DNA from: a virus | IMG/VR virus record: IMGVR_UViG_3300037311_000137 | Coordinates: 1-36,054 of that record | Length of the DNA stretch: 36,054 nt | Direction: 5' to 3' (one strand) | Shown here: positions 1 to 36,054 of the stretch, piece after piece | How the letters are laid out: every line of letters starts with the position of its first letter | Position numbering within the stretch: the stretch's first letter is position 1 | Notes under the pieces: model-generated | Seen by the model: only the letters and a program-made list of their open reading frames with translations | Database searches by the model: none | What the model was told of the DNA's origin: nothing | Program-made: the position numbers and the translations under genes

Positions 1-124
1 CGTGCAGGTGTCGGTGCGTTCACTTGGTACTTAAAACAGGCCATGTCTTAAAACCACGTCGAACCGTTTTCATGAATATTAAGACTTTTAACGATTGTCA
101 AAGATTATTCGTTTGAGATTACTG
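1..124. repeat. Left copy of the 124-bp exact direct terminal repeat (identical to 35931..36054)
   Basis: Compared base by base with the last 124 nt of the window; all positions identical. Confidence 0.95.
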
Positions 125-253
125 TTGTGGGGATTCTTGAACGGGTTGAATGGAAAGATTGAGGTACTCGTCTTTCAGCGCATAGACTTGAAGCACCTTT
201 GACGCCTCGTATTCAGGGATGTCAAATGTGAGTCTCCACCCGCCGTCTGCCAT
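119..253 (-). CDS. Hypothetical small protein (44 aa, MADGGWRLTFDIPEYEASKV...)
   Basis: Hand-translated ATG..TAA ORF below the track cut-off, co-oriented with the operon. No Shine-Dalgarno site seen, and the stop lies inside the terminal repeat. Confidence 0.2.
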   Translation of the reverse strand: MADGGWRLTFDIPEYEASKVLQVYALKDEYLNLSIQPVQESPQQ

Positions 254-294
254 CGTTTGAGCTTTGATGAGGATTGCTTCTGTTTGAATGGGTT

Positions 295-504
295 TCAATG
301 TTGGCCTCGTAAATATTCATTAATGCGGTCAATTTTGTTTTCGATCGAGTTTAAGCGTCTATCAAAGTGTGTTTGATCACCCTGAGCTTCAGCCTTTGTT
401 TGGAACGTTGTAAAAGCAGCGATAGCAAACATAATTCCATTGATGAAAACTCCACTTGCGAGGACGATTAGACTCCATAACTTCATTTGAGGTTTTTCCA
501 TCAT
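295..504 (-). CDS. Membrane-anchored coiled-coil protein (69 aa)
   Basis: One N-terminal hydrophobic helix (LWSLIVLASGVFINGIMFAIAAF) followed by a charged helix. ATG at 504 overlaps the upstream stop as ATGA, with GGAG 9 nt upstream. The GTG at 519 in the track is less likely. Confidence 0.6.
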   Translation of the reverse strand: MMEKPQMKLWSLIVLASGVFINGIMFAIAAFTTFQTKAEAQGDQTHFDRRLNSIENKIDRINEYLRGQH

Positions 505-740
505 TTGAATTTTCTCCACTGCTCATCAAGCCAGTCTTCGCCTCGTCTAATGACTTCGTTTTCTTTTTGCATTCGGTCTTTGGACTCTTCAATGACCTTG
601 TCTTGCTCTTCTTGTCTGATAGCTTCTTTTTCTTTTTCCTTTTTGATGTGCTCATTTTTTTTCCTTTTTTTGTCTAGGAAATATCGGAGTAACACAAGGA
701 CGATTGAGAGGACTGTTCCAATGACGGCGACGTATCCCAT
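501..740 (-). CDS. Type-II membrane protein with a Lys/Glu-rich coiled coil (79 aa); i-spanin-like topology
   Basis: N-terminal TM segment (GYVAVIGTVLSIVLVLL) followed by a KKRKKNEHIKKEKEKE charged helix. The start overlaps the upstream stop by 1 nt (TAATG). Confidence 0.6.
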   Translation of the reverse strand: MGYVAVIGTVLSIVLVLLRYFLDKKRKKNEHIKKEKEKEAIRQEEQDKVIEESKDRMQKENEVIRRGEDWLDEQWRKFK

Positions 741-1336
741 TATTCTGCAAACGCCCTTCCGCTGGTTGTGATTTTAACCGTGCGCCCGTCTTTGTAGGAC
801 GCTTCAAATGCAAAGTTTCGGTTATTCTCATCGGTGTGAAGAGGGAGGTATCCTTCATCAAATACTCTAAGCCTTACCTCACCCTCCATGAGCGTTCGTC
901 TTTCAACACCTTGGTGGTCTTTCCAGTAAATTACGACAAAGATTTGCCAAATGCCTCGGTGGCGTTTTTCATAGGTCATTGATTCGAGAAGGTCGCGCCA
1001 CTTGACGTCCATTGTGGTTTTGTTCTTTGGAAATGAAAGCGTGCGCACAAGTTGTTTGGCGGGGTCCCATATTGCGACCATGACACAAGAGTCTCGATCA
1101 CAATTGGATTTGGGACCGTAGAATGTGAGGACATCATGGTCTGCGATATCACCCTCTTCTTTGCGGCAAAGGGTAAAGCCTACTTGAGGACGCGAAAGAC
1201 ATCCTGAGCCCTTGGCTTCAATGACCGCTGTAATGTCGTTTGCGTCGGTTGCGTGAACTGAGGGGTCAACGGGAAAGTTATGCGAGCACGCAAAGATCAA
1301 GCCCGCAATTGTGAGTATGACAATTCCGTGTCGCAT
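740..1336 (-). CDS. Probable secreted lipoprotein (198 aa)
   Basis: An internal Met gives MRHGIVILTIAGLIFAC, a signal peptide plus a lipobox-like IFAC. The longer track ORF (to 1474) would overlap the upstream membrane-protein gene. Confidence 0.65.
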   Translation of the reverse strand: MRHGIVILTIAGLIFACSHNFPVDPSVHATDANDITAVIEAKGSGCLSRPQVGFTLCRKEEGDIADHDVLTFYGPKSNCDRDSCVMVAIWDPAKQLVRTLSFPKNKTTMDVKWRDLLESMTYEKRHRGIWQIFVVIYWKDHQGVERRTLMEGEVRLRVFDEGYLPLHTDENNRNFAFEASYKDGRTVKITTSGRAFAE

Positions 1337-1346
1337 AACAATTTCC

Positions 1347-1562
1347 TTATTTTTTGTTAAACGGTGAGCGTCCGAGAAGAGCTGCCCAAAGACCCCCCAA
1401 GAGAGGGATTTTTTTAATCTCTTCCAAAGCCTTGTCATCACCCTTCCAAGGGGTAAGAGCTGCAATTGCAACAAATACCGACGCCGCTAGACCTACCCAA
1501 GTTAAAACGGTTGGCACGACCTTGTGCAACCCTTCAATGAACACCAAAATAGCTTCTTCCAT
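1347..1562 (-). CDS. Small two-TM membrane protein, holin-like (71 aa)
   Basis: Two hydrophobic segments (VVPTVLTWVGLAASVFVAIAAL and IPLLGGLWAALLG) and a basic C-terminus. Strong SD AAAGGAGG 5 nt upstream of the ATG. Confidence 0.65.
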   Translation of the reverse strand: MEEAILVFIEGLHKVVPTVLTWVGLAASVFVAIAALTPWKGDDKALEEIKKIPLLGGLWAALLGRSPFNKK

Positions 1563-1636
1563 GAAAGCCTCCTTTTTGGTCAGTTTAACACTAGCCTTGA
1601 TGCGTTCACCTAAATTGTAGCAACATACGGATGAGT

Positions 1637-1652
1637 ATTAAGAAATCTTAAT
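1637..1652. promoter_or_regulatory. 16-bp palindrome ATTAAGAAATCTTAAT (operator-like)
   Basis: ATTAAGA and TCTTAAT are exact reverse complements separated by 2 nt. The site lies in the gap between two membrane-protein genes. Confidence 0.3.
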
Positions 1653-1662
1653 ATTGTGAAGC

Positions 1663-1872
1663 TTACCAGTAGATTCGAACGAGCCACACGCCACCGCACT
1701 GGTAGCCAAGGATGAGGGCTGTGAGGACCGAGATTTTAAGCAGGCCACGGAGGCGCATGAGGCGCAAAAAAGTACCCCACACATCTTTGAAGACGTAGGT
1801 AAGCTCACGTACGAGCGGCTCGTATTCGGGAGCTACTTCAAGGGTGGTGAGGTACTTAATTGCCTTTTTCAT
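1663..1872 (-). CDS. Small protein with a C-terminal hydrophobic helix (69 aa)
   Basis: Track ORF with a C-terminal LLKISVLTALILGY hydrophobic stretch. No clear SD. The start lies immediately downstream of the TnpB element. Confidence 0.5.
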   Translation of the reverse strand: MKKAIKYLTTLEVAPEYEPLVRELTYVFKDVWGTFLRLMRLRGLLKISVLTALILGYQCGGVWLVRIYW

Positions 1873-1899
1873 ACTATTAGTATCGGATATTGCACTCGA

Positions 1900-2100
1900 C
1901 TACGCAATGTGTCTTTTTTGACTCATGCCCCTTTTGACAACCTCCCTCGCTAAAGCGAGCGGATTCCCTCTACAGGCGATGCTTGTCCGCATCGGAGAAT
2001 GTTCATAGCAGCGTTTACGTCACGATCGTGTGTCGATCCGCACTCACTGCACGTCCACTCTCTTATTCCAAGCCCTGCGATACCTTTCGGCCTCGACTCA
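1900..2100 (-). ncRNA. Putative omega-RNA (reRNA) scaffold overlapping the tnpB 3' end (limits approximate)
   Basis: A hairpin at 1943..1963 (UCC(G)CUCGC-UUUA-GCGAG-GGA on the minus-strand RNA) encloses the tnpB stop codon and is followed by GGUUGUCAAAAG. This placement is typical of TnpB guide-RNA scaffolds. Confidence 0.35.
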
Positions 2101-3008
2101 GGCATAGCGCCACAAGTCGAACAGGTTTGGGTTGAATAGCTCTCGTTCACCTCGACATATCTCACGCCATTCATAACTGACTTGTACGCAAGCATTTGTC
2201 GAAACGAGGACCATCCAGAATCTAAAACTAATTTAGCCATTTTGGTTTTTACGAGTGCTGAGGAATTAACATCCCCAACGTAAATGGCATCAAATTGTTT
2301 AACAAGCTCTGTGCTTAGCTTGTGGTGAAAATCTTTTCGTGTGTTTTTAATCTTATCGTGAAGCTTAAGTACAAGGCGCTTTTTGTTTGCTCTTTGCGCT
2401 TTTGCAAGCTTTTCGGCGTACTGTTTTGTGGCCCTCGGTCCCTCAAGTTTTAAGCCGTTTGAAAGCGTCGCAAAGTCTTTAAGCCCAAGATCAATGCCAA
2501 CTTGAGTGCTCTTTGTTTGTTGAGCTTCAGCCTCAAATGTCACAACAAGGTTTAAGTACCATCGACCACGTGAGTCTTGAGAAAAGCTTGAGCCGTCTCG
2601 TATTTTTGCACCAACGGGTAATTCCCTGCTTTTAAAAACGCGAAAGGTTTTTCCAGACCAGACAAAATCATTGCCGTTTGGTTTTATGTGGCGTCCTCTT
2701 AATGGAATCCATCCGGTATTTTTGTGAGACCTCCACCTCAACCACGGACGCTTGTGTTGACTTCGAGACTGTGCGTATTGCAAGCAAACTGCGTTTATTG
2801 TTTGAGAATGTAAATCTAACAACTTTGAGCTACCAGCTGTTAGATTGGTTAAATCAAATCCACTAAGCCACCTTTGACCTCGCTTCACCGCTGTCTTTTG
2901 AGTTTCATTGCAGTAGTTAAATACAAAATTAACCTTGCGCGCCTGTGCGTTTAAAAACCCCGTGTGCGATTTTACGCGAAACTTAAAGGTTTTGGTTTGA
3001 CCGGCCAT
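1950..3008 (-). CDS. tnpB: TnpB (IS200/IS605 OrfB family RNA-guided endonuclease), 352 aa
   Basis: Motifs read directly: GIDLG (RuvC-I Asp), VNESYSTQTCSTCG...CSECG (RuvC-II Glu plus a CxxC..CxxC zinc ribbon) and HDRDVNAAMNIL (RuvC-III Asp). Confidence 0.9.
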   Translation of the reverse strand: MAGQTKTFKFRVKSHTGFLNAQARKVNFVFNYCNETQKTAVKRGQRWLSGFDLTNLTAGSSKLLDLHSQTINAVCLQYAQSRSQHKRPWLRWRSHKNTGWIPLRGRHIKPNGNDFVWSGKTFRVFKSRELPVGAKIRDGSSFSQDSRGRWYLNLVVTFEAEAQQTKSTQVGIDLGLKDFATLSNGLKLEGPRATKQYAEKLAKAQRANKKRLVLKLHDKIKNTRKDFHHKLSTELVKQFDAIYVGDVNSSALVKTKMAKLVLDSGWSSFRQMLAYKSVMNGVRYVEVNESYSTQTCSTCGAMPESRPKGIAGLGIREWTCSECGSTHDRDVNAAMNILRCGQASPVEGIRSL

Positions 3009-3146
3009 CCGACTAAATTACTATTGTTTTATATTAACGTCAAGCGTTACGATTGGGCGCGTTTAAAAGAGAAACCAATAAACCAAAACAGTTTAGTTCA
3101 GATATCTTGACTCGCCGAGTTGGGGTGTTTCGGAGATACTAGATAC

Positions 3147-3401
3147 ATGACAAACAAAATCAAGATTCGAAAGTTTGACAATCACGATGGCCGAGGCACA
3201 CCACCCACGCTTGAGCACGCAGTCCTCCGCGCCGTACGTGACCTGAACGTTCCAGGCTTGGACGTGGCTGATGCTGCTGAGATGATCCTCATGCACATCG
3301 AGGAGAGGCTTTGCCAAGACCTGGCCGTGCTCTCCATGCGGAAGGATCTAAGCAGCGACCGGGTAATTGAGCTTTATGAGAGGCTGTTTCCAAAGGATTA
3401 A
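3147..3401 (+). CDS. Hypothetical helical protein (84 aa) on the opposite strand to its neighbours
   Basis: GC3-rich codons (gac cac ggc ctc cgc gcc ctg) read as coding. Local GC is visibly higher than in the flanks. GGAG lies 11 nt upstream of the ATG. The TTG at 3120 in the track is an alternative start. Confidence 0.4.
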   Translation: MTNKIKIRKFDNHDGRGTPPTLEHAVLRAVRDLNVPGLDVADAAEMILMHIEERLCQDLAVLSMRKDLSSDRVIELYERLFPKD

Positions 3402-3799
3402 CAGGCCTTGATTTGGAGGCCAATTGCAAGCGCAATGCCACCGACCGCGATGACAAGGATGGTCCACTTGACCCATGGAGGGTCCCATTTGAAACGAGGT
3501 TTTGGTTCTAAATCGAAGTCAGGCATAATTTTTAACACGGGCATGTTCAAGTAAGATTCATCAGACACTTCCCCGACCCACTGCGGAGGCAAGCACCCTA
3601 AGTGATCCACCACCAAAGCGTTGGGGTGTCCGGGTCTTGCATAAGGTCCATGAAAGCGTTCTTTTTCAGATTTTTCAAATACTTTCGCCAACTCTTCTTC
3701 AAACTTCTTTGTAGACGCGTCCAGTTGACTGTAAAAATCATTAAGAGCCTTTAGCTCTTTTTCTTCTCTTTGTTTTTTTAGTTTAGAATAAAAGTTCAT
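3398..3799 (-). CDS. Hypothetical protein with a C-terminal TM helix (133 aa)
   Basis: Track ORF with a coiled-coil N-terminus and the C-terminal helix WTILVIAVGGIALAIGL. Confidence 0.7.
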   Translation of the reverse strand: MNFYSKLKKQREEKELKALNDFYSQLDASTKKFEEELAKVFEKSEKERFHGPYARPGHPNALVVDHLGCLPPQWVGEVSDESYLNMPVLKIMPDFDLEPKPRFKWDPPWVKWTILVIAVGGIALAIGLQIKAC

Positions 3800-3908
3800 T
3801 TTTTTTGTCCCTGGTTTTTTAACACATCAGAAAAGTGAATAACTTTGCCAACTAGAGGTTTTAAGCGACACTTTGAGCACAACTTTAATTTTTGTTGATA
3901 ATAATGCT

Positions 3909-4319
3909 CTAGCGAACTCTAACCTCCGCTTCCGTTGGGGTTTTTGTAAGCTCCGTTTTAAAGGCTTCAAACTTTTTTTGAATCTGTTTTTGTTGAAAAC
4001 GATCAAACGATTCTTTTCTTATTTCCTCAAACTCAACTTGAGCATCGTTAAATTCTTTTAAGCTTTTTGTCGCTAAAAACCTGACAATGTTTTTTTCAAC
4101 TTCATCCACAAAATGCTTAAAGGCCTCATCCACCTCTTCCGTCCACTGACCCGCTATAGCCATATCTGCAAATGCACCCACAAGGTCAATGAGCTCATCC
4201 TGACCCACGCCGTCGCCCTTATTCCACGCTAAAAACTCGCCCCACAAAAGACCTAAGCGCTGCTCCCATTTCGCTGCGCTTGCACTTAAAACATCAATAA
4301 GGCGTAGTTGCTTCAACAT
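3909..4319 (-). CDS. Hypothetical protein (136 aa), replication module
   Basis: Track ORF overlapping the helicase gene 3' end by 26 nt and co-oriented with it. Confidence 0.7.
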   Translation of the reverse strand: MLKQLRLIDVLSASAAKWEQRLGLLWGEFLAWNKGDGVGQDELIDLVGAFADMAIAGQWTEEVDEAFKHFVDEVEKNIVRFLATKSLKEFNDAQVEFEEIRKESFDRFQQKQIQKKFEAFKTELTKTPTEAEVRVR

Positions 4320-5157
4320 ATTTCACTCCGTTTAAGGCTTCAAAAAACAACTCTCGATTAACCGCGTTTCCCATACGCCGACATTTTGCAAACGTCACTG
4401 ACCTGAGCGAAGGGCTCCAAAGCTCTTTGTTTGTGATCAATTTTTCTGGAACACGATTAAACAAAAGCACGTTATGTGCCTCCTGAACGGCGGTTGATGA
4501 GCCTTTAATATCAAACTCACTCAGCACCAATCCGTTGTCGGTTTTTTTGGGGTGCATAATCATAATTACGTGCGCTGGCAATTCTTTTGCCAAAATAATC
4601 CAGTCGTGAGTAACTCTGTCCATTTCAATAATCATGTCGGAGCTTCGGCGAACCTCTAAAAAGAAGTTTAAGTTGTCGAGCACAACGAGAGAGGTGTTGT
4701 CATGTTTTACGGAGTGAACCACCTGCTCCATCATTTCCTCGTTTTTTACGCGATTCTCATAAGCCGTTAAATAAATCGGCATTTCGCTTAATTTTGTTTT
4801 TACGACAAACTCAGTAAATTTATCTTTTGGCGGAATTAATCCCGAATTAAAATTTGAGCCGCTCTCGGCGGACATGAGGCGGGCGACAAAATCGCGGCGG
4901 CCAGTTTCCACAGACGCCACAAAACAACCAACGCCTTGTGAAGCAGCAGCGAGTACAAGATTTGCAACGAAGGCGGTTTTTCCAGTTCCAGTTCCACCAC
5001 ACAAAATCGTGTACTCAAACTTCCTAAGTCCTCCAACCGTCCTCGTAAATGTTGGCCACGAGGGGATTTGTATGGACGGCTCAGGATTTAAAATGTGGTT
5101 TAAGCTTTCACTCCAAACTTCGGAAATTTTGCTGTATTTTTTTTCAAACACATTCAC
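4294..5157 (-). CDS. DnaB-like replicative helicase, RecA-fold C-terminal domain only (287 aa)
   Basis: Walker A CGGTGTGKT, an SVE motif, Walker B LVVLDNLNF and an H4-like IKGSSTAVQEAHNVLLFNR. The start overlaps the upstream stop. Confidence 0.85.
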   Translation of the reverse strand: MNVFEKKYSKISEVWSESLNHILNPEPSIQIPSWPTFTRTVGGLRKFEYTILCGGTGTGKTAFVANLVLAAASQGVGCFVASVETGRRDFVARLMSAESGSNFNSGLIPPKDKFTEFVVKTKLSEMPIYLTAYENRVKNEEMMEQVVHSVKHDNTSLVVLDNLNFFLEVRRSSDMIIEMDRVTHDWIILAKELPAHVIMIMHPKKTDNGLVLSEFDIKGSSTAVQEAHNVLLFNRVPEKLITNKELWSPSLRSVTFAKCRRMGNAVNRELFFEALNGVKYVEATTPY

Positions 5158-6134
5158 AACAACCCTCGCTCCCGCATGCGCTTTTCGATTTCAAAACGCT
5201 CGTCGGAGTTGTTGATGTATTTTAGCTCGTTTATTTTTTCAAAGTTCGTTGGATTAAAAACCCATTCGAACGTTGCCTTGAATTGCGAATTTTCCGCTTG
5301 ACCTTTCAGAAATTCCGACCACCCAATTTTAAACGAAAAAAATATCCTCCAAAAATGCCGCTGCTTGTGCTGCTCAAGCGCCTTAACCACGTTTCGTACG
5401 ATGTTTGCGTTGAGTAACACCCGATCATCAACGGGGTCAAGCCAATCTTTCGTTTCGGCGTACATTTCGGCGTATTTGTTCCACAGGCGCACGATGTCCT
5501 GCGGTGCGTGAAACTCTCCCTCGTAAAACGCCATACCCAACTCTTTTGTTCTACTCCACTCCTCATCGCTGACCGCCTGAAACCCCCCACTCGTTGACTG
5601 ACTTTTTAAATCAACCAACAACCTGTTTTTAAATTCCTGAGTATTATTATTTAAATTTGGTTTTTTAATTGTATATTGTTTTTGTATTGTATTGTTTTGT
5701 ATTGTATTGAATTGCATTGTATTGGCTTCAACCATTTGCTTCGATTCTGGTTGAACCATTTGCTTCGATTGGGTTTGCTTTTTGTTTCGCCTAGTTACAC
5801 CGCTTTTTTTCCCACCGTTTGATCCTTTGTTTCTCAAATCTGAGATTTTTTCGGAGTGTTTTTTGTTTCCGCTAATTTCAAAAATGTTTTCGTTTTGTGT
5901 TTTTAAAATAAACTCACACTCAATAAGTGCAGCAATTATCTTGTCAGGCTCGAGTCTCTGATACGGATCAAACCAAAGTGAAATTTCTTGAGCGTTTGAC
6001 TCAATGACCTCATTATCTTGAGAGTCTCTCCACAAAAAACAGAGCATTCCAATTGCTGATTCGTGGTGTATTCCTAAGATGGCCGCAAGGCGTTTTGCTT
6101 TTGCCATTCCCCTTGTTTCAACGTTTACCCTCAT
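5154..6134 (-). CDS. Putative replication initiator/organizer protein (326 aa)
   Basis: First gene of the leftward operon and translationally coupled to the helicase. SD AAGGGG lies 7 nt upstream. It contains iteron-like DNA repeats. The function is inferred from position only. Confidence 0.7.
   Translation of the reverse strand: MRVNVETRGMAKAKRLAAILGIHHESAIGMLCFLWRDSQDNEVIESNAQEISLWFDPYQRLEPDKIIAALIECEFILKTQNENIFEISGNKKHSEKISDLRNKGSNGGKKSGVTRRNKKQTQSKQMVQPESKQMVEANTMQFNTIQNNTIQKQYTIKKPNLNNNTQEFKNRLLVDLKSQSTSGGFQAVSDEEWSRTKELGMAFYEGEFHAPQDIVRLWNKYAEMYAETKDWLDPVDDRVLLNANIVRNVVKALEQHKQRHFWRIFFSFKIGWSEFLKGQAENSQFKATFEWVFNPTNFEKINELKYINNSDERFEIEKRMRERGLL
5684..5728. repeat. Three 15-bp tandem units containing the 11-mer GTATTGTATTG (iteron-like)
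   Basis: 11-mers at 5684, 5699 and 5714 (the third has one mismatch), next to an AT-rich tract at 5630-5683. Confidence 0.8.
5730..5770. repeat. Two copies of AACCATTTGCTTCGATT spaced 24 bp apart
   Basis: Exact 17-mers at 5730-5746 and 5754-5770. Confidence 0.85.
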
Positions 6135-6148
6135 TAGATGTCCCCTTC

Positions 6149-6183
6149 GGTTTCAATTGTTGTGCGAAATTTCAATTGAAACC
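6149..6183. promoter_or_regulatory. Perfect 11-bp inverted repeat GGTTTCAATTG-N13-CAATTGAAACC (operator-like)
   Basis: The arms at 6149-6159 and 6173-6183 are exact reverse complements. The site lies 15 bp upstream of the initiator-gene start, in the divergent region. Confidence 0.45.
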
Positions 6184-6238
6184 TTGGGTCAAAGTGGGTA
6201 CTTAGATTCCAAGGTCTCGTTTCGCAAAAAAAGACTTA

Positions 6239-6285
6239 CCCCACGGCTTGATGGTTTTCAAATCATATAAGTTGTGGGGTTTTTT
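6239..6285 (+). terminator. Intrinsic-terminator-like hairpin H1 plus a T6 run
   Basis: CCCCACGGCTTG pairs with TAAGTTGTGGGG (12 bp, including 3 G-U pairs that only work in the plus-strand RNA). TTTTTT follows, and A7-GACTTA precedes. Confidence 0.55.
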
Positions 6286-6286
6286 G

Positions 6287-6300
6287 TTTAAGCGCTTAAA
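6287..6300. promoter_or_regulatory. 14-bp perfect palindrome TTTAAGCGCTTAAA
   Basis: Self-complementary over all 14 nt, located between the two hairpin modules. Confidence 0.3.
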
Positions 6301-6377
6301 AAAGCTTGAAAAAATTAATGAAAATCAGTAGTCTCACGCTCGCTGTTCAAGCCTTTTATACGTAAAAAAAGACTTAT

Positions 6378-6423
6378 CCCACAGGCCAGAGGCTTTCAAC
6401 ATCCAAAGCCTGTGGGGGTTTTT
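6378..6423 (+). terminator. Intrinsic-terminator-like hairpin H2 plus a T5 run
   Basis: CCCACAGGC pairs with GCCTGTGGG (9 bp perfect). GGTTTTT follows, and the same A7-GACTTA leader as in H1 precedes. It ends 17 nt before the ATG at 6440. Confidence 0.55.
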
Positions 6424-6439
6424 GTGGTAACGCTTACCC

Positions 6440-7057
6440 ATGTACCTAAACTGTAACTTCCCCTTGTTGAAGGCCAATTTCAGGCTTGAGTTCGCATACA
6501 ACCTAGAGCGAAAAGCCGGGCTTGTACCTTGCATGATCTTCGGTGTCGCGTCCATTCCGGGGCGTGCTTTAGGGTTCCACTGCATGTTAGAGAACGGCGC
6601 TCAGTTCGCTCGTATGCCCTTACACGCGTTTAGGGTGGGGAAACATGAGGGAGACGATACAACACCCCTCCTAAGCGATCTGGAGGCTTGGGACGCGCTC
6701 TCGTACGACGTGAGCTGCACTCAGTACGCATATCTTAAAAACATGGCCTGCGAGTATTGGGTGAAAGACAAGGGTTGGGTCAAAGCTCAATATTTTGCGA
6801 CGATAGACTTTGCAGAAAACCCCGAAAGACTCACTACGTTTTCAGAAATGCCTGATGAGCATAAGTGTGCGCACGTTCTCATTAGGGAGGACGGGAATAT
6901 TGCAGCTCAACCCAATAACCGCATTCGATGGATCGACAAAGCGTTTATCACAGCCCCCTTCGTTGAAAGACCCGATTTTAAGGTCAACACACACGTCTTT
7001 GAAAGCGAATCAGCTGTGAGTGAAAACTCGGACGCTTACTTCTATCGTGAGAGTTAA
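6440..7057 (+). CDS. Hypothetical early protein (205 aa)
   Basis: Track ORF and first gene of the rightward block. No SD seen, so the start is uncertain. Confidence 0.65.
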   Translation: MYLNCNFPLLKANFRLEFAYNLERKAGLVPCMIFGVASIPGRALGFHCMLENGAQFARMPLHAFRVGKHEGDDTTPLLSDLEAWDALSYDVSCTQYAYLKNMACEYWVKDKGWVKAQYFATIDFAENPERLTTFSEMPDEHKCAHVLIREDGNIAAQPNNRIRWIDKAFITAPFVERPDFKVNTHVFESESAVSENSDAYFYRES

Positions 7058-7113
7058 AATCACTTAACACTTGAGTTGTTGAAAACTTTCATGCCCTGGT
7101 GTTTAAAGCGCTC

Positions 7114-7464
7114 ATGAACACAGTAATACTTTCAGGACGCGTTGGTGCAGACTCAGAGCTTAAAACCACAAGAAATGGAAAGCCTTACACACAATTCTCG
7201 GTGGCCGTAAATCGGAAATCACCCACTGGAGACGTGAGCGCTAGCTGGTTTGATGTCACATGGTTTTCAGATCATGCGCGCATTCTATCTAAAGGCGACT
7301 ACGTAGTGGTGTATGGCTCCCTCACTCAAGAGACATGGACTGACAAAAGCGGTCAAAAGCGGTACGCGGTTAAAGTCATTGCAAATCAAGTGGTCGTAGC
7401 TGGTAAAACACTTGCAAGTGATGCGCCTCCGCAATCGTCTTTTGAGGACGATGTCTCATGGTAG
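7114..7464 (+). CDS. ssb: Single-stranded DNA-binding protein (116 aa)
   Basis: MNTVILSGRVGADSELKTTRNGKPYTQFSVAVNR... is an OB-fold SSB pattern with an acidic tail SSFEDDVSW. The GTG at 7099 is an alternative start. Confidence 0.85.
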   Translation: MNTVILSGRVGADSELKTTRNGKPYTQFSVAVNRKSPTGDVSASWFDVTWFSDHARILSKGDYVVVYGSLTQETWTDKSGQKRYAVKVIANQVVVAGKTLASDAPPQSSFEDDVSW

Positions 7465-7625
7465 GCGTTGAGCTTTACGCCAGATATATACTTATGGCCT
7501 CGTTCGCCATTGGTTGCGGTGTGTTCTTGTCTCTTCTCTTGGTTGAGATTTGTGTGACCTATTACAAGTCTAAGAAGCAAAAGCGAATATTGTCAGATGC
7601 TTGGGAGAGGTGGGCGAAAAAATGA
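7458..7625 (+). CDS. Small single-TM protein (55 aa)
   Basis: Hand-translated as MVGVELYARYILMASFAIGCGVFLSLLLVEICVTYYKSKKQKRILSDAWERWAKK. It overlaps the ssb stop and forms an ATGA junction with the next gene. Confidence 0.45.
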   Translation: MVGVELYARYILMASFAIGCGVFLSLLLVEICVTYYKSKKQKRILSDAWERWAKK

Positions 7626-8365
7626 AAGCATACCGAAACGGAATTACTAAGACTCAGTTCGTAGCTGAGCTTAAGAAGCACCAAAAGGCAGATCGGTTTC
7701 TTCAAGGTACCTATTGGAATAATGAGGCAAATCGCGGATGTGCTGTGGGGTGCGGCATTAAGTCGATCAATGAATTAAAGCAAAAAAGATTTGGAGCCAA
7801 TAACCACGAAGCGCTTTCTGAATCACTCGGATGGCCTCTTTGGCTCGTGAGACTAGAAGACCGAATATTTGAAAATGTGTCGGTCAAACGATCAAAAACC
7901 TGGCCCGTTGAGGTTGCAGGCGCTATAAAGTCAGGCGCTAATTTAGATCAGGCACTCAACCCTATTCTGATAGAGATTCTAAAGGTTGCAGCGACGGCGG
8001 TTGAAGGAAAAGAAGACCAATATTCTAAGAAATCCTTGAGTGCAATAAAACAAGTTATCAAAGGTTTGTCTGGTAAAGGATCGTTAGACAGAGCTTCTGC
8101 TGCTGCTGCTGCTGCTGCTCGTGCTGCTGCTTATGCTGCTGCTTATGCTGATGTTCGTGCTGCTGCTGATGCTGCTCGTGCTGCTGCTTATGCTGCTGCT
8201 TATGCTGATGTTCGTGCTGCTGCTGATGCTGCTCGTGCTGCTGCTTATGCTGCTGCTTATGCTGCTGCTTGTGCTTCTTTTTCTTTTAACACCCCTGATG
8301 CTTACTCCCACGCAATGGAAACAATCGCCGACAAGGTGCTTGAGGTGTTGAGGAGCACGAAATGA
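7622..8365 (+). CDS. Protein with a globular N-domain (CAVGCG motif) and Ala-rich tandem repeats (247 aa)
   Basis: ATG at 7622 forms an ATGA overlap with the upstream ORF. The C-terminal half is RAAAYAAAYADVRAAADAA x2.6. Confidence 0.8.
   Translation: MKAYRNGITKTQFVAELKKHQKADRFLQGTYWNNEANRGCAVGCGIKSINELKQKRFGANNHEALSESLGWPLWLVRLEDRIFENVSVKRSKTWPVEVAGAIKSGANLDQALNPILIEILKVAATAVEGKEDQYSKKSLSAIKQVIKGLSGKGSLDRASAAAAAAARAAAYAAAYADVRAAADAARAAAYAAAYADVRAAADAARAAAYAAAYAAACASFSFNTPDAYSHAMETIADKVLEVLRSTK
8120..8272. repeat. 57-bp tandem repeat x2.6 (two units 100% identical)
   Basis: Units 8120-8176 and 8177-8233 are identical. A third, partial unit follows. Every Ala codon in 8094-8275 is GCT. Confidence 0.9.
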
Positions 8366-8982
8366 AAAACGAAATTGTAATCGGTGGCGTGAAATACGTG
8401 AGAGCGGATTCTGTGGAAAAAACATTAGGCGTGAATTGGTCCTATGGCGTGAATAGGTCCAATGGCGTGAATGGGTCCTATGGCGTGAATAGGTCCGATG
8501 GCGTGAATGGGTCCGATGGCGTGAATTGGTCCGATGGCGTGAATAGGTCCAATGGCGTGAATGGGTCCTATGGCGTGAATGGGTCCAATGGCGTGAATTG
8601 GTCCCATGGCGTGAATGGGTCCTATGGCGTGAATTGGTCCTATGGCGTGAACAAATCAGCTGGTGTCAATCGTTCGGTTTTTGTCAGCAATCAAAGGGCA
8701 CAAAGCCTGCTCTTTAACAAACCAGTCGATGAGTCACGCGTATCTGACGTCATGGAAAGCTTGCTTCAGCGTTTATGCGGCTGGCGTCCGAAATATAACG
8801 ACATTCACAAGCTTTATCTCGCCAATGGTTCTGACTGGAAATTGACTCCAATATCAGAGGCGAAAGAGCTGTCAAAAGAAGAAGCGTGGGCCGATATGCC
8901 AAAAGAGGCAATTGACTATCTGAAATCAATTCCCGAATTCGATGCCCAAGTGTTTTTTGAGGTTACAGGTTTAAAAGTTTAG
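8362..8982 (+). CDS. Hexapeptide-repeat protein, 14 x G-V-N-x-S-x followed by a ~100-aa C-terminal domain (206 aa)
   Basis: ATGA-coupled to the upstream gene. Fourteen consecutive 6-residue units are read from the translation. Confidence 0.8.
   Translation: MKNEIVIGGVKYVRADSVEKTLGVNWSYGVNRSNGVNGSYGVNRSDGVNGSDGVNWSDGVNRSNGVNGSYGVNGSNGVNWSHGVNGSYGVNWSYGVNKSAGVNRSVFVSNQRAQSLLFNKPVDESRVSDVMESLLQRLCGWRPKYNDIHKLYLANGSDWKLTPISEAKELSKEEAWADMPKEAIDYLKSIPEFDAQVFFEVTGLKV
8428..8679. repeat. 18-bp tandem repeat GGCGTGAATNGGTCCNAT, 12 near-identical plus 2 degenerate units
   Basis: Units listed by hand from 8428. The first 12 differ only at unit positions 10 and 16. Confidence 0.95.
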
Positions 8983-8998
8983 ATAGTCCGGGGGGACA

Positions 8999-9190
8999 AT
9001 GACGATAGTTCAGTTCGCTTTGTTTATGTGTGGGCTTTCTAAAAACGGTGTGTGGTTAAACGCGACACCGAATCAAAAGATTCAATGCTACGAGAGGGTT
9101 ATGGAATGTTTTGAGGACTACGGTCACGGCACCGTCGGGGTCGAGGTTTGTTATAGGTACGCGTTGAAACTGAGAGGAGTTTTGAGGTGA
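8999..9190 (+). CDS. Hypothetical small protein (63 aa)
   Basis: Track ORF with a G-rich SD (GGGGGGAC) directly upstream. Confidence 0.6.
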   Translation: MTIVQFALFMCGLSKNGVWLNATPNQKIQCYERVMECFEDYGHGTVGVEVCYRYALKLRGVLR

Positions 9191-9564
9191 GCATTCACTT
9201 GGGCAATAAGCTTAGAAGACTAAGAGTAGAGAATGAGATAACAATAAGAGATCTCTCAAGGAAAATTGGATTAACTGAAGCCGCAATATCTCAAATAGAA
9301 AATAACAAAAGAACGCCAAGTATTTCCTCAATCATAAAGATTGCTGATTTTTTTGTGGTGTCGATTGACTATTTGGTAAGTAAAAGAGCGTCTTTGATTT
9401 TTTCCGATTATTTTCATGACAAAGAGTTTGCTTTTATTTTTTCAGTTTACGCACAAATGACAAAAAAACAGAAAGAAGAGCTTAAGAGGTATCTTCTTTT
9501 TATTCGCTCAAGCGACAAAATTAATCTGAATTGCCATGATAGAGAGGAGTGTTCACGTGAGTAA
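9187..9564 (+). CDS. XRE-family helix-turn-helix transcriptional regulator (125 aa)
   Basis: LGNKLRRLRVENEITIRDLSRKIGLTEAAISQIENNKRTPSISSIIKIADFF is a classic Cro/CI-type HTH. GTG start with GAGGAG 7 nt upstream. Confidence 0.85.
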   Translation: MSIHLGNKLRRLRVENEITIRDLSRKIGLTEAAISQIENNKRTPSISSIIKIADFFVVSIDYLVSKRASLIFSDYFHDKEFAFIFSVYAQMTKKQKEELKRYLLFIRSSDKINLNCHDREECSRE

Positions 9565-9868
9565 ATATTTAGTTAGTGATCCGCATTCTAATATCACGAA
9601 AGAGTTTGACACCCCGGAGGATGCCCTGGCCTTCGCAAACGAACTCATAAAACACCAATTGGATTCAGGTGGCTGGGGCGAAGAGGTAGAGGATATCGCG
9701 ATATCAAAGATCATATATCGAGCTGAAGCCTCTAAGGTTGTGGAGAAAAAAGATTTTACAATCTGGGACGACTCCACAGGCCGTTGGAGTAATTCTGAAG
9801 GCGAACTATGGCCTGAGGTTGACGATGGAATTGATTTATATGTGGAATACACAATGAAGGAGTGTTGA
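9557..9868 (+). CDS. Hypothetical protein (103 aa)
   Basis: GTG at 9557 is preceded by GAGAGGAG at 7 nt, the same junction motif as at 9187 and 9870. The ATG at 9536 lacks an SD. Confidence 0.6.
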   Translation: MSKYLVSDPHSNITKEFDTPEDALAFANELIKHQLDSGGWGEEVEDIAISKIIYRAEASKVVEKKDFTIWDDSTGRWSNSEGELWPEVDDGIDLYVEYTMKEC

Positions 9869-9869
9869 G

Positions 9870-10118
9870 GTGAGTAAAACAATACCGTTTTTGTGGATCA
9901 AGTCCGATAAATATAAGGACTATCGCTCAAATCCTTCGAGGGTTATCTCGATTGATGAAAGCGGCTACTCCGTGGTCGAATGCGATCTACGATGGAATGA
10001 ATCGGGTGCGACACTTGCCCCTGGAACTTGGGAGTACGACCTAGAAGCGATAAGAGCCGAAATAGTGAAAACGATGACGGCCACTGAATGCCTCAATCGG
10101 TTAAAGGAGATTTTATGA
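9870..10118 (+). CDS. Hypothetical protein (82 aa)
   Basis: GTG start with AAGGAG 7 nt upstream. Confidence 0.65.
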   Translation: MSKTIPFLWIKSDKYKDYRSNPSRVISIDESGYSVVECDLRWNESGATLAPGTWEYDLEAIRAEIVKTMTATECLNRLKEIL

Positions 10119-10294
10119 AGACATACTTAGGCGCTTCGATTTACTGCGAGTACGATCACGGGTATTTCAAAGTTTATATTGATAACGGTCTCGGTAAGCA
10201 GTCTGAGATATTTTTTGGGTTCCGTGAGATTGATGCATTAAATGCTTTTGCCGCACACTGCCTTCAGCAAGAGCGTGATGTAGAGGAACAATGA
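10115..10294 (+). CDS. Hypothetical protein (59 aa)
   Basis: ATG at 10115 forms an ATGA overlap, with AAGGAG upstream. The track start at 10088 is less likely. Confidence 0.6.
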   Translation: MKTYLGASIYCEYDHGYFKVYIDNGLGKQSEIFFGFREIDALNAFAAHCLQQERDVEEQ

Positions 10295-10316
10295 GAGCAG
10301 AGAGCGAAGTCATTTG

Positions 10317-10568
10317 TTATCGCTTTCGATGCTTCCGTGGATCGCTTGCATCACAATACCTCAAGTGATTCAAACACCATCCCTTCCCACGACGGCGATA
10401 CTTCCGATCAGGGAGACTAAGCCAGTGCTCAATCGGTAACTTTTTCTTTACAAGCCGATAGTACCAAGTTGCTGGCTCGTAGCCAAAAATCTCAGAGAGT
10501 TCGTTTAAGGTGTAAAGGTCGCCGTTGTATTCGAACCTCAAGGCGCCTGAGCCACGTTTGCGAGGCAT
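10317..10568 (-). CDS. Small basic, probably DNA-binding protein (83 aa)
   Basis: Track ORF with an HTH-like YTLNELSEIFGYEPATWYYRL segment and an Arg/Lys-rich tail. GGAG lies 8 nt upstream. Confidence 0.65.
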   Translation of the reverse strand: MPRKRGSGALRFEYNGDLYTLNELSEIFGYEPATWYYRLVKKKLPIEHWLSLPDRKYRRRGKGWCLNHLRYCDASDPRKHRKR

Positions 10569-10609
10569 TAGAATAGCTCCAATTGAAGCATATGTTCGGT
10601 TCCTTTGTT

Positions 10610-10834
10610 TTAGTCCAGTTCCGATAAGCCTCGGCGAGCCTCTAGTCGGAGCATTTTTTCATATTCTAACTGCAATTTAAGAAGATTAGTAATCTTGTCT
10701 GCTGCGTTGCAGGCGGCATTCACGGTTGATGGATTGCAGTCTTTTTTTGTAACTTCGGTCATCATTGCTTCTAAGTTTGTAACAACGGTTTTTACTGAAA
10801 ATCTTTCAGCGTCTTTTTTTGTGATCTCGGTCAT
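10610..10834 (-). CDS. Hypothetical protein with the internal duplication MTEITKKD/MTEVTKKD (74 aa)
   Basis: Track ORF overlapping the upstream gene by 29 nt. Confidence 0.5.
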   Translation of the reverse strand: MTEITKKDAERFSVKTVVTNLEAMMTEVTKKDCNPSTVNAACNAADKITNLLKLQLEYEKMLRLEARRGLSELD

Positions 10835-11438
10835 ACTCTCTCCTTATTTTATTTAGACGATTTTTGATCGTTTGCCTGTTTTTGGTGCCGTGAATCCACG
10901 CTTGAAAAAGCGCCATGGCTCTTATAGTTGATTTTAACGAATCATTCTCAATCAAGTCTTTAAGCTCATTTAAGTCAACCCACAAAACAATCTTAGGGTG
11001 AAAGCCTGTTTTGTTTTTTTTATTGCCGCCACTGCGGGCTCTGGTCTCTATTGCTCTTTTTTTGATTTTTTCAATATGAAACCAAGACGCGGGAATGCCG
11101 TTTATGTATACAGAACTACATTTTAGTCTAGCGAGCGCTTCTTTCACTGAATGGTATGATCCGCGTTTTAGTCTTTTTGCGATATATTCTCGCGGTACAA
11201 TTCCTGCGTTTCTTATTAAAAACAGAGTTTCTTTTAGTGCCCAGGCGTCTTTTCGGCGAAAATCTTTGCGTTTAAACTCTAGTCCTCTTTTCCTTGCTAG
11301 GTATGTGTAGGTTTTAATTCTTACAATCGGCACCTTGTATTTCTTTGCGCACTCACTGTAACTGTGGTCTGCGTAATACCGCATAAATTCAGACAAAAAT
11401 TTATCCGAATATTTCTGGTTGAAGTGTGCTTTTTTCAT
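10806..11438 (-). CDS. Hypothetical highly basic protein (210 aa)
   Basis: Track ORF, ATGA-type coupled to the upstream gene. Confidence 0.7.
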   Translation of the reverse strand: MKKAHFNQKYSDKFLSEFMRYYADHSYSECAKKYKVPIVRIKTYTYLARKRGLEFKRKDFRRKDAWALKETLFLIRNAGIVPREYIAKRLKRGSYHSVKEALARLKCSSVYINGIPASWFHIEKIKKRAIETRARSGGNKKNKTGFHPKIVLWVDLNELKDLIENDSLKSTIRAMALFQAWIHGTKNRQTIKNRLNKIRREYDRDHKKRR

Positions 11439-12037
11439 ATCTCAAACCAGTTGTCGAACTTTAGCCACAAGATTTTTTCTTTAATTTTTTTGTTCTTTGC
11501 TTTTATTTGTTGCAGCTTTTGTTGCTTACAAAAAAAGGAGTATTTTCCTTGAGTTGCTTCGTTTACTATTTGAGTAATTCTACACTCGGAGATTGACAGA
11601 GCCTTGCTTATAGATCTTCTTGAAACCCCAACCATCAAAGCTTTTAATATAGCTTCTTTAATCTCTCTATTTCGTCCTCTAATCTGCAAATATGATCTAT
11701 CACACAATTCACCATATCCATTACTTCCTGATTCCTCTGAAGCATGCTCTCCAATTGACTCAATGAGGTTACCCCACGAGAGAGGATTTTTGACATTTCT
11801 TCGTTCGACTGATGAAGCAGTCCGCGTGTCTCCGAAAGTGTGCCGTAAATAGTCGATATACCACCAGTTAAGGTTAATAAGCTTTCTTTCCGGAAGCCTC
11901 TCAATGATCCACCCTGCAAAATCATAAGCAATCGATTCGTCTGTCCGGGATTGTTTTTGTTTTTTTCCATATTTTAAAGCAACGTTGTATAGTTCAACTG
12001 CCCAAATTTCGTCTTCAAGCTTTACTGTTTTAGACAT
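11435..12037 (-). CDS. Putative sigma-70 region-4-like / HTH regulator (200 aa)
   Basis: The C-terminal EAILKALMVGVSRRSISKALSISECRITQIVNEA resembles a sigma region 4.2 HTH. This assignment rests on recognition only. Confidence 0.65.
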   Translation of the reverse strand: MSKTVKLEDEIWAVELYNVALKYGKKQKQSRTDESIAYDFAGWIIERLPERKLINLNWWYIDYLRHTFGDTRTASSVERRNVKNPLSWGNLIESIGEHASEESGSNGYGELCDRSYLQIRGRNREIKEAILKALMVGVSRRSISKALSISECRITQIVNEATQGKYSFFCKQQKLQQIKAKNKKIKEKILWLKFDNWFEI

Positions 12038-12288
12038 GGGTTAACCCTTAGTTTCCGACAATCAGGCATGAGGTCCCGCCTCGCTTGCCCCTCGATCTGA
12101 GCACCATGAGCACGCCCAGACAAGTTATCCACACTCGAGTGTTGATATGTGGAACAACCCATGAGCATCGTGAACATTAAGAAAAATGTCGCTCCAATGA
12201 AATAAATAGCAACAGCCGCTAAAGCGTAGTCGATCAAAACATCAAACAATACGCGCAGTCGATTCTTAAAGTTTCTTGATGATTGCAT
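12022..12288 (-). CDS. Possible membrane/lipoprotein (88 aa)
   Basis: An internal Met start gives a hydrophobic segment ending in LMGC. The longer form (to 12396) would be fully antisense to the 12314..12505 gene. Confidence 0.35.
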   Translation of the reverse strand: MQSSRNFKNRLRVLFDVLIDYALAAVAIYFIGATFFLMFTMLMGCSTYQHSSVDNLSGRAHGAQIEGQARRDLMPDCRKLRVNPCLKQ

Positions 12289-12313
12289 AACAAAATTAAG
12301 ATAATCACACTTT

Positions 12314-12505
12314 ATGAATATTACATTACAAAAAACGTTGGCGACTGAACTTAAAACTTTGAAATCTCGTGCTGTAGCAATTGAAGCGTTGCTCAAAACT
12401 TTTGAGAGCGATGCACCAAAGGTAAAGACGACACGTGCTCCTTCAGAAAAAAGACGTGGAAGACCTAAAAAAGTTGTGGCAGGTACTGAAACTAAATTGG
12501 CGTAA
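12314..12505 (+). CDS. Small AT-hook-like protein (63 aa, RRGRPKK)
   Basis: Track ORF with a helical N-terminus and an RGRP motif, followed by its own terminator. Confidence 0.55.
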   Translation: MNITLQKTLATELKTLKSRAVAIEALLKTFESDAPKVKTTRAPSEKRRGRPKKVVAGTETKLA

Positions 12506-12538
12506 AATTACCGTTTCCTCGGTACGCTAAAATACAGG

Positions 12539-12575
12539 CCCCCTGGCGGCAATGGTGCTTTCAGGGGGATTTTCT
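12539..12575 (+). terminator. Rho-independent terminator
   Basis: CCCCCTG pairs with CAGGGGG (7 bp) around a 16-nt loop, followed by ATTTTCT. Confidence 0.6.
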
Positions 12576-12577
12576 CT

Positions 12578-13057
12578 GTGTCAAAATACAAAGCCAAAAA
12601 AGTTGAAATCGATGGAAAACGCTTTGATAGCGCGTTTGAGGGAAGCGTGTATTTGCTTCTTAAATCCATCGAAGGACTTAAGATTCATTCCCGACAAGAC
12701 AAGGTCTATCTCTCCAAAGCAAACATTCTCTACAAGCCTGACTTCACGTGCCAATTTAATGACACGTTTTTCTTTGTCGAAGCCAAAGGCATGGTAACTC
12801 CTGTGTGGGGTATCAAAAAGCGGCTTTACAAAGCGTATGGGTATGACCCACTTGTGATCATCACAGCGCGTAAGGTTGAAGTGATAATCCCTGACAATTG
12901 CGCTTGCGATGAGTCTAGGCTTCCCACACAATTGCTTCATGGGCGCGTATCCTCAAAGTCTAGCATTTCTAAAGCGCGTGGATCTAAGCTTGGTGAAGCG
13001 CGTAGCAGACTCAGAACAAGTGGACGCAAGCCTTCTCTTGTCCGTCGTAGGCGTTGA
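12578..13057 (+). CDS. DUF1064-like PD-(D/E)xK nuclease (159 aa as drawn)
   Basis: MSKYKAKKVEIDGKRFDSAFEG...KPDF...FFVEAKG matches the DUF1064 pattern and the D..ExK motif. The C-terminal ~50 aa overlap the next gene and may not all be real. Confidence 0.7.
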   Translation: MSKYKAKKVEIDGKRFDSAFEGSVYLLLKSIEGLKIHSRQDKVYLSKANILYKPDFTCQFNDTFFFVEAKGMVTPVWGIKKRLYKAYGYDPLVIITARKVEVIIPDNCACDESRLPTQLLHGRVSSKSSISKARGSKLGEARSRLRTSGRKPSLVRRRR

Positions 13058-13457
13058 GAGCGCTGGCAAAGCCTTTGCGGTTAGATATGAGCCGCACTAC
13101 CGATGGACGCTTAAGCCCTACATGTTCGCAGCTCAAAACAACATCACGGAAGAGACTGAGCTTTTATGCCAAAAGACCTCATGGGGTTTGTGCCAGGTCA
13201 TGGGTGCGGTCGCTCGAGAGCATGGCCATAATGGGCTACTCACAGAGCTTGTGGTCGCTGAAACGGGACTCAAGTTTGGTGCGATTCATTTGAGACGTAG
13301 GTGTCTAAAGCACCCATCCCTTGGAGACGTATTTGCTACCTACAACGCGGGGTCTCCACGTAAGCAAGCGGGTAAGTATTTCCCCGCAAGCACTCACGCG
13401 TACGTTTCAAAAGCAATGCATCTCTATGATGTTATTACGAAATTAAAGGTCATTTGA
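12909..13457 (+). CDS. SLT-domain lytic transglycosylase (endolysin candidate, 182 aa)
   Basis: LLLSVVGVESAGKAFAVRYEP (catalytic Glu context), TSWGLCQVMG and ATYNAG. The start is uncertain (12909, 12939 or an internal GTG). Confidence 0.85.
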   Translation: MSLGFPHNCFMGAYPQSLAFLKRVDLSLVKRVADSEQVDASLLLSVVGVESAGKAFAVRYEPHYRWTLKPYMFAAQNNITEETELLCQKTSWGLCQVMGAVAREHGHNGLLTELVVAETGLKFGAIHLRRRCLKHPSLGDVFATYNAGSPRKQAGKYFPASTHAYVSKAMHLYDVITKLKVI

Positions 13458-13490
13458 ATTAAGGTCAAAGCTTTGATCCTATAAAAAAAG

Positions 13491-13574
13491 TAGCGATGAG
13501 GGGAGTCGAACCCCCAACCTTCTCGTGCCCGTCCATGGTCTAGTCGAGACGCTCTACCCTTGAGCTACACCGCT
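13491..13574 (-). tRNA. tRNA-like gene, 84 nt, canonical acceptor/D/T arms but a 19-nt anticodon loop; identity undetermined
   Basis: Folded by hand: AGCGGUG/CAUCGCU acceptor stem, GCUC-AAGGGUA-GAGC D arm, UCUCG..CGAGA anticodon stem, AGGUU variable loop and GGGGG-UUCGACU-CCCCU T arm. No CCA is encoded, and a T7 run follows. Confidence 0.6.
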
Positions 13575-13716
13575 ATCCAAGTAAACCTTTGTCCTCATCC
13601 TCAGGATCTTTACGTTTCTCTTTTCGCTTCAAAAGCGTTTCATGTAAGCGTTTCCGTACAGACCCCTCATCATAAAAATCTTTCAAGTTTCCATTCTCTG
13701 GCGTGATTTCTGTCAT
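13573..13716 (-). CDS. Hypothetical small charged protein (47 aa)
   Basis: Hand-translated as MTEITPENGNLKDFYDEGSVRKRLHETLLKRKEKRKDPEDEDKGLLG. It forms an ATGA overlap with the upstream gene, and its TAG stop overlaps the tRNA-like 5' end by 2 nt. Confidence 0.4.
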   Translation of the reverse strand: MTEITPENGNLKDFYDEGSVRKRLHETLLKRKEKRKDPEDEDKGLLG

Positions 13717-15350
13717 TGTCGCCTCATTCTTTCCATGATTAGACCCGCAGCTGGAGCGCTTCTTTCAAGCGCCTTACCGCCCGCCTCAATGAGCCCACGC
13801 CCTGGTACCTTGCCCAAAGCTTGCCCCGCTTTTTGAGCACCTCGTGCAAGCAAAGGATTTCCATACAAGCGCCCCGCCTTGTTAATGCCTCCGGCAAGTG
13901 AGCCCACAAGTGCACCCTTTAATCCACGCTCCAAAGCTTCCTCAGGGTTGTCAGCGGTCGCAGCTCCAATTGCACCCCCAACAGCACCGCCTCCTGCACC
14001 TGCAATCGTGTCGGTTAAGCTCACAAACCTGTTGCCACTCTCACGCATGATTCTCTCACGCGCATTTCTCTGAGCTTCCGACATAATCCCGTACAAGCGG
14101 TTTTGAGTCTTAAGTTCTTGCAACAACTCACCCTTACCGCCCATGGCTTTATCAAAGGCGTCCACACGCGCTTGGATTTTATCCGACAAAAAGTCTCGAA
14201 CCTTTTTGGTGTATTGCTTAGATAGCGGCTCATCTGCAATGTCTTTGTTGTATTTGATCAGATCATCAAGGCCTGACTTAAACTCTTGCATTTCTTTGAT
14301 GCCAGTGATGTCGCCGTTTGCACGCAAGTCATCGAGTAACCCCTCAACGTGTGCCAAAACCTTTTTGCCTGAAGGCTTTCCTTTAAGCTCATCCCCAAAC
14401 TTCACAAGCATCTCGTCTGCAAACTCGGTCGGGTTTAGGTTTGTTTCACGAATAAGCTTTTGTGCGTCTGGCTTAAGTTTAAAGAACGTCTTTGGATCTG
14501 AAAGCTCTTCAGAGACGCGGTTATACACCTCTCCAATGCGCTCTCCAGCTTGACGCCGAACTGCATCCGCACCCTCTGCAATGTCTTCAAACGTTGCTCC
14601 GGGCTTTACAATGCCTCGGTCCATAAGCTCACGGCCCACGTCATCAATAAAGTCATCACCTCTAGCCATGGCGCGCTTCACGTCCTTCATGACGGGACCT
14701 GTGGCCTTAAACGCTTTTTTGTAACCGTATTTCTCAAGTGTCTTTGGAATTTTAGAGAATGACTGAAGCCCTTTGCCCGCAAGCTCAGCACCCTTTGCAA
14801 ATCCTCCACCCATAGCGGCTGAGAGTAGGCCCGATTGAACACGATCTCCTAAATCACCCTCCTGCTTTTCGAGTGCACCTTGCACGCCTGAGGTGAGAGC
14901 CGCCTGTCCAACCGTTCCAAGCTTTGCGGCAGCGGGAATTGCTTTACCGGCTAAGGCCATCGTGCCTGAAGCTGCTGGAACCGCACCTGCAACCGTTCCA
15001 AGTAATCCACCTGCGCCATATGCAACAGGTGCCTCTTCGGCAAGTCTCTCCTCACGCGCTTCAAAGCCTTTAACCCTTTCGCCAAATGTTGGTTTCGGTG
15101 CGCCTTGAACCTTAAACCCTTGAGCCTCTAACTCTTGTACGTCTTTAGGTTTTGGAGTCAAAAACTCTGTTACAGCCTCTCCGGCCGCTTGCAGTTCAGG
15201 GCCGTAGCCAAACGCGGCCTTTGATCCTAAACCTTGCACAAAGCTTTCCGCTTGCTTTAAAAATCCAGGACCTTTTTCCTCCTTGGGAAGCGCAAACTTT
15301 TCCCAAGGGCCTGACCCGCCTGCTTTGTACTTTTCCCAAGGTGCTTTCAT
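13713..15350 (-). CDS. Large Gly/Ala-rich internal-virion/ejection-like protein (545 aa)
   Basis: ATG at 15350 has AAGGTG 5 nt upstream and a TAATG junction. It is the last large gene of the structural operon. The function is inferred from position and composition. Confidence 0.75.
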   Translation of the reverse strand: MKAPWEKYKAGGSGPWEKFALPKEEKGPGFLKQAESFVQGLGSKAAFGYGPELQAAGEAVTEFLTPKPKDVQELEAQGFKVQGAPKPTFGERVKGFEAREERLAEEAPVAYGAGGLLGTVAGAVPAASGTMALAGKAIPAAAKLGTVGQAALTSGVQGALEKQEGDLGDRVQSGLLSAAMGGGFAKGAELAGKGLQSFSKIPKTLEKYGYKKAFKATGPVMKDVKRAMARGDDFIDDVGRELMDRGIVKPGATFEDIAEGADAVRRQAGERIGEVYNRVSEELSDPKTFFKLKPDAQKLIRETNLNPTEFADEMLVKFGDELKGKPSGKKVLAHVEGLLDDLRANGDITGIKEMQEFKSGLDDLIKYNKDIADEPLSKQYTKKVRDFLSDKIQARVDAFDKAMGGKGELLQELKTQNRLYGIMSEAQRNARERIMRESGNRFVSLTDTIAGAGGGAVGGAIGAATADNPEEALERGLKGALVGSLAGGINKAGRLYGNPLLARGAQKAGQALGKVPGRGLIEAGGKALERSAPAAGLIMERMRRQ

Positions 15351-16294
15351 TATTTCACCTTCTTCCAATTTCGTTTGTCTGAAGGGTCTCCACCCAAGAA
15401 CTGATAACCGTCTTCCTCAACTCCAGGCTCAGGTGTTCCAGGTGCCGCAACAGCGCTTGGTGTGGATCCCTCTTGAGCCAAAAGCCCACGAAGAGAATCG
15501 CCATAACCTAAGCGGTCGGGCTCAAACCCAATCGCGGCCAAGTCTTGTGGTTGATAGCCAAGAGCCGTAAGTTTTGATTCAATAAATCGCCTTGAGGTGT
15601 CGAGCTTTTGCGCTGCTACGTCTTCTGTGTCTCCAGGGCGTGGAAGCATGGCCATGAAGCGCTTTTCCTCGTCTTTGTTGATAGCTCCACCCGACTGTAA
15701 GCGTCCGACCACTTCGGCAATCGTGGTTGCTTGAACCGTCAAAGGAGTGTCAGACACAAATGAACCCAAAAGCGGCGTGTCTCTTGTAATCCGCTCAGGA
15801 CGCATGCCGCCTTTAAAGAGGTCTTCATAATTCTTAAGCCCCTCAAGCGCTGACGCCACCATCCCAATTTGTTTTTTAACCTCTCCACCCTCTTTTCGAA
15901 GTCGGTATCTTGGGTCTTCCTCGCGCGCAAGCTTAGCGGCTTCAAGCTCCGCACGTCTCGCATACGGGTCTTTGTAGGTGGGGTCTCGTTCAATATCAAA
16001 GCCCTCATCACCCTCTTTCACAATGATGCCACGAGAGAGAAGGCCACCTTTTTGAAGCGCCTCGTTTAAAGTGCGCTGCCTTTTCGCTTCGGTGCTCTCT
16101 GCAAGCTGACCACTCTCATCCTCAATTAAGCCCGCTTGACGCATTCGGATTTGTCGGTCCTTTGCGCGCTCAGCTTCGAGTTTGTTTTGTTGGCGTGCGG
16201 CAAGTAAGTTTCCAATACCCCCAGCTATGCCGGAAGCTAGGCCCTCAGATAATTCACCCCTGTTGGCTCCATAATCCATTCCAATACGTCTCAT
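15350..16294 (-). CDS. Virion-associated hypothetical protein (314 aa)
   Basis: Track ORF with a GGGAGGGG SD upstream. Confidence 0.75.
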   Translation of the reverse strand: MRRIGMDYGANRGELSEGLASGIAGGIGNLLAARQQNKLEAERAKDRQIRMRQAGLIEDESGQLAESTEAKRQRTLNEALQKGGLLSRGIIVKEGDEGFDIERDPTYKDPYARRAELEAAKLAREEDPRYRLRKEGGEVKKQIGMVASALEGLKNYEDLFKGGMRPERITRDTPLLGSFVSDTPLTVQATTIAEVVGRLQSGGAINKDEEKRFMAMLPRPGDTEDVAAQKLDTSRRFIESKLTALGYQPQDLAAIGFEPDRLGYGDSLRGLLAQEGSTPSAVAAPGTPEPGVEEDGYQFLGGDPSDKRNWKKVK

Positions 16295-16316
16295 CTACCC
16301 CTCCCAAAAAATTTCA

Positions 16317-16964
16317 TCACGCACCCATGCGGTTTGGATCAATTTCCGGACCGCCCGCTGTGTTAATGGGCGGCTCTTCAGGCAAAAACGAATCTCCTAA
16401 AGCTTTTCCTGCCTGTGCTCCAGCTCCAGGTGCTCCTAAGAAAGTTCCCGCAATTGCACCCGCCGCTTGACCCGCAATGCCTAAGATCGATCCAATGACC
16501 GCGTTTCGAGCGGCTCTTTTTTGTTGCCGCTCCATGCGTTTTCTCTCAATGCGGCCAATCTCTACGTCAGCTCTTGCTTGAGAGTATGCTTGCTCGCGCC
16601 CCACATCCCCCATGCGCTCACGTGATTGTCTTAAGCCTTCCTCTTCACGAATATCACCAATGCCACGCTCAACGTTCCTCATGGCACGTCTCGAGAGCGC
16701 CTCGCTATAAAGCCCTGGCCCCAAGCCCGTTTGAAAGCCCTGAACGTTTTGAAGCGCACCTTCCGCAAGATTCCCGCCCATTTGAGCTGCGTCCATTACA
16801 GGTTGAGAGCGCTCCTCTTCAGACAATTGAGAGCGACCCTCAATCCCTTCCATCAAGTTTGACGTGGCCTTGGAGAGTCCAGCCGTTTGATACTCAGGTG
16901 CTTTTTTGCCGTAGCCAAATCCTACAGCGCCCTGCACTTTTTTGAACGCATCTTTAAACGACAT
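16317..16964 (-). CDS. Gly/Ala/Arg-rich low-complexity virion protein (215 aa)
   Basis: Track ORF directly abutting the upstream gene. Confidence 0.75.
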   Translation of the reverse strand: MSFKDAFKKVQGAVGFGYGKKAPEYQTAGLSKATSNLMEGIEGRSQLSEEERSQPVMDAAQMGGNLAEGALQNVQGFQTGLGPGLYSEALSRRAMRNVERGIGDIREEEGLRQSRERMGDVGREQAYSQARADVEIGRIERKRMERQQKRAARNAVIGSILGIAGQAAGAIAGTFLGAPGAGAQAGKALGDSFLPEEPPINTAGGPEIDPNRMGA

Positions 16965-17534
16965 TTAACCTCCCATGCCTCCACCCATAATCCCGCCAAT
17001 TGCTTTTCCAAGCTTTGGTGCAAATCGTCCCAAGAACCCTCGGCTTGATTTGTGTTGCTGCAATTGTCGATTATACAACTCATCTAGTAGGTCTTGTGAA
17101 TAACTTTGAGCTTGCATGCCTTGTTGTACAGCTTGGTCTTCCATTCCACGTGCGGTTTGGTCAAGATTTTGAGCGTATCCAGCAAGCCTTTGGGCTGCAG
17201 CTCCTCCTGCCTGTGCTGCAACATCTGCTTGACCCGCCTGAGACAGGCCTGAATACAAAAGGCCGCGAGAGGATGCTCCACGCCTAACGTCCTGCATGCC
17301 TCCTCGAATATCAGAGCCCGCTTGTGCAGCTTCCAAGTCCCCACGCCTTTGCATGCGGCCACCAATGGATTCGCGAAACCCCTGAGCTTGCTCTGCCGCT
17401 TTTTGAGCCGCCGACTCCTGCTCTTGTTGCGCTTTTTTAATGGCAGCGTCCTCAGAGCGATTAAGCTTCTCTTGACCCTTCTTTGCACGACGTCTCTTAA
17501 TTGCTTTTGCTAGTAGCGCTCCACCTAAAATCAT
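16965..17534 (-). CDS. Gln/Ala/Gly-rich low-complexity virion protein ending in GGIMGGGMGG (189 aa)
   Basis: Track ORF whose composition is typical of podovirus internal proteins. Confidence 0.75.
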   Translation of the reverse strand: MILGGALLAKAIKRRRAKKGQEKLNRSEDAAIKKAQQEQESAAQKAAEQAQGFRESIGGRMQRRGDLEAAQAGSDIRGGMQDVRRGASSRGLLYSGLSQAGQADVAAQAGGAAAQRLAGYAQNLDQTARGMEDQAVQQGMQAQSYSQDLLDELYNRQLQQHKSSRGFLGRFAPKLGKAIGGIMGGGMGG

Positions 17535-17544
17535 AAATCCCCCC

Positions 17545-17871
17545 TCACGCCAAAATCACAACCGTTGCAGTGCCAGACGCATCTGACCTTAAGTTTATCA
17601 CTTGCCTTGTTGGTGTCCCTGATCCCGCATAGATCGACATCGCAACACTTGCCCTAATCAAAAAGTATCCAGACGGCACAGTCCCAAGCCCGTGTTGAAT
17701 CTCTAAATCTGTGTTTGCCACAAACGTCACGTCAATGATTCTAGCCCTAAAGTTGTCCGATAACGTCAATGAATTGACTACAGTCTTTAGGTTATCAAGC
17801 GCGTTTTGAATCCACTTCTTTGCAACCGAATACTCCGCTTGCTCTGTAATGTTTGGGACGTCTGCCTTCAT
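17545..17871 (-). CDS. Small structural protein (108 aa)
   Basis: Track ORF with a 1-nt stop/start overlap with the upstream gene. Confidence 0.7.
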   Translation of the reverse strand: MKADVPNITEQAEYSVAKKWIQNALDNLKTVVNSLTLSDNFRARIIDVTFVANTDLEIQHGLGTVPSGYFLIRASVAMSIYAGSGTPTRQVINLRSDASGTATVVILA

Positions 17872-19739
17872 TACACAGCCCTCTGGAATCTGTACTCAAT
17901 CGTGTAGCCGTAAAACAAAAATGGGTTTGTGCTACTCGCTTGCTTCGTTGTGACTTGATAGCTCTTTGCTGGAATCCCAAAGTCGATACGCGTTTGAAAC
18001 GTCGCCTGAAAGATCGTGCGATTAATTACAATTGTCGAACTATCGTAATTTGACCTCATGTCAAGATCAATGCTCTGAGTGGCAGCGATAGGCTCAACGT
18101 TTGTGTAATGCCTTCTAAAGAGCTTTTCTACACTCTGTCCGAGAGGCGCAAACCAAGGGCTTTCAACAACACACGTAATCGCACGCCCGTTGTCGGCCAT
18201 GAAGCTTGAGGACCACACGTCAAATGAGCCTGTGTATCCTCCGCTAAAAACCCTGATTTTATCCTGATTTTGCCTTGCTCTAAACAAGGTCGAAGCATCC
18301 ACGCCGTCGTAAGTGGTCCAAGCGCCCACAAAGTAGTCGTAGGCCAAAATCAAGTTATTGATGGTTGCGCCATCCACAGGAATCGCAAACCACACTTCAT
18401 TAATGTCTTTGTAGTGCACGGCAGTTGCCTTGTCTCGTGCCGCATTGATGTTCATGCGCTGGAATATAGGCTCAATGGGCTCAGACACAAGCTGCACACC
18501 CGCGCCATCCCACTCTACGATTCCCTCTACATCTAACCACCAAAGCCTGTTTTCGAACGTGACAATCGCTTGGTTTGAGAGTGCGCCACAATCCGCAGAC
18601 CTTTGTCTCAAAAAGAAGTTTGCAGGATCTTGTCCAGATAACTCATGAAATGAGCGCTCCTTAAACAAAAACAAAGAATCTCGAAATGCCTTGGCACCCC
18701 TAAGCACATCGCCGTCTTCAGTCCTCACTTCAAAGAAATACTCAGGCTGCACGTTTTCCGCTTGCCCAATCTCTGAGAAGTACACAATTGAGGTCGCACT
18801 CAGCATGAAAAGCTGGTTGTTGTAAATCTCAAGATACTTAGGCGTGATGCACGTAAATCCACTTGGAGCGGCTGGGAAAAACACGCCGCTGTTAAAATTA
18901 ATGCGTGCCGAGTGAATTATTCCATTCACATAAGATGCAGCTGCCGACTGAGTTGTGTTTGTATAATAAGCGCCATCTAATATTAAAGACGCAAAGGCAT
19001 TAAAAACACCAACAGCCAAGGCGTCTGTGTTGCTTACCCCAGACCTATAAAACACAAACTGCCTTACGTCGCCAATGGACGTGACATTAGTAAAACCAAC
19101 AAACTCAAAGCTCCCAAATGTTGCGGTGTTTACGGTAAACTCTTGATTTTGTATGAGAAAAAACACAGACCCATCTGGTTTTGTTGCGGCTATTCGAAAC
19201 ACGTAGTTTCCATTAGCAAGACTTCCTCCGCCGACTGTACTGAGTGAAAGCCCCACCGAAAAAGAATATCCAGGATTACAAAGCCCCCAGTAATTAATGG
19301 TCGCACCAAAAAACGTTTGGCCACCGCCACCCGTCGTAAACCCAGTGAGTCTGAACTGAAACCCAAAAAAGCCTTGCCCGTTTGCAGACCAAAGCTGACC
19401 GTTTAAGGGAGCAAAGTCATAATAAGACGTTTGTCCGTTTGATAGAATAATGCTCAAGCCTTGGTTTGAACTATCGACCGATCGAAAGACGCCACTCGTT
19501 CCAAACACCAAGAACTGACTTGAACCAGTCTCCCATTCGTATGCTGAACCAATAGGACCCAACAAAGAGTTACCCGCGTAAAAGGTTGTGCCCTCGCGCT
19601 TTTGAAGTGCTCCAGGTCGCTGGAAGTTTACGTTCTTTAAATCCCGAAACTCCATTGGACCATTCACGTACACAGACGCCTTGGCATTAATGCCTTTGAT
19701 CATCGCGTACTGTTCGGACTTCATTTTCTCGTAGGCCAT
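17871..19739 (-). CDS. Putative tail tubular B / nozzle-like protein (622 aa)
   Basis: The size and its position directly after a ~220-aa adaptor-like gene mirror the gp11/gp12 pair of T7-type tails. There is no motif-level proof. Confidence 0.75.
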   Translation of the reverse strand: MAYEKMKSEQYAMIKGINAKASVYVNGPMEFRDLKNVNFQRPGALQKREGTTFYAGNSLLGPIGSAYEWETGSSQFLVFGTSGVFRSVDSSNQGLSIILSNGQTSYYDFAPLNGQLWSANGQGFFGFQFRLTGFTTGGGGQTFFGATINYWGLCNPGYSFSVGLSLSTVGGGSLANGNYVFRIAATKPDGSVFFLIQNQEFTVNTATFGSFEFVGFTNVTSIGDVRQFVFYRSGVSNTDALAVGVFNAFASLILDGAYYTNTTQSAAASYVNGIIHSARINFNSGVFFPAAPSGFTCITPKYLEIYNNQLFMLSATSIVYFSEIGQAENVQPEYFFEVRTEDGDVLRGAKAFRDSLFLFKERSFHELSGQDPANFFLRQRSADCGALSNQAIVTFENRLWWLDVEGIVEWDGAGVQLVSEPIEPIFQRMNINAARDKATAVHYKDINEVWFAIPVDGATINNLILAYDYFVGAWTTYDGVDASTLFRARQNQDKIRVFSGGYTGSFDVWSSSFMADNGRAITCVVESPWFAPLGQSVEKLFRRHYTNVEPIAATQSIDLDMRSNYDSSTIVINRTIFQATFQTRIDFGIPAKSYQVTTKQASSTNPFLFYGYTIEYRFQRAV

Positions 19740-20407
19740 CAGTAGTAATAACCTCCGCTGTCGCCGTAGTCTTCAGTTACAACCACCTCACGCGGACCAT
19801 CTTGATGGCGCTCAATTGAGTCTCGATCGACCTCGTCCTCATACTGCTTCATTTTCTTAAGCAGTATCTCACTCATTCGACCGTCTTTTAGAAATCCATC
19901 CTCACACGCGTAAAGCGCAATAAGCTCATGGTATTGAAGAGGAGCATCGGGCTCATCAATGTCCTCATCCATTGGGCTTACCTTGTAAGTGTAATAAAGC
20001 CTGATTTTGTAGGAGTTTGAATCAGAGGCAGGATAAACTTGGATTCGGTTTTTCCTAATCGTGTAGCGCGCTGGTGGGCCTAAAAGTGTAGAGAGCAAAT
20101 CCTGTTGGTTCAATGTCACAAACGTCAGTGGACGCCTTTGCTCTTGGGTCGTGGCATAACCTGATATAATAAGCTCAAGCCTTTGGATCTTTCGAAAGTC
20201 ATCAGGGAGCACATACTCACGCTGACCTCGAACAGTGTCCGTTACCACACACTTTGTGTAATACCTTTCGCCTGAGCCTATGAGCTTGCGCTGTAATCTC
20301 TCAAGACCGTTATTCAACCAAAGGTTGACCTGAGTCTCAGAGAAATATCCGAAACTCAAGTCATCCAACCAGTAACTTACTAACGCTTTAAGCTCTCCAC
20401 GGGTCAT
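19739..20407 (-). CDS. Putative head-tail adaptor / tail tubular A-like protein (222 aa)
   Basis: Position and size support the call, and it is coupled (TGATG) to the nozzle-like gene. Confidence 0.75.
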   Translation of the reverse strand: MTRGELKALVSYWLDDLSFGYFSETQVNLWLNNGLERLQRKLIGSGERYYTKCVVTDTVRGQREYVLPDDFRKIQRLELIISGYATTQEQRRPLTFVTLNQQDLLSTLLGPPARYTIRKNRIQVYPASDSNSYKIRLYYTYKVSPMDEDIDEPDAPLQYHELIALYACEDGFLKDGRMSEILLKKMKQYEDEVDRDSIERHQDGPREVVVTEDYGDSGGYYY

Positions 20408-20422
20408 CCTTGACCTCCTATA

Positions 20423-20617
20423 TTAAAAACACTCTTCAATATTGGCAGGAATCTCTACAGACCAGGTTGTTGTGATGTTTTCACATCCTGGTCCCCATAT
20501 GCCCGCACAAGGCCAAATGAAGCCAAAGGTCAAAAGACCCAAACCCTCGACCGTATTGTTTCCGACAAACCCCTCATCAAGAAGCGCTTGCCCGTTTACC
20601 GTCACATCGAAATTCAT
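20423..20617 (-). CDS. Hypothetical small protein (64 aa)
   Basis: Track ORF overlapping the glycosyltransferase 3' end by 41 nt. Confidence 0.45.
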   Translation of the reverse strand: MNFDVTVNGQALLDEGFVGNNTVEGLGLLTFGFIWPCAGIWGPGCENITTTWSVEIPANIEECF

Positions 20618-22802
20618 GCAGCTCCTTTGCTTTCCCTAGCCATTCCTCGGCTACGCGTTCCCAAGAGTGATGCTCAAGATCCATCTTAACACGTGCATAG
20701 GCCTTTTCTCGAATGCGAGCCTCAACAATGTCAGCCCAAGGACCCACATCTTTTTCCTCCTCAGCATCCAAGGTCAAAAGATCCGCACACCCAGCGTCAA
20801 CAAAGGGCTTGAGCGTGTCTTGTAAACCCGCTGTAGCCTTTGCGATTGGATAGACTTTGCTTGCAAGCATCTCTAACGCCGTGATGCAGAATGTCTCAAG
20901 GAAGCGCGTTGGATAGAGCCAGTATTGCTTTGTTGCTAAAGCTTCCCTCAGTACCGATTGCTTCACCCCACCGTGATACTTCACCCAAGGTCTAGCCCGC
21001 ATCATGTCCATCAAGCGCTGAGCCTGTGCTTGCCTTCCATACGCTCCAAAGTGCTCAAGACCATAAAACACATCAAGTGTTGCATTTATGCCACGCTTCC
21101 TCACCTCATCAAGCACAAGCATCGTAAACTCAAGTCCACGGTCAGGGCTTGAAGACCATACAAAGCTATGCTCCTCTTTTTTATCCAAGTCAGGCTCTGG
21201 AAAGAATTGAGACAAGATCCCATTTCTTGTAACCCACACCTTGTCATCTGGAATTGCCACCTGAGACTGAATGAACTTCTTTTGCCATCCAGATAAGACC
21301 GCAATCACATCATAAGTCTCAGTCTGCTCCATGCCCTGAATCAAGATGTCATGACTCCAAGCAATGGTAGGCGCGTCCGTGATCTTGTTGTTGTGCCTCC
21401 ACGCAATATGAAGGTATGGCTTGTTTGTGGCCATGTAATCCGCTGTGACTTGAGCCGGAGCGTACACAACCCCGTCTTCCGCAACCTTTTGAGCTTTAAC
21501 ATTCCCAAACACAATGACTTGTCTGTGGGGTTCCTTTTTCTTAATCCAATGCGCAAGCCAAATAGCAGCGGTTTCGCTTCCACCTGTGAGCTTCTGGAAG
21601 TAAGAATCATAATCCCAATCATGCCAGCCCATGCCAGGCACACACGTGATCACGATGTCATCACACTCTTTTGCGGTCTTGTAAGCCGTCTGCAAATACT
21701 CAATGCGTGACAATTCTTGTTCTATTTGAGGAGACTGCATTGCAAAGTCTTGTTTACCTTGCTCAAGATAGGCTCTCGCTCTCGCGAAATCTCCAAGTGT
21801 CATGTAGATCTGAATAAGCTTTTCAGTCGGATAAGGACCGTACACTAAAGGATTTGAGAATATCGCGCTCATGTGCTGTTGCTGTGGCATGACACACATT
21901 CGAGCTGCTTCATAAAACGGTATCGCATCATGGAAGCGATTCTGAGACGCGTAGGCATCTCCAATCATCACATGAAACTCAGCCCTGGTCGGTGCAAGCT
22001 GCAATCCCATATGAGCGACGTCAATCGCCCGTGCGGGTTGATTACTCATTGCATAGGCCTGAGCCATGAATTGAAGCGCCATCGTTCTATCGTGGCCCTC
22101 AAGGCGTCTGTCAGCAGAGGCAAGCTTAAGCTCTTGAATGGCGTCTACATGCTTGCCATTCTCAAAAAGCTCTTTTCCGTAGTAGTAGCGCATGCGTGCG
22201 TCAAGCTTTTCGCCAGACTTAACCTTGTCCTCAATGATGGAAAGGTTTCGACTTCTATCTCCTGCTAAATCAGCTTCGGTGCGCTTGTGTACGATTTGCC
22301 AAGCAGGACTAAATTGAACAATCGGCGCTTTTGTGAGCCCCGGCTTTGCTACAATTCCTTCGTGGATAAAATACTTCCACTGAAAACGTCCATCGTTCTT
22401 AATGATGCGCTCTCTCGTAAACACACACGTTGGTTGACCTTGTGCGTTTGTGGCATACCAGTAATTTGCAAGCCACATGTCCGCTTCACTTAGCATCTCA
22501 TCCCTAAACGCAATAAAGCGCTCACGGCTTGATAGCACGTCATCGCCATCCATCCACATGATGTAATCAGTCTTTGGGTGAGAGAACGCAAAGTTACGTG
22601 CTTTTGCAAAGTCATCACACCACTCGAAGTGATGGACGATACAGCCTAAGGGTTCAGCCACCTGAACCGTGTCATCCTCTGAACCTGTGTCTGTAATGTG
22701 AATCTCGTCAAAACATCCTTCAATTGACTTCAATAACTCAGGCAAATGATGTGCTTCATTACGCACAATCATTGCCAAAGCGATGGACGGGCGCTTTTGC
22801 AT
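20577..22802 (-). CDS. Tri-domain glycosyltransferase: N-terminal GT2 (GT-A), central TPR repeats, C-terminal GT4-like (GT-B) (741 aa)
   Basis: GT2 domain: IALAMIVRNEAHHL...ITDTGSEDDT...FAKARNFAF...WMDGDDVL. TPR-like helices: YYYGKELFENGKHVDAIQELKLA and YASQNRFHDAIPFYEAA. GT4 domain: LTGGSETAAIWLA and the ExxxxxxxE motif ETFCITALEML. ATG at 22802 has an AAGGAG upstream. Confidence 0.88.
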   Translation of the reverse strand: MQKRPSIALAMIVRNEAHHLPELLKSIEGCFDEIHITDTGSEDDTVQVAEPLGCIVHHFEWCDDFAKARNFAFSHPKTDYIMWMDGDDVLSSRERFIAFRDEMLSEADMWLANYWYATNAQGQPTCVFTRERIIKNDGRFQWKYFIHEGIVAKPGLTKAPIVQFSPAWQIVHKRTEADLAGDRSRNLSIIEDKVKSGEKLDARMRYYYGKELFENGKHVDAIQELKLASADRRLEGHDRTMALQFMAQAYAMSNQPARAIDVAHMGLQLAPTRAEFHVMIGDAYASQNRFHDAIPFYEAARMCVMPQQQHMSAIFSNPLVYGPYPTEKLIQIYMTLGDFARARAYLEQGKQDFAMQSPQIEQELSRIEYLQTAYKTAKECDDIVITCVPGMGWHDWDYDSYFQKLTGGSETAAIWLAHWIKKKEPHRQVIVFGNVKAQKVAEDGVVYAPAQVTADYMATNKPYLHIAWRHNNKITDAPTIAWSHDILIQGMEQTETYDVIAVLSGWQKKFIQSQVAIPDDKVWVTRNGILSQFFPEPDLDKKEEHSFVWSSSPDRGLEFTMLVLDEVRKRGINATLDVFYGLEHFGAYGRQAQAQRLMDMMRARPWVKYHGGVKQSVLREALATKQYWLYPTRFLETFCITALEMLASKVYPIAKATAGLQDTLKPFVDAGCADLLTLDAEEEKDVGPWADIVEARIREKAYARVKMDLEHHSWERVAEEWLGKAKELHEFRCDGKRASAS

Positions 22803-22809
22803 GTGATGC

Positions 22810-23286
22810 TTACTCCTTGGCGACACTTGTTTGAGTGTTTGTCAGAGTCTTTTCACGTATCAGCTCAGTGCCGCCTCTCGCATAGATACTCCAAAGACCT
22901 GAGTTTTTATTGAAGCTAGCATCACCTTCTTGGAATTCAAGGTTACGTTTTGCAAACCCCATAAGAGTTGTGGGGTCTACAGCCGTGTCACCAAAGGAAT
23001 CAGTCACAACACCGACGCGTTGATCGGTTACTTGCAGTGGGTCAAGAACACCTACGATGTAACGGTCAGAGTCTGCAAGCCCCGCTCCACCATCCATTTG
23101 CCACAAGATGCTTTGTGTGGGCCCGTACTCAAATCGGTAAAGACCTGAGCCTGCTGGCGTCTCTGTAATTCCAGGTGCTGTAATCGCACTCACACCATTG
23201 ATTGCAAAGATCGTGAGCGTAGGCGTAAGCCCCGTGTTGTCCGCTGGGTTTCCACTTCCAAAGCGTGCGTAATAAAATTTACTCAT
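22810..23286 (-). CDS. Structural hypothetical protein (158 aa)
   Basis: Track ORF overlapping the upstream gene by 8 nt. Confidence 0.75.
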   Translation of the reverse strand: MSKFYYARFGSGNPADNTGLTPTLTIFAINGVSAITAPGITETPAGSGLYRFEYGPTQSILWQMDGGAGLADSDRYIVGVLDPLQVTDQRVGVVTDSFGDTAVDPTTLMGFAKRNLEFQEGDASFNKNSGLWSIYARGGTELIREKTLTNTQTSVAKE

Positions 23287-25822
23287 TTCTTGTGTCTCCT
23301 AAAAATCTAACTTGAAACCGGCTATATAAATCGGGTTGAGTTGCAGCCGCGGGTTGAATGCTTGCTGAAATTCCTGTTCGAGCGACCCCGATTCTTTCAC
23401 CAGCCTTTAAAAATACATTTGCATGATGCCCCGTAACAACGCCCGCGGCAGCACGAGAGCCAACCCCAAACCACAAGCTTGCACCAAGTCCTTGTGAGCT
23501 TCCGTTGCCTGCCGCAATCTTTGTAAATATAGACTCCCATGTTGGAGATGCCGCCCCGGTGTCCCAATCTACAACCGAATAAAACCCGGTTCGGCGCGCA
23601 ATAATCTCAATCGAGTTATTTCCAGCATTGGTGTATCCAAAAACGTGTGGGCAAGTGTAAGTTTCAAGCGTAGTCCAGCCAAACAAGGCATTTACAGGTG
23701 CCGTTGCTCTGCCCCAAAAACTAATCCACCACTCAGGGTAAACAGCTACTTTAGGCGCTTCGGTCAATCCCTTAACAGGCTGTTGGCTTGGGATAAACTT
23801 AAGCTCATCAAAGGTTCGGTAAAATTCAAGAGAGGAAACAAGGTTTGACGCCCCCGCTCCGTAGTCAAGCCGGTGATATCCTTCACTCAACAAGGTGCTT
23901 GCAACACCTCCAGGAAGAATGGTTGCAAAAGATGCACCATCTACAAACGGCACACGAGAAAAAGCTGTTTCACCCGTGCCACTAAATCGATTACCCCAAA
24001 AAGTTGTAACAATCGTGCTTGATCCCTTACCGAAAAAGGCATTTCCACCAATTGGGTTATCTCCAACCCCAAACACGTTAGGAACTTGTGCCGCCGCTAA
24101 GCGCTGATGCACGCCCATGTGAAGTCTGTTGACGGTTGCGGTCGTTCCAAGCTCTCTAAATGGAGCAAGGGTATCAATGTACGCAATTGGAGCTGTGATC
24201 CCATTGCTCCAGCCTTGCTCATACATAGAGATTTCACCAAAAGGGCCCTCTCCATAAAGCCTGATAATGTTCCACTGAAACGGTAGGTTTTTAACTACAA
24301 CAGTCTTTTCACCCACAAACAAAGCGTCGTTACAAAGAATTCCGTTTACTTCAATGTTTGCAGAAAACCCCGGTGCTGATGATTGGTTTTGAGACCTGCT
24401 AAGCGCAAGCGCTTGGAATCGTCCTTCAACTTGAATAAACGCAGACGCGCCACCTCTTAATCGGATTTTGTTTCCGGTTAGGTCATACGACAAAAACGTG
24501 TTGCCGTTTCCGTTTGTAATCAAGTCATTCTCAAGTGCCATGCCCGTAAAAGACACGGCCCATCTCATTTGTGGGTCCCAAAAGTGTTGCTGCACCTGAA
24601 GGGTAGGACCAAAGAAGGCACACGTTGCGAATTGCTCGTCTTTACCCCAATTGATTGTGTCCATCCATCGGAGCTGACCTTGATATGCAGACGCAGGGCC
24701 AGAAGCTCCCGTTTCCCATAGTCTGTAAACCGTAAAGGTCACACCTGAGTATGGCACGGCATTTCTAAGTGTTACGTCGTCTCCAGCAACCGATACAACA
24801 GAGTTATAAAAAGGAGTGGCACCCGCTCCGTTATCAAGAAGCAAACCATCACCGAGCTTAAAGTTTGGTCCGTCTCCAATGTTAAGCGTCAGAACGGTGG
24901 CACCCGCTCCAGGCACAGTACCGTTACTCATGAAGCTTGATGCTCCAATTGAGAGGTAAGTAATTCCATTTCCTGCCACATAAAACACAGACCTAAACCC
25001 AAAGCTATTTCCAGGGCTAGTAAGTGGTGCCGCAATGGTTGCTCCGGGCACTGCAATTTCTAGTCCGTTTCTATTAAACGAACCCGGATAAAACGCTATC
25101 GGATCGCTAAACCCTGTGTGCTCTAGTATTGAGCCATTAATCCCAAATTGTCGCTCAGGTGAGTCTGTTTGTCCTTGAACCGAAAGATTGACGGTGTGAA
25201 TTCCAAACGCCGCTTGAGACAAACCAAAGTAAGGTAAATACTTTTGAACCTGGTTGTTGTTTAAGTTTGCGGTTCCAATAATTCCAGTGGTTGCAGGAGG
25301 GAAAAAACTCTCCCCACCGTCTCTTGTGATTGTAAACTTTGTTGGGTTTCCATTTATGGGTTGATACAAAAACCCAGCGTTTCGACCCACAAACGAAACG
25401 TCAGCGCTCCAAAAAGGAAGCGGACTATCGCTGTTTCCTGTAAAATGCTTGTATTGGTTAAAATACCAGGTCTGAGCACCTGGTAAAAGCTGATACAAAA
25501 ACCCACGACTTGAGGTCACAAACGCCTTAAGCTTGTGTGGGTTTCCATGAAACTCTAGCTCATAGGTGGGTGTCTCGTTTTTCCAGTAAGCAGAATCAAT
25601 CAAATACGCGTTCTTTACAAATACAGTCTGTGGACCGTATGCGGGCATGGCGTCGTTTGCAAAGAATAGATCGTACGGGTTTGTGTCAGGAGTGCTAGAC
25701 AACCCTACGTTGTCGTTTGCGGGTATGGCTATGTTGTTAAACGCACGTGCAATGGAAGCGTTTCCTGCCGCACCTGAAGAGCCACCGCCACCCGCACTTG
25801 ATCTATACAGAAACTCACTCAT
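23279..25822 (-). CDS. Large virion protein, putative tail fibre/spike (847 aa)
   Basis: Largest ORF in the genome. It has a Gly/Ser-rich N-terminus, beta-rich composition and one Asp-box-like TRDGGESF. SD AAAGGGG upstream. The function is inferred. Confidence 0.8.
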   Translation of the reverse strand: MSEFLYRSSAGGGGSSGAAGNASIARAFNNIAIPANDNVGLSSTPDTNPYDLFFANDAMPAYGPQTVFVKNAYLIDSAYWKNETPTYELEFHGNPHKLKAFVTSSRGFLYQLLPGAQTWYFNQYKHFTGNSDSPLPFWSADVSFVGRNAGFLYQPINGNPTKFTITRDGGESFFPPATTGIIGTANLNNNQVQKYLPYFGLSQAAFGIHTVNLSVQGQTDSPERQFGINGSILEHTGFSDPIAFYPGSFNRNGLEIAVPGATIAAPLTSPGNSFGFRSVFYVAGNGITYLSIGASSFMSNGTVPGAGATVLTLNIGDGPNFKLGDGLLLDNGAGATPFYNSVVSVAGDDVTLRNAVPYSGVTFTVYRLWETGASGPASAYQGQLRWMDTINWGKDEQFATCAFFGPTLQVQQHFWDPQMRWAVSFTGMALENDLITNGNGNTFLSYDLTGNKIRLRGGASAFIQVEGRFQALALSRSQNQSSAPGFSANIEVNGILCNDALFVGEKTVVVKNLPFQWNIIRLYGEGPFGEISMYEQGWSNGITAPIAYIDTLAPFRELGTTATVNRLHMGVHQRLAAAQVPNVFGVGDNPIGGNAFFGKGSSTIVTTFWGNRFSGTGETAFSRVPFVDGASFATILPGGVASTLLSEGYHRLDYGAGASNLVSSLEFYRTFDELKFIPSQQPVKGLTEAPKVAVYPEWWISFWGRATAPVNALFGWTTLETYTCPHVFGYTNAGNNSIEIIARRTGFYSVVDWDTGAASPTWESIFTKIAAGNGSSQGLGASLWFGVGSRAAAGVVTGHHANVFLKAGERIGVARTGISASIQPAAATQPDLYSRFQVRFLGDTRNE

Positions 25823-25856
25823 GACAACCCCTTTGCATCCTGAAAGACAAGGTGCA

Positions 25857-25885
25857 GGCTTGTAAGGTCATAACTCCTACAAGCC
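25857..25885 (-). promoter_or_regulatory. 10-bp stem-loop between capsid-proximal genes and the fibre gene (attenuator or RNA-stability element?)
   Basis: GGCTTGTA(A)GG pairs with CCTACAAGCC around an 8-nt loop. No clean U-run follows on the minus strand. Confidence 0.3.
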
Positions 25886-25920
25886 CACACCCCGACTGAA
25901 TCACTCCATAAAAGGAGAGA

Positions 25921-26349
25921 TTAACCGATGATACCGTTGTGGCTTACGACGTCCTGAAGCTTCTCAAGTACGAAGTTAAGCGCCAAGTCTGCAAGTGCAG
26001 TGTTGGCTCCAGAAGACACGATTTCAAGCACGTCTCCAGACCCAAGTTGTTGTGCTTGAGATGCTCCAGCCGATACAACGTTAAGCACTTGAATGCCTGA
26101 AGTTCCAAAGCCAGCTGGTGAAAGCGTAGCTAGAATTGCAGTGGTCTCTCCACCCGCAAAGTAGCGTCGCTGAATCGCAAGTCCAGGTGCTCCCGACAAG
26201 CCTCGAGCTGCTACAGCTACAGACTTAAGTGCAGCTGGCCATGCAAGTGGCACCACCGCTCGTGTTACTCCAGTTGCAAGCGCACCAATTGAAGCGTGTA
26301 CAACTACTTTTTTCTCAGTTGCGTCTAACGATCTATTTACAATAGCCAT
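25921..26349 (-). CDS. Ala/Gly/Val-rich small structural protein (142 aa)
   Basis: Track ORF located two genes downstream of the capsid gene. Confidence 0.75.
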   Translation of the reverse strand: MAIVNRSLDATEKKVVVHASIGALATGVTRAVVPLAWPAALKSVAVAARGLSGAPGLAIQRRYFAGGETTAILATLSPAGFGTSGIQVLNVVSAGASQAQQLGSGDVLEIVSSGANTALADLALNFVLEKLQDVVSHNGIIG

Positions 26350-26351
26350 GT

Positions 26352-26855
26352 TTAACTCCTTAATTCCTTTAGTTTTTCTTTGTTTCTCAAAAGCTCACGA
26401 TCTTTTAACTCGTGCTCAAGCCTTTGACTTTTGTGTCCTGTTCGAATGCCAAGCTCGTCATCTAACTTGCGGTAAAGTGGTTTCATGTCCGCTGCGTGTG
26501 CCATGAATTCGTTATGTCTTTGACGCTTCTTTTCAGCCTCATCCATTTCACGAAGCTTCCTTGCACGCTCAAGCCAATCAGTCGCAAACCTGTTGCGGTC
26601 TACGCGTCTTAAAAACTCAAGCACTTGCTCAATGCCTCGCTCAACTGGGGTTCCATCAGCCCTCCAAGTGTCGGTCATCGCACATACAAATCTTGCATCA
26701 GCGTGACTTGGGTCAGGCCCGTCATCCTCTTCAATGTCCTTGACCACTCTTGTTTTCCTCCACCACACTTGAGGGATACCCTTAGTGCTGATGCGGACAT
26801 ACAAATCCGAGTCAAAGCGTTTTAAAGATTCTTCCAAAGACCTAACCCAACTCAT
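26352..26855 (-). CDS. Hypothetical protein (167 aa)
   Basis: Track ORF immediately downstream of the capsid gene. Confidence 0.75.
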   Translation of the reverse strand: MSWVRSLEESLKRFDSDLYVRISTKGIPQVWWRKTRVVKDIEEDDGPDPSHADARFVCAMTDTWRADGTPVERGIEQVLEFLRRVDRNRFATDWLERARKLREMDEAEKKRQRHNEFMAHAADMKPLYRKLDDELGIRTGHKSQRLEHELKDRELLRNKEKLKELRS

Positions 26856-26864
26856 TAAACCCCC

Positions 26865-28085
26865 TTACGGACTTACGAAGTTAGTCAATCTAGCAAGAGC
26901 AGATGGCTTCTCAGCAAAGATGTTTGCGAAGTACCGAAGTCGTGCCTCGTACCCGTCCACATCGTTCAATGCGATAAGCTCTGCACCACTCTCAGACGCA
27001 AATTCAAACTCTGTCAAAACGTAGAGCTTAAATCCGTCCATGCCAATGTGATAGAAATCAAGCGGCATGTCTTTGTCTGCGACAACAGGTTTTCCACCTA
27101 GAGCCAAATAAGACTCTTCGTTTCGAGTGAAAGTTCCATCACCTTTGATTCGCTCACCGATGTAACGCTTGTCAGCGACAAGAAGCTTGTCGTACATACG
27201 CTCTGCATCGTGGTTAGTCATGGTCATGTCGAGCTTCAATCCACCACGTCGTCGAGCTTGTGAAAGCGCTTGAGTGAGTAGATCCAAACGAAGTGCAACA
27301 CCTCCAGCGTCTACAACGTTACCTTGGTATTGCCAGTAAGTAGCACGGTCGATGCCGTAAAGAGATGTAGTCAATCCATCAAGAGAAGCACGGAAACCTT
27401 GAATCTCTTGGTTGAATGCTCCAGCTCGTACAACTATCGAGTCAGCTGCCACTGTGACGTTTTGGTCAAGCGTTAGAGTCGAGGTTGCAGCAAGTGGAGT
27501 AGAGATCGCGGTGATCGTTACTCGTGATGCCTGAACCACGCCCGCAGTTGTTACGATGTCAACTTCCATACCGATATCAAGGAATTTAGCAGCGTCTTCA
27601 CCTGAAGTTCGCCCTTCAATCGATACCGAGTTAGTTGCAACCGCGTTTGCAGCAACAACAGCCAAGTCTCCTCGACCTGTCCATGTAAGCTGACGGTTTA
27701 CATCGTTCTTAAGGTCGTTCAGACCCTCTTCCATCTCGTAGCTCAATTGAGACACAAACGCGCCGTCTTGAGTTTGAGATGCTTTCATAAGAGGAGCGGT
27801 CAATGCAAAACGAAGGTAGTTAAACCGACAAGGGATTTCCGCTTGTACGGTTGTTTGCTTACCAGTCGCTGGCAATACACCACCGTCTGAAGCCGCACCA
27901 ATACCTTGGTTTCGGCGTAGTTTAAGTGGTCTAAATACGCTAGTACCCGCCCACTTTTCAGTTCCACGCTGCATGTGTTTCAACACAGGCATGTCATCGT
28001 TAAACTGGCTTTTAATTGGTCCTTGATATCGACGCTTCAGGTTGCCTAAGACTTCCTGAGCGATTGTGTTTACTACGTTGCTCAT
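26865..28085 (-). CDS. Major capsid protein, HK97-fold-like (406 aa)
   Basis: ATG at 28085 has GGAGGG 8 nt upstream. The gene follows a scaffold-like gene, and its size and sequence character are typical of HK97-type capsid proteins (recognition only). Confidence 0.8.
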   Translation of the reverse strand: MSNVVNTIAQEVLGNLKRRYQGPIKSQFNDDMPVLKHMQRGTEKWAGTSVFRPLKLRRNQGIGAASDGGVLPATGKQTTVQAEIPCRFNYLRFALTAPLMKASQTQDGAFVSQLSYEMEEGLNDLKNDVNRQLTWTGRGDLAVVAANAVATNSVSIEGRTSGEDAAKFLDIGMEVDIVTTAGVVQASRVTITAISTPLAATSTLTLDQNVTVAADSIVVRAGAFNQEIQGFRASLDGLTTSLYGIDRATYWQYQGNVVDAGGVALRLDLLTQALSQARRRGGLKLDMTMTNHDAERMYDKLLVADKRYIGERIKGDGTFTRNEESYLALGGKPVVADKDMPLDFYHIGMDGFKLYVLTEFEFASESGAELIALNDVDGYEARLRYFANIFAEKPSALARLTNFVSP

Positions 28086-28114
28086 TTTTAGTCCCTCCAT
28101 TGGACTTTAATTTT

Positions 28115-28930
28115 TTACTCCTGGCCCCCTAATTGGCTAAGCCATTGGTTTGTAGCCTCTCGAATACTCTTGGGCTCCTTGGGTCTGGCTCCAGGAATGC
28201 CACCACCCTTGCCAATATCTCGGCTAGCCTGATTTGCCCGCCTTTGCCCTTGAATCATTTCAGAGCTTTTGGTCTTTGCAAGCTTTTCAATTTGGTCATG
28301 CACACCTTTAAAGAGTTGCTCCCATTCCTTATCGGTTAGAGTTTCTTTGTCTGGATGCTTTTCCAAATAAGCGAGTGCCCGAGTATTGACCACTTCATGA
28401 TCGGCAAGAGGATACTTTGTGGACATCTTTTCAAACGTCACATCGATGCTCTTTTCGATCGCAGTCAATTGCTCTTGTCTTGCCTTTTCCTCCTGAGCTG
28501 TAAGCTTTTTCTCTAAGCTAGAGAATCGCTCATAAAACTCAGGGTCCACTCCTTTTGGGAGTGCAGCTTGCTCATCCACTCCAGCTACTTTAAGAAATCT
28601 ATGGAATTTCTCCGGATAGATTTCTTTGAACTGTTTAATGAGCTGCGGGTTTTTGCGTACTGACTCGATATCAGCGTCTAAGTTGTCGTAAAACCTTTGC
28701 TCTTGTTCAAAGGTCTTACGGCTTTCAGCCAACTCTTGTGTCTTACGCGTGTAATCGGACTGTCGAAGGATTGCCCCTTGCAAATCTTTCAGGGTCCATT
28801 CTTGTCCGCCAAATCGAAACTTTTCAACGGAGTCAAGATCAAGAAGGTTGTCCTTTGCAGGGTCTTCCGCTTGAGATTCCTCAGTTTCGGGTAACTCTTT
28901 TTCAATCTCTTGTGATTCAGTCTCTAACAT
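28115..28930 (-). CDS. Putative scaffolding protein (271 aa)
   Basis: Acidic, Glu/Lys/Gln-rich helical protein located between the portal and capsid genes. Confidence 0.7.
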   Translation of the reverse strand: MLETESQEIEKELPETEESQAEDPAKDNLLDLDSVEKFRFGGQEWTLKDLQGAILRQSDYTRKTQELAESRKTFEQEQRFYDNLDADIESVRKNPQLIKQFKEIYPEKFHRFLKVAGVDEQAALPKGVDPEFYERFSSLEKKLTAQEEKARQEQLTAIEKSIDVTFEKMSTKYPLADHEVVNTRALAYLEKHPDKETLTDKEWEQLFKGVHDQIEKLAKTKSSEMIQGQRRANQASRDIGKGGGIPGARPKEPKSIREATNQWLSQLGGQE

Positions 28931-29205
28931 TACGCTTCCTTTTCCTTAGAGCGATACTGGTCAAGCTTTACTCTTTCCATGAGCGATAGCTTGCCACCTT
29001 TTGCCTCTTTTTCCATGAGGTCTTTAATCTCTTCAGGGTCAAGCTCCATATCCATGCTTGGCATTCCAGACACGTCAGTCTCTTCAGACTCTTCCATCTC
29101 CATTTCAGGCTTTTCAGACTCTTCCATTTCCATCTCTGGTTTTCCCATGATGATCGTGAGGTCTACCCCTTTGCCTTTTCTTTTTTTTAAAACATCTTTA
29201 AGCAT
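28930..29205 (-). CDS. Acidic repeat protein (91 aa, KPEMEMEESE x2)
   Basis: Track ORF containing a 30-bp tandem duplication at 29083-29142. Confidence 0.6.
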   Translation of the reverse strand: MLKDVLKKRKGKGVDLTIIMGKPEMEMEESEKPEMEMEESEETDVSGMPSMDMELDPEEIKDLMEKEAKGGKLSLMERVKLDQYRSKEKEA

Positions 29206-29225
29206 TTTATCCTCTTTCGTTTAGT

Positions 29226-31214
29226 TTACATCAAAGCGTCTTCAGCCATTAAATCAGGTGGCATTTCTTGTGGTATTTCGCCTTCCATTGGAGGCATTGC
29301 TCCACCCATTTCAGGAGGTTCAGGGTTTGTGAGCTTAATAAGCTCATCCGCATGCGCTTGCATCAGCTCCTCAACCGCGTTTTTCTGTACGTCTGATAGA
29401 GTTTCAAACTTGTCTCCTAAGCGGTACATGTTTAGCTCTTCAATCCACAAAGGATGGTTGTCGTAAGGAGAGACTGAAGGCATTTGGCCTTCCTCAATCA
29501 TTTTAATTCCGTTACGGATTTGACGCTCATCAAGCTGACGCTTGAGCCAAATATCTCCAACATCTCCAAACTCGATTAGGTTCAAAACCTTTTCTTTGAT
29601 CTTTGGATCGTTAGGATCACCCAAGAGCCCACGCTCATATGCGTTAAGAATGTCGTTACGCTTTAAGGCTTTAGATCCAGGTGTGGTTGAACCAGGGACT
29701 ACCATGACATCAGTGTTGCCCTTAAGCATGTCACCTGTAACTTCTTTAGTCATGTACTCGCCAGCCTTGCCAGCCATTTTGAGCTTACGTGGAAGCTTGT
29801 AGTTGGATTGCACACACTCAAGGATTAGCTTTCCAACTCGTGCCCATGCGTATTCGTGCTGTTGAAGCATGATTCCAATACGTGTGTCGTCAGCCTCTTG
29901 TAGAAGCTGCATGCCAAGGGCTGGAATAGAAGCTGAAGGCATTTGTCCTTTGGACACTTCACTAATGCCCATAATTTCGCCGAAGGATTTATCAATCGAC
30001 TCCTCTTCGTTGTAAGCAAAGCTTGGAATGGATGGGATTTGCACAGCACTCGGTCTTCCACCATCCGGAGCGCTTGGAACAGGTGTGTAATAAAGCACCT
30101 CACCTGAGCGGTCATTCATTCCTTCAGGCGCAAGCTGAGTGCCACGAGGAGCTACATACTTACCTGCAAGCATTTTGCGAAGCCAGTTGGCGCGCTTACT
30201 CACGATGTCATCAAAGTAATCTTGCAGTGGACGCACGTGAGTGACAGTTGCCTCTGAGAAAAGCTTTCCACCCACTACAATGTCATCAAACTTGGCGTAC
30301 GGGATGAGCCCATTTGGAAGCTCTTTTTCCTCGAGTACAATACCCCCCGCCCCTATAATCATCCGACCCTTTGGGTACTTTAAAGAGGGAGCTTCGTATT
30401 TAGCGATTTCAATCGCGTGGTTTTTCACTGGCGAGTGCGCACCCTGCCCCTCACCCCGTACACTCATAGTGTTTGCACGCTTCTCGTACTGAAGGGACTG
30501 AAGCCATACGTCCTCTTCTTTCACAAGCTTGCCCTTTTCACCGTACTGAGTACGGAAGTACTCTAAAGGCCTTGCTTTTGCGTGATACAGATATGAACTG
30601 TAAACATCCTCATTGTTTGAGACCATTGGGTCTGTGAAAATCTCAAAAGCTGAACACACGTCAGCTCTTACATCCCCCTCAAACATGGGCTCACCTGTTT
30701 CAGGGTCTTCTATGATTTGACCTGTGCCATCATCCCAAGAGATTTTAATCCAAGCGTGACCACACTGCTGAAGCCACATCAAAAGTTTAATGCGATGCTC
30801 ATTGATCTTAAGCTTGTCCCACAAGGCGGTAAGCACTTGCACACCTAAGCGCGCAGCTTCCTTGTCGTCGTTTGAATTTGATTCTGGAATGACGTCGTAC
30901 TTGGGAGGGGACTTTGCTAAGCGTGCGGCTCTGTTTTGTAGGTTTGGAAGGATCTTGTTAACACGCACTTTGTTTCCACCATCCACACGTCCAACGCGTG
31001 CAACGGGATCAAAGGCTCTTGTGTTTGCGTTGTAGCTGATGCCTTTATAGCCAAGCACGTACGCAATGTTAGTCATCCAAATGGATTCATGAGTCTGCCT
31101 AGATGAGGTTGAACGTATGCGCTCAATGTCCGCACGCATGCGATTGTAGACAGCCTCTTCAGACTCGATAGGCTCAATTTGAAGAGCCTTCATTGGCCCA
31201 TCTAAACCTTCCAT
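29226..31214 (-). CDS. Portal protein (662 aa)
   Basis: Size and position (after the terminase, before the scaffold and capsid genes). AAGGGAG SD upstream. Confidence 0.8.
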   Translation of the reverse strand: MEGLDGPMKALQIEPIESEEAVYNRMRADIERIRSTSSRQTHESIWMTNIAYVLGYKGISYNANTRAFDPVARVGRVDGGNKVRVNKILPNLQNRAARLAKSPPKYDVIPESNSNDDKEAARLGVQVLTALWDKLKINEHRIKLLMWLQQCGHAWIKISWDDGTGQIIEDPETGEPMFEGDVRADVCSAFEIFTDPMVSNNEDVYSSYLYHAKARPLEYFRTQYGEKGKLVKEEDVWLQSLQYEKRANTMSVRGEGQGAHSPVKNHAIEIAKYEAPSLKYPKGRMIIGAGGIVLEEKELPNGLIPYAKFDDIVVGGKLFSEATVTHVRPLQDYFDDIVSKRANWLRKMLAGKYVAPRGTQLAPEGMNDRSGEVLYYTPVPSAPDGGRPSAVQIPSIPSFAYNEEESIDKSFGEIMGISEVSKGQMPSASIPALGMQLLQEADDTRIGIMLQQHEYAWARVGKLILECVQSNYKLPRKLKMAGKAGEYMTKEVTGDMLKGNTDVMVVPGSTTPGSKALKRNDILNAYERGLLGDPNDPKIKEKVLNLIEFGDVGDIWLKRQLDERQIRNGIKMIEEGQMPSVSPYDNHPLWIEELNMYRLGDKFETLSDVQKNAVEELMQAHADELIKLTNPEPPEMGGAMPPMEGEIPQEMPPDLMAEDALM

Positions 31215-31232
31215 AGCGCTCCCTTTTACATA

Positions 31233-31463
31233 CTATACCAGACTGCTCACGTGTTGTGCTGCAGACTCAAACTCTTCAATCATTTCCTCTGTGCGTGGTG
31301 CGGCATAACTTGTTTGAGGCTCTTGAGGTGTCATGCTGATTTGGTAATCGTAAAAGCTTTTGCTCATGACTTTGTTCACAAGCTTTTGGATTTGCCACAT
31401 GAAAAACACCTGTTGAGCAACAACTAGGCTAATAAGCGCTAGAATCAAGCTTTGAGTGTCCAT
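31233..31463 (-). CDS. Small N-terminal-TM protein (76 aa)
   Basis: An internal Met gives MDTQSLILALISLVVAQQVFFMW. The longer track form overlaps the upstream gene by 152 nt. Confidence 0.5.
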   Translation of the reverse strand: MDTQSLILALISLVVAQQVFFMWQIQKLVNKVMSKSFYDYQISMTPQEPQTSYAAPRTEEMIEEFESAAQHVSSLV

Positions 31464-31800
31464 GTAGAACCTCTTCCATTGATTTACCAAGGTTTGCTTG
31501 AATTTTTTCCTTGTCGCCTTTTCTGCACACGTAAACCGCTGGGTTTCCGTAAGTAAAGAACCCACCTGGCTTAAGTCCACGCCTGTTGAAGTAGTTTACC
31601 ACGTCCTCATCGACTTCAAGCCACTGCTCAGGGTCTTCACCTGAGTTGATAGCCACTTGAGCCGCAAAAGCTCTATCTTGAAACTCACGGATCTTTTCTG
31701 CGATTCCAGTGTAATGTGCATCTCGCGTCATTTCGGGTTGTTTTACTTCCATAATTTCTTTAGGCGGTCTGCCTCTCCTTTTTGTTTCAGTCATATTCAT
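31429..31800 (-). CDS. AT-hook-containing protein (123 aa, KRRGRPPK)
   Basis: Track ORF overlapping the terL-C 3' end by 14 nt. Confidence 0.65.
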   Translation of the reverse strand: MNMTETKRRGRPPKEIMEVKQPEMTRDAHYTGIAEKIREFQDRAFAAQVAINSGEDPEQWLEVDEDVVNYFNRRGLKPGGFFTYGNPAVYVCRKGDKEKIQANLGKSMEEVLHGHSKLDSSAY

Positions 31801-32593
31801 CTAAGTTTTCAGAGTTTCGTTTTTTAATCAACTGTTCGATTGCCCACTTCTCGTAGTTTGCGTTGTGTGGTGAGTGTGGTCTTGGTGTTTGCGGCACCGC
31901 TCCAATTTCAGGATATTGTACGATGTCCTCGATTGAGGCGAGTGCATCCATTAAGTCATCGTGTGCAGCGCGTGGGAAATCATCGTATTCGGATTTTAAG
32001 TGCTCAAAGTCTTCCATCATGTAAATGCGTCCAAACTCAAAGCGTGGGACTAAGCCTTCGATGCGTGCTTCTTTGGTTTGCTTGCCTCGCTTGATGCCTA
32101 CAAGAGGTGGAAGTGTGAGTCTGCGCTTTGATTCCTCTCTCACAAAGTATTCGATTGATTCTTGGAACACTTGAGACTCGTACCCAATCACCATGGGCTT
32201 AATCTTTTGATGCACCTCAAAGATCTTTGACACAATCTCGGTTGGGGTGAGTCTATAGCGTTGAGCAACTCTTACGTACCAGTTGGTGTTAGCGTCCACA
32301 GAGACCACCACAAGGGCCGTGTAGTCGTGTTGCTCTTCTTGACCTATGGCTGGGTCCAAGAACGCAAACGTGTTTGTGGGCATTCCTGGAGGCGGTCCGG
32401 GGGATATTCTCCACCATTCGGGCTTAAACTTTCGAAGCTCATCTGGAATGACTCGGTTTAGGTACTGGTTTGTAAACTTGTAAGACCCAAGCTCGCGCTT
32501 TAACTCATCAAGCTTTTCTTTTGAAAGCTTCTGAGGGAATAGAAGCGACCCATCAGGGCGTATGGCTTGCTCGTAAACAACGTCCCACTTCAT
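31787..32593 (-). CDS. terL: Terminase large subunit, C-terminal part (lid region plus RNaseH-like nuclease domain, 268 aa)
   Basis: FTNQYLNRVIP, FAFLDPA (nuclease Asp) and AAHDDLMDALA. The ATG directly abuts the TAA of the inserted gene. Confidence 0.88.
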   Translation of the reverse strand: MKWDVVYEQAIRPDGSLLFPQKLSKEKLDELKRELGSYKFTNQYLNRVIPDELRKFKPEWWRISPGPPPGMPTNTFAFLDPAIGQEEQHDYTALVVVSVDANTNWYVRVAQRYRLTPTEIVSKIFEVHQKIKPMVIGYESQVFQESIEYFVREESKRRLTLPPLVGIKRGKQTKEARIEGLVPRFEFGRIYMMEDFEHLKSEYDDFPRAAHDDLMDALASIEDIVQYPEIGAVPQTPRPHSPHNANYEKWAIEQLIKKRNSENLDEYD

Positions 32594-32917
32594 TTAAGAA
32601 GACTTAAGCGACATGACTTGTGCGACTACGGTTGCGCCAATTCCCGCAATGTAGAACGGCGCAGGGCCTAAGAAGTCAAGGCGTTCAGCGGTTTTGACGA
32701 TGTAGAACTGGTTTGCAGTGAAAGCAGCCGCAAGTTGTGCAGCAGATAGGGTCTGACCCGCTGGAACCCCGATAATGATTAAGGTGCCACCTGATACGCG
32801 AGCCACAACTCTGTCAGCAACAAAGGCGCTTGAGCCTATCAGTTGTGCGTTTGCAGCCCCTGCCACAAGCGTGTATTGTTGTGCAGTGATCGAACCCGTG
32901 CGTAGTCCTTCAATCAT
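32594..32917 (-). CDS. Ala/Gly-rich 107-aa protein nested between the two terL halves
   Basis: Open frame fills the whole insert, with an ATGA overlap to terL-N and a TAA|ATG abutment to terL-C. Confidence 0.65.
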   Translation of the reverse strand: MIEGLRTGSITAQQYTLVAGAANAQLIGSSAFVADRVVARVSGGTLIIIGVPAGQTLSAAQLAAAFTANQFYIVKTAERLDFLGPAPFYIAGIGATVVAQVMSLKSS

Positions 32918-33636
32918 TTGAGTCCCCCTTCAGTAAGCCCTAAAGAAATCTTATCACACTCATCGATTTCATTTGCAATGATGTGCCCAATTACGTCATC
33001 AATAGCGTATCTAGTTCCACACACAACGTAAATATCCGACCCATCTAGTATGGCCTTATTGTACTGGTAATGGTCAACTACTTTGGTTCTGCCCTCTTTT
33101 GAGCGTGAATTGTTGTTTGAATTGAGGTCATCCGAAATGATGACGTCGTAATGTTGACCAACTTTCACGGTGTTTACTCCACCTGCCGTGATGGATGCTT
33201 CCTTCCGTGGTGCTGATCTAAGAGAGAGTGTAATCTCTCCTTCCCCCCAAGTCGAGCCTTTTAAGTTTGGAAAGAACATTTGCATGATGGGGGATTCTGC
33301 GTGTGCTTTGATCTCTCGAATGAAGTTCTTTGAGTTAGAGTAAATTTCCGAGTCAATGAGTATGGCTTCGTTTGGGTTTTTGAATAGAAGCCTCCATAGA
33401 GGGTATGCAACACAGACAAGTGAGCTTTTGAATGTTCCACGTGGAAGCACGATGAGCTTTCGTTTGGTGTTACTTTCAAGTGCTTTCGTGATTTTGAGAT
33501 GAGTGCTTGGTTGTAGGTCTTTGTAGCCTAGAGCTTGTTTGGCGAATGTGAAGAGGGATCTAGACCAACGGTCACGAATAAGCTCTTGTAGAGCGTCTGT
33601 TTGCTCTTCAATTGTGAAGTGTTCCAGTCCGGTCAC
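32914..33636 (-). CDS. terL: Terminase large subunit, N-terminal ATPase part (240 aa)
   Basis: Walker A-like LPRGTFKSS, Walker B YDVIISDD and coupling motif CGTRY. Confidence 0.88.
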   Translation of the reverse strand: MTGLEHFTIEEQTDALQELIRDRWSRSLFTFAKQALGYKDLQPSTHLKITKALESNTKRKLIVLPRGTFKSSLVCVAYPLWRLLFKNPNEAILIDSEIYSNSKNFIREIKAHAESPIMQMFFPNLKGSTWGEGEITLSLRSAPRKEASITAGGVNTVKVGQHYDVIISDDLNSNNNSRSKEGRTKVVDHYQYNKAILDGSDIYVVCGTRYAIDDVIGHIIANEIDECDKISLGLTEGGLK

Positions 33637-33641
33637 AGACC

Positions 33642-34115
33642 TTAATCTTGGTCTGAAACGTCTTTCGACTCAACCTCAATTGAGTTCATGAGTAGGCTTT
33701 TAAGCATTTGGAAGCGCTCTTCAGCGTCTGGCGCGTTTTGTGTGACGTTTGCGTCAACCTGAACGCGTGCGAGTTTCGGGTATGAAAACTCCATGAGGTA
33801 CAAGAATATTTCGATTGTGCGGAAGGGGTCTTTTTTCCACATGGAGTGCTCTTCGATCTTTTGAAGGATGTACTCAGGGACTGGAATGTTGAGAGACGTT
33901 TCAATGATTTCACGTGCGATACGCTTGGGGGTCATGACGCGTGTGGGTTTAATGGAGTTGTGGCCGCCCTTGTTTGGGTGTGTTTGTCTCACTTGTGGCT
34001 TTTCAATTGCGTATTGGCGGCCTTTGGCGCGGTTGTCTAGGAGTGAATACGAGGTTTCCATTTTAGCGTCTGTGTCTTGACGTCCTGTTCCGCCTCCGTG
34101 CTTTTTATCCGCCAT
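33642..34115 (-). CDS. Putative terminase small subunit (157 aa)
   Basis: Position immediately upstream of terL, with a basic N-terminus. No motif-level support. Confidence 0.6.
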   Translation of the reverse strand: MADKKHGGGTGRQDTDAKMETSYSLLDNRAKGRQYAIEKPQVRQTHPNKGGHNSIKPTRVMTPKRIAREIIETSLNIPVPEYILQKIEEHSMWKKDPFRTIEIFLYLMEFSYPKLARVQVDANVTQNAPDAEERFQMLKSLLMNSIEVESKDVSDQD

Positions 34116-34917
34116 TGATTTGGTCTCCTAAGCGTTTCAGCTCCGCACACATATCGAGGTAGCTACTCGGTGTGCCGATGTCATAGATTTCGGCGTGATC
34201 CTCAAGATAGGTAGGTTGCACACCCACTTGAGAGAGTGCCCATGAGAGGTCAATCTCGCCTGCTTCGTTTGTTGGGGACTGGACTAGGTACTCTCTAATG
34301 TTTTTGTGCAGAAGGTATCGACCACGGACTGCAAGCCCGCTTGCGAGACCCTTTGGCTTTTCTGTAACCTTGTAAAGCGCGTGGGTCTTGGATTCGCGGT
34401 CTAGGTCTAACTGTAAGATACCATATCGCTCAGGTTCATACACGTGCCTACAAAGCACGAAGGCACAGTCCTTTTTGTGATACACCCGGTCAGCTGGTTT
34501 CATGATGTAAGGTAATTTACGGTCGCTCTTAATAACAATTTCGTCCGGAAGTGTTATTAAGAAGTGGTCGCTATTAACATTTTTCATTCCAGTGAGTATT
34601 GCGTGCCCTAAACCTAAGGGTTCGGGTTGGACAATGGTTGTGTAGTTTGAGACGCCTGCAATCTTGAGCGCATGAAAGTAGGATGGGTTTTGAAGGGGTT
34701 GATTTAAGACAGGGTCACGTGGAGCTTGTGGCACGACTAGGGTTACGTGTGGGGTTTTTGTGGGCTCAAGGGAGCGTGCGATTTCAAGCGCTTCCATGAC
34801 GACAACTGAGAGGGCTGGAAGGTTATTGACGGGCAGGAGTGCCTTTGAGAGGCCCGGCACTTCAGACCATGGCGACCAACGTGTTGCGCGTCCTGCTAAA
34901 GGGATGATGATATCCAT
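34105..34917 (-). CDS. GalU-like sugar-1-phosphate nucleotidyltransferase (UTP-glucose-1-phosphate uridylyltransferase-like, 270 aa)
   Basis: IIPLAGRATRW...SKALLPV (the GxGTR..K signature region), LGLGHAILTG, FLITLPDEIV, RYGILQ and VTEKPKG...VRGRYLL parallel GalU motifs. Confidence 0.8.
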   Translation of the reverse strand: MDIIIPLAGRATRWSPWSEVPGLSKALLPVNNLPALSVVVMEALEIARSLEPTKTPHVTLVVPQAPRDPVLNQPLQNPSYFHALKIAGVSNYTTIVQPEPLGLGHAILTGMKNVNSDHFLITLPDEIVIKSDRKLPYIMKPADRVYHKKDCAFVLCRHVYEPERYGILQLDLDRESKTHALYKVTEKPKGLASGLAVRGRYLLHKNIREYLVQSPTNEAGEIDLSWALSQVGVQPTYLEDHAEIYDIGTPSSYLDMCAELKRLGDQINGG

Positions 34918-35124
34918 TTAAATCTCCTCAAAGTATTTGCCGTCCTCACCACAAGGGCCTTGAATGGGGTCACGTGCGGCTTTGCATCTCAGCATCAGCT
35001 TTTTACAGAATTTCTCCGTGATAAAGCCTACCTCTTTTTCAAGGTCCGTGCCCTCATATTTGTAGAGGGGTGTTTCAATGAGGGCATTATACACGCATGA
35101 TGTGCATGGGTTTTTAATACTCAT
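34918..35124 (-). CDS. Small Cys-rich protein (68 aa)
   Basis: Track ORF with CxxC plus three more Cys residues, tightly packed between neighbouring genes. Confidence 0.6.
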   Translation of the reverse strand: MSIKNPCTSCVYNALIETPLYKYEGTDLEKEVGFITEKFCKKLMLRCKAARDPIQGPCGEDGKYFEEI

Positions 35125-35777
35125 TCGGGTTTATTCTGCTCAAGGAACGTGCACAAAAGGTTGTATTGGTCTTGGCTTAAGTCTTTTGATGACGTGACGT
35201 TAAACTCTTTTTCCATGAATCCTTTTACAACTTCACCTGTCCACCCGTTTTGAGTGGCAATGGCGTGAAGCCTTTTAATTTGAGCTTGAGATGGACCTTT
35301 TGGGTTTTCAGCTTCTTTTGGGGCTTGTCCTTGAACCGGTCTTTGAGCTGGCTTTGATACCGGTTGTGCTCGCTGAGAGTGTGTGGCTGTTGCTTGGTTT
35401 CCATCGTCGTCATCGTCCGTTGCGATTCCTAATGCCGCGCCTAGTGAAATGCGCCTGATGTAGGTCACAGCACTTGCGTACCCTTGTGGGTTATTTCGGT
35501 CGGCTGGCACTGAGAATTGCCCTTGCATCCACTCATCGTCAAGTTGAATGCGCGTTAGAATATGAACTCTGTTGTCCTCTGAGTGGAGAGTCCATTGTGT
35601 AACAGCCACTCCGTTTTTTGAGAGGACGGGGAGGACCTGCTCTAAAATGTCTGAAATATCAGCGTATTTGCTTTTGAAGTGTGGGTTTGTTCTACCCTTC
35701 ACAATTTTTGGAAATTCAGCGTGTAGCTTTGATAAGACTTTGGATAATTTTGCGGTTTGTTCTGACGTTTGAAACAT
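35121..35777 (-). CDS. erf: ERF-family single-strand annealing recombinase (218 aa)
   Basis: GRTNPHFKSKYADISDILEQVLPVLSKNGV... is an ERF signature, followed by a DDDDD linker and a Gln/Pro-rich C-terminus. AAAGGAG SD upstream. Confidence 0.82.
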   Translation of the reverse strand: MFQTSEQTAKLSKVLSKLHAEFPKIVKGRTNPHFKSKYADISDILEQVLPVLSKNGVAVTQWTLHSEDNRVHILTRIQLDDEWMQGQFSVPADRNNPQGYASAVTYIRRISLGAALGIATDDDDDGNQATATHSQRAQPVSKPAQRPVQGQAPKEAENPKGPSQAQIKRLHAIATQNGWTGEVVKGFMEKEFNVTSSKDLSQDQYNLLCTFLEQNKPE

Positions 35778-35930
35778 GGCCTGCTCCTTTTTGTTTAGAG
35801 CTAAGCCATATTTCGTTTTTCAAGGATATGCAAGAATGAAAGCAGCTCGACGTGGCCGGGATAACAGGTAGAACACCCTAACCTACCGCTACTCCCCCTA
35901 AAAATATTGCCTATTCATAGGTAGTCCCCG

Positions 35931-36054
35931 CGTGCAGGTGTCGGTGCGTTCACTTGGTACTTAAAACAGGCCATGTCTTAAAACCACGTCGAACCGTTTT
36001 CATGAATATTAAGACTTTTAACGATTGTCAAAGATTATTCGTTTGAGATTACTG
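35931..36054. repeat. Right copy of the 124-bp direct terminal repeat
   Basis: Identical to 1..124. Confidence 0.95.

Follow-up and report, generated by a model that had tools for sequence, protein, structure and literature searches.

The window analysed here is the whole 36,054-nt stretch of virus DNA given as positions 1 to 36,054 of the IMG/VR record IMGVR_UViG_3300037311_000137. It is a complete genome of about 35.93 kb, as indicated by a 124-nt terminal repeat, and this phage encodes ERF and SSB proteins. On the minus strand, where all features of the element described below lie, a 352-aa coding sequence (1950..3008) was identified as tnpB from its open reading frame and from profile matches far above the cutoffs, namely NCBIfam guided_TnpB (E 2.7e-70, 237.6 bits, cutoff 100), Pfam OrfB_IS605 (1e-16, 61.6 bits, cutoff 30.5) and Pfam Cas12f1-like_TNB (3.7e-25, 88.3 bits, cutoff 26.3). 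The profiles thus bear out a first-pass annotation of this DNA, which had recognised a TnpB from its GIDLG and CSECG motifs; these lie at residues 171-175 and 320, respectively, together with VNESY (287-291), CSTCG (296) and HDRDVN (327-332). No CRISPR repeat array is present within or near 1500-3500, which argues against a Type V CRISPR-Cas (Cas12) effector.

The active site appears to be of a known rearranged type (RIIr-5 type, Fanzor2-like). In an alignment to the ISDra2 TnpB structures, the RuvC-I residue D173 in GIDLG (codon 2492-2490) corresponds to D191 and the region of the RuvC-III residue D330 in HDRDVN (2021-2019, DRDxN motif) to the DRD motif, whereas E278 aligns with G245 (2276-2274), so that the Glu at the canonical RuvC-II position is absent. 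The RuvC triad, which had been described as intact, is therefore so for D173 and D330 and, in place of the canonical Glu, includes a relocated one, E289 in VNESY (2144-2142), which is predicted from the residue pattern to stand in for the RuvC-II glutamate. A conserved C4 zinc finger (CxxC…CxxC; C296, C299, C320 and C323) is located between RuvC-II and RuvC-III. D173 and D330 are invariant in 51/51 relatives, and G245 is paired with E289 in 44 of these, E245 with R or Q at 289 in the other 7, with no third combination. A RuvC-II Gly with an alternative downstream Glu is known as a structural prediction for the bacterial RIIr-5 TnpBs (PMC10691335), and the structure of Fanzor2 has its Glu shifted by about 50 residues (PMC11832414); D330 would correspond by position to Fanzor2 Asp501 if the matched stretch carries no net gap. 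As G245 marks a described sub-group, membership of the TnpB family stands. A literature search did not reveal any bacterial TnpB with Gly at RuvC-II that has been reported to act as a nuclease; such activity is predicted from the RIIr-5 structural prediction (PMC10691335) and by analogy with Fanzor2.

A guide scaffold overlapping the 3' end of tnpB had also been proposed, and a conserved, covarying omega-RNA module was indeed found at 1934..2017, that is, the 3' end of the gene plus 16 nt beyond its stop. It is composed of helix 1 (1994-1977), helix 2 (1976-1967), a terminal hairpin (1963-1943, UCC(G)CUCGC-UUUA-GCGAG-GGA) and, directly 3' of it, the tail GGUUGUCAA (1942-1934). The tnpB TAG stop (1952-1950), previously placed in the loop of this hairpin, is split, two of its bases lying in the loop and the third in the 3' arm. 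No omega-RNA family in Rfam matched at gathering or permissive thresholds, and a covariance model was therefore built; trained without the window, it matched 1934-2017 on the minus strand alone (87.8 bits, E 2.8e-17), the next match having E>3. Across 42 relatives, pairing holds in 98% of the cells of the three 3' helices. Cells with double changes number 136, compared with 8-20 after sliding of the pairing partner, and 13 of the 17 pairs carry such changes. The hairpin-plus-GTCAA architecture is shared across 56 distinct related loci, in which nucleotide conservation continues past the tnpB stop and breaks off sharply at GTCAA. The scaffold probably reaches 5' to about 2130-2160; the omega-RNA DNA takes in the final ~70 codons of tnpB and extends as far as the right transposon end.

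The right terminus of the element lies at position 1934 (…GTCAA). The sequences of the 56 related loci diverge directly after GTCAA, and the boundary is confirmed by phage Dimitile, whose right flank is the empty-site sequence of Darius/YL1 immediately past GTCAA. Read as a TnpA substrate, the right end spans 1934..1966, with GAAT (1966-1963), the hairpin and TCAA (1937-1934), and we take GAAT and TCAA to be an IS608-type pair of guide and cleavage tetranucleotides. Since the right end is at 1934, the guide template begins at 1933; the predicted template, AAGGGGCATGAGTCAA(AAAA) (1914..1933), sits in intergenic DNA upstream of a 69-aa ORF (1872..1663, minus strand). By analogy with ISDra2 the guide would be 16-20 nt long, corresponding to 1933-1918 for 16 nt and 1933-1914 for 20 nt. 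The direct repeat that had been suggested to mark the right end and guide region does exist (GTCAAAAG at 1938-1931 and GTCAAAAAAG at 1922-1913), but it was rejected as a marker because its frequency is at chance level, with 12 occurrences of GTCAAAA in the window where 11.5 are expected. The first GTCAA is the right-end terminus itself and the second falls within the guide-template region, and the flanks of the relatives do not regularly contain a second downstream copy.

The other end is decayed. Between tnpB and the TAM-like flank (3009..3141) only remnants resembling the relatives' left ends are present: TAGTATCTCC-GAAAC-ACCCC… (3141-3122) looks like their 5' part, and AAGATATCTGAAC (3108-3096) like their post-hairpin GGATAGC box. 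The left-end hairpin lacks its 3' arm, and GAAAC replaces the NAAG box, with C at the place of the tetranucleotide G. The folding energy is -3.3 kcal/mol (z -0.4) versus -9 to -17 in relatives, in a scan that separates most, not all, controls from solo copies (L009, for instance, scores -5.3). A left-end profile built from 6 and then 29 relatives had no nhmmer match in the window, with the positive control, the complete IS L128, reaching only E 0.13. The TAM position (3142..3146) reads GTATC, with G and not T at its first base, against T-N-A-Y-C in 29/29 relatives and TTATC in L128, the closest complete IS.

In complete elements of the family, a 138-aa Y1 TnpA is encoded between the left end and tnpB. 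No cognate Y1 TnpA was detected in six frames over the complete ~35.93-kb genome (best E 1.5 with an HMM), and Pfam and PHROG scans gave no TnpA signal among the neighbours of tnpB. A divergent 84/93-aa ORF (3147/3120-3401) was weighed as a TnpA remnant or an Arc-like regulator and rejected; it matches nothing by Pfam, PHROG or TnpA HMM, and it was not counted in the element because of this lack of profile signal and its position outside the left-end remnant. The tnpB is thus a solo gene in a phage genome lacking an HUH/Y1 transposase, as first annotated, and with TnpA absent and the left-end hairpin that TnpA needs also lost, the element is immobile and cannot mobilise itself. A TnpA supplied by a related IS in the host could in principle act on the ends in trans, with TnpB restoring the element after excision. 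The complete IS608-like right end (GAAT, hairpin and TCAA) would allow this, and both the TAM-like GTATC and a left-end-like 5' segment (…CTCC-GAAAC-ACCCC) stand at the expected place. Nevertheless, a left end with hairpin, NAAG box and TAM is lacking: the hairpin cannot form, the guide tetranucleotide NAAG has C where its G should be, and the first TAM base is G instead of the invariant T. Moreover, in the related loci L118, L121 and L124 the upstream ORF overlaps tnpB or ends 0-11 nt before it, leaving no space for any left end. Mobility in trans is accordingly very improbable.

Transcription of tnpB could start from a promoter-like site at 3015..3043 (TTGACG at 3043-3038, a 17-nt spacer and TAATTT at 3020-3015) recognised by reading the sequence. 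It scored below the threshold of a consensus scan, and its TAATTT lies 6 nt before the tnpB ATG, so that it would yield a near-leaderless tnpB/omega-RNA transcript. A similar -10-like element is located near the start codon in L123.

The 133-aa protein adjacent to the element is an orphan, with no homologue among 5.8 billion proteins, and the supposed membrane cassette downstream of tnpB turned out to be a row of small ORFs, all of them orphans. No empty site was located by way of the adjacent protein, the helicase, IMG/VR or the neighbours of L118. The best relative of the helicase has 50% identity, and its contig has another gene order and no tnpB; the helicase relatives in IMG/VR share no small ORFs with the window, and the HNH neighbour of L118, the closest TnpB locus, has no near relative in IMG/VR. 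The guide search that had been suggested was equally unproductive: the window contains no further match even when up to 3 mismatches are allowed, and the 20-mer has no match in viral contigs. Its one metagenome match, in A-rich DNA and without a TAM, was judged to be due to chance and rejected as a target. As neither an empty site nor a target was found, homing or the cutting of competitor DNA is something that we infer; the empty allele is predicted to read …CATGTATC, or TTATC joined straight to AAGGGGCATGAG….

The window TnpB and its seven nearest relatives, which have 64-88% mutual identity, form one clade of eight proteins. Most of the seven are single genes on phage contigs (L118-120, L121-122, L124 and probably L123) and have no left end, and no flanking genes are shared between the window and these phage-borne members. 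One member, L128, is a complete IS with TnpA. The positions D/G/E/C4/D are kept by all eight, and no decay of the catalytic residues is seen in the relatives. In L118 and L121, tnpB is part of a phage operon in which start and stop codons overlap. The guide regions of the clade members are wholly different, being simply the local flank.

This last observation bears on the idea that the system was exapted as a regulator or weapon, its guide fixed on a host, phage or plasmid target that TnpB would bind, as in TldR, or cut. Regulatory phage-encoded TnpB derivatives are known (TldR), and packing into phage operons, as in L118 and L121, is typical of domesticated genes. A fixed target is difficult to reconcile with guides that all differ across the clade and merely reflect the flank, or with a guide unmatched in viral contigs whose sole metagenome match has no TAM; moreover, unlike TldR, the protein has lost neither its catalytic residues nor any of its C-terminus. 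We consider such an exaptation unlikely.

The clade is under purifying selection, with dN/dS values of 0.07-0.18, about 0.1 overall, and 0.088 for the unsaturated pair L125/L127 (dS 0.89). Together with the undecayed catalytic positions, this fits selection on the TnpB protein, as had been proposed from the retained residues. The selection may not stem from the phage stage, however, since the same clade contains the complete, TnpA-bearing IS L128; it may come mainly from a mobile phase, the phage copies being independent recent strandings. The window copy might also be a neutral passenger, an insertion stranded after mobilisation by the TnpA of a host copy, without function and spared so far from mutations that would disable tnpB or the omega-RNA. 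Elements of this kind occur most often as a solo tnpB, with 89% of TnpB clusters immobile (PMC10691335), TnpB relatives are present in 453 phage records, L128 shows that a complete IS exists in the clade, related ISs have inserted recently in Ralstonia phages, and the nearest phage by helicase lacks tnpB in that region; given the first two of these, the arrangement is less unusual than the first-pass annotation implied. Neutral decay, on the other hand, should affect both ends and the ORF equally, yet the left end is unrecognisable, the family model still gives 87.8 bits for the right end and scaffold, and all catalytic and zinc-binding residues are kept. The same combination of a missing left end with an intact scaffold and ORF is found again in six or more further members of the clade, whose phage backgrounds are unrelated. 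Furthermore, the GC content of tnpB is that of its host phage, which speaks against very recent entry from a bacterial relative of 55-65% GC. A passenger state is therefore a minority reading that we regard as rather doubtful.

We favour, by a modest preference, the interpretation that ~3141-1934 (minus strand) is an immobile, non-autonomous IS200/IS605 element that has kept TnpB and its omega-RNA and homes by cutting the empty site. Transcription of the gene would start at the nearby upstream promoter-like site or result from read-through, and the 3' part of the transcript would fold into the scaffold, be bound by TnpB and probably be trimmed by it, with 16-20 nt of the flank (AAGGGGCATGAGTCAA…) serving as guide. 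The complex would cut DNA in which a 5' TAM (about T-N-A-Y-C, for example TTATC) precedes the guide sequence, as would be the case for the uninterrupted allele of the same site in a related phage genome without the element. The carrier genome would be spared because its own copy of the target follows GTCAA instead of a TAM. In a mixed infection, the cut genome would be lost, or repaired using the tnpB-carrying genome as template, and the element would be kept or spread without TnpA ('non-restorative homing'). Spread of IS605 elements without TnpA, through TnpB cutting at the orthologous site, has been described, and a 2026 review discusses 'non-restorative homing' into the phages of a mixed infection as something possible in theory (PMC13565253). 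More tentatively, the clade may represent a lineage adapted to phage genomes, which shed TnpA and the left end and acts as an RNA-guided homing or marker-exclusion nuclease during co-infection; this is possible, though we would not count it as probable.

In the literature searched, the role of phage-borne TnpB is experimentally untested, and papers note phage tnpB genes and speculate on them. A stranded TnpB is a common kind of element, found here within a small, mostly phage-borne group of relatives. The locus and its seven relatives provide a defined test case in a small, complete phage genome: the active site is rearranged, the scaffold is precisely delimited, guide and TAM can both be predicted, and no transposase is present as a confounder. 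An active nuclease would mean that a bacterial TnpB with Gly and a relocated Glu works, and could show an RNA-guided nuclease to be selfish or competitive between phages, whereas an inactive one would make the locus another stranded insertion sequence. If the phage-adapted lineage is real, it would do with RNA guides what free-standing homing endonucleases do in T-even phages.

The right end resembles that of IS608 from Helicobacter pylori, with GAAT 5' of an imperfect hairpin and a TCAA terminus. The rules for IS608 ends are well established, and the relatives behave similarly in that their left cleavage tetranucleotide covaries with the NAAG box at the foot of the hairpin (T:A, G:C, C:G). 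The target differs, being TTAC for IS608 and NAYC-like for the target/TAM of the relatives, and the window keeps the right end only. Related IS (annotated as ISPa83/ISMex20-like) are carried by the Ralstonia phages Hyacinthe and Dimitile, and solo relatives by Raharianne, Heva, Salmonella phage LPSTLL and Acinetobacter phage HFM1. All these copies in cultured phages belong to the same TnpB family as the window, with 45-49% amino acid identity and the same right-end motif. They are recent insertions, 99% identical between phages and with empty sites in sister phages. Some have TnpA and intact left ends, whereas the window copy is older, lacks a left end and has a phage-matched GC content.

With ISDra2 TnpB (PDB 8EXA/8H1J; Karvelis 2021, PMC8612924) the window protein has Pfam and NCBIfam families in common, as well as the RuvC-I Asp, the DRDxN motif of RuvC-III and the C4 zinc finger. 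In both, gene and scaffold overlap at the gene's 3' end, the scaffold runs to the right end and the guide is taken from the flank. The differences are Gly245 in place of the RuvC-II E278, a likely TAM of T-N-A-Y-C instead of TTGAT, and carriage by a phage genome without TnpA or a functional left end. The Gly replacing the RuvC-II Glu is instead shared with RIIr-5 (Altae-Tran et al. 2023, PMC10691335) and Fanzor2/'TnpB2' (PMC11832414), as is, by sequence pattern, an alternative Glu about 44 residues further on, immediately ahead of the zinc finger; the RIIr-5 clade is described as normally mobile (PMC10691335), unlike the window copy.

Finally, two kinds of phage genes invite comparison. TldRs are likewise TnpB-derived genes with a guide RNA in phages without a transposase; these nuclease-dead repressors have lost the catalytic residues and the C-terminus, whereas the window TnpB is full length with D173, E289 and D330. 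The free-standing homing endonucleases of phages, such as Seg and Mob of T4, have the same role as that proposed here, in that they cut the allele of a co-infecting relative that lacks their gene, whereupon the gene is copied in by recombination, and this parallel has already been drawn for OMEGA systems (PMC13565253). Seg and Mob recognise their sites by protein, whereas the window TnpB would use an RNA guide and a TAM.

The tnpB gene lies at 1950..3008 on the minus strand of the window and encodes a protein of 352 aa. It matches the Pfam families OrfB_IS605 (1e-16) and Cas12f1-like_TNB (3.7e-25) as well as the NCBIfam model guided_TnpB (2.7e-70, 237.6 bits for a cutoff of 100), and its best natural match among solved structures is ISDra2 TnpB (8BF8/8EXA/8H1J, E 2.6e-26). 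The first-pass annotation had recognized a TnpB from its motifs and pointed to a profile search; OrfB_IS605 and guided_TnpB confirm this identity, and all the quoted motifs are found. In the alignment to ISDra2, D173 corresponds to D191 and HDRD to the RuvC-III motif, while the catalytic E278 faces G245 of the window TnpB (“YVGDVN”). Residues 245 and 289 are strictly either/or in 51 relatives: G245 with E289 in 44, and E245 with R or Q289 in seven. In the RIIr-5 major clade, the RuvC-II glutamate is replaced by glycine, and an alternative Glu, at a later position of the RuvC fold, is predicted to extend into the active site (PMC10691335). Judged by its sequence, the window TnpB has an active site of this rearranged kind, in which case the “VNESY…” motif noticed earlier would hold the relevant glutamate. 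The RuvC triad, previously described as intact, is thus retained for D173 and RuvC-III, and for the glutamate in a rearranged sense through E289, the canonical RuvC-II position being G245. The displacement is of 44 residues, compared with about 50 for the catalytic Glu in the Fanzor2 structure, both towards the C-terminus (PMC11832414). No report of nuclease activity for any bacterial Gly-type TnpB was found in the literature.

An alignment of tnpB 3' ends from phage, IMG/VR and bacterial loci revealed nucleotide conservation through the stop codon and the hairpin, with an abrupt loss after …GGAGGATGTCAA. The hairpin followed by GTCAA is common to 56 distinct loci, and the sequence directly past GTCAA is unrelated among them. 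From 42 sequences, RNAalifold predicted three helices in succession at the 3' end, rich in compensatory changes; their 17 pairs are paired in 98% of cells versus 46-62% with slid partners, two-sided changes occur in 136 cells versus 8-20 when slid, and none of 500 shuffles reached the observed score. Trained on 38 relatives with the window left out, a covariance model retrieved a single window site at 1934-2017 on the minus strand (87.8 bits, E 2.8e-17; remaining matches E>3). The omega-RNA-like 3' hairpin seen in the first-pass annotation belongs to this covarying scaffold. On this strand, the scaffold comprises helix 1 (1994-1977), helix 2 (1976-1967), a terminal hairpin (1963-1943) with the TAG stop (1952-1950) in and beside its loop, and the tail GGUUGUCAA (1942-1934). 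ORFs antisense to the tnpB 3' end, at 1938-2136 on the plus strand, match all loci of the nearest clade by tblastn (57-76% identity), most simply as a by-product of omega-RNA nucleotide conservation rather than as a gene.

The GAAT 5' of the hairpin and the terminal TCAA correspond to the IS608-type right-end architecture, which places the end of the element at 1934. The predicted guide template would then start at 1933 on the minus strand, with AAGGGGCATGAGTCAA (16 nt) or the same plus …AAAA (20 nt). This boundary rule was checked on Ralstonia phage Dimitile, which carries a related IS: in its sisters Darius and YL1 the site is uninterrupted and reads AAAACCCCCTACTTAG…, exactly as the Dimitile flank does directly past GTCAA. 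The direct repeat GTCAAAAG/GTCAAAAAAG proposed as a marker of the right end and guide does exist and its first copy coincides with the right-end terminus, but it does not serve as such a marker, GTCAAAA occurring 12 times in the window for 11.5 expected.

Complete elements of the family, as seen at several bacterial loci and in the Ralstonia phage Hyacinthe, have a gene for a divergent 138-aa Y1 TnpA (HVHLL…SPSY) that separates the left end from tnpB. With an HMM of these cognate TnpAs, all six window frames were negative (best E 1.5), in agreement with the absence of TnpA noted earlier. The left ends of 29 relatives consist of T-N-A-Y-C, about 10 nt, NAAG, a GC-rich hairpin, then GGATAGCG. 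The flank N changes in step with the initial base of NAAG (T:A, G:C, C:G), as in the IS608-style pairing between the cleavage site and the guide tetranucleotide, and this suggests a TAM of about T-N-A-Y-C. At the window left end, GTATC (3146-3142) is followed by TAGTATCTCC-GAAAC-ACCCC…, and this stretch resembles the matching part of the nearest left ends (loci L037, L081, L096 and L128). The hairpin lacks its 3' arm, and the DNA folds at -3.3 kcal/mol (z -0.4) versus -9 to -17 kcal/mol in the relatives. The element is therefore unable to move by itself, and the lost arm and weak fold also weigh against mobility in trans: even with TnpA supplied from elsewhere, it would very probably not move.

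Next to this remnant, an 84-aa orphan ORF (3147-3401, plus strand; 3120-3401 from an alternative TTG start) is oriented opposite to all its neighbours. Its ATG is 1 nt from the TAM-like GTATC, its promoter, if any, would fall within the left-end remnant, and its stop overlaps by 4 nt that of a convergent 133-aa ORF. No Pfam, PHROG or TnpA signal was found for it.

A search of 5.8 billion proteins identified seven that are 67-72% identical to the window TnpB (aligned identity), other matches being at 63% or less, and the eight form one clade. Most of its loci have a phage context: ERF, small and large terminase and portal in L118-120, Prim-Pol, integrase and large terminase in L121-122, endolysin and HNH in L124, and phage-type genes in L123, while L125 and L127 are short contigs with small ORFs. 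No flanking genes in common were found between the window and the seven clade loci. L118, L121 and L124 have no room for a left end, since their upstream ORF stops 0-11 nt short of tnpB or runs into it. No left-end-type hairpin was found in the solo clade copies, a weak test in that one control scores low too. The scaffold …CGATACGGACAAGTATCG-CCTGTTGAGG-hairpin-TTGTCAA, whose hairpin covaries, is kept in all clade copies, as are the D/G/E/C4/D residues in all clade proteins. The dN/dS is 0.07-0.18, the only pair with unsaturated dS, L125/L127, giving 0.088 at dS 0.89; tnpB GC (36-45%) tracks that of the flanks. Were the element a neutral passenger, it would be surprising that the left end is gone yet the ORF and scaffold are repeatedly intact. 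However, the clade still has a mobile member, L128, a 1.6-kb contig that is a complete IS with TnpA, left-end hairpin and flank TTTATC, so this asymmetric preservation makes pure neutrality less probable and no more than that.

Some of these loci display further features. In L123, a direct repeat of about 25 nt, AAGTCAAATTAAGTTAT(T/G)GTTAAGA, surrounds the solo tnpB (~7060-7100 and 8285-8310), the upstream copy directly after a TAM-like TTTATC and the downstream one about 60 nt beyond the right end; the repeat may serve phage regulation or be left over from recombination. In L121 (8001-9101), the tnpB frame stays open past GTCAA at the right end and across the guide region, so that guide-template DNA codes for a C-terminal extension of the protein, which is 366 aa long in all. 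In L128, the closest complete IS, tnpA and tnpB are divergent, and the 23 nt that separate them (492-514) hold a palindrome, CCAATATATATTGG, a candidate operator or promoter element.

Related elements occur in other phages. Ralstonia phages Hyacinthe (L002, 2461-4082) and Raharianne (L129, 2461-4126) belong to the same species, with flanks 99.9% identical, yet the interval between these flanks is occupied by different TnpB elements (~66% nt identity). Hyacinthe has a full IS, TnpA included, that truncates the gp62 homologue, and Raharianne has an intact gp62 and a different solo tnpB, as if one element had replaced another. Compared with Dimitile (L130, ~1503-3126), which has CTACC before the IS, its IS-free sisters Heva, Darius, YL1, RPZH6 and p2110 (L131-L135, ~1500-1510) show CTACAACAC ahead of AAAACCCCCTAC…, the stretch that matches the guide; the difference is an indel of 4 nt precisely where the TAM would lie, and the target C-run varies in some. 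These alleles may be TAM-incompatible, hence immune to cutting. In “Bacillus phage vB_BspP_Dartukuta” (L001, MW749009.1, 1200-1435), the tnpB 3' end and scaffold are 78% nt identical to the window; both are of proteobacterial type, and the neighbouring gene is annotated “outer membrane lytic protein”, which is odd for the recorded Bacillus host.

The carrier, from the Logan assembly of SRR13020431, has an exact 124-nt terminal direct repeat (1-124 and 35931-36054), either a terminal redundancy or an overlap from circular assembly, indicating a complete genome of about 35.93 kb or a circular assembly. It codes for a P22-type portal, a major head protein, internal virion proteins, ERF, SSB, a DnaB-like helicase and a replication initiator; no close relative was found among GenBank phages, nor a CRISPR array in or near the tnpB region. 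The module boundary earlier placed at the element is roughly correct: replication genes lie upstream, and the downstream “membrane” run consists of small ORFs, orphans for the most part, in which membrane segments are predicted. Elsewhere, the genome harbors an 85-nt tRNA gene (13490-13574, minus strand; Rfam tRNA 53.2 bits) that ARAGORN calls tRNA-??? with an unusual four-base anticodon (agac), a 205-aa protein adjoining the replication genes (6440-7057, plus strand; phrog_3704, “ferredoxin”, E 4.6e-52), and a 749-aa double glycosyltransferase within the structural module (20577-22826, minus strand). Two adjoining plus-strand ORFs contain long in-frame tandem arrays, one GCT-rich with units of 6, 12 and 57 nt (8093-8278), the other with 12.4 copies of an 18-nt unit (8428-8651); the second ORF matches collagen-like tail-fibre PHROGs.

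These sequences are best read as an IS200/IS605 element that has become stranded and would still have a functional nuclease and guide RNA. The complex would recognize a TAM and the sequence now flanking the right end, that is, the uninterrupted allele of this site. During mixed infection, related genomes lacking the element would be cut, then lost or converted through recombination, and the carrier would be spared because GTCAA, not a TAM, precedes its target copy. Such “non-restorative homing” has already been proposed for OMEGA systems, with reference to plasmid evidence (PMC13565253). Alternatively, the element may be an exapted regulator or weapon with its target elsewhere. No empty site, target or host was found for it through neighbour-gene homologues or guide matches in the window, viral contigs and metagenomes.

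Several aspects of this element are already known. TnpB genes are common in phages (453 of 50,697 phage records have tblastn matches), the family normally occurs as solo copies, and the Gly/relocated-Glu active site has been described. What the window TnpB adds, as far as sequences tell, is membership in a small clade, carried mostly by phages, in which the left end is lost but nuclease and scaffold are kept under selection. This gives it a modest extra interest, since such a clade allows a direct test of the idea that RNA-guided homing takes place between phages.

Follow-up and report, generated by a model that had tools for sequence, protein, structure and literature searches.

Near-identical hexapeptide units with two hypervariable residues in a widespread family of early phage proteins

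The window (the whole stretch of 36,054 nucleotides of viral DNA analysed here) holds a complete phage genome of about 35.9 kb, and the 36-kb contig closes on itself. A gene in its early/replication module encodes what is best explained as an early-region, non-virion phage protein with a tandem array of six-residue units as its central repeat domain. On balance, and judging from patterns of sequence variation, we favour the view that this array is a "high internal conservation" (HIC) repeat domain, in which two hypervariable residues per unit, under diversifying selection, would form a fast-evolving binding surface. The confinement of variation to two positions is, on the alignments described below, a property of the family and not chance.

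In the mechanism that we propose, residues 1, 2, 5 and mostly 3 of each unit (G, V/I, S and N) would be a scaffold under purifying selection, while residues 4 and 6 are hypervariable within limited alphabets. Units would be gained, lost and exchanged whole, and frequently, which would keep them near-identical in DNA within an array. This concerted evolution would proceed by slippage or unequal recombination, and the phage's own Erf-type annealing protein and SSB could possibly aid the recombination of units.

The repeat gene and its family

The reading frame occupies positions 8362 to 8982 of the plus strand, stop codon included, and encodes 206 amino acids. A Shine-Dalgarno-like GAGGAG can be read in the sequence at 8350–8355, 6 nt upstream of the ATG, and the start codon shares bases with the stop codon of the preceding gene (ATGA), two features that mark the frame as genuine. 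A protein identical to its product is present in the protein collection as P0001. A short N-terminal segment of 22 aa (8362–8427), without the DUF7666 or YdhT_N domain borne by most relatives, is followed on the same strand by twelve core 18-bp units (8428–8643) of the form GGCGTGAAT-N-GGTCC-N-AT, which encode G-V-N-[W/R/G]-S-[Y/N/D/H], and by two degenerate units, GVNKSA and GVNRSV, read from the sequence (8644–8679). The remainder (8680–8979) consists of a cap, FVSNQRAQSLLFNK, and a C-terminal domain of about 100 aa that is conserved and mostly helical, recognised from invariant columns in the alignments and from AlphaFold2, with W141-P143-N146-N147, W176, M179-P180, SLPEFD and ITG as its conserved landmarks. 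An antisense ORF at 8425–8607 (GPIHAI repeats) was set aside as a by-product of the 18-bp repeat.

The translationally coupled upstream gene (7601–8365, plus strand) has an Ala-rich 57-bp repeat of its own (8101–8275) and belongs to an unrelated family. That it might be the detached N-domain of the repeat family was rejected, given an hhalign probability of 0.1% and the fact that this neighbour is not conserved. The SSB gene (7099–7464, plus strand) adjoins the array, a DnaB-like helicase gene lies near it, and SSB is a recurrent neighbour of family members, being adjacent in 19 loci. At other loci the neighbours include RusA and a DnaC-like loader, or DNA methyltransferases and Lar, and the family genes lie upstream of terminase in early operons.

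The family is large, unnamed and almost purely metagenomic. We found 299 metagenomic homologues at E ≤ 1e-3, with full-length relatives down to 1e-80, and recovered 62 viral and 11 genome loci. The 42 distinct arrays (639 units) that we obtained from other phages share the consensus (G-V/I-N/S/A-x-S-x)n. In a set of 1.84 billion proteins the C-domain has matches in 173 clusters (50% identity), and tblastn with it returned one unannotated gut phage record; megablast of positions 7000–10000 against GenBank phages gave no match. Family members are built of an optional N-domain (DUF7666, YdhT_N or none), 5–30 hexapeptide units, a cap and the helical C-domain of about 100 aa, the last carrying, after the array and cap, the signature W-x-P-x-F-N-N ... 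EAW-x-x-MP ... SLPEFD ... ITG. The window protein belongs to the family as defined by this C-domain, and the DUF7666/YdhT_N N-domain is absent from it. The family is found on contigs that were binned with MAGs of Bacteroidales, Dysgonomonas, Lachnospiraceae, other Clostridia and Saccharibacteria, and probably also in a phage in which TGA is read as Gly.

Searches against Pfam, PHROGs, NCBIfam and PADLOC returned low-complexity matches that all stayed below threshold (Collagen, collagen-like tail fibre, HxsA4, serine-rich or Scl adhesins), with no match to a defence system in any of the four. A sequence-profile search of the PDB gave nothing meaningful, and a literature search on DUF7666, YdhT and hexapeptide or hypervariable phage repeats found nothing concerning the family. 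Neither sequence nor structure searches turned up a relative of known function.

Variation within and between arrays

Across units 1–12 (8428–8643), 16 of the 18 unit positions are invariant, which confirms the description given by the sequence-only reading: units that differ solely at bases 10 and 16, with two degenerate units after them. Both variable bases are first codon positions, of codons 4 and 6. Base 10 is G in five units, T in four and A in three (NGG, giving W, R or G), and base 16 is T in five, A in three, G in three and C in one (NAT, giving Y, N, D or H). Synonymous differences among the core units are nil (pS = 0 at all six codons), whereas pN is 0.30 for codon 4 and 0.28 for codon 6. 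Any two core units are identical at 16 or more of 18 bases (at least 89%), and TRF describes the array as period 18, 12.4 copies, 91% matches and score 350. At least five independent substitutions are required (three alleles at one position plus four at the other), and the calculated chance that five random hits over 18 positions use no more than two of them is 4608/18^5 = 0.0024. Exact-match scans of metagenome and viral contigs found no near-identical copy of this gene or phage.

The same pattern recurs in independent arrays of other phages, in which base 10 is variable in 37 of 38 and base 16 in 38 of 38, these being the most variable positions of the unit. Base variation across the 38 arrays is 0.42 at base 10 and 0.45 at base 16, falling to 0.20 and 0.17 at the second bases of the same codons (11 and 17) and to 0.06 and 0.10 at the third bases of codons 4 and 6; at the four-fold sites 3, 6 and 15 it is 0.07, 0.02 and 0.03. 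Bases 10 and 16 exceed the four-fold sites of the same arrays 6–20 times. Family-wide, pN/pS is 2.7 at codon 4, 1.2 at codon 6 and 0–0.34 at codons 1, 2, 3 and 5. The earlier claim of position-restricted, non-synonymous-only variation holds for this array (pS = 0), and throughout the family such variation greatly exceeds the synonymous level. Relatives that vary elsewhere in the unit had been named as a sign of ordinary drift, and this is seen to a small extent: the second bases of codons 4 and 6 and base 8 (N/S) do vary. The scaffold positions stay constant.

Of 639 units, 399 have NGG as codon 4 and 55 have GAG; GCG, CCG and CAG never occur there. Its glycines are GGG in 126 of 145 cases; those of codon 1 are GGC, GGT or GGA. 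Residue 4 is mainly W, R, G or E and residue 6 mainly N, D, Y or F, aliphatic residues being rare, and C is under-represented at the variable bases (26/399 and 18/181). Serine is retained across TCN/AGY switches, and G, V and N are encoded by differing synonymous codons in different arrays, which together with the low pN/pS at codons 1, 2, 3 and 5 indicates selection on the protein and not on a DNA word. N stands at residue 3 in 441 of 644 units, and there are whole arrays with Ala, Ser or Val instead (GVAxSx, GVSxSx). From one sub-family to another the sizes of scaffold residues 2 and 5 are interchanged (V/S, I/G, G/I, C/C), which suggests that they pack together in a core. The order of the x residues along the arrays is near random, their autocorrelation over lags 1–7 giving, as a test for a coil period, no more than a weak signal at lag 2 (z = 1.7 and 2.7) that does not decide the matter.

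Differences at four-fold sites amount to 0.083 within arrays and 0.623, near saturation, between arrays, and this homogenisation within arrays that have diverged almost fully from one another indicates concerted evolution. Pairs of relatives with 98.7–100% identical flanks (100% downstream for L016/L017 and upstream for L008/L013) differ by whole-unit indels with no point changes: eight units in L016/L017, one in L008/L013 and three in L006/L008. In L009/L033, L003/L008 and L022/L024, the flanks are 99–100% identical and the backbone codons are the same, with the x positions re-written. These data place the array among the HIC-type arrays, which are an evolutionary class and not a homology family: units of such arrays are at least about 70–80% identical within a gene (here at least 89%), and a few fixed hypervariable positions carry a non-synonymous excess (here bases 10 and 16). 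Polymorphism of repeat number and shuffling of repeats among close relatives, also typical of the class, is seen in L016/L017, L008/L013 and L006/L008, that is, in pairs of relatives and not in the window phage's own lineage, for which no close relative was found.

Structure and competing explanations

We infer that selection, not targeted mutation, maintains the diversity of residues 4 and 6. First-base diversity in codons 4 and 6 is 6–20 times the synonymous level, and this would be explained most simply by diversifying selection on two outward-facing ladders of residues; residues 4 and 6 are probably surface-exposed. The protein would then bind a variable host or competitor factor, for example a defence or takeover target, and its role is likely to be an accessory one in host-phage conflict.

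Structure prediction offers a counterpoint to a binding surface. AlphaFold2 gave a pLDDT of about 30 for residues 1–81 in both of two runs, the second of which used an alignment of only those homologues that have 14 or more units, and the array may alternatively be disordered or obligately oligomeric. Residues 100–206 were modelled at pLDDT 74–98, and within the array only the last four or so units were confident, as beta structure with a 12-residue strand period. Foldseek found no match with E < 1 in the PDB and a sole return, an uncharacterised homologue, in BFVD, and Pfam Hexapep (PF00132) gave no hit at E ≤ 1. The sequence-only reading had inferred that the repeat is compatible with a solenoid or left-handed beta-helix. 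The six-residue periodicity with one aliphatic residue per hexad is like that of the left-handed beta-helix, and the top Foldseek PDB matches, insignificant as they are (E > 2), were LpxA and CAT-type acyltransferases. However, the V/S/G register of the array does not fit the [LIV]-[GAED]-X2-[STAV]-X motif: compared with the published motif, the small residue of the array lies 3 and not 2 positions from the aliphatic one, and the Gly precedes instead of following it. The coil of the left-handed helix is triangular, with 18 residues; the period modelled for the last units is of 12 residues, most of the array being modelled at pLDDT of about 30.

Collagen-like Gly-X-Y repeats are known from phage tail fibres and bacterial adhesins, and the array matched Pfam Collagen below threshold (24.1 bits, the cut-off being 27.2), as it did the collagen-like minor tail families of PHROG. 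A collagen triple helix was rejected, with Gly invariant only at each sixth residue and with W or R as residue 4 of seven of the 12 core units; W or R is not tolerated at the Gly position of that helix. Unlike collagen-like tail proteins, moreover, the array gene lies in the early module and not among the tail genes. The His-Xaa-Ser repeat protein HxsA (NF038313) was likewise rejected at 26.6 bits against a cut-off of 55, the repeats here being N-x-S and not His-x-Ser, and no radical-SAM partner for such a reading was found among the ORFs scanned. A DNA mimic was rejected because the array is near charge-neutral: counted over the variable positions of the 14 units there are five basic residues (four R, one K) and three acidic ones (all D).

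That residues 4 and 6 are simply unconstrained, the arrays being young products of unit duplication with neither positive selection nor special function, we judge unlikely. The pN/pS at codon 6, only about 1.2 family-wide, is a counterpoint to selection and compatible with mere lack of constraint, while the near-random order of the x residues (z ≤ 2.7) and the frequent duplication and deletion of units would also fit. Yet homogenised neutral sites should share one level of diversity, and bases 10 and 16 (0.42, 0.45) stand above the four-fold sites (0.02–0.07) and likewise above the third bases within the same two codons (0.06, 0.10). The alphabets, too, are strongly non-random, with GAG found 55 times against zero for GCG, CCG and CAG and with aliphatics rare, and arrays have been re-written between phages with 99–100% identical flanks.

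Two bolder possibilities are, even taken together, a long shot. The array could be a recognition device that is modular and can be reprogrammed. Two specificity residues (W/R/G/E and N/D/Y/F/H) would be displayed by each hexapeptide, and the units in series would recognise a ligand of linear or periodic form, for instance a nucleic acid, a glycan or another protein built of repeats. This would amount to a TALE-like code on a six-residue scaffold, used in the early programme by phages of several bacterial phyla. Alternatively, two bases per unit would be rewritten by a targeted, not-yet-known mechanism that needs no reverse transcriptase.

To a dedicated mechanism, DGR-like or undescribed, that writes bases at unit positions 10 and 16 we assign a slimmer chance again. 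Variation does fall on single bases, with three alleles at 10 and four at 16, and NGG and NAY resemble the outcome of adenine mutagenesis of AGG and AAY template codons. Selection alone does not fully account for the gradient from first to second to third base in the variable codons, nor is the deficit of C at both variable bases obviously selective; the latter could be a mutational bias. DGR variable repeats are similar in that a phage protein is diversified at a few NAY-type codons with non-synonymous change predominating. But no reverse transcriptase was matched among the ORFs of at least 250 aa of the complete 36-kb genome (Pfam or PHROGs scan), and no second copy of the array that could serve as template exists anywhere in the genome, so that what the sequence-only reading had said on both counts was borne out. 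DGR mutagenesis strikes all template adenines; here none of the 12 core units departs from adenine at unit position 7, 8 or 17. The sequence contexts of bases 10 and 16 have no common motif, phage pairs with identical flanks show unit indels only and no point changes, and the variable region is a tandem array, unlike the C-type lectin or Ig tip of DGR targets.

The sequence-only reading had also linked the array to glycosylation, as a substrate or decoy whose functional N-x-S sequons would be modified by the phage glycosyltransferase. This we consider very improbable. The protein does have 14 consecutive sequons, and the enzymes named exist: a GT2-TPR-GT1 protein (20577–22826) and a nucleotidyl transferase (34105–34917). 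That the sequon is the point of the repeat was not supported, N occupying residue 3 in 441 of 644 units. Whole arrays have Ala, Ser or Val there (L025, L028, L030, L034, L029, L048 and L062), and Ser5 and the hypervariable positions persist where Asn3 is replaced. The GT2-TPR-GT1 protein, the only glycosyltransferase in the genome, lies among the virion genes. Glyco_transf_41, the family of cytoplasmic N-glycosyltransferases, is absent from the Pfam matches of this protein at E ≤ 0.001. No obvious signal peptide, as periplasmic PglB-type glycosylation would need, is apparent in the sequence by eye.

A DNA-level element, with the 18-bp repeats acting as replication-origin iterons or a recombination site inside a gene, as in lambda O, is a shade less credible still. 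The adjoining SSB gene and the nearby DnaB-like helicase gene would suit it, and the size range of plasmid iterons takes in an 18-bp tandem unit. Differences between arrays, however, lie at synonymous positions with G, V/I and S conserved, TCN/AGY switches included; copy number ranges from 5 to about 30, and the repeats are always in frame between conserved protein domains. The array may nevertheless have a dual role, as protein and as DNA element. Finally, we give hardly any credence to an assembly artefact in which the repeat would be collapsed or chimeric. By our count about 15 of the 62 viral contigs stop within the gene or no more than about 250 nt from it, so that family arrays do break assemblies and some unit counts may be wrong, but over 40 independent arrays, obtained in different studies with different assemblers, have the same architecture, and the present one, in frame inside a self-closing 36-kb contig, has a longest exact internal repeat of 47 nt, which ordinary short reads are able to resolve.

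Comparison with known repeat systems

The HIC repeats of fungal NLRs (HET-E / NWD; WD40, ANK and TPR) have units near-identical in DNA with few hypervariable positions per repeat; their number is polymorphic, with repeats lost, gained and shuffled, their concerted evolution is attributed to unequal crossing-over, and the specificity for ligands to the variable positions (PMC13449251). The phage array shows all of their sequence-level signs. It differs in scale, the fungal unit being of about 42 aa and the phage unit of 6 aa (18 bp) with two of the six residues varying. The phage protein is also without a NACHT or NB-ARC ATPase or a death domain, and it is phage, not fungal, with no RIP-type mutagenesis involved.

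The repeats of TALE proteins are near-identical tandem DNA units that differ essentially at two codons and evolve by repeat recombination, each unit being a helical hairpin of 33–35 aa that reads one DNA base through two specificity residues. The phage array is similar in its near-identical units with two variable codons each. Its variable residues, unlike those of TALE repeats, are non-adjacent (positions 4 and 6), and the array gives no evidence of a one-unit-one-ligand code or of DNA binding.

In practical terms, arrays of this family break short-read assemblies and mark strain-level phage variation. If the variable ladders do form a binding surface, the family would be a candidate fast-evolving anti-defence or host-takeover factor and a very compact natural scaffold for engineered binders. 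Hypervariability in phages is usually discussed for tail fibres and DGR targets. The present case is a widespread early, non-virion phage family with a homogenised scaffold and two diverse residues per six-residue unit. Its evolutionary regime is the one known from immune-type receptors, in the HIC repeats of fungal NLRs, and from TALE effectors with their repeat-variable residues.

The array in its phage genome

The window carries a 124-nt terminal direct repeat (bases 1–124 are 100% identical to 35931–36054) and is therefore a complete genome of ~35.9 kb, either circularly assembled or bearing direct terminal repeats. Its virion genes are a portal, scaffold, major head protein, SU10-type adaptor and a two-piece large terminase, and its replication and recombination genes an Erf-type annealing protein, an SSB and a DnaB-like helicase. 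The large terminase (31787–33636, minus strand) appears split: ORF 32914–33636 (minus) matches positions 271–465 of phrog_38 and ORF 31787–32593 (minus) positions 468–707, with a 107-aa ORF (32594–32917, no family match) between them; insertion of a mobile gene could explain this, as could a genuinely split terminase. A TnpB/IS605 OrfB-like protein with OrfB_IS605 and Cas12f1-like TNB domains is encoded at 1950–3008 (minus).

The hexapeptide-repeat gene (8362–8982, plus strand, 206 aa) sits in an early plus-strand cluster, in the order PHROG-3704 protein, SSB, Ala-repeat protein, hexapeptide protein and HTH regulators. A Shine-Dalgarno GAGGAG lies 6 nt 5' of its ATG, and this start codon and the stop codon of the gene before it share an ATGA. 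Cut into 18-bp units from 8428 onward, the array (8428–8679) consists of twelve units of the pattern GGCGTGAAT-N-GGTCC-N-AT followed by two degenerate ones (GVNKSA, GVNRSV). Sixteen of the 18 positions are invariant across the twelve, position 10 being G in five units, T in four and A in three, and position 16 T in five, A in three, G in three and C in one. As both are first codon positions, the peptide reads G-V-N-[W/R/G]-S-[Y/N/D/H], with pS = 0 at all codons and pN of 0.30 for codon 4 and 0.28 for codon 6; the sequence-only reading, which had listed the units and confined their differences to these two positions without synonymous change, described them correctly in every detail. To reach three alleles at position 10 and four at position 16, no fewer than five independent substitutions are needed; by our own calculation, five hits placed at random on 18 positions would fall on two or fewer of them with a probability of 0.0024. 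The array scores 350 in Tandem Repeats Finder, with a period of 18 and 12.4 copies. The longest exact repeat inside the array is 47 nt, so the array is resolvable with ordinary reads. A 60-aa antisense ORF of composition (GPIHAI)n that crosses it (8425–8607, minus), without independent support, is a by-product of the repeat.

The ATGA-coupled upstream gene (7601–8365, plus) bears a repeat of its own at 8101–8275 (57 bp × 3.1, 96% matches, peptide AAAYAAAYADVRAAADAAR), with GCT as the codon for every Ala; two length-variable repeat genes therefore adjoin. The 410 metagenomic proteins of its family, which is unnamed and distinct from that of the hexapeptide protein, have a conserved N-domain (KGCAVGC ... 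RxEDRIFEG) followed by a length-variable Ala/Tyr/Asp-rich tract and a short C-terminal helix.

The protein family

The window protein has 299 homologues (E <= 1e-3, metagenome-derived collections), none of them named. Their common plan is an optional N-terminal domain, hexapeptide units numbering from 5 to ~30, a cap with the sequence GILNSYGVDxALFLANK or a variant of it, and a conserved C-terminal domain of ~100 aa. The N-terminal domain is DUF7666 (confirmed at the N-terminus of protein P0005), PF27195 'YdhT_N', or none, as in the window protein. A collection of 1.84 billion representatives contains 173 clusters (50% identity) that match the C-domain alone. Among GenBank phages there is just one relative, which is unannotated, and genome bins with the family are labelled Bacteroidales, Dysgonomonas, Lachnospiraceae, Clostridia, Eubacteriales, Christensenellales and Saccharibacteria. 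The feature is real, non-random and family-wide, and the family is uncharacterised and phage-borne. Remoter members keep the six-residue period with the scaffold pair 2/5 altered (GVNxSx, GIxxGx, GGNxIx, GCxxCx), swaps that look like size compensation between residues packing together.

One protein from the C-domain search (P0235) has Trp at the family's conserved Gly (unit position 1, IFGxEV to IFWVEV, ITGI to VTWI) and retains its other Gly residues, which fits a phage reading TGA as Gly (genetic code 25) and translated with TGA = Trp. The contig with family member P0029 has a gene for a further DUF7666 protein (L076:11-862), with a weak pentapeptide-repeat match; DUF7666 therefore seems to be shared as head domain by short-repeat arrays of different kinds.

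The idea that the Asn-X-Ser units make the protein a glycosylation substrate fails at the family level, where Ala, Ser or Val replace Asn3 throughout entire arrays. The window genome does encode a GT2 + TPR + GT1-like glycosyltransferase (748 aa, 20577–22826, minus) within the virion module and, near the terminase, a nucleotidyl transferase (34105–34917, minus), positions that suggest virion or DNA glycosylation and not repeat-protein modification.

Variation within and between arrays

We obtained 42 distinct arrays, 639 units in all, from 62 viral loci, 11 genome loci and L074/L075. Per-base deviation (the mean fraction of units departing from their own array's consensus), computed for 38 arrays, was 0.42 at unit base 10 (variable in 37 of 38) and 0.45 at base 16 (variable in all 38). 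The second bases of these codons gave 0.20 (base 11) and 0.17 (base 17), base 8, an N/S switch, 0.11, and the four-fold synonymous bases 3, 6 and 15 gave 0.07, 0.02 and 0.03. The difference at four-fold sites is 0.083 for units of one array and 0.623 for units of different arrays; low difference within arrays and near saturation between them therefore indicate continual homogenisation of units, i.e. concerted evolution. G, V/I and S are preserved via differing synonymous codons, TCN/AGY serine switches included, and judged by these codons the target of selection is the protein. The change between arrays is synonymous, so that a role of the DNA itself, as iterons, is unlikely to be the main constraint.

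Within arrays, pN/pS is 2.7 for codon 4 and 1.2 for codon 6; codons 1, 2, 3 and 5 give 0, 0.23, 0.34 and 0.19. In the units sampled both variable codons have restricted alphabets: at codon 4, 399 of the 639 units have NGG (TGG 134, GGG 126, AGG 113, CGG 26) and 55 have GAG, with GCG, CCG and CAG never seen, and codon 6 is mainly NAY, with TTC, AGC, AAA and GAA also present. Of 145 codon-4 Gly residues, 126 are encoded by GGG, whereas scaffold Gly is encoded by GGC, GGT or GGA. This bias is to be expected from frequent interconversion of W, R and G, or from homogenisation that fixes the two final bases needed for Trp.

Arrays with flanks 98.7–100% identical differ by 8 units (L016/L017), 1 (L008/L013) or 3 (L006/L008), always by whole units without point changes. 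In three further pairs with flanks 99–100% identical (L009/L033, L003/L008, L022/L024) the backbone codons are the same and residues 4 and 6 largely different; turnover of the arrays thus far outpaces that of the sequence around them. The first changes are unit indels, with re-writing of the variable positions later. By our own count, ~15 of the 62 IMG/VR contigs stop inside the repeat gene or no more than ~250 nt from it, in every case at the array side (L001, L016, L017, L022, L039-L041, L045, L047, L049, L050, L052, L053, L055, L056). Arrays therefore break assemblies recurrently, possibly through within-sample heterogeneity, and unit counts need long reads. From these comparisons, a mechanism that maintains the arrays by concerted evolution, with selection keeping two residues per unit diverse, is well supported. 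A diversity-generating retroelement was rejected for want of reverse transcriptase, template or adenine specificity; no window ORF of at least 250 aa matches a reverse transcriptase and the window genome holds no second copy of the array.

Predicted fold, setting and known counterparts

AlphaFold2 was run with two alignments, the second limited to homologues with at least 14 units. Both models show a C-domain of five helices (pLDDT 74–98), confident beta structure in the last ~4 units with a strand every 12 residues, and pLDDT ~30 over residues 1–81. G, V/I and S are conserved with strict periodicity, which favours an ordered repeat fold, perhaps an oligomeric one, over a linker; residues 4 and 6 would point outwards from such a fold. 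Foldseek gave no significant match in PDB, the top insignificant ones being left-handed beta-helix acyltransferases, and in BFVD a sole match to an uncharacterised homologue. For the window protein a canonical left-handed beta-helix is unlikely (no Pfam Hexapep match), and collagen (Pfam score under threshold) and HxsA (score under the curated cut-off) were rejected.

Family members adjoin SSB in 19 loci; elsewhere they follow a DnaC-like loader and RusA and precede the terminase, or are flanked by DNA methyltransferases and a Lar restriction-alleviation gene. The neighbourhoods seen are early, accessory and conflict-type, never tail modules, and PADLOC models gave no match. Gene association suggests an early-expressed binder of a variable host or competitor factor.

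The evolutionary regime of the arrays resembles that of TALE repeat-variable residues. It is also shared with the high internal conservation repeats of fungal NLRs, near-identical repeats with a few positions hypervariable under diversifying selection, polymorphic in number and shuffled, for which unequal crossing-over is the proposed homogeniser (PMC13449251). The phage arrays are a variant of this known hypervariable-repeat kind, in an uncharacterised phage protein family.

Follow-up and report, generated by a model that had tools for sequence, protein, structure and literature searches.

The complete 36,054-bp IMG/VR virus genome with direct terminal repeats, which constitutes the window analysed here in its full length, encodes a single tRNA-shaped gene (13491–13574, minus strand) whose RNA almost certainly cannot read codons as an ordinary decoder. 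With a little less than even confidence, it can tentatively be regarded as a recently acquired, tRNA-derived gene that makes a non-decoding, tRNA-shaped RNA from the tail of the late transcript. The body of the encoded RNA is that of an intact class-I tRNA, while its anticodon loop is enlarged to 19 nt and offers no usable register.

The gene is 84 nt long, does not encode the CCA end and was delimited using ARAGORN, the Rfam tRNA family (RF00005) and folding. RF00005 matched positions 13491–13574 of the minus strand from end to end (model positions 1–71) with 53.2 bits (E 7.4e-9; family cut-off 29 bits), and its alignment places 19 nt at the anticodon loop where the model expects seven. ARAGORN, the use of which had been proposed in the preliminary description, recovered one gene at the locus (13490–13574, minus strand), which it labelled 'tRNA-???' with the anticodon '(agac)'; this is the only tRNA in the genome. 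By direct reading, the RNA comprises a 7-bp acceptor stem with one G-U pair (13568–13574 with 13492–13498), a 4-bp D stem with the loop AAGGGUA, an anticodon stem of five Watson-Crick pairs (UCUCG, 13545–13549, with CGAGA, 13521–13525), a 5-nt variable loop (AGGUU), a 5-bp T stem with the loop UUCGACU and a discriminator A (A73; 13491), all on the minus strand. All 21 of the 21 stem pairs in the body are intact, and the bases involved in tertiary contacts are present without exception (U8, A14, A15-U48, G18G19, A21, G26, G46, U54U55C56, A58 and G53-C61). The 7/4/5/5-bp cloverleaf, scoring above the family cut-off, and these tertiary bases place the gene within RF00005. When the cloverleaf is enforced the folding energy is −26.3 kcal/mol, as compared to −26.6 kcal/mol for the unconstrained minimum (a gap of 0.3). 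The canonical acceptor, D and T arms, class-I body and 19-nt loop that had been described beforehand are thus upheld by ARAGORN, Rfam and direct reading alike. No other RNA family, introns included, was matched at E values up to 10 in Rfam, and a tmRNA identity was rejected as ARAGORN reports none and the sole match (16 bits) is sub-threshold.

The gene lacks a 7-nt anticodon loop with U33 and a purine at position 37. Its loop, ACUAGACCAUGGACGGGCA (13526–13544, minus strand), is 19 nt long and largely unpaired, and direct reading confirmed the earlier statement that no U33-NNN-R37 register occurs in it. Two palindromes, CUAG and CCAUGG, occur in the loop, as do two GAC triplets, with a third GAC spanning the stem-loop junction. 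Within its interior, folding yields only a 2-bp C-G contact of appreciable probability, which is weak, and neither a recognisable motif nor a stable fold was found in the 19 nt. It departs from the canonical state in at least two ways, namely in twelve extra nucleotides and in the lack of a U33 under any single excision. That a flawless body carries a loop with two or more independent faults speaks against one fresh insertion into a working tRNA, which should have left a recognisable loop, and against long neutral decay, which should have affected the stems too. The 19-nt loop is unique in the phage genome even when three mismatches are allowed. An antisense RNA was rejected because a search allowing up to three mismatches located no complement of the loop in the phage genome and because the GACCAUGGAC core of the loop is not enriched. 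Similarly, a link to the guide region of the phage TnpB was discarded, as the longest shared word is at most 8 nt.

The virus genome encodes a P22-like portal, an HK97-type capsid protein, a scaffold, a split large terminase, an SU10-type adaptor, Erf, a DnaB-like helicase, TnpB, a GT2-TPR-GT1 glycosyltransferase and an SLT endolysin. The large terminase (31787–33636, minus strand) is distributed over two ORFs (phrog_38 positions 271–465 and 468–707), with a 107-aa ORF between them, while a 205-aa protein (6440–7057, plus strand) matches phrog_3704 'ferredoxin' (E 4.6e-52) and has no Pfam family match. The nearest cultured phages, at 22–29 % identity, infect Actinobacteria and Paenibacillus. 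On the basis of the SLT endolysin, these nearest cultured phages and a lipobox protein in a relative, the host is bacterial. The lipobox protein (LIAGC), a short product encoded after the small ORF in the relative L140 (5853–5969), is outer-spanin-like and hints that this phage group has a diderm host.

The tRNA-shaped gene follows the last gene of the late block, a 47-aa ORF (13573–13716, minus strand) whose TAG stop shares its AG with tRNA positions 1–2 and whose ATG start codon overlaps the TGA of a 551-aa gene (ATGA coupling). The latter (13713–15368, minus strand) encodes a virion-block protein without family assignment, which served as a query for finding relatives. In the relatives L140, L005, L141 and L007, the 551-aa homologue is likewise followed by a small ORF that is similar in length and sequence (G.LK..Y ... 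KRR.K), and on this conservation the 47-aa ORF is a real gene. The preliminary description had placed a 2-nt overlap between the tRNA and the stop of the last ORF; the overlap is present, and the ORF concerned is this 47-aa one and not the 551-aa gene, which ends at 13713. The operon of about 28 kb that had been drawn above the gene could not be reproduced, as the unbroken minus-strand block covers about 22 kb (35777 to 13573) and a length of about 28 kb is reached only if the block is continued across the terminal repeat so as to take in the replication genes. The T7 run reported to follow the gene is present as C plus T7 (13483–13490, minus strand) directly past the discriminator A73, where it forms a candidate transcription stop and RNase Z trailer. 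At this junction, the minus strand showed no further terminator-like site in a consensus scan, and a promoter scan found no promoter-like site upstream of the tRNA-shaped gene on the minus strand. As no such site precedes the gene on its own strand, its RNA would be made as the tail of the late transcript.

On the opposite side, an SLT-domain endolysin (12909–13457, plus strand; Pfam SLT 24.6 bits, above the cut-off) converges on the tRNA-shaped gene, which occupies 84 of the approximately 115 nt separating the endolysin from the late block. The repeat search located an imperfect palindrome, GGATCAAAGCTTTGACC, around a HindIII site between the T7 tract and the endolysin stop (13463–13479), which is not followed by a T run on either strand. 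In the relative L141, according to tblastn and ORF maps, the 551-aa gene, the small ORF and the SLT endolysin all lie on the same strand, and in L140 and L005 the genes past the small ORF likewise stay on that strand. Relative to L141 (5677–6147), the lysis cassette of the window (12552–13457, plus strand), comprising the endolysin and the preceding ORFs, including one for a DUF1064 protein, is inverted; no inverted repeats flanking the inverted segment were detected in the repeat search. Since the strand of the endolysin cassette is flipped with respect to the relatives, the tRNA-shaped gene is, judged from gene order, situated at the inversion junction of the lysis cassette. Furthermore, a stop signal would be needed exactly at the tRNA, given that the endolysin is convergent here, whereas the lysis genes of the relatives run on the same strand.

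Fifteen related loci were available for comparison, identified by the capsid protein (53 % identity; L002–L004), the glycosyltransferase (40–44 %; L005–L007, including a complete 40.8-kb genome) and the 551-aa protein (25–32 %; L140–L148). The conservation of the loop, which the preliminary description had proposed to follow among relatives, found no counterpart there, as none of the fifteen loci, the complete 40.8-kb genome included, carries any tRNA. One close relative, P0002, which is 86 % identical to the neighbouring 551-aa protein, is encoded on a 4.8-kb Logan contig. Exact-pattern scans of IMG/VR for the two tRNA halves gave no match, while a pattern of the D and T arms run against 185,579 GTDB genomes retrieved 92 tRNAs, which are all ordinary, are spread over many isotypes and include none with an enlarged loop. 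The anticodon-stem pattern retrieved ordinary Arg, Ala, Val and His tRNAs and five chance non-tRNA matches from the JGI metagenomes and no homologue, and blastn against the cultured phages in INPHARED returned generic tRNA similarity only. By these comparisons, the tRNA-shaped gene is a lineage-specific orphan among the loci and databases searched. Two GTDB contigs carry elements that may be phage-derived or att remnants: L091 encodes a class-I cloverleaf with the anticodon UAG in the loop UUUAGGA, and L077 (Marimonas arenosa) encodes tRNA-like D, anticodon (loop CUUAGAA) and T arms without acceptor pairing.

Cloverleaf genes with enlarged anticodon loops do occur elsewhere in IMG/VR. A scan with a pattern that combined the commonest D arm and T loop and required five or more extra nucleotides between them matched more than 119 contigs (L149–L267 among those listed). 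Complete cloverleafs, defined by at least six of seven acceptor pairs, at least four of five anticodon stem pairs, an intact T stem and a variable loop of 4–6 nt, with anticodon loops of 13–31 nt were present in 72 of the 119 listed matches, and thus number at least 72. Among these 72 listed genes, 27 are tRNA-Tyr(GUA) genes with an insert after position 37, which are of the eukaryote or giant-virus type and several of which are found on GVMAG contigs, while fourteen show a different canonical register at one of the loop ends and thirty-one have no canonical register. The acceptor, anticodon and T stems lay outside the search pattern and are nonetheless intact in these genes, some of which group into families. 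For example, the enlarged-loop genes of L168 and L176 are identical, while a loop hairpin is retained through compensatory changes between L241 (10265–10358) and L245 (3847–3942), with GUCCGG/CCGGAU in one and GGAGGG/CCCUCU in the other. In L171 (GNRA) and L231 (UUCG) the anticodon arm is extended into a capped helix without an anticodon, and L184 presents a normal Val(GAC) loop on a stem lengthened to about 9 bp. Several of the listed genes are placed at most 10 nt past an upstream ORF on the same strand, as is the gene at 13491–13574, and none of the 72 listed cloverleafs is related to it. The gene of the window belongs to a poorly described and apparently widespread set of viral enlarged-loop cloverleaf genes.

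A selected, non-decoding RNA is the reading that best accommodates the contrast between body and loop, the economy of phage genomes and the existence of conserved families elsewhere. The alternatives named in the preliminary description (a mimic or decoy, a processing element, a decaying tRNA) are narrowed by these data, though not separated from one another. Phage genomes are tightly packed and useless DNA is shed quickly. The RNA would form the 3' end of the late transcript. There, the acceptor stem and the U7 tract may together halt transcription and give the message a structured terminus that resists exonucleases; without such a stop, late transcription would be expected to continue antisense into the inverted lysis cassette. 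RNase P and RNase Z could then free an 84-nt tRNA look-alike, whose action would depend on its tRNA shape and not on decoding. As to what it may act upon, it could occupy a host factor, for instance a tRNA-cutting defence nuclease or a modifying enzyme, that holds tRNAs by the body and the anticodon arm, a guess by analogy that is fairly unlikely to hold in this specific form. We know of no phage tRNA for which a decoy or inhibitor action has been shown. A decoy role against defence nucleases is suggested only by analogy with three reports of phage tRNAs that counter tRNA-cutting defences (PMC11464382, PMC11555353, PMC12445682). Several observations count against a non-decoding RNA. It is represented by a single sequence, so that neither conservation nor covariation is demonstrable; all fifteen related loci lack a tRNA; the loop has no stable fold, motif or complement in the phage; and a branched tRNA would be unusual as a terminator hairpin. 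In addition, the 47-aa gene would lose its UAG stop if RNase P cut at the predicted 5' end, which argues against efficient release and favours a role in cis only.

The strongest competing explanation, although on balance rather unlikely, is that the gene is a neutral relic, in which a host or phage tRNA was caught at the breakpoint of the lysis-cassette inversion, its loop was wrecked by a complex indel and the remainder is passively transcribed, with only the T7 tract being of consequence. Its location at a rearrangement junction, the lack of a tRNA in any of the fifteen related loci and its orphan status in the GTDB, JGI, IMG/VR and INPHARED searches are all consistent with such an origin, as are a loop devoid of structure, motif or target and a codon usage that shows no demand for it. 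However, a relic would be expected to show some decay of the body, where all stem pairs and tertiary bases persist, and the loop cannot be derived from a U33 loop by one simple insertion. The rapid loss of useless DNA from phages and the retention of comparable enlarged-loop genes in families elsewhere further weigh against it.

It is also conceivable, but improbable, that the element functions purely in cis, with the tRNA fold and U7 tract acting on the late mRNA as a terminator, an insulator or a stabiliser of its 3' end, and with no role for any released RNA. The element is the sole terminator-like feature at the convergent junction, and the stop-codon overlap speaks against efficient RNase P cutting. 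Termination does not, however, require the full set of tRNA tertiary bases that the gene has kept.

A processed decoder, in which 12 nt are removed or bypassed to leave either a class-I tRNA with the anticodon UAG and C33 or a Val-like tRNA reading with a GAC triplet, is very unlikely. The preliminary description had proposed a 12-nt insert at position 37/38 of a tRNA-Leu(UAG). The arithmetic of this proposal works, in that excision at 37/38 yields ACUAGAA, but U33, the bulge-helix-bulge motif, the host, the body class and codon use all stand against it. Every single contiguous 12-nt excision that keeps the 5-bp stem leaves C33, in keeping with the absence of a U33 register from the loop, and a purine at position 37 is obtained solely with ACUAGAA, or with ACUAGAC when the excision is shifted by one base. 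An enumeration of all 4-bp helices with two 3-nt bulges found no bulge-helix-bulge that keeps the anticodon stem and a normal loop, and the pairing test for a 37/38 intron (positions 32–35 against intron positions −3 to −6) gave one of four pairs. No splicing endonuclease or RNA ligase gene was detected among the annotated phage proteins, and none of the former is expected from the host, given that it is bacterial. To our knowledge, bacteria have no tRNA splicing endonuclease and short tRNA introns do not occur in them. An archaeal or eukaryal spliced tRNA was rejected for want of a bulge-helix-bulge and because the virus is of bacterial type, and a group I intron because the insert is 12 nt long and matches no intron family in Rfam.

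What can be said for a processed decoder, apart from the excision product itself, is that tRNA-Tyr(GUA) genes with a layout of 7 + 12 nt are present in IMG/VR as well (for example in L152), and that among tRNAs with the same anticodon stem the body is nearest to tRNA-Val (L135, L116), a likeness inflated by a search pattern that fixed 22 nt. Given this bias in the comparison, an origin from tRNA-Val can be offered as a weak lead. Codon supply by a tRNA-Leu(UAG) was likewise rejected, as the body is of class I and not class II, which is the class of bacterial tRNA-Leu, and CUA and CUG are minor codons, accounting for 85/863 and 43/863 of the leucine codons in the phage, respectively. The hint of an amber-reading RNA that had been taken from the CUA in the loop fails, since this CUA follows an A and not a U and there are no in-frame TAGs. 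An amber suppressor or recoding was rejected as TAG is an ordinary stop (used by 5 of 41 genes) and translation with code 11 leaves the long ORFs unbroken.

Least credible of all is an attachment site or DNA-level recombination site built on a tRNA gene, since, although the element lies at a rearrangement junction and tRNA genes are commonly targeted for integration, apart from Erf and TnpB no integrase or recombinase gene was detected in the phage genome, the tRNA-shaped gene is of full length whereas attP sites hold only the 3' portion of a tRNA, no inverted repeats were detected around it and no matching host tRNA was found in the GTDB and JGI searches.

The usual explanation for phage tRNAs is codon supply or, in more recent work, evasion of tRNA-cutting defences, and a foldable, processable tRNA without a usable anticodon fits neither. 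If the gene is functional, the tRNA shape would itself be what is put to use, whether in a decoy, in an inhibitor or in a module at the transcript end, while as a relic it would provide a clean case of a tRNA captured where a phage genome was rearranged. Judging from the IMG/VR scan, enlarged-loop genes seem to be present in many uncultivated viruses, where standard annotation reports them as 'tRNA-???' or mislabels them. It would be a long shot to suppose that the gene is part of a broad, undescribed class of phage mimics with perfect tRNA bodies and enlarged, non-decoding anticodon loops, which would bind and disable the nucleases of host tRNA-directed immunity, or that its 12-nt insert is removed by a splicing route new to bacteria.

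Among known systems, the gene at 13491–13574 most plainly recalls the canonical class-I tRNAs of bacteria and phages (RF00005), with which it shares the four stems, the 5-nt variable loop, UUCGACU, the GG of the D loop and the tertiary bases, and it resembles many phage tRNAs in its tight placement after an ORF. It differs from them in having a loop of 19 nt with no assignable anticodon in place of a 7-nt loop with U33, in being the sole tRNA of its genome and in having kin without a tRNA. The intron-bearing tRNAs of eukaryotes, giant viruses and archaea, in which the insert is at 37/38 (for example the IMG/VR tRNA-Tyr(GUA) genes with 19–31-nt loops, such as that of L152), similarly combine seven nucleotides and a short insert with an intact body. 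Here, in contrast, neither a bulge-helix-bulge nor anticodon-intron pairing is present and C33 would stay, and the carrier is a tailed phage with a peptidoglycan-cutting endolysin, whose host should lack the splicing enzymes. The tRNAs with group I introns (tRNA-Leu UAA and others) share an interruption in the anticodon loop. These introns comprise about 200 nt or more, adopt a P1–P9 fold and are self-splicing, whereas the insert here is 12 nt long and has no Rfam intron match.

The species 1 and 2 stable RNAs of phage T4 (rnaC and rnaD) are phage-encoded, tRNA-shaped and non-decoding, and are presumably processed by tRNA enzymes; they are 120–140 nt long, lie inside a tRNA cluster and depart from the cloverleaf. 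Their likeness to the gene described here is functional only; the latter has a near-perfect cloverleaf and is solitary at the end of an operon. Finally, the tRNA-Lys of phage T5 is reported to neutralise PARIS (PMC11464382) and a phage tRNA-Tyr to act against a retron effector (PMC11555353). Such anti-defence tRNAs are, like the gene at 13491–13574, small phage-borne genes whose value would lie in the sequence of the anticodon loop rather than in codon supply. They do, however, decode with 7-nt loops and stand in for host tRNAs that have been cleaved, whereas the RNA encoded at 13491–13574 could act only as a decoy or inhibitor.

Follow-up and report, generated by a model that had tools for sequence, protein, structure and literature searches.

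The window analysed here is the complete genome of a phage (36 kb; 36,054 nucleotides, IMG/VR record IMGVR_UViG_3300037311_000137). A single open reading frame on its minus strand (20577..22802) encodes a 741-aa glycosyltransferase with a GT-A, a TPR and a GT-B part (hereafter the transferase), which was recognized from the ORF and its translation, from Pfam and PHROG matches, and from an AlphaFold2 model. The ORF starts with an ATG at 22802 and ends with a stop codon at 20577-20579. An AAGGAG ribosome-binding site (22813..22818, minus strand) was read from the sequence 10 nt 5' of this ATG, within the last codons of the preceding gene, which encodes a 158-aa protein. These two genes are separated by 7 nt, and the 3' end of the transferase gene is overlapped by 41 nt by the gene for a 64-aa protein. 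The preliminary description had reported a single 741-aa ORF that is packed into a structural operon, and both statements agree with this minus-strand run of genes. Promoter-like and terminator-like sites between positions 17000 and 29500 were not commoner than in shuffled sequence. The transferase is soluble, with no transmembrane segment (top 19-residue Kyte-Doolittle mean of 1.03).

The 158-aa protein (p158; 22810..23286, minus strand) is a candidate acceptor or partner of the transferase, as judged by its AlphaFold2 model and the conservation of its ORF in the family. In the model, residues 1-85 form an Ig-like beta-sandwich, followed by a C-terminal domain and a Thr-rich tail of low confidence; the pLDDT exceeds 90 in the N-terminal domain and is 45 in the last block. 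The tail has the consensus KTLTNTTTxATK[ST], and Ser and Thr account for 38% of the last 16 residues vs 24% of the whole protein. No Pfam, PHROG or PDB family matched p158, and Foldseek returned weak Ig/filamin matches only (E ~0.2). Upstream of p158 lies a gene for an 847-aa Gly/Ser/Thr/Asn-rich protein (23279..25822, minus strand), fibre-like by its composition, for which no Pfam or PHROG family match was found. On the other side of the transferase, the 64-aa protein (20423..20617, minus strand; taken from the ORF list) is acidic and contains no Lys or Arg. It is followed by a SU10-type head-to-tail adaptor of 222 aa (19739..20407, minus strand; PF24175 SU10_adaptor, E 4.2e-21) and then by a 622-aa nozzle-like virion protein (17871..19739, minus strand; phrog_3287 'virion structural protein', E 9.5e-15). 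The adaptor and virion structural matches among these neighbours bear out the earlier placement of the transferase gene in a virion module. The capsid protein had no Ser/Thr-rich extension.

Domains of the transferase and its characterised relatives

The N-terminal part of the transferase (residues 1-195; 22218..22802, minus strand) is a GT-A catalytic domain of the GT2 type, as indicated by PF00535, by homology to GmaR and SunS, and by invariant alignment columns. PF00535 matched residues 11-91 with 52 bits (cut-off 23.3; E 1e-13). The central part (residues 196-376; 21675..22217, minus strand) is a TPR or helical-repeat linker. Four TPR families exceeded their gathering thresholds here (TPR_14, 34.1 vs 23.5 bits; TPR_2, 32.4 vs 27; TPR_8, 27.2 vs 25.7; TPR_19, 25.5 vs 25), the matches spanning residues 212-300, and the AlphaFold2 model is all-helical, with paired helices, over residues 176-376. 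The C-terminal part (residues 377-741; 20580..21674, minus strand) is a GT-B catalytic domain that resembles GT4. PF00534 did not reach its threshold in the window protein (19.8 bits vs a cut-off of 26.4; E 6e-4), and a precomputed PF00534 match is present in many transferase homologues. The GT-B assignment therefore rests on phrog_2170, which matched residues 429-726 (E 1.8e-15), on Foldseek matches to GT4 enzymes (target TM 0.63-0.66 for BshA, PimA, a Rickettsia glycosyltransferase and a mannosyltransferase), and on the invariant GGSE, RH, SxDRG and E-x7-E motifs. The domain thus has the two-Rossmann GT-B fold together with the E-x7-E motif.

All motifs quoted in the preliminary description were found in the protein: VRNEAHHL at residues 13-20, DTGSEDDT at 38-45, DGDD at 85-88, GGSETAAIWLA at 407-417 and ETFCITALEML at 636-646, the last of which contains E636-x7-E644. 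Invariant columns were computed on 34 homologues that share only 42-47% identity. In the GT-A domain, these columns comprised D38-T-G-S41, D43, D85/D87/D88 of DGDD and H147-E-G149; in the GT-B domain, they comprised G407-G-S-E410, R469-H470, S552/D554-R-G556 and E636-x7-E644. Judged by these alignments, both catalytic domains are under purifying selection. The mean pairwise identity was 0.49 for GT-A, 0.43 for GT-B and 0.35 for the TPR part, which diverges fastest. The AlphaFold2 model of the 741-aa protein had a mean pLDDT of 90.6, but its pTM was 0.64, so the arrangement of the domains relative to each other is uncertain. The GT2, TPR and GT4-like parts proposed earlier are each supported by the profile searches, with PF00534 itself below threshold, and the architecture and the conserved catalytic motifs are direct observations.

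For residues 1-230, every one of the closest characterised relatives is a protein or peptide glycosyltransferase in which a GT-A domain is followed by helical repeats. GmaR matched residues 2-195 with E values of 3e-20 (single sequence of a solved structure) and 5e-30 (profile), and the identity was ~31% over 190 residues for the copies in the phage database. For SunS, the E values were 4e-9 (single sequence) and 3e-23 (profile), and the ThuS profile gave 3e-16. SunS and ThuS are glycocin S-glycosyltransferases; SunS modifies a Cys of a ribosomal peptide. SunS and ThuS (PDB 7msn, 7msp, 7msk) also ranked first in the Foldseek search (E 6e-19 to 1.5e-17 over 375-382 columns), where the match covers GT-A and the next helical domain; they share 16-18% identity with the transferase and have no second catalytic domain. 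The SunS family (TIGR04195) was the best named NCBIfam model, but the score of 36.6 bits was far from the equivalog cut-off of 350, so the transferase is a homologue of SunS and not a member of this family.

GmaR of Listeria monocytogenes (PDB 22ao) is a flagellin beta-O-GlcNAc transferase and an anti-repressor of MogR (PMC9638930). As in the transferase, its GT-A domain leads directly into TPRs, and the two proteins share DTGSxDxT, WxxDFxxARN, DxD and HE motifs, with DGDD of the transferase aligned to DADE of GmaR. In contrast to the transferase, which ends in GT-B, GmaR ends in a linker and the anti-repressor domain. It is a cytoplasmic bacterial regulator whose acceptor, flagellin, is later assembled into an extracellular filament, and flagellin has no counterpart in the phage.

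The order TPR then GT-B is that of the protein O-glycosyltransferases OGT and SPINDLY (GT41) and FlmG. SPY and OGT followed SunS and ThuS in the Foldseek ranking (E 1e-14 to 1e-12 over ~620-770 columns), with an RMSD of 18-22 Å, so the parts are shared but their arrangement is not. A GT-A domain is lacking in OGT, and whereas OGT and SPY belong to GT41, the GT-B domain of the transferase resembles GT4 (BshA, PimA, MshA) and carries E-x7-E. No GT41 Pfam family was found among matches at E up to 1, and no HMW1C-type entry among the best 50 Foldseek matches. The argument of the preliminary description that proteins are the typical substrates of TPR-linked glycosyltransferases accords with these comparisons, given that GmaR, SunS and ThuS are the nearest characterised enzymes and that TPR plus GT-B superposes on SPY and OGT. 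This homology to protein glycosyltransferases was observed directly, but GT2 and GT4 are very large families, in which a similarity of 16-31% leaves the acceptor undefined. Solved structures are also a biased sample, and closer relatives, lipid-linked or acting on polysaccharides, could exist among proteins of unsolved structure. The N-terminal half carries a PHROG label, 'beta-1,4-glycosyltransferase', that is inherited from a lipooligosaccharide annotation.

Conservation of the transferase and of its genetic surroundings

More than 120 full-length homologues with 42-47% identity were present among the matches listed. In a library of representatives at 50% identity, 32 were full-length at E 1.5e-232 or better, and 4775 shared transferase modules at E 1e-30 or better. 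The transferase was present, at the same place, in all 38 loci that were fetched via the capsid protein and extend 7 kb or more downstream (capsid-anchored loci). The gene order portal, scaffold, capsid, p167, p142, (fibre), p158, transferase, (p64), adaptor, nozzle recurred in the transferase-anchored relatives, and in every relative examined the gene kept its place among structural genes, between those of the head and those of the tail. Pairwise identity of the transferase correlated with that of the capsid protein (r 0.58), the adaptor (r 0.74) and p158 (r 0.56) across 42 genomes (Mantel p 0.001). Its syntenic position was seen directly, and by these comparisons the transferase is a vertically inherited core morphogenesis gene and not a moron. 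A podophage from Manatee Spring, unrelated to this group, encodes a 26%-identical tri-domain homologue just after its capsid gene, followed by two further transferases and methyltransferases.

The transferase always abuts a fibre-like Ser/Thr/Asn-rich gene. An ORF of the p158 family ended a median of 42 nt 5' of the transferase in 90 of the 99 locus entries and was absent upstream in the other nine; in one locus without p158 (L024), a 544-aa Ig-repeat protein follows the transferase instead. Of 59 transferase-anchored loci, only 20 showed a detectable 847-aa protein, which was absent or replaced in others. Its variability and frequent absence rule it out as the universal substrate, although it is a possible, non-universal acceptor. 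The earlier suggestion that these neighbours are the substrates therefore fails for the 847-aa protein as a universal acceptor, while p158 retains its adjacency; together, the nine entries without p158 and the variability of the 847-aa protein indicate that no single neighbour is a universal acceptor. The 64-aa protein had tblastn matches in 30 relatives (~50% identity), and a gene is called at its place in two loci (L002 and L003). The nozzle-like protein was syntenic in 49 relatives.

A GalU-like ORF (34105..34917, minus strand) adjoins the terminase ATPase gene in the window. Its identity as a genuine sugar-1-phosphate nucleotidyltransferase, as described earlier, was upheld by its match to the broader NTP_transferase family PF00483 (48.6 bits vs 21.2; E 1e-12) and by solved GalU structures (E ~1e-16). 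The score for the galU equivalog TIGR01099 was 83 bits, below the cut-off of 326.8, yet the best solved relatives are GalU, which leaves the sugar specificity uncertain. tblastn found no match to this gene in 137 loci, including 34 that extend to the terminase ATPase gene, and the scan of viral contigs found no GalU-like gene. Among 5.8 billion proteins, one close homologue (62% identity) was found, vs >120 for the transferase. The proposal of a self-contained two-step system, in which the GalU-like enzyme supplies the activated sugar, could thus not be sustained. On its distribution, the GalU-like gene is accessory to the source genome rather than a conserved partner of the transferase, and the transferase family works without it.

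Candidate function in virion-protein glycosylation

Because its nearest studied relatives glycosylate proteins, the transferase most likely coats a virion protein with sugar. In its full form, this explanation describes an enzyme that is expressed late, acts in the cytoplasm and attaches first one sugar and then another to a virion protein, with the tail of the adjacent p158 or fibre proteins as candidate acceptors. We give this explanation an even chance of being correct. We infer the existence of the glycan, its acceptor protein, its sugars and the order in which GT-A and GT-B act. The position of the gene in a late operon suggests this function but does not prove it.

According to this scheme, the soluble enzyme would be made late, along with the virion proteins, and would glycosylate one or more of them in the cytoplasm before or during assembly. 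The central TPRs would bind the acceptor protein. Such binding was detected by two-hybrid assay for the TPR part of FlmG (PMC7591256), and a substrate-binding role of the GmaR TPRs has been proposed by analogy with OGT (PMC9638930). The GmaR/SunS-like GT-A domain, with its DxD-type DGDD and presumably a metal, would then take the first sugar from the host's nucleotide-sugar pool and attach it to Ser/Thr (or Cys), and the GT4-like GT-B domain, with its E-x7-E motif, would add the second. This would yield a disaccharide or, with alternation of the two domains, a short repeat. Surface-exposed Ser/Thr-rich fibre-like neighbours would be the likeliest acceptors, with the Thr-rich disordered C-terminal tail of p158 as the first candidate. 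The likely benefit would be an altered virion surface that affects stability, adsorption specificity or masking.

In mycobacteriophages, capsid and tail-tube subunits receive glycans at their C-termini from phage-encoded transferases (Freeman et al. 2023, as relayed in PMC12619734 and PMC12363180), a location that would parallel the C-terminal Thr-rich tail of p158. For Che8, Corndog and Myrna, these two sources present modification of virion proteins by phage transferases as shown (PMC12363180, PMC12619734), whereas here it is proposed. The hosts differ, and the mycobacteriophages concerned are siphoviruses or myoviruses. Their virion transferases are separate single-domain proteins, and we know of no TPR fusion among them. 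In large DNA viruses and uncultured phages, GT2 and TPR modules fused to further catalytic domains recur. The BFVD matches (E 2e-30 to 1e-15) included GT2-TPR proteins fused to DXD transferases or FkbM methyltransferases in CeV, HaV, Indivirus, pithoviruses and 'uncultured Caudovirales'; they differ from the transferase in partner domains and length, and the phage examples have no known function. Another multi-domain viral glycosyltransferase is A064R of chlorovirus PBCV-1, which builds the glycan of a capsid protein.

The usual reading of phage glycosyltransferase genes is a different one, in which the enzyme modifies or builds a host surface polysaccharide (LPS/LOS, capsule or teichoic acid) late in infection, which could stop progeny from adsorbing to debris or block superinfection. 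Clusters of phage transferases have been read as diversifying surface polysaccharides (Iyer et al. 2021; PMC7824862). No families are commoner in the synthesis of O-antigen and capsule than GT2 and GT4, and an enzyme with two domains could produce a disaccharide repeat. In the relatives, PHROG and GenBank labels trace to a LOS beta-1,4-glucosyltransferase. A distant tri-domain homologue (P0285, locus L138) lies beside a sugar cassette of epimerase, aminotransferase and acetyltransferase genes, and multi-domain proteins with glycosyltransferase and TPR parts also occur in a bacterial MAG (Treponema, L062). However, the complete 36-kb genome yielded no flippase, polymerase, membrane anchor or other envelope gene, the transferase itself is soluble, and its nearest characterised homologues act on proteins. 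Envelope-modifying genes are also normally accessory and patchy, whereas this gene is universal and syntenic in a morphogenesis operon and diverges together with the capsid and adaptor genes. We consider remodelling of the host envelope unlikely; if it did occur here, it would be unusual for a gene that modifies the envelope to be fixed as a core gene of a structural operon.

Glycosylation of a host protein such as flagellin or pilin, which would shut down a receptor or motility structure during infection, is suggested by the best single homologue, GmaR, being a flagellin O-GlcNAc transferase and by the TPR-then-GT-B order of FlmG-type flagellin transferases (PMC7591256). Takeover genes are usually early and variable, though, and a late structural operon beside fibre genes, with strict co-inheritance, fits a virion target better, which makes a host target improbable. 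The location of the gene exactly at the junction of head, fibre and adaptor genes, the frequency of TPR domains in chaperones and the uncertain inter-domain arrangement of the model (pTM 0.64) would also suit an assembly factor or virion component whose transferase folds serve mainly as a scaffold or chaperone, e.g., for fibre attachment, with catalysis secondary or lost. Invariant nucleotide-sugar-binding and catalytic motifs in both domains at ~42% identity are not expected of a non-catalytic scaffold, and we regard this role as very improbable. Still more remote is the addition of sugars to modified bases of the phage DNA to evade restriction. DNA hypermodification is known for several families of phage transferases (Pyle et al. 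2024, as cited in PMC12619734), and the genome does encode an enzyme that forms nucleotide sugars. This GalU-like gene is not conserved, however, the complete genome showed no gene for base modification (dNMP hydroxymethylase, thymidylate-synthase-like or other), the transferase gene lies in the structural and not the replication module, and the TPRs and the homology to GmaR and SunS indicate protein substrates.

Glycosylation of virion proteins by the transferase would have implications beyond this genome. To our knowledge, actinobacteriophages are as yet the only phages for which virion glycosylation by phage-encoded enzymes has been demonstrated, and glycosylation of phage particles has been shown only in a few mycobacteriophages, where it alters recognition by antibodies. 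The broadest form of the preferred reading is tentative and somewhat doubtful: an obligate, vertically inherited virion-glycosylation enzyme in the core morphogenesis module of a widespread clade of uncultured podophages of ~36-43 kb, in which the TPRs clamp a fibre or decoration protein and GT-A and GT-B build a two-sugar or repeating O-glycan. If true, it would be the first phage-encoded virion glycosylation outside actinobacteriophages and the first to use substrate targeting in the style of OGT and GmaR, and glycan-coated virions would be common among environmental phages. It would bear on how specifically virions adsorb, how stable the particles are and how host defences and grazers recognize them, as well as on phage engineering. 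The transferase is also a compact, soluble candidate tool that could serve as a TPR-targeted two-step protein glycosyltransferase. If the family does glycosylate virion proteins, glycan coats would be a conserved, built-in trait of a large lineage of environmental phages, a reading that the scale of the family (>120 homologues, 32 and 4775 library representatives) supports.

Domain architecture and characterised relatives

The transferase is encoded by a single 741-aa ORF on the minus strand (ATG at 22802, stop codon at 20577-20579), and the sequence AAGGAG at 22813-22818 (minus) precedes the ATG. The five motifs quoted in the preliminary description were all present, at residues 13-20, 38-45, 85-88, 407-417, and 636-646. 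Pfam placed Glycos_transf_2 at the N-terminus (E 1e-13) and several TPR families at residues 212-300 over threshold, whereas Glycos_transf_1 at residues 581-668 remained under threshold (19.8 bits vs 26.4). The PHROG scan divided the protein cleanly in two, with phrog_13126 covering residues 6-371 (E 2e-49) and phrog_2170 covering residues 429-726 (E 2e-15). The transferase was aligned with 34 homologues (42-47% identity to the query; one at 80%). The residues invariant among these were D38-T-G-S, D43, D85/D87/D88, and H147-E-G in the first catalytic domain, and G407-G-S-E, R469-H, S552/D554-R-G, and E636...E644 in the second. The AlphaFold2 model built from this alignment consisted of a GT-A sandwich (to residue ~175), helical pairs (176-376), and two Rossmann-like halves (383-710). 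Its mean pLDDT was 90.6 and its pTM 0.64; therefore, the domains are reliable and their mutual arrangement is not. Both catalytic domains, on which the preliminary description had staked its reading, are thus supported by profiles, motifs, and the model. No hydrophobic segment was found in the transferase, which rules out a membrane enzyme. A gene-fusion or assembly artefact was also ruled out, because hundreds of independent contigs show the same architecture at 710-770 aa.

The best solved relative by sequence was GmaR, the flagellin O-GlcNAc transferase of Listeria (E 3e-20; profile 5e-30), with which the motifs DTGSxDxT, DFxxARN, DxD, and HE aligned. GmaR was followed by SunS and ThuS, the glycocin peptide S-glycosyltransferases (profile E 3e-23 and 3e-16). 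Among named NCBIfam models, the SunS family matched best, at 36.6 bits and far under its 350-bit equivalog cut-off. SunS/ThuS also headed the structure search, with E 6e-19 over 376 columns covering the GT-A and helical domains. Next came SPINDLY and OGT (E 1e-14 to 1e-12, ~650 columns, RMSD ~20 Å), and then the GT4 enzymes BshA, PimA, and MshA, whose matches were confined to the C-terminal domain (target TM 0.63-0.66). The transferase falls outside both the SunS equivalog and GT41. In GmaR, too, a GT domain precedes TPR (PMC9638930), and in FlmG, where TPR precedes GT-B, the TPR part binds the flagellin substrate (PMC7591256). By analogy with the layout of GmaR and the role of the FlmG TPR, both ends of the transferase would work in the manner of a protein glycosyltransferase targeted by TPR.

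Fusions of GT2-TPR modules with further catalytic domains are found repeatedly in BFVD, among uncultured phages as well as giant viruses. The library of 50%-identity representatives contained 4775 matching proteins at E ≤1e-30, 32 of them full-length (706-772 aa) representatives at E ≤1.5e-232, and its matches included many multi-domain proteins of 1000-2700 aa.

Genome setting and inheritance

An exact direct terminal repeat of 124 bp (1-124 = 35931-36054) bounds the window, which therefore represents a complete genome with ~35.9 kb of unique sequence; the repeat reflects either a circular assembly or terminal redundancy. The minus-strand genes follow the order Erf, GalU-like, terminase ATPase, 107-aa ORF, terminase nuclease, portal, scaffold, capsid, p167, p142, 847-aa fibre-like protein (23279-25822), p158 (22810-23286), transferase, p64 (20423-20617), SU10-type adaptor (PF24175, E 4e-21), 622-aa nozzle-like protein (17871-19739), and Gly/Ala-rich internal proteins, where p167, p142, p158, and p64 are named by their length in residues. 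Between p158 and the start of the transferase gene lie 7 nt, and the transferase gene shares 41 nt with p64. Over the interval 17-29.5 kb, sites resembling promoters or terminators were no more numerous than expected from shuffled sequence. The 64-aa p64 (minus) is acidic, with three Cys and no Lys or Arg, and is kept at ~50% identity in the same position in 30 relatives.

More than 120 full-length homologues (709-766 aa) were found in a search of 5.8 billion proteins, mostly on 30-43-kb contigs. The gene order was the same in 56 IMG/VR loci fetched via the transferase and in two contigs from other sources. An independent check with 80 loci fetched via the capsid found the transferase in all 38 that extended at least 7 kb downstream. 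Among 42 non-identical genomes, the pairwise identities of the transferase correlated with those of the capsid (r 0.58), adaptor (r 0.74), and p158 (r 0.56; Mantel p 0.001 each), values somewhat inflated by a few near-identical genome pairs among the 42. Mean pairwise identities in these genomes were 0.42 for the transferase, 0.43 for the adaptor, and 0.44 for p158; within the transferase, the TPR part diverged fastest (0.35, vs 0.49 for GT-A and 0.43 for GT-B). Judged from the synteny, the presence in the capsid-fetched loci, and this co-divergence, the transferase gene behaves like a core gene of morphogenesis passed on by vertical descent, not like a moron. Recent acquisition as a moron was ruled out by a GC content like that of the neighbouring genes and by co-divergence with them.

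No GenBank phage matched the 23-kb structural half in a megablast search; the lineage has no close relative in culture. The capsid and portal proteins nearest to its own are those of actinobacterial podophages of Arthrobacter, Microbacterium, and Cellulosimicrobium (22-29% identity), and none of these podophages was among the 22 GenBank phage records matching the transferase. WhiB-type actinophage markers, sought as a clue to the host, were not found. A scan of 185,579 species genomes returned three loci only, namely two 25-34-kb MAG contigs, which are probably mis-binned phage, and one partial match in Treponema; it gave no prophage or host clue.

An unrelated podophage from Manatee Spring (locus L001, MW202524.1, 1656-11978) carries a 26%-identical tri-domain homologue directly after its capsid gene. 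This homologue heads a cluster of two more glycosyltransferases, a hyaluronan-synthase-like gene, and two methyltransferases, with tail genes downstream. On a 40-kb contig (L138, 10001-22256), a distant tri-domain homologue of 751 aa (P0285) is followed by an epimerase/dehydratase, a DegT aminotransferase, an acetyltransferase, a second epimerase, and a further GT2 with a faint TPR-like (ANAPC3) match. Taken together, they resemble a full cassette for amino-sugar donor synthesis and transfer; the PHROG scan of this context did not assign it to phage. At the Treponema MAG locus (L062, 9791-17133), a GT2-GT2-TPR protein of 763 aa and a GT8-TPR-GT8/GT24-TPR protein of 944 aa are encoded together with a radical SAM enzyme and a further GT2; no flagellar genes lie nearby. 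Multi-domain GT-plus-TPR proteins therefore cluster in bacteria too.

Elsewhere in the genome, the large terminase subunit is encoded by two minus-strand genes, the ATPase (32914-33636) and the nuclease (31787-32593), separated by the 107-aa Ala/Gly-rich ORF (32594-32917). This ORF had no family match and was found in only 3 loci. The terminase halves lay 234-4916 bp apart, in different frames or separated by stop codons, in 34 of the 34 loci with both (L063-L134), and the gene pair looks like the site of a clade-wide variable "cargo slot." A 352-aa transposase-family protein (1950-3008, minus; phrog_506, E 6e-72) is encoded inside this small, lytic-looking phage genome and, judged from its ORF length, may be of the TnpB / IS200-IS605 OrfB type. 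At 13490-13574 (minus), ARAGORN reported a tRNA-like gene whose anticodon has four bases (agac) and to which no amino acid could be assigned; the structural operon lies on one side of it and the lysis/resolvase genes on the other.

Candidate acceptors and the GalU-like gene

In 90 of 99 locus entries, an ORF of the p158 family precedes the transferase (median gap 42 nt); the other 9 lack it. In the p158 model, residues 1-85 form an Ig-like sandwich predicted with confidence, whereas the C-terminal domain is weaker and the tail disordered. Foldseek returned generic Ig matches only, and neither a profile search of solved structures nor a PHROG scan of 38 members gave anything significant; p158 was also unlike the protein encoded before the homologue in the Manatee Spring podophage. 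The C-terminal tail of the family is Thr-rich (consensus KTLTNTTTxATK[ST]), Ser and Thr making up 38% of the last 16 residues vs 24% overall, and the corresponding peptide in this genome is KTLTNTQTSVAKE. Mycobacteriophage capsid and tail-tube proteins are reported to have glycosylation sites at their C-termini (PMC12619734). The Thr-rich tail of p158 is reminiscent of these sites; to name it the best acceptor candidate is only a guess. In five loci (L013, L018, L030, L036, and L052), the p158 homologues contain a Gly-rich, fibre-like insert of 30-100 residues with Gly-x-Ser/Thr-Leu-type repeats between the Ig-like and C-terminal domains, which suggests that p158 may be a short fibre with variable shaft length.

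Other arrangements occur next to the transferase. In locus L024, it comes directly after p142, and then a 544-aa Ser/Thr/Asn-rich Ig-repeat protein follows. Of 59 loci, just 20 had a detectable 847-aa protein. What stays constant is a fibre-like gene next to the transferase, and no single protein fills that place. In the early region, on the opposite strand (8362-8982, plus), a 206-aa protein carries ~17 tandem hexapeptides GVN[GRWK]S[YDNH], each with an N-x-S sequon. Its PHROG matches, to collagen-like tail-fibre families, are repeat-driven, and the stretches fetched from relatives do not reach its gene.

The GalU-like protein (34105-34917) is a real nucleotidyltransferase and may raise donor supply in this phage. 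A tblastn search of 137 loci, including 34 that extend to the neighbouring terminase ATPase gene, found no copy of its gene; a viral-contig scan gave no relative, and the 5.8-billion-protein collection held only one close homologue. The pairing of this gene with the transferase in a self-contained two-step system, as had been proposed, is therefore unsupported, because the GalU-like gene is not a conserved partner.

Function of the transferase

The transferase most likely acts as a TPR-targeted bifunctional enzyme that glycosylates a virion surface protein in two steps, an assignment that we consider about as apt to be right as wrong. The tri-domain enzyme within the virion module, as noted in the preliminary description, is confirmed, and its interpretation is partly supported, with the exception of the dedicated donor gene. 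Phage transferases are usually taken to remodel the host envelope (PMC7824862); this reading, a less likely alternative here, fits poorly with a soluble enzyme whose core gene lies inside the structural operon of a complete genome without any other envelope gene. The resemblance to GmaR suggests glycosylation of a host protein, e.g., flagellin, yet the position and inheritance of the gene do not support such a substrate. A non-catalytic role in assembly is contradicted by the invariance of the active-site motifs, and against the rival of DNA glycosylation stands the genome itself, in which no base-modification gene was found.

Phage-encoded virion glycosylation and viral multi-domain transferases are already known kinds. 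The family described here, to which TPR-targeted glycosylation of virion proteins is tentatively assigned, is uncharacterised yet widespread, and it is directly testable by co-expression in E. coli.

Follow-up and report, generated by a model that had tools for sequence, protein, structure and literature searches.

In the viral DNA analysed here (IMG/VR record IMGVR_UViG_3300037311_000137, a stretch of 36,054 nucleotides referred to below as the window), the large terminase, TerL, is encoded by two genes between which a third gene is lodged. The explanation held most probable, at roughly 80%, is that TerL is a non-covalent two-chain enzyme that goes back to a single ancestral fission, and that the gene boundary created by this fission serves as a slot for cargo genes. 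TerL is a hallmark gene of tailed phages, a standard marker for their detection, classification and dating, and a model for DNA-packaging motors. What the window shows is no insertion peculiar to this phage but the simplest form of a variable gene cassette that occurs clade-wide inside terL and that an earlier sequence-only reading of this DNA missed, since seeing it needs comparison with relatives.

Layout and content of the divided terL

The ORF list and the window sequence give three tightly packed minus-strand ORFs, namely the TerL N-half, protein X and the TerL C-half, with the following features.

32914..33636, minus strand: TerL N-half (ATPase core), 240 aa, GTG start
33421..33444, minus strand: Walker A motif PRGTFKSS of the N-half; K70 and S71 invariant in the alignment of relatives
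33127..33150, minus strand: Walker B motif YDVIISDD of the N-half; D169 and D170 invariant in the alignment of relatives
33007..33018, minus strand: coupling motif GTRY of the N-half; G207, T208 and R209 invariant in the alignment of relatives
32923..32930, minus strand: Shine-Dalgarno-like sequence AAGGGGGA, 5 nt upstream of the X start codon
32594..32917, minus strand: gene X, 107 aa; small jelly-roll protein of the terL-gap family
32591..32596, minus strand: X/C-half junction TAA/ATG in the sequence, the X stop TAA (32596-32594) abutting the C-half ATG
31787..32593, minus strand: TerL C-half, 268 aa, ATG start at 32593-32591
32354..32356, minus strand: nuclease catalytic residue D80 of the C-half; invariant in the alignment of relatives

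The N-half and X overlap by an ATGA at 32914-32917. The N-half is read in a different frame from the C-half, while X and the C-half share one frame, and the insert has a GC content of 0.53-0.56 vs 0.41-0.48 in the flanks. Of what the sequence-only reading had described, the coordinates, both junctions, the frame difference between the TerL parts, the GC-richer insert and the Walker A, Walker B, coupling and nuclease motifs are borne out here, the key residues of the motifs being invariant across relatives. An assembly error is ruled out, as the identical N-X-C layout recurs in four independent assemblies (three from Logan, each of a different sequencing run, and one from a JGI metagenome). Upstream of the N-half lies a 157-aa ORF, for which no support as TerS was obtained.

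On the TerL profile phrog_38, the N-half covers positions 271-465 (E = 2.4e-28) and the C-half positions 468-707 (E = 8.6e-45). Since these stretches are adjacent, TerL is cleanly interrupted, with the halves back-to-back and no part missing. A profile of the joined halves matches T7 gp19 (4bij; E = 9e-18), and the N-half carries a 17-aa tail beyond its last TerL-homologous residue. The C-half matches the Terminase_6C nuclease family (PF17289) above the gathering score (E = 7e-7), and its residues D213 and D216 are, like D80, invariant among relatives. Modelled alone with AF2, the C-half chain reaches a pLDDT of 88; its Foldseek matches include TerL nucleases and full-length TerLs, the best being the PhiV-1 TerL (8dgc_E; E = 1e-9 over 277 columns). 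The locus therefore holds an ASCE ATPase with Walker A, Walker B and coupling motif on the N-half and an RNase H-like nuclease with catalytic acidic residues on the C-half, which are the attributes of a TerL, except that they are found on two ORFs with a gene between them and not on a single polypeptide. T7 gp19-type TerLs (4bij; PhiV-1 8dgc) belong to the same family and show the same layout of Walker A, Walker B and coupling motifs and the same type of nuclease; they consist of one polypeptide, whereas here the chain is broken beyond the helix behind the coupling motif and ahead of W-x-V-V-Y, the conserved segment that comes next.

The RNase H-like domain of the C-half begins at about residue 73, so that in the model the first ~70 residues are not nuclease. 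In the chain modelled alone, residues 1-24 (WDVVYEQAI...) are extended and unpaired and are followed by a helix at 25-44. The extended segment probably supplies a strand of the ATPase sheet, residues 3-11 being assigned to it from general knowledge of the ASCE/TerL fold and from alignment with contiguous relatives; the helix and the NQYLN motif probably form the lid. Relative to the related locus L001, dN/dS is 0.100 for the N-half and 0.093 for the C-half at a dS of ~1.3-1.5. These ratios and the invariant catalytic residues argue that both halves are functional.

According to the favoured explanation, one ancestral fission would have cut the ATPase domain at a variable loop on its surface, after which TerL would have been inherited as two genes. 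The N-half would bring Walker A, Walker B and the coupling motif; the lid helices, the strand that follows in the sheet and the entire nuclease domain would come from the C-half. Given this partition, the chains would have to come together non-covalently, each completing the other in a single fold, to yield a working packaging motor. The two-chain enzyme, put forward in the sequence-only reading as one of several options, gains support from the equal purifying selection on the halves and from the inheritance of the split across a large clade.

Coding character of the gap

Judged by its substitutions, its protein family and its confidently predicted fold, X is a real, translated gene. In the comparison with L001 its dN/dS is 0.087, on a par with the TerL halves, and its differences by codon position are 15/6/50, at a dS of 1.11; in another pair of X genes the corresponding counts are 28/16/69. 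The Shine-Dalgarno-like AAGGGGGA falls within the final codons of the N-half (TEGGLK) and may well serve as the ribosome-binding site of X; GAAGGGGGA is conserved in L001 and in a second relative, L002. At the X/C-half junction no Shine-Dalgarno sequence precedes the C-half start, and the sequence there suggests that the C-half is translated by termination-reinitiation coupling. The halves would be co-transcribed and translationally coupled via the ATGA overlap and the TAA/ATG abutment. Between the genes no promoter-like sites were found and no terminators above chance, and in relatives too the gene junctions overlap or abut: in 15 of 27 loci the stop codon of the gene before the C-half stands -4 to 0 nt from where the C-half begins. 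The missing promoters and terminators, together with these junctions, point to a single operon. The arrangement, two co-oriented ORFs of an essential gene in what appears to be one operon, is one that the locus shares with the 'genes-in-pieces' of free-standing homing endonucleases.

It could be supposed that the insert is removed before or during translation, either by splicing of a group I or group II intron or by a ribosome that skips it through bypass, frameshift or read-through, in which case TerL would be a single chain. Spliced group I introns in terL are documented, for example in the Jug phages (PMC12880540), and a TAA is all that separates X from an in-frame C-half in the window and in L001. 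The data make this proposal extremely improbable. The covariance-model search for introns advocated earlier was run with Rfam and returned nothing, neither over positions 32300-33200 with E up to 10 nor over the entire window at gathering thresholds, and the folding of the insert with its junctions equals that of shuffled sequences (z = +0.32). The dS of X is as high as that of the flanks, which argues against an overlapping RNA constraint, and the changes in the N-half tail between the window and L001 are mostly synonymous, so that the tail is presumably translated. Tail and gap thus evolve as coding sequence, which speaks against an intron. Close relatives differ by indels at the junctions, and gaps elsewhere reach 5.5 kb with about ten genes. 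Read-through to an X/C-half fusion is rejected because the two are out of frame in other loci, such as L062 and L027. Bypass or frameshift of the T4 gene 60 type is likewise rejected, the gap being a selected 107-aa gene here and 224-5458 nt long in relatives, with frame relations that are not conserved.

The Jug phages resemble the present case in that their terL appears as fragments in gene calls. Their introns were recognized by covariance models and their splicing was demonstrated by RNA reads (PMC12880540), whereas here there is neither a match to an intron model nor an excess of RNA structure, and the insert behaves as a selected coding gene.

Inheritance of the split and its cassette

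Sequence comparison shows the split to be characteristic of an entire large clade, made up of uncultivated relatives. Homologues number 814 for the N-half and 540 for the C-half. Among the best 120 homologues of the N-half every one is half-length (211-266 aa), and the same holds for the best 120 homologues of the C-half (255-284 aa). In all 49 distinct related loci (49/49) TerL breaks off and resumes at identical profile positions; the cut falls in one and the same surface loop, which is of variable length and which in contiguous outgroups is a linker of 10-20 residues. In a neighbour-joining tree, built without support values, the split loci are monophyletic and nested among relatives with contiguous TerL. 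Comparison with such relatives, which had been recommended as a way of defining the insertion point, places it at one site common to the split loci, and the relatives at or below 36% identity (L053, L064, L065, Lentibacter ICBM1 and ANMV-1) have a contiguous TerL. Deposited phages match the TerL halves at no more than 35% identity, and TerL is a single gene in all those checked; a DNA-level search of deposited phages gave no match. A scan of genome collections for a host recovered only phage contigs binned into MAGs, with inconsistent taxonomy, and no host was assigned.

In the relatives the gap measures 224-5458 nt and contains from one to about ten same-strand genes; its ORFs of at least 80 aa number 131 on the same strand vs 12 on the opposite strand. 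The cargo includes glycosyltransferases, methyltransferases, an ART-like protein and fibre-, depolymerase- or lectin-like proteins. The window has the minimal N-X-C form, a layout that the tree places in at least four lineages. The gene boundary left by the fission has probably become a permissive slot within a strongly expressed late operon.

A further proposal is that the split was caused by a mobile element (a split intein or a free-standing homing endonuclease gene), of which X would be a remnant. The half-ORF-half architecture in one operon indeed mirrors that of nrdA-mobE of phage Aeh1 and of fractured genes, which include one gp17-like terminase (PMC2677866). Such an origin is nevertheless very unlikely. 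The absence of homing-endonuclease-like motifs from the insert, noticed earlier by eye, holds with Pfam, PHROGs and the predicted fold, which is a jelly-roll, and none of the 74 non-redundant cassette genes of relatives carries an HNH, GIY-YIG, LAGLIDADG, transposase or integrase domain in Pfam; a homing endonuclease was rejected on these grounds. As for inteins, the N-half tails vary from 0 to ~35 aa and are not conserved, and the C-halves begin directly at the conserved W of W-x-V-V-Y, so that there is no room for intein parts of the size reported in PMC2677866; the TerL parts also lie in different frames, and an intein, split or not, was set aside.

The systems just cited show how the present one differs. 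In Aeh1, a case of 'genes-in-pieces', nrdA occupies two genes of one operon with the HNH endonuclease gene mobE between them (Friedrich et al. 2007, as related in PMC2677866). There, too, an essential phage enzyme is encoded in two genes with a third between them, and the pieces are thought to reassemble non-covalently; mobE, however, is a homing endonuclease and the split is recent and private to that lineage, whereas here the resident gene encodes a jelly-roll protein with nothing nuclease-like about it, the split dates far back and extends over a whole clade, and the gap has expanded into a cassette of many genes. Fractured genes are phage genes broken in two with an ORF between, a terminase being among the hosts; they combine a homing endonuclease gene with split-intein parts (N-intein 88-105 aa, C-intein 33-54 aa; PMC2677866) that re-ligate the protein by trans-splicing. 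The ends of the TerL halves contain no intein-sized or intein-like segments, and for that reason the chains would have to remain separate. Split DNA polymerases are known from the OM43 phages MEP401/402, with a small ORF between the parts (PMC10580990), and from archaeal viruses, the magroviruses (PMC5434244). They are comparable as core replication or packaging enzymes cut within the catalytic domain, but the enzyme is a different one, and neither a variable multi-gene cassette nor a conserved gap-resident family has been reported for them. A literature search retrieved terL genes split by introns, fractured genes and divided DNA polymerases and no clade-wide two-gene TerL, which is not proof that none has been published.

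The clade comprises hundreds of protein clusters in metagenomes and is not represented among the deposited phage genomes searched. Tools based on TerL will under-call or mis-call such phages, since neither half reaches what is typically expected of a full-length TerL. If the two chains assemble into an active enzyme, the packaging motor needs no covalent link between its hydrolysing core and the force-transmitting and nuclease part, and two-chain reconstitution and labelling experiments become possible. The locus would also represent a new kind of cargo site, in which a fission point in an essential gene becomes a hypervariable slot for host-interaction genes and possesses its own resident protein family, that of X.

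The resident protein X and its possible roles

The X family comprises 57 cluster representatives of 101-122 aa. The AF2 model of X (pLDDT 86) is a beta sandwich with eight to nine strands, for which fold matches are weak and generic (TM 0.5-0.65, E about 1e-4), with no known virion protein among the top ones. The sequence has no match in Pfam, PHROG or the PDB, and a search for the protein in deposited phages was also negative. All local hits of the family (52/52) lie between TerL halves and on the same strand, none being found in contiguous outgroups. Members retrieved through X alone, by exact-protein look-ups, the X alignment offering no conserved stretch to search with, are always within a terL gap as well. 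Of the 27 complete loci, 23 have X, which is spread across the whole clade and in 25 loci comes directly after the N-half.

This distribution invites the proposal that X bridges or chaperones the two TerL chains or sets their stoichiometry, the functional enzyme being N + X + C. Its confinement to the gap, its clade-wide presence, its position after the N-half, its probable translational coupling to both halves in the window and the recurrence of the minimal N-X-C layout all speak for such a role. Against it, four complete loci (L019, L022, L050 and L052) are split yet lack X. The gap of L022 contains only one unrelated ORF of 75 aa, while L050 and L052 have Gly/Thr-rich ORFs of 128-130 aa, and profile comparison of the 130-aa ORF of L052 with the X family reveals no link. 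In many loci unrelated genes separate X from both halves; the gene is often duplicated in tandem, directly adjoins fibre-, depolymerase- or lectin-like genes in several loci, and diverges faster than TerL (identity about 35% for X vs about 50% for the halves). A contribution of X to the terminase is accordingly considered unlikely, and the accessory subunit suggested in the sequence-only reading has become doubtful in view of the X-less loci, the frequent separation from the halves and the faster divergence. An elaborated form, in which X arose with the TerL fission as an assembly or clamping third subunit that joins the ATPase core to the lid-nuclease chain, and in which X-less lineages use an analogous small protein such as the ORFs of L050 and L052, is likewise improbable.

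Because X occurs in only 23 of the 27 complete loci and is sometimes duplicated, the terminase probably does not depend on it as a subunit. Most likely it is a virion-associated or host-interaction accessory protein and not a terminase subunit. A cupin was also considered and rejected, the similarity in fold being weak (TM 0.5-0.6) and a conserved His/Glu metal-binding motif being absent. The nearly invariant columns of the family are G20, G43, G54, T56, G84, Y89 and T96, and thus consist of Gly, Thr and Tyr only.

A large terminase encoded in two genes

The large terminase (TerL) of the window is encoded by two separate ORFs that, with the ORF between them (X), are consecutive on the minus strand:

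32914..33636, minus strand: TerL N-half, 240 aa, GTG start
32594..32917, minus strand: X, 107 aa
31787..32593, minus strand: TerL C-half, 268 aa

An ATGA overlap joins the N-half to X, and the C-half ATG follows directly on the TAA stop of X. This split layout, with its coordinates and junctions, is as the sequence-only reading had described it; the TerL motifs quoted there are present, with key residues invariant in alignments of relatives, and the insert is indeed GC-richer than its flanks. On the PHROG TerL profile phrog_38, the N-half covers positions 271-465 and the C-half 468-707, and this adjacency means that the two ORFs are parts of one TerL with nothing missing between them. Pfam also recognises the terminase RNase H-like domain in the C-half above its threshold. 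An assembly artefact, which had been a concern, is ruled out because four contigs, assembled independently and from different samples, share the layout. The split is real and well supported.

Sequence comparisons indicate that it belongs to a whole clade. Related viral contigs were collected through the N-half (49) and by other routes. The best 120 of 814 database matches to the N-half are all 211-266 aa long, and the best 120 of 540 matches to the C-half all 255-284 aa. Across the 49 distinct split loci, the profile position at which the N-half ORF stops is always the same, and the C-half always starts at its residues 1-3. Single-gene TerLs occur in remoter relatives, at no more than 36% identity, namely the viral loci L053 (577 aa), L064 (470 aa) and L065 (452 aa), Lentibacter phage ICBM1 (514 aa) and ANMV-1 (473 aa). 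A neighbour-joining tree of N-halves, computed without support values, unites the split loci in a single clade that nests among these single-gene outgroups, and no deposited phage genome is closer than ~35% identity. The N-half and the C-half are matched over their full length by two half-length families of PHROG, phrog_4758 (profile length 243) and phrog_5573 (250) respectively, which both bear the annotation ‘terminase large subunit’. This implies that the genomes behind PHROG already included TerLs split at a similar point, which had gone unremarked.

One related locus, L048, departs from the usual lengths. Simple ORF calling places its N-half in a 590-aa ORF (2780-4552), for which the best-scoring N-half HMM match listed spans profile positions 17-71 only; possible explanations are fusion of this N-half to an upstream gene, read-through from such a gene, or an ORF start called too far upstream.

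Translation of the insert and proposed complementation of the two chains

The alternative that the insert is removed at the RNA level, also raised by the sequence-only reading, makes X an intron, and several lines of evidence speak against it. The window was compared with a relative at ~77% nucleotide identity that carries the same three ORFs (contigs L001/L002). Ratios of dN/dS are 0.100 for the N-half (dS 1.32), 0.087 for X (dS 1.11) and 0.093 for the C-half (dS 1.55). Third codon positions account for 50 of the 71 differences in X, whose synonymous divergence is on a level with that of the flanks; this leaves no added constraint from RNA structure. The 17 residues of the N-half that extend past TerL homology change mainly synonymously, so this tail is translated and not intronic. 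Both junctions vary between these relatives by indels of 3 and 6 nt, and a second pair of X-family genes (loci L009 and L011) displays the third-position bias as well (28/16/69 differences by codon position). The covariance-model search that had been proposed found no intron or other Rfam family in the region, whether the cut-off was the gathering threshold or E up to 10, and shuffled sequences fold as well as the region does (z = +0.32). These comparisons indicate that X is a translated gene and not an intron.

No promoter-like sites or above-chance terminators were found in the three-gene region, so the genes are probably carried on one late transcript. The motif AAGGGGGA lies within the last N-half codons, 5 nt before the start codon of X, and is kept in L001. 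The C-half start has no motif of this type and abuts the X stop codon, an arrangement that suggests translation of the C-half by termination-reinitiation coupling. In the proposed mechanism, the three ORFs would share a late transcript, ribosomes terminating at the X stop would reinitiate on the C-half, and the two TerL chains would assemble non-covalently into an ATPase-nuclease enzyme.

Comparison with contiguous relatives, suggested earlier as a means of defining the insertion point, locates the break. Alignment of the joined halves with the outgroups places it in a variable-length loop that separates the helix following the coupling motif (GTRY...DDVIGHI..NE) from the next conserved segment, W-x-V-V-Y-x-x-A. 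Contiguous TerLs have a linker of 10-20 residues here, whereas in split TerLs the N-half ends in a tail that varies from 0 to ~35 residues, and the conserved W opens the C-half. The joined-halves profile matches T7 gp19 (4bij) with E = 9e-18. Modelled alone, the C-half is predicted confidently (pLDDT 88), with residues 1-24 extended without a partner, a long helix at 25-44 and a nuclease fold from about residue 73; its closest structural match, spanning 277 columns, is PhiV-1 TerL, a full-length T7-like enzyme. From established knowledge of ASCE/TerL ATPases, we infer that the sheet strand following the coupling motif, and also the lid, come from the C-half, in which case the two chains would have to complement each other within one domain.

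The X family and the cargo of the gap

An exhaustive HMMER search yielded 57 cluster representatives of the X family, all of 101-122 aa, with no sequence match in Pfam, PHROG or PDB. The family HMM detects X genes in 23 of the 27 complete loci, as tandem pairs in three. All 52 of its matches lie between TerL halves on the same strand, members retrieved through X alone are likewise in the gap over the whole E-value range, and the contiguous outgroups have none. Because X is spread over the entire clade, X-less loci are scattered and the minimal N-X-C layout of the window recurs in at least four lineages, the distribution fits an ancestral resident that is occasionally lost.

The family is modelled as a small jelly-roll sandwich (pLDDT 86, pTM 0.73). 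Fold searches gave weak, generic matches (cupins, the Ena spore-appendage pilin, many uncharacterised phage proteins of 90-120 aa), and the conserved residues (Gly, Thr, Tyr) include no cupin metal ligands. That X is a third, accessory terminase subunit, as had been suggested from its position, is improbable: four complete split loci have no X, other genes often separate it from both halves, it diverges faster than TerL, it is duplicated in tandem, and it frequently lies beside receptor-binding-type genes. The same features tentatively favour a virion-associated or host-interaction accessory protein.

An X-less lineage (loci L050, L051 and L052) has a Gly/Thr-rich, beta-looking ORF of 128-130 aa directly upstream of the C-half (L050:1775-2161, L052:1560-1952). 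This ORF could be analogous to X or a far-diverged member of its family; profile comparison with the X family gave no support for a relationship.

Among the 27 distinct loci with both halves, the gap measures 224 to 5458 nt. Its ORFs of at least 80 aa are mostly on the same strand (131 versus 12 opposite), and the genes mostly overlap or abut their neighbours. Most have no recognisable identity; the identifiable ones include GT2 glycosyltransferases, FkbM- and TRM5-type methyltransferases, an ART-like domain, a GP4-type fibre protein (Gp80) and, directly after X, a 674-aa protein with depolymerase and BppL_N domains or a ConA-like lectin. Homing-endonuclease, transposase and integrase domains are absent from all 74 non-redundant cassette genes.

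In the X-less locus L010 (4733-8193, from the N-half to the locus end), the gap holds an apparent small fibre module: a beta-rich ORF of 102 aa, a coiled-coil ORF of 161 aa, a 136-aa GP4-type fibre I protein (Gp80, E = 2e-27) and two mutually related ORFs of 291 and 386 aa, the latter with a weak tail-fibre PHROG match.

Comparable arrangements have been described. In the ‘genes-in-pieces’ nrdA of Aeh1, an HNH gene lies between the halves, and ‘fractured genes’, including one gp17-like terminase, combine split inteins with an endonuclease gene (PMC2677866); the terL locus here has neither endonuclease nor intein parts. It also differs from an intron-split terL with demonstrated splicing (PMC12880540) in lacking an intron, and from split DNA polymerases, one with a small unknown ORF between its parts (PMC10580990, PMC5434244), in the enzyme concerned. 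Unlike all four, the terL split is ancient and clade-wide, and its gap is a multi-gene cargo slot with its own resident protein family. Full-text literature searches found no account of such an arrangement. In this locus the known ‘genes-in-pieces’ theme takes a variant form in the packaging enzyme that is the hallmark of tailed phages, with the cargo slot as an unexpected aspect.

Other features of the window

34105..34917, minus strand: 270-aa NTP_transferase, two genes upstream of the N-half
33642..34115, minus strand: 157-aa ORF where the small terminase usually sits
20577..22826, minus strand: 749-aa protein with GT2, TPR and GT1 domains
13490..13574, minus strand: tRNA-like gene
1950..3008, minus strand: 352-aa TnpB-type protein

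The NTP_transferase and the 749-aa protein are sugar-modification genes, and relatives carry GT2 or GT10 glycosyltransferases within or adjoining the terL cassette; this suggests glycosylation of virion or host surface components. The 157-aa ORF is unsupported as a small terminase: it has no Pfam or PHROG match and does not resemble the ORF annotated GP3_package that occupies this position in locus L058. The TnpB-type protein lies inside the phage genome and adjoins replication genes; its domains (OrfB_IS605 and Cas12f1-like_TNB) come from the precomputed annotation of an identical contig, L003. The tRNA-like gene scores 53 bits against Rfam tRNA with a 19-nt insertion in the anticodon region, and ARAGORN reports it as ‘tRNA-???’ of 85 nt whose anticodon has four bases (agac). 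The gene may encode a tRNA with an intron or one that is unusual in some other way.
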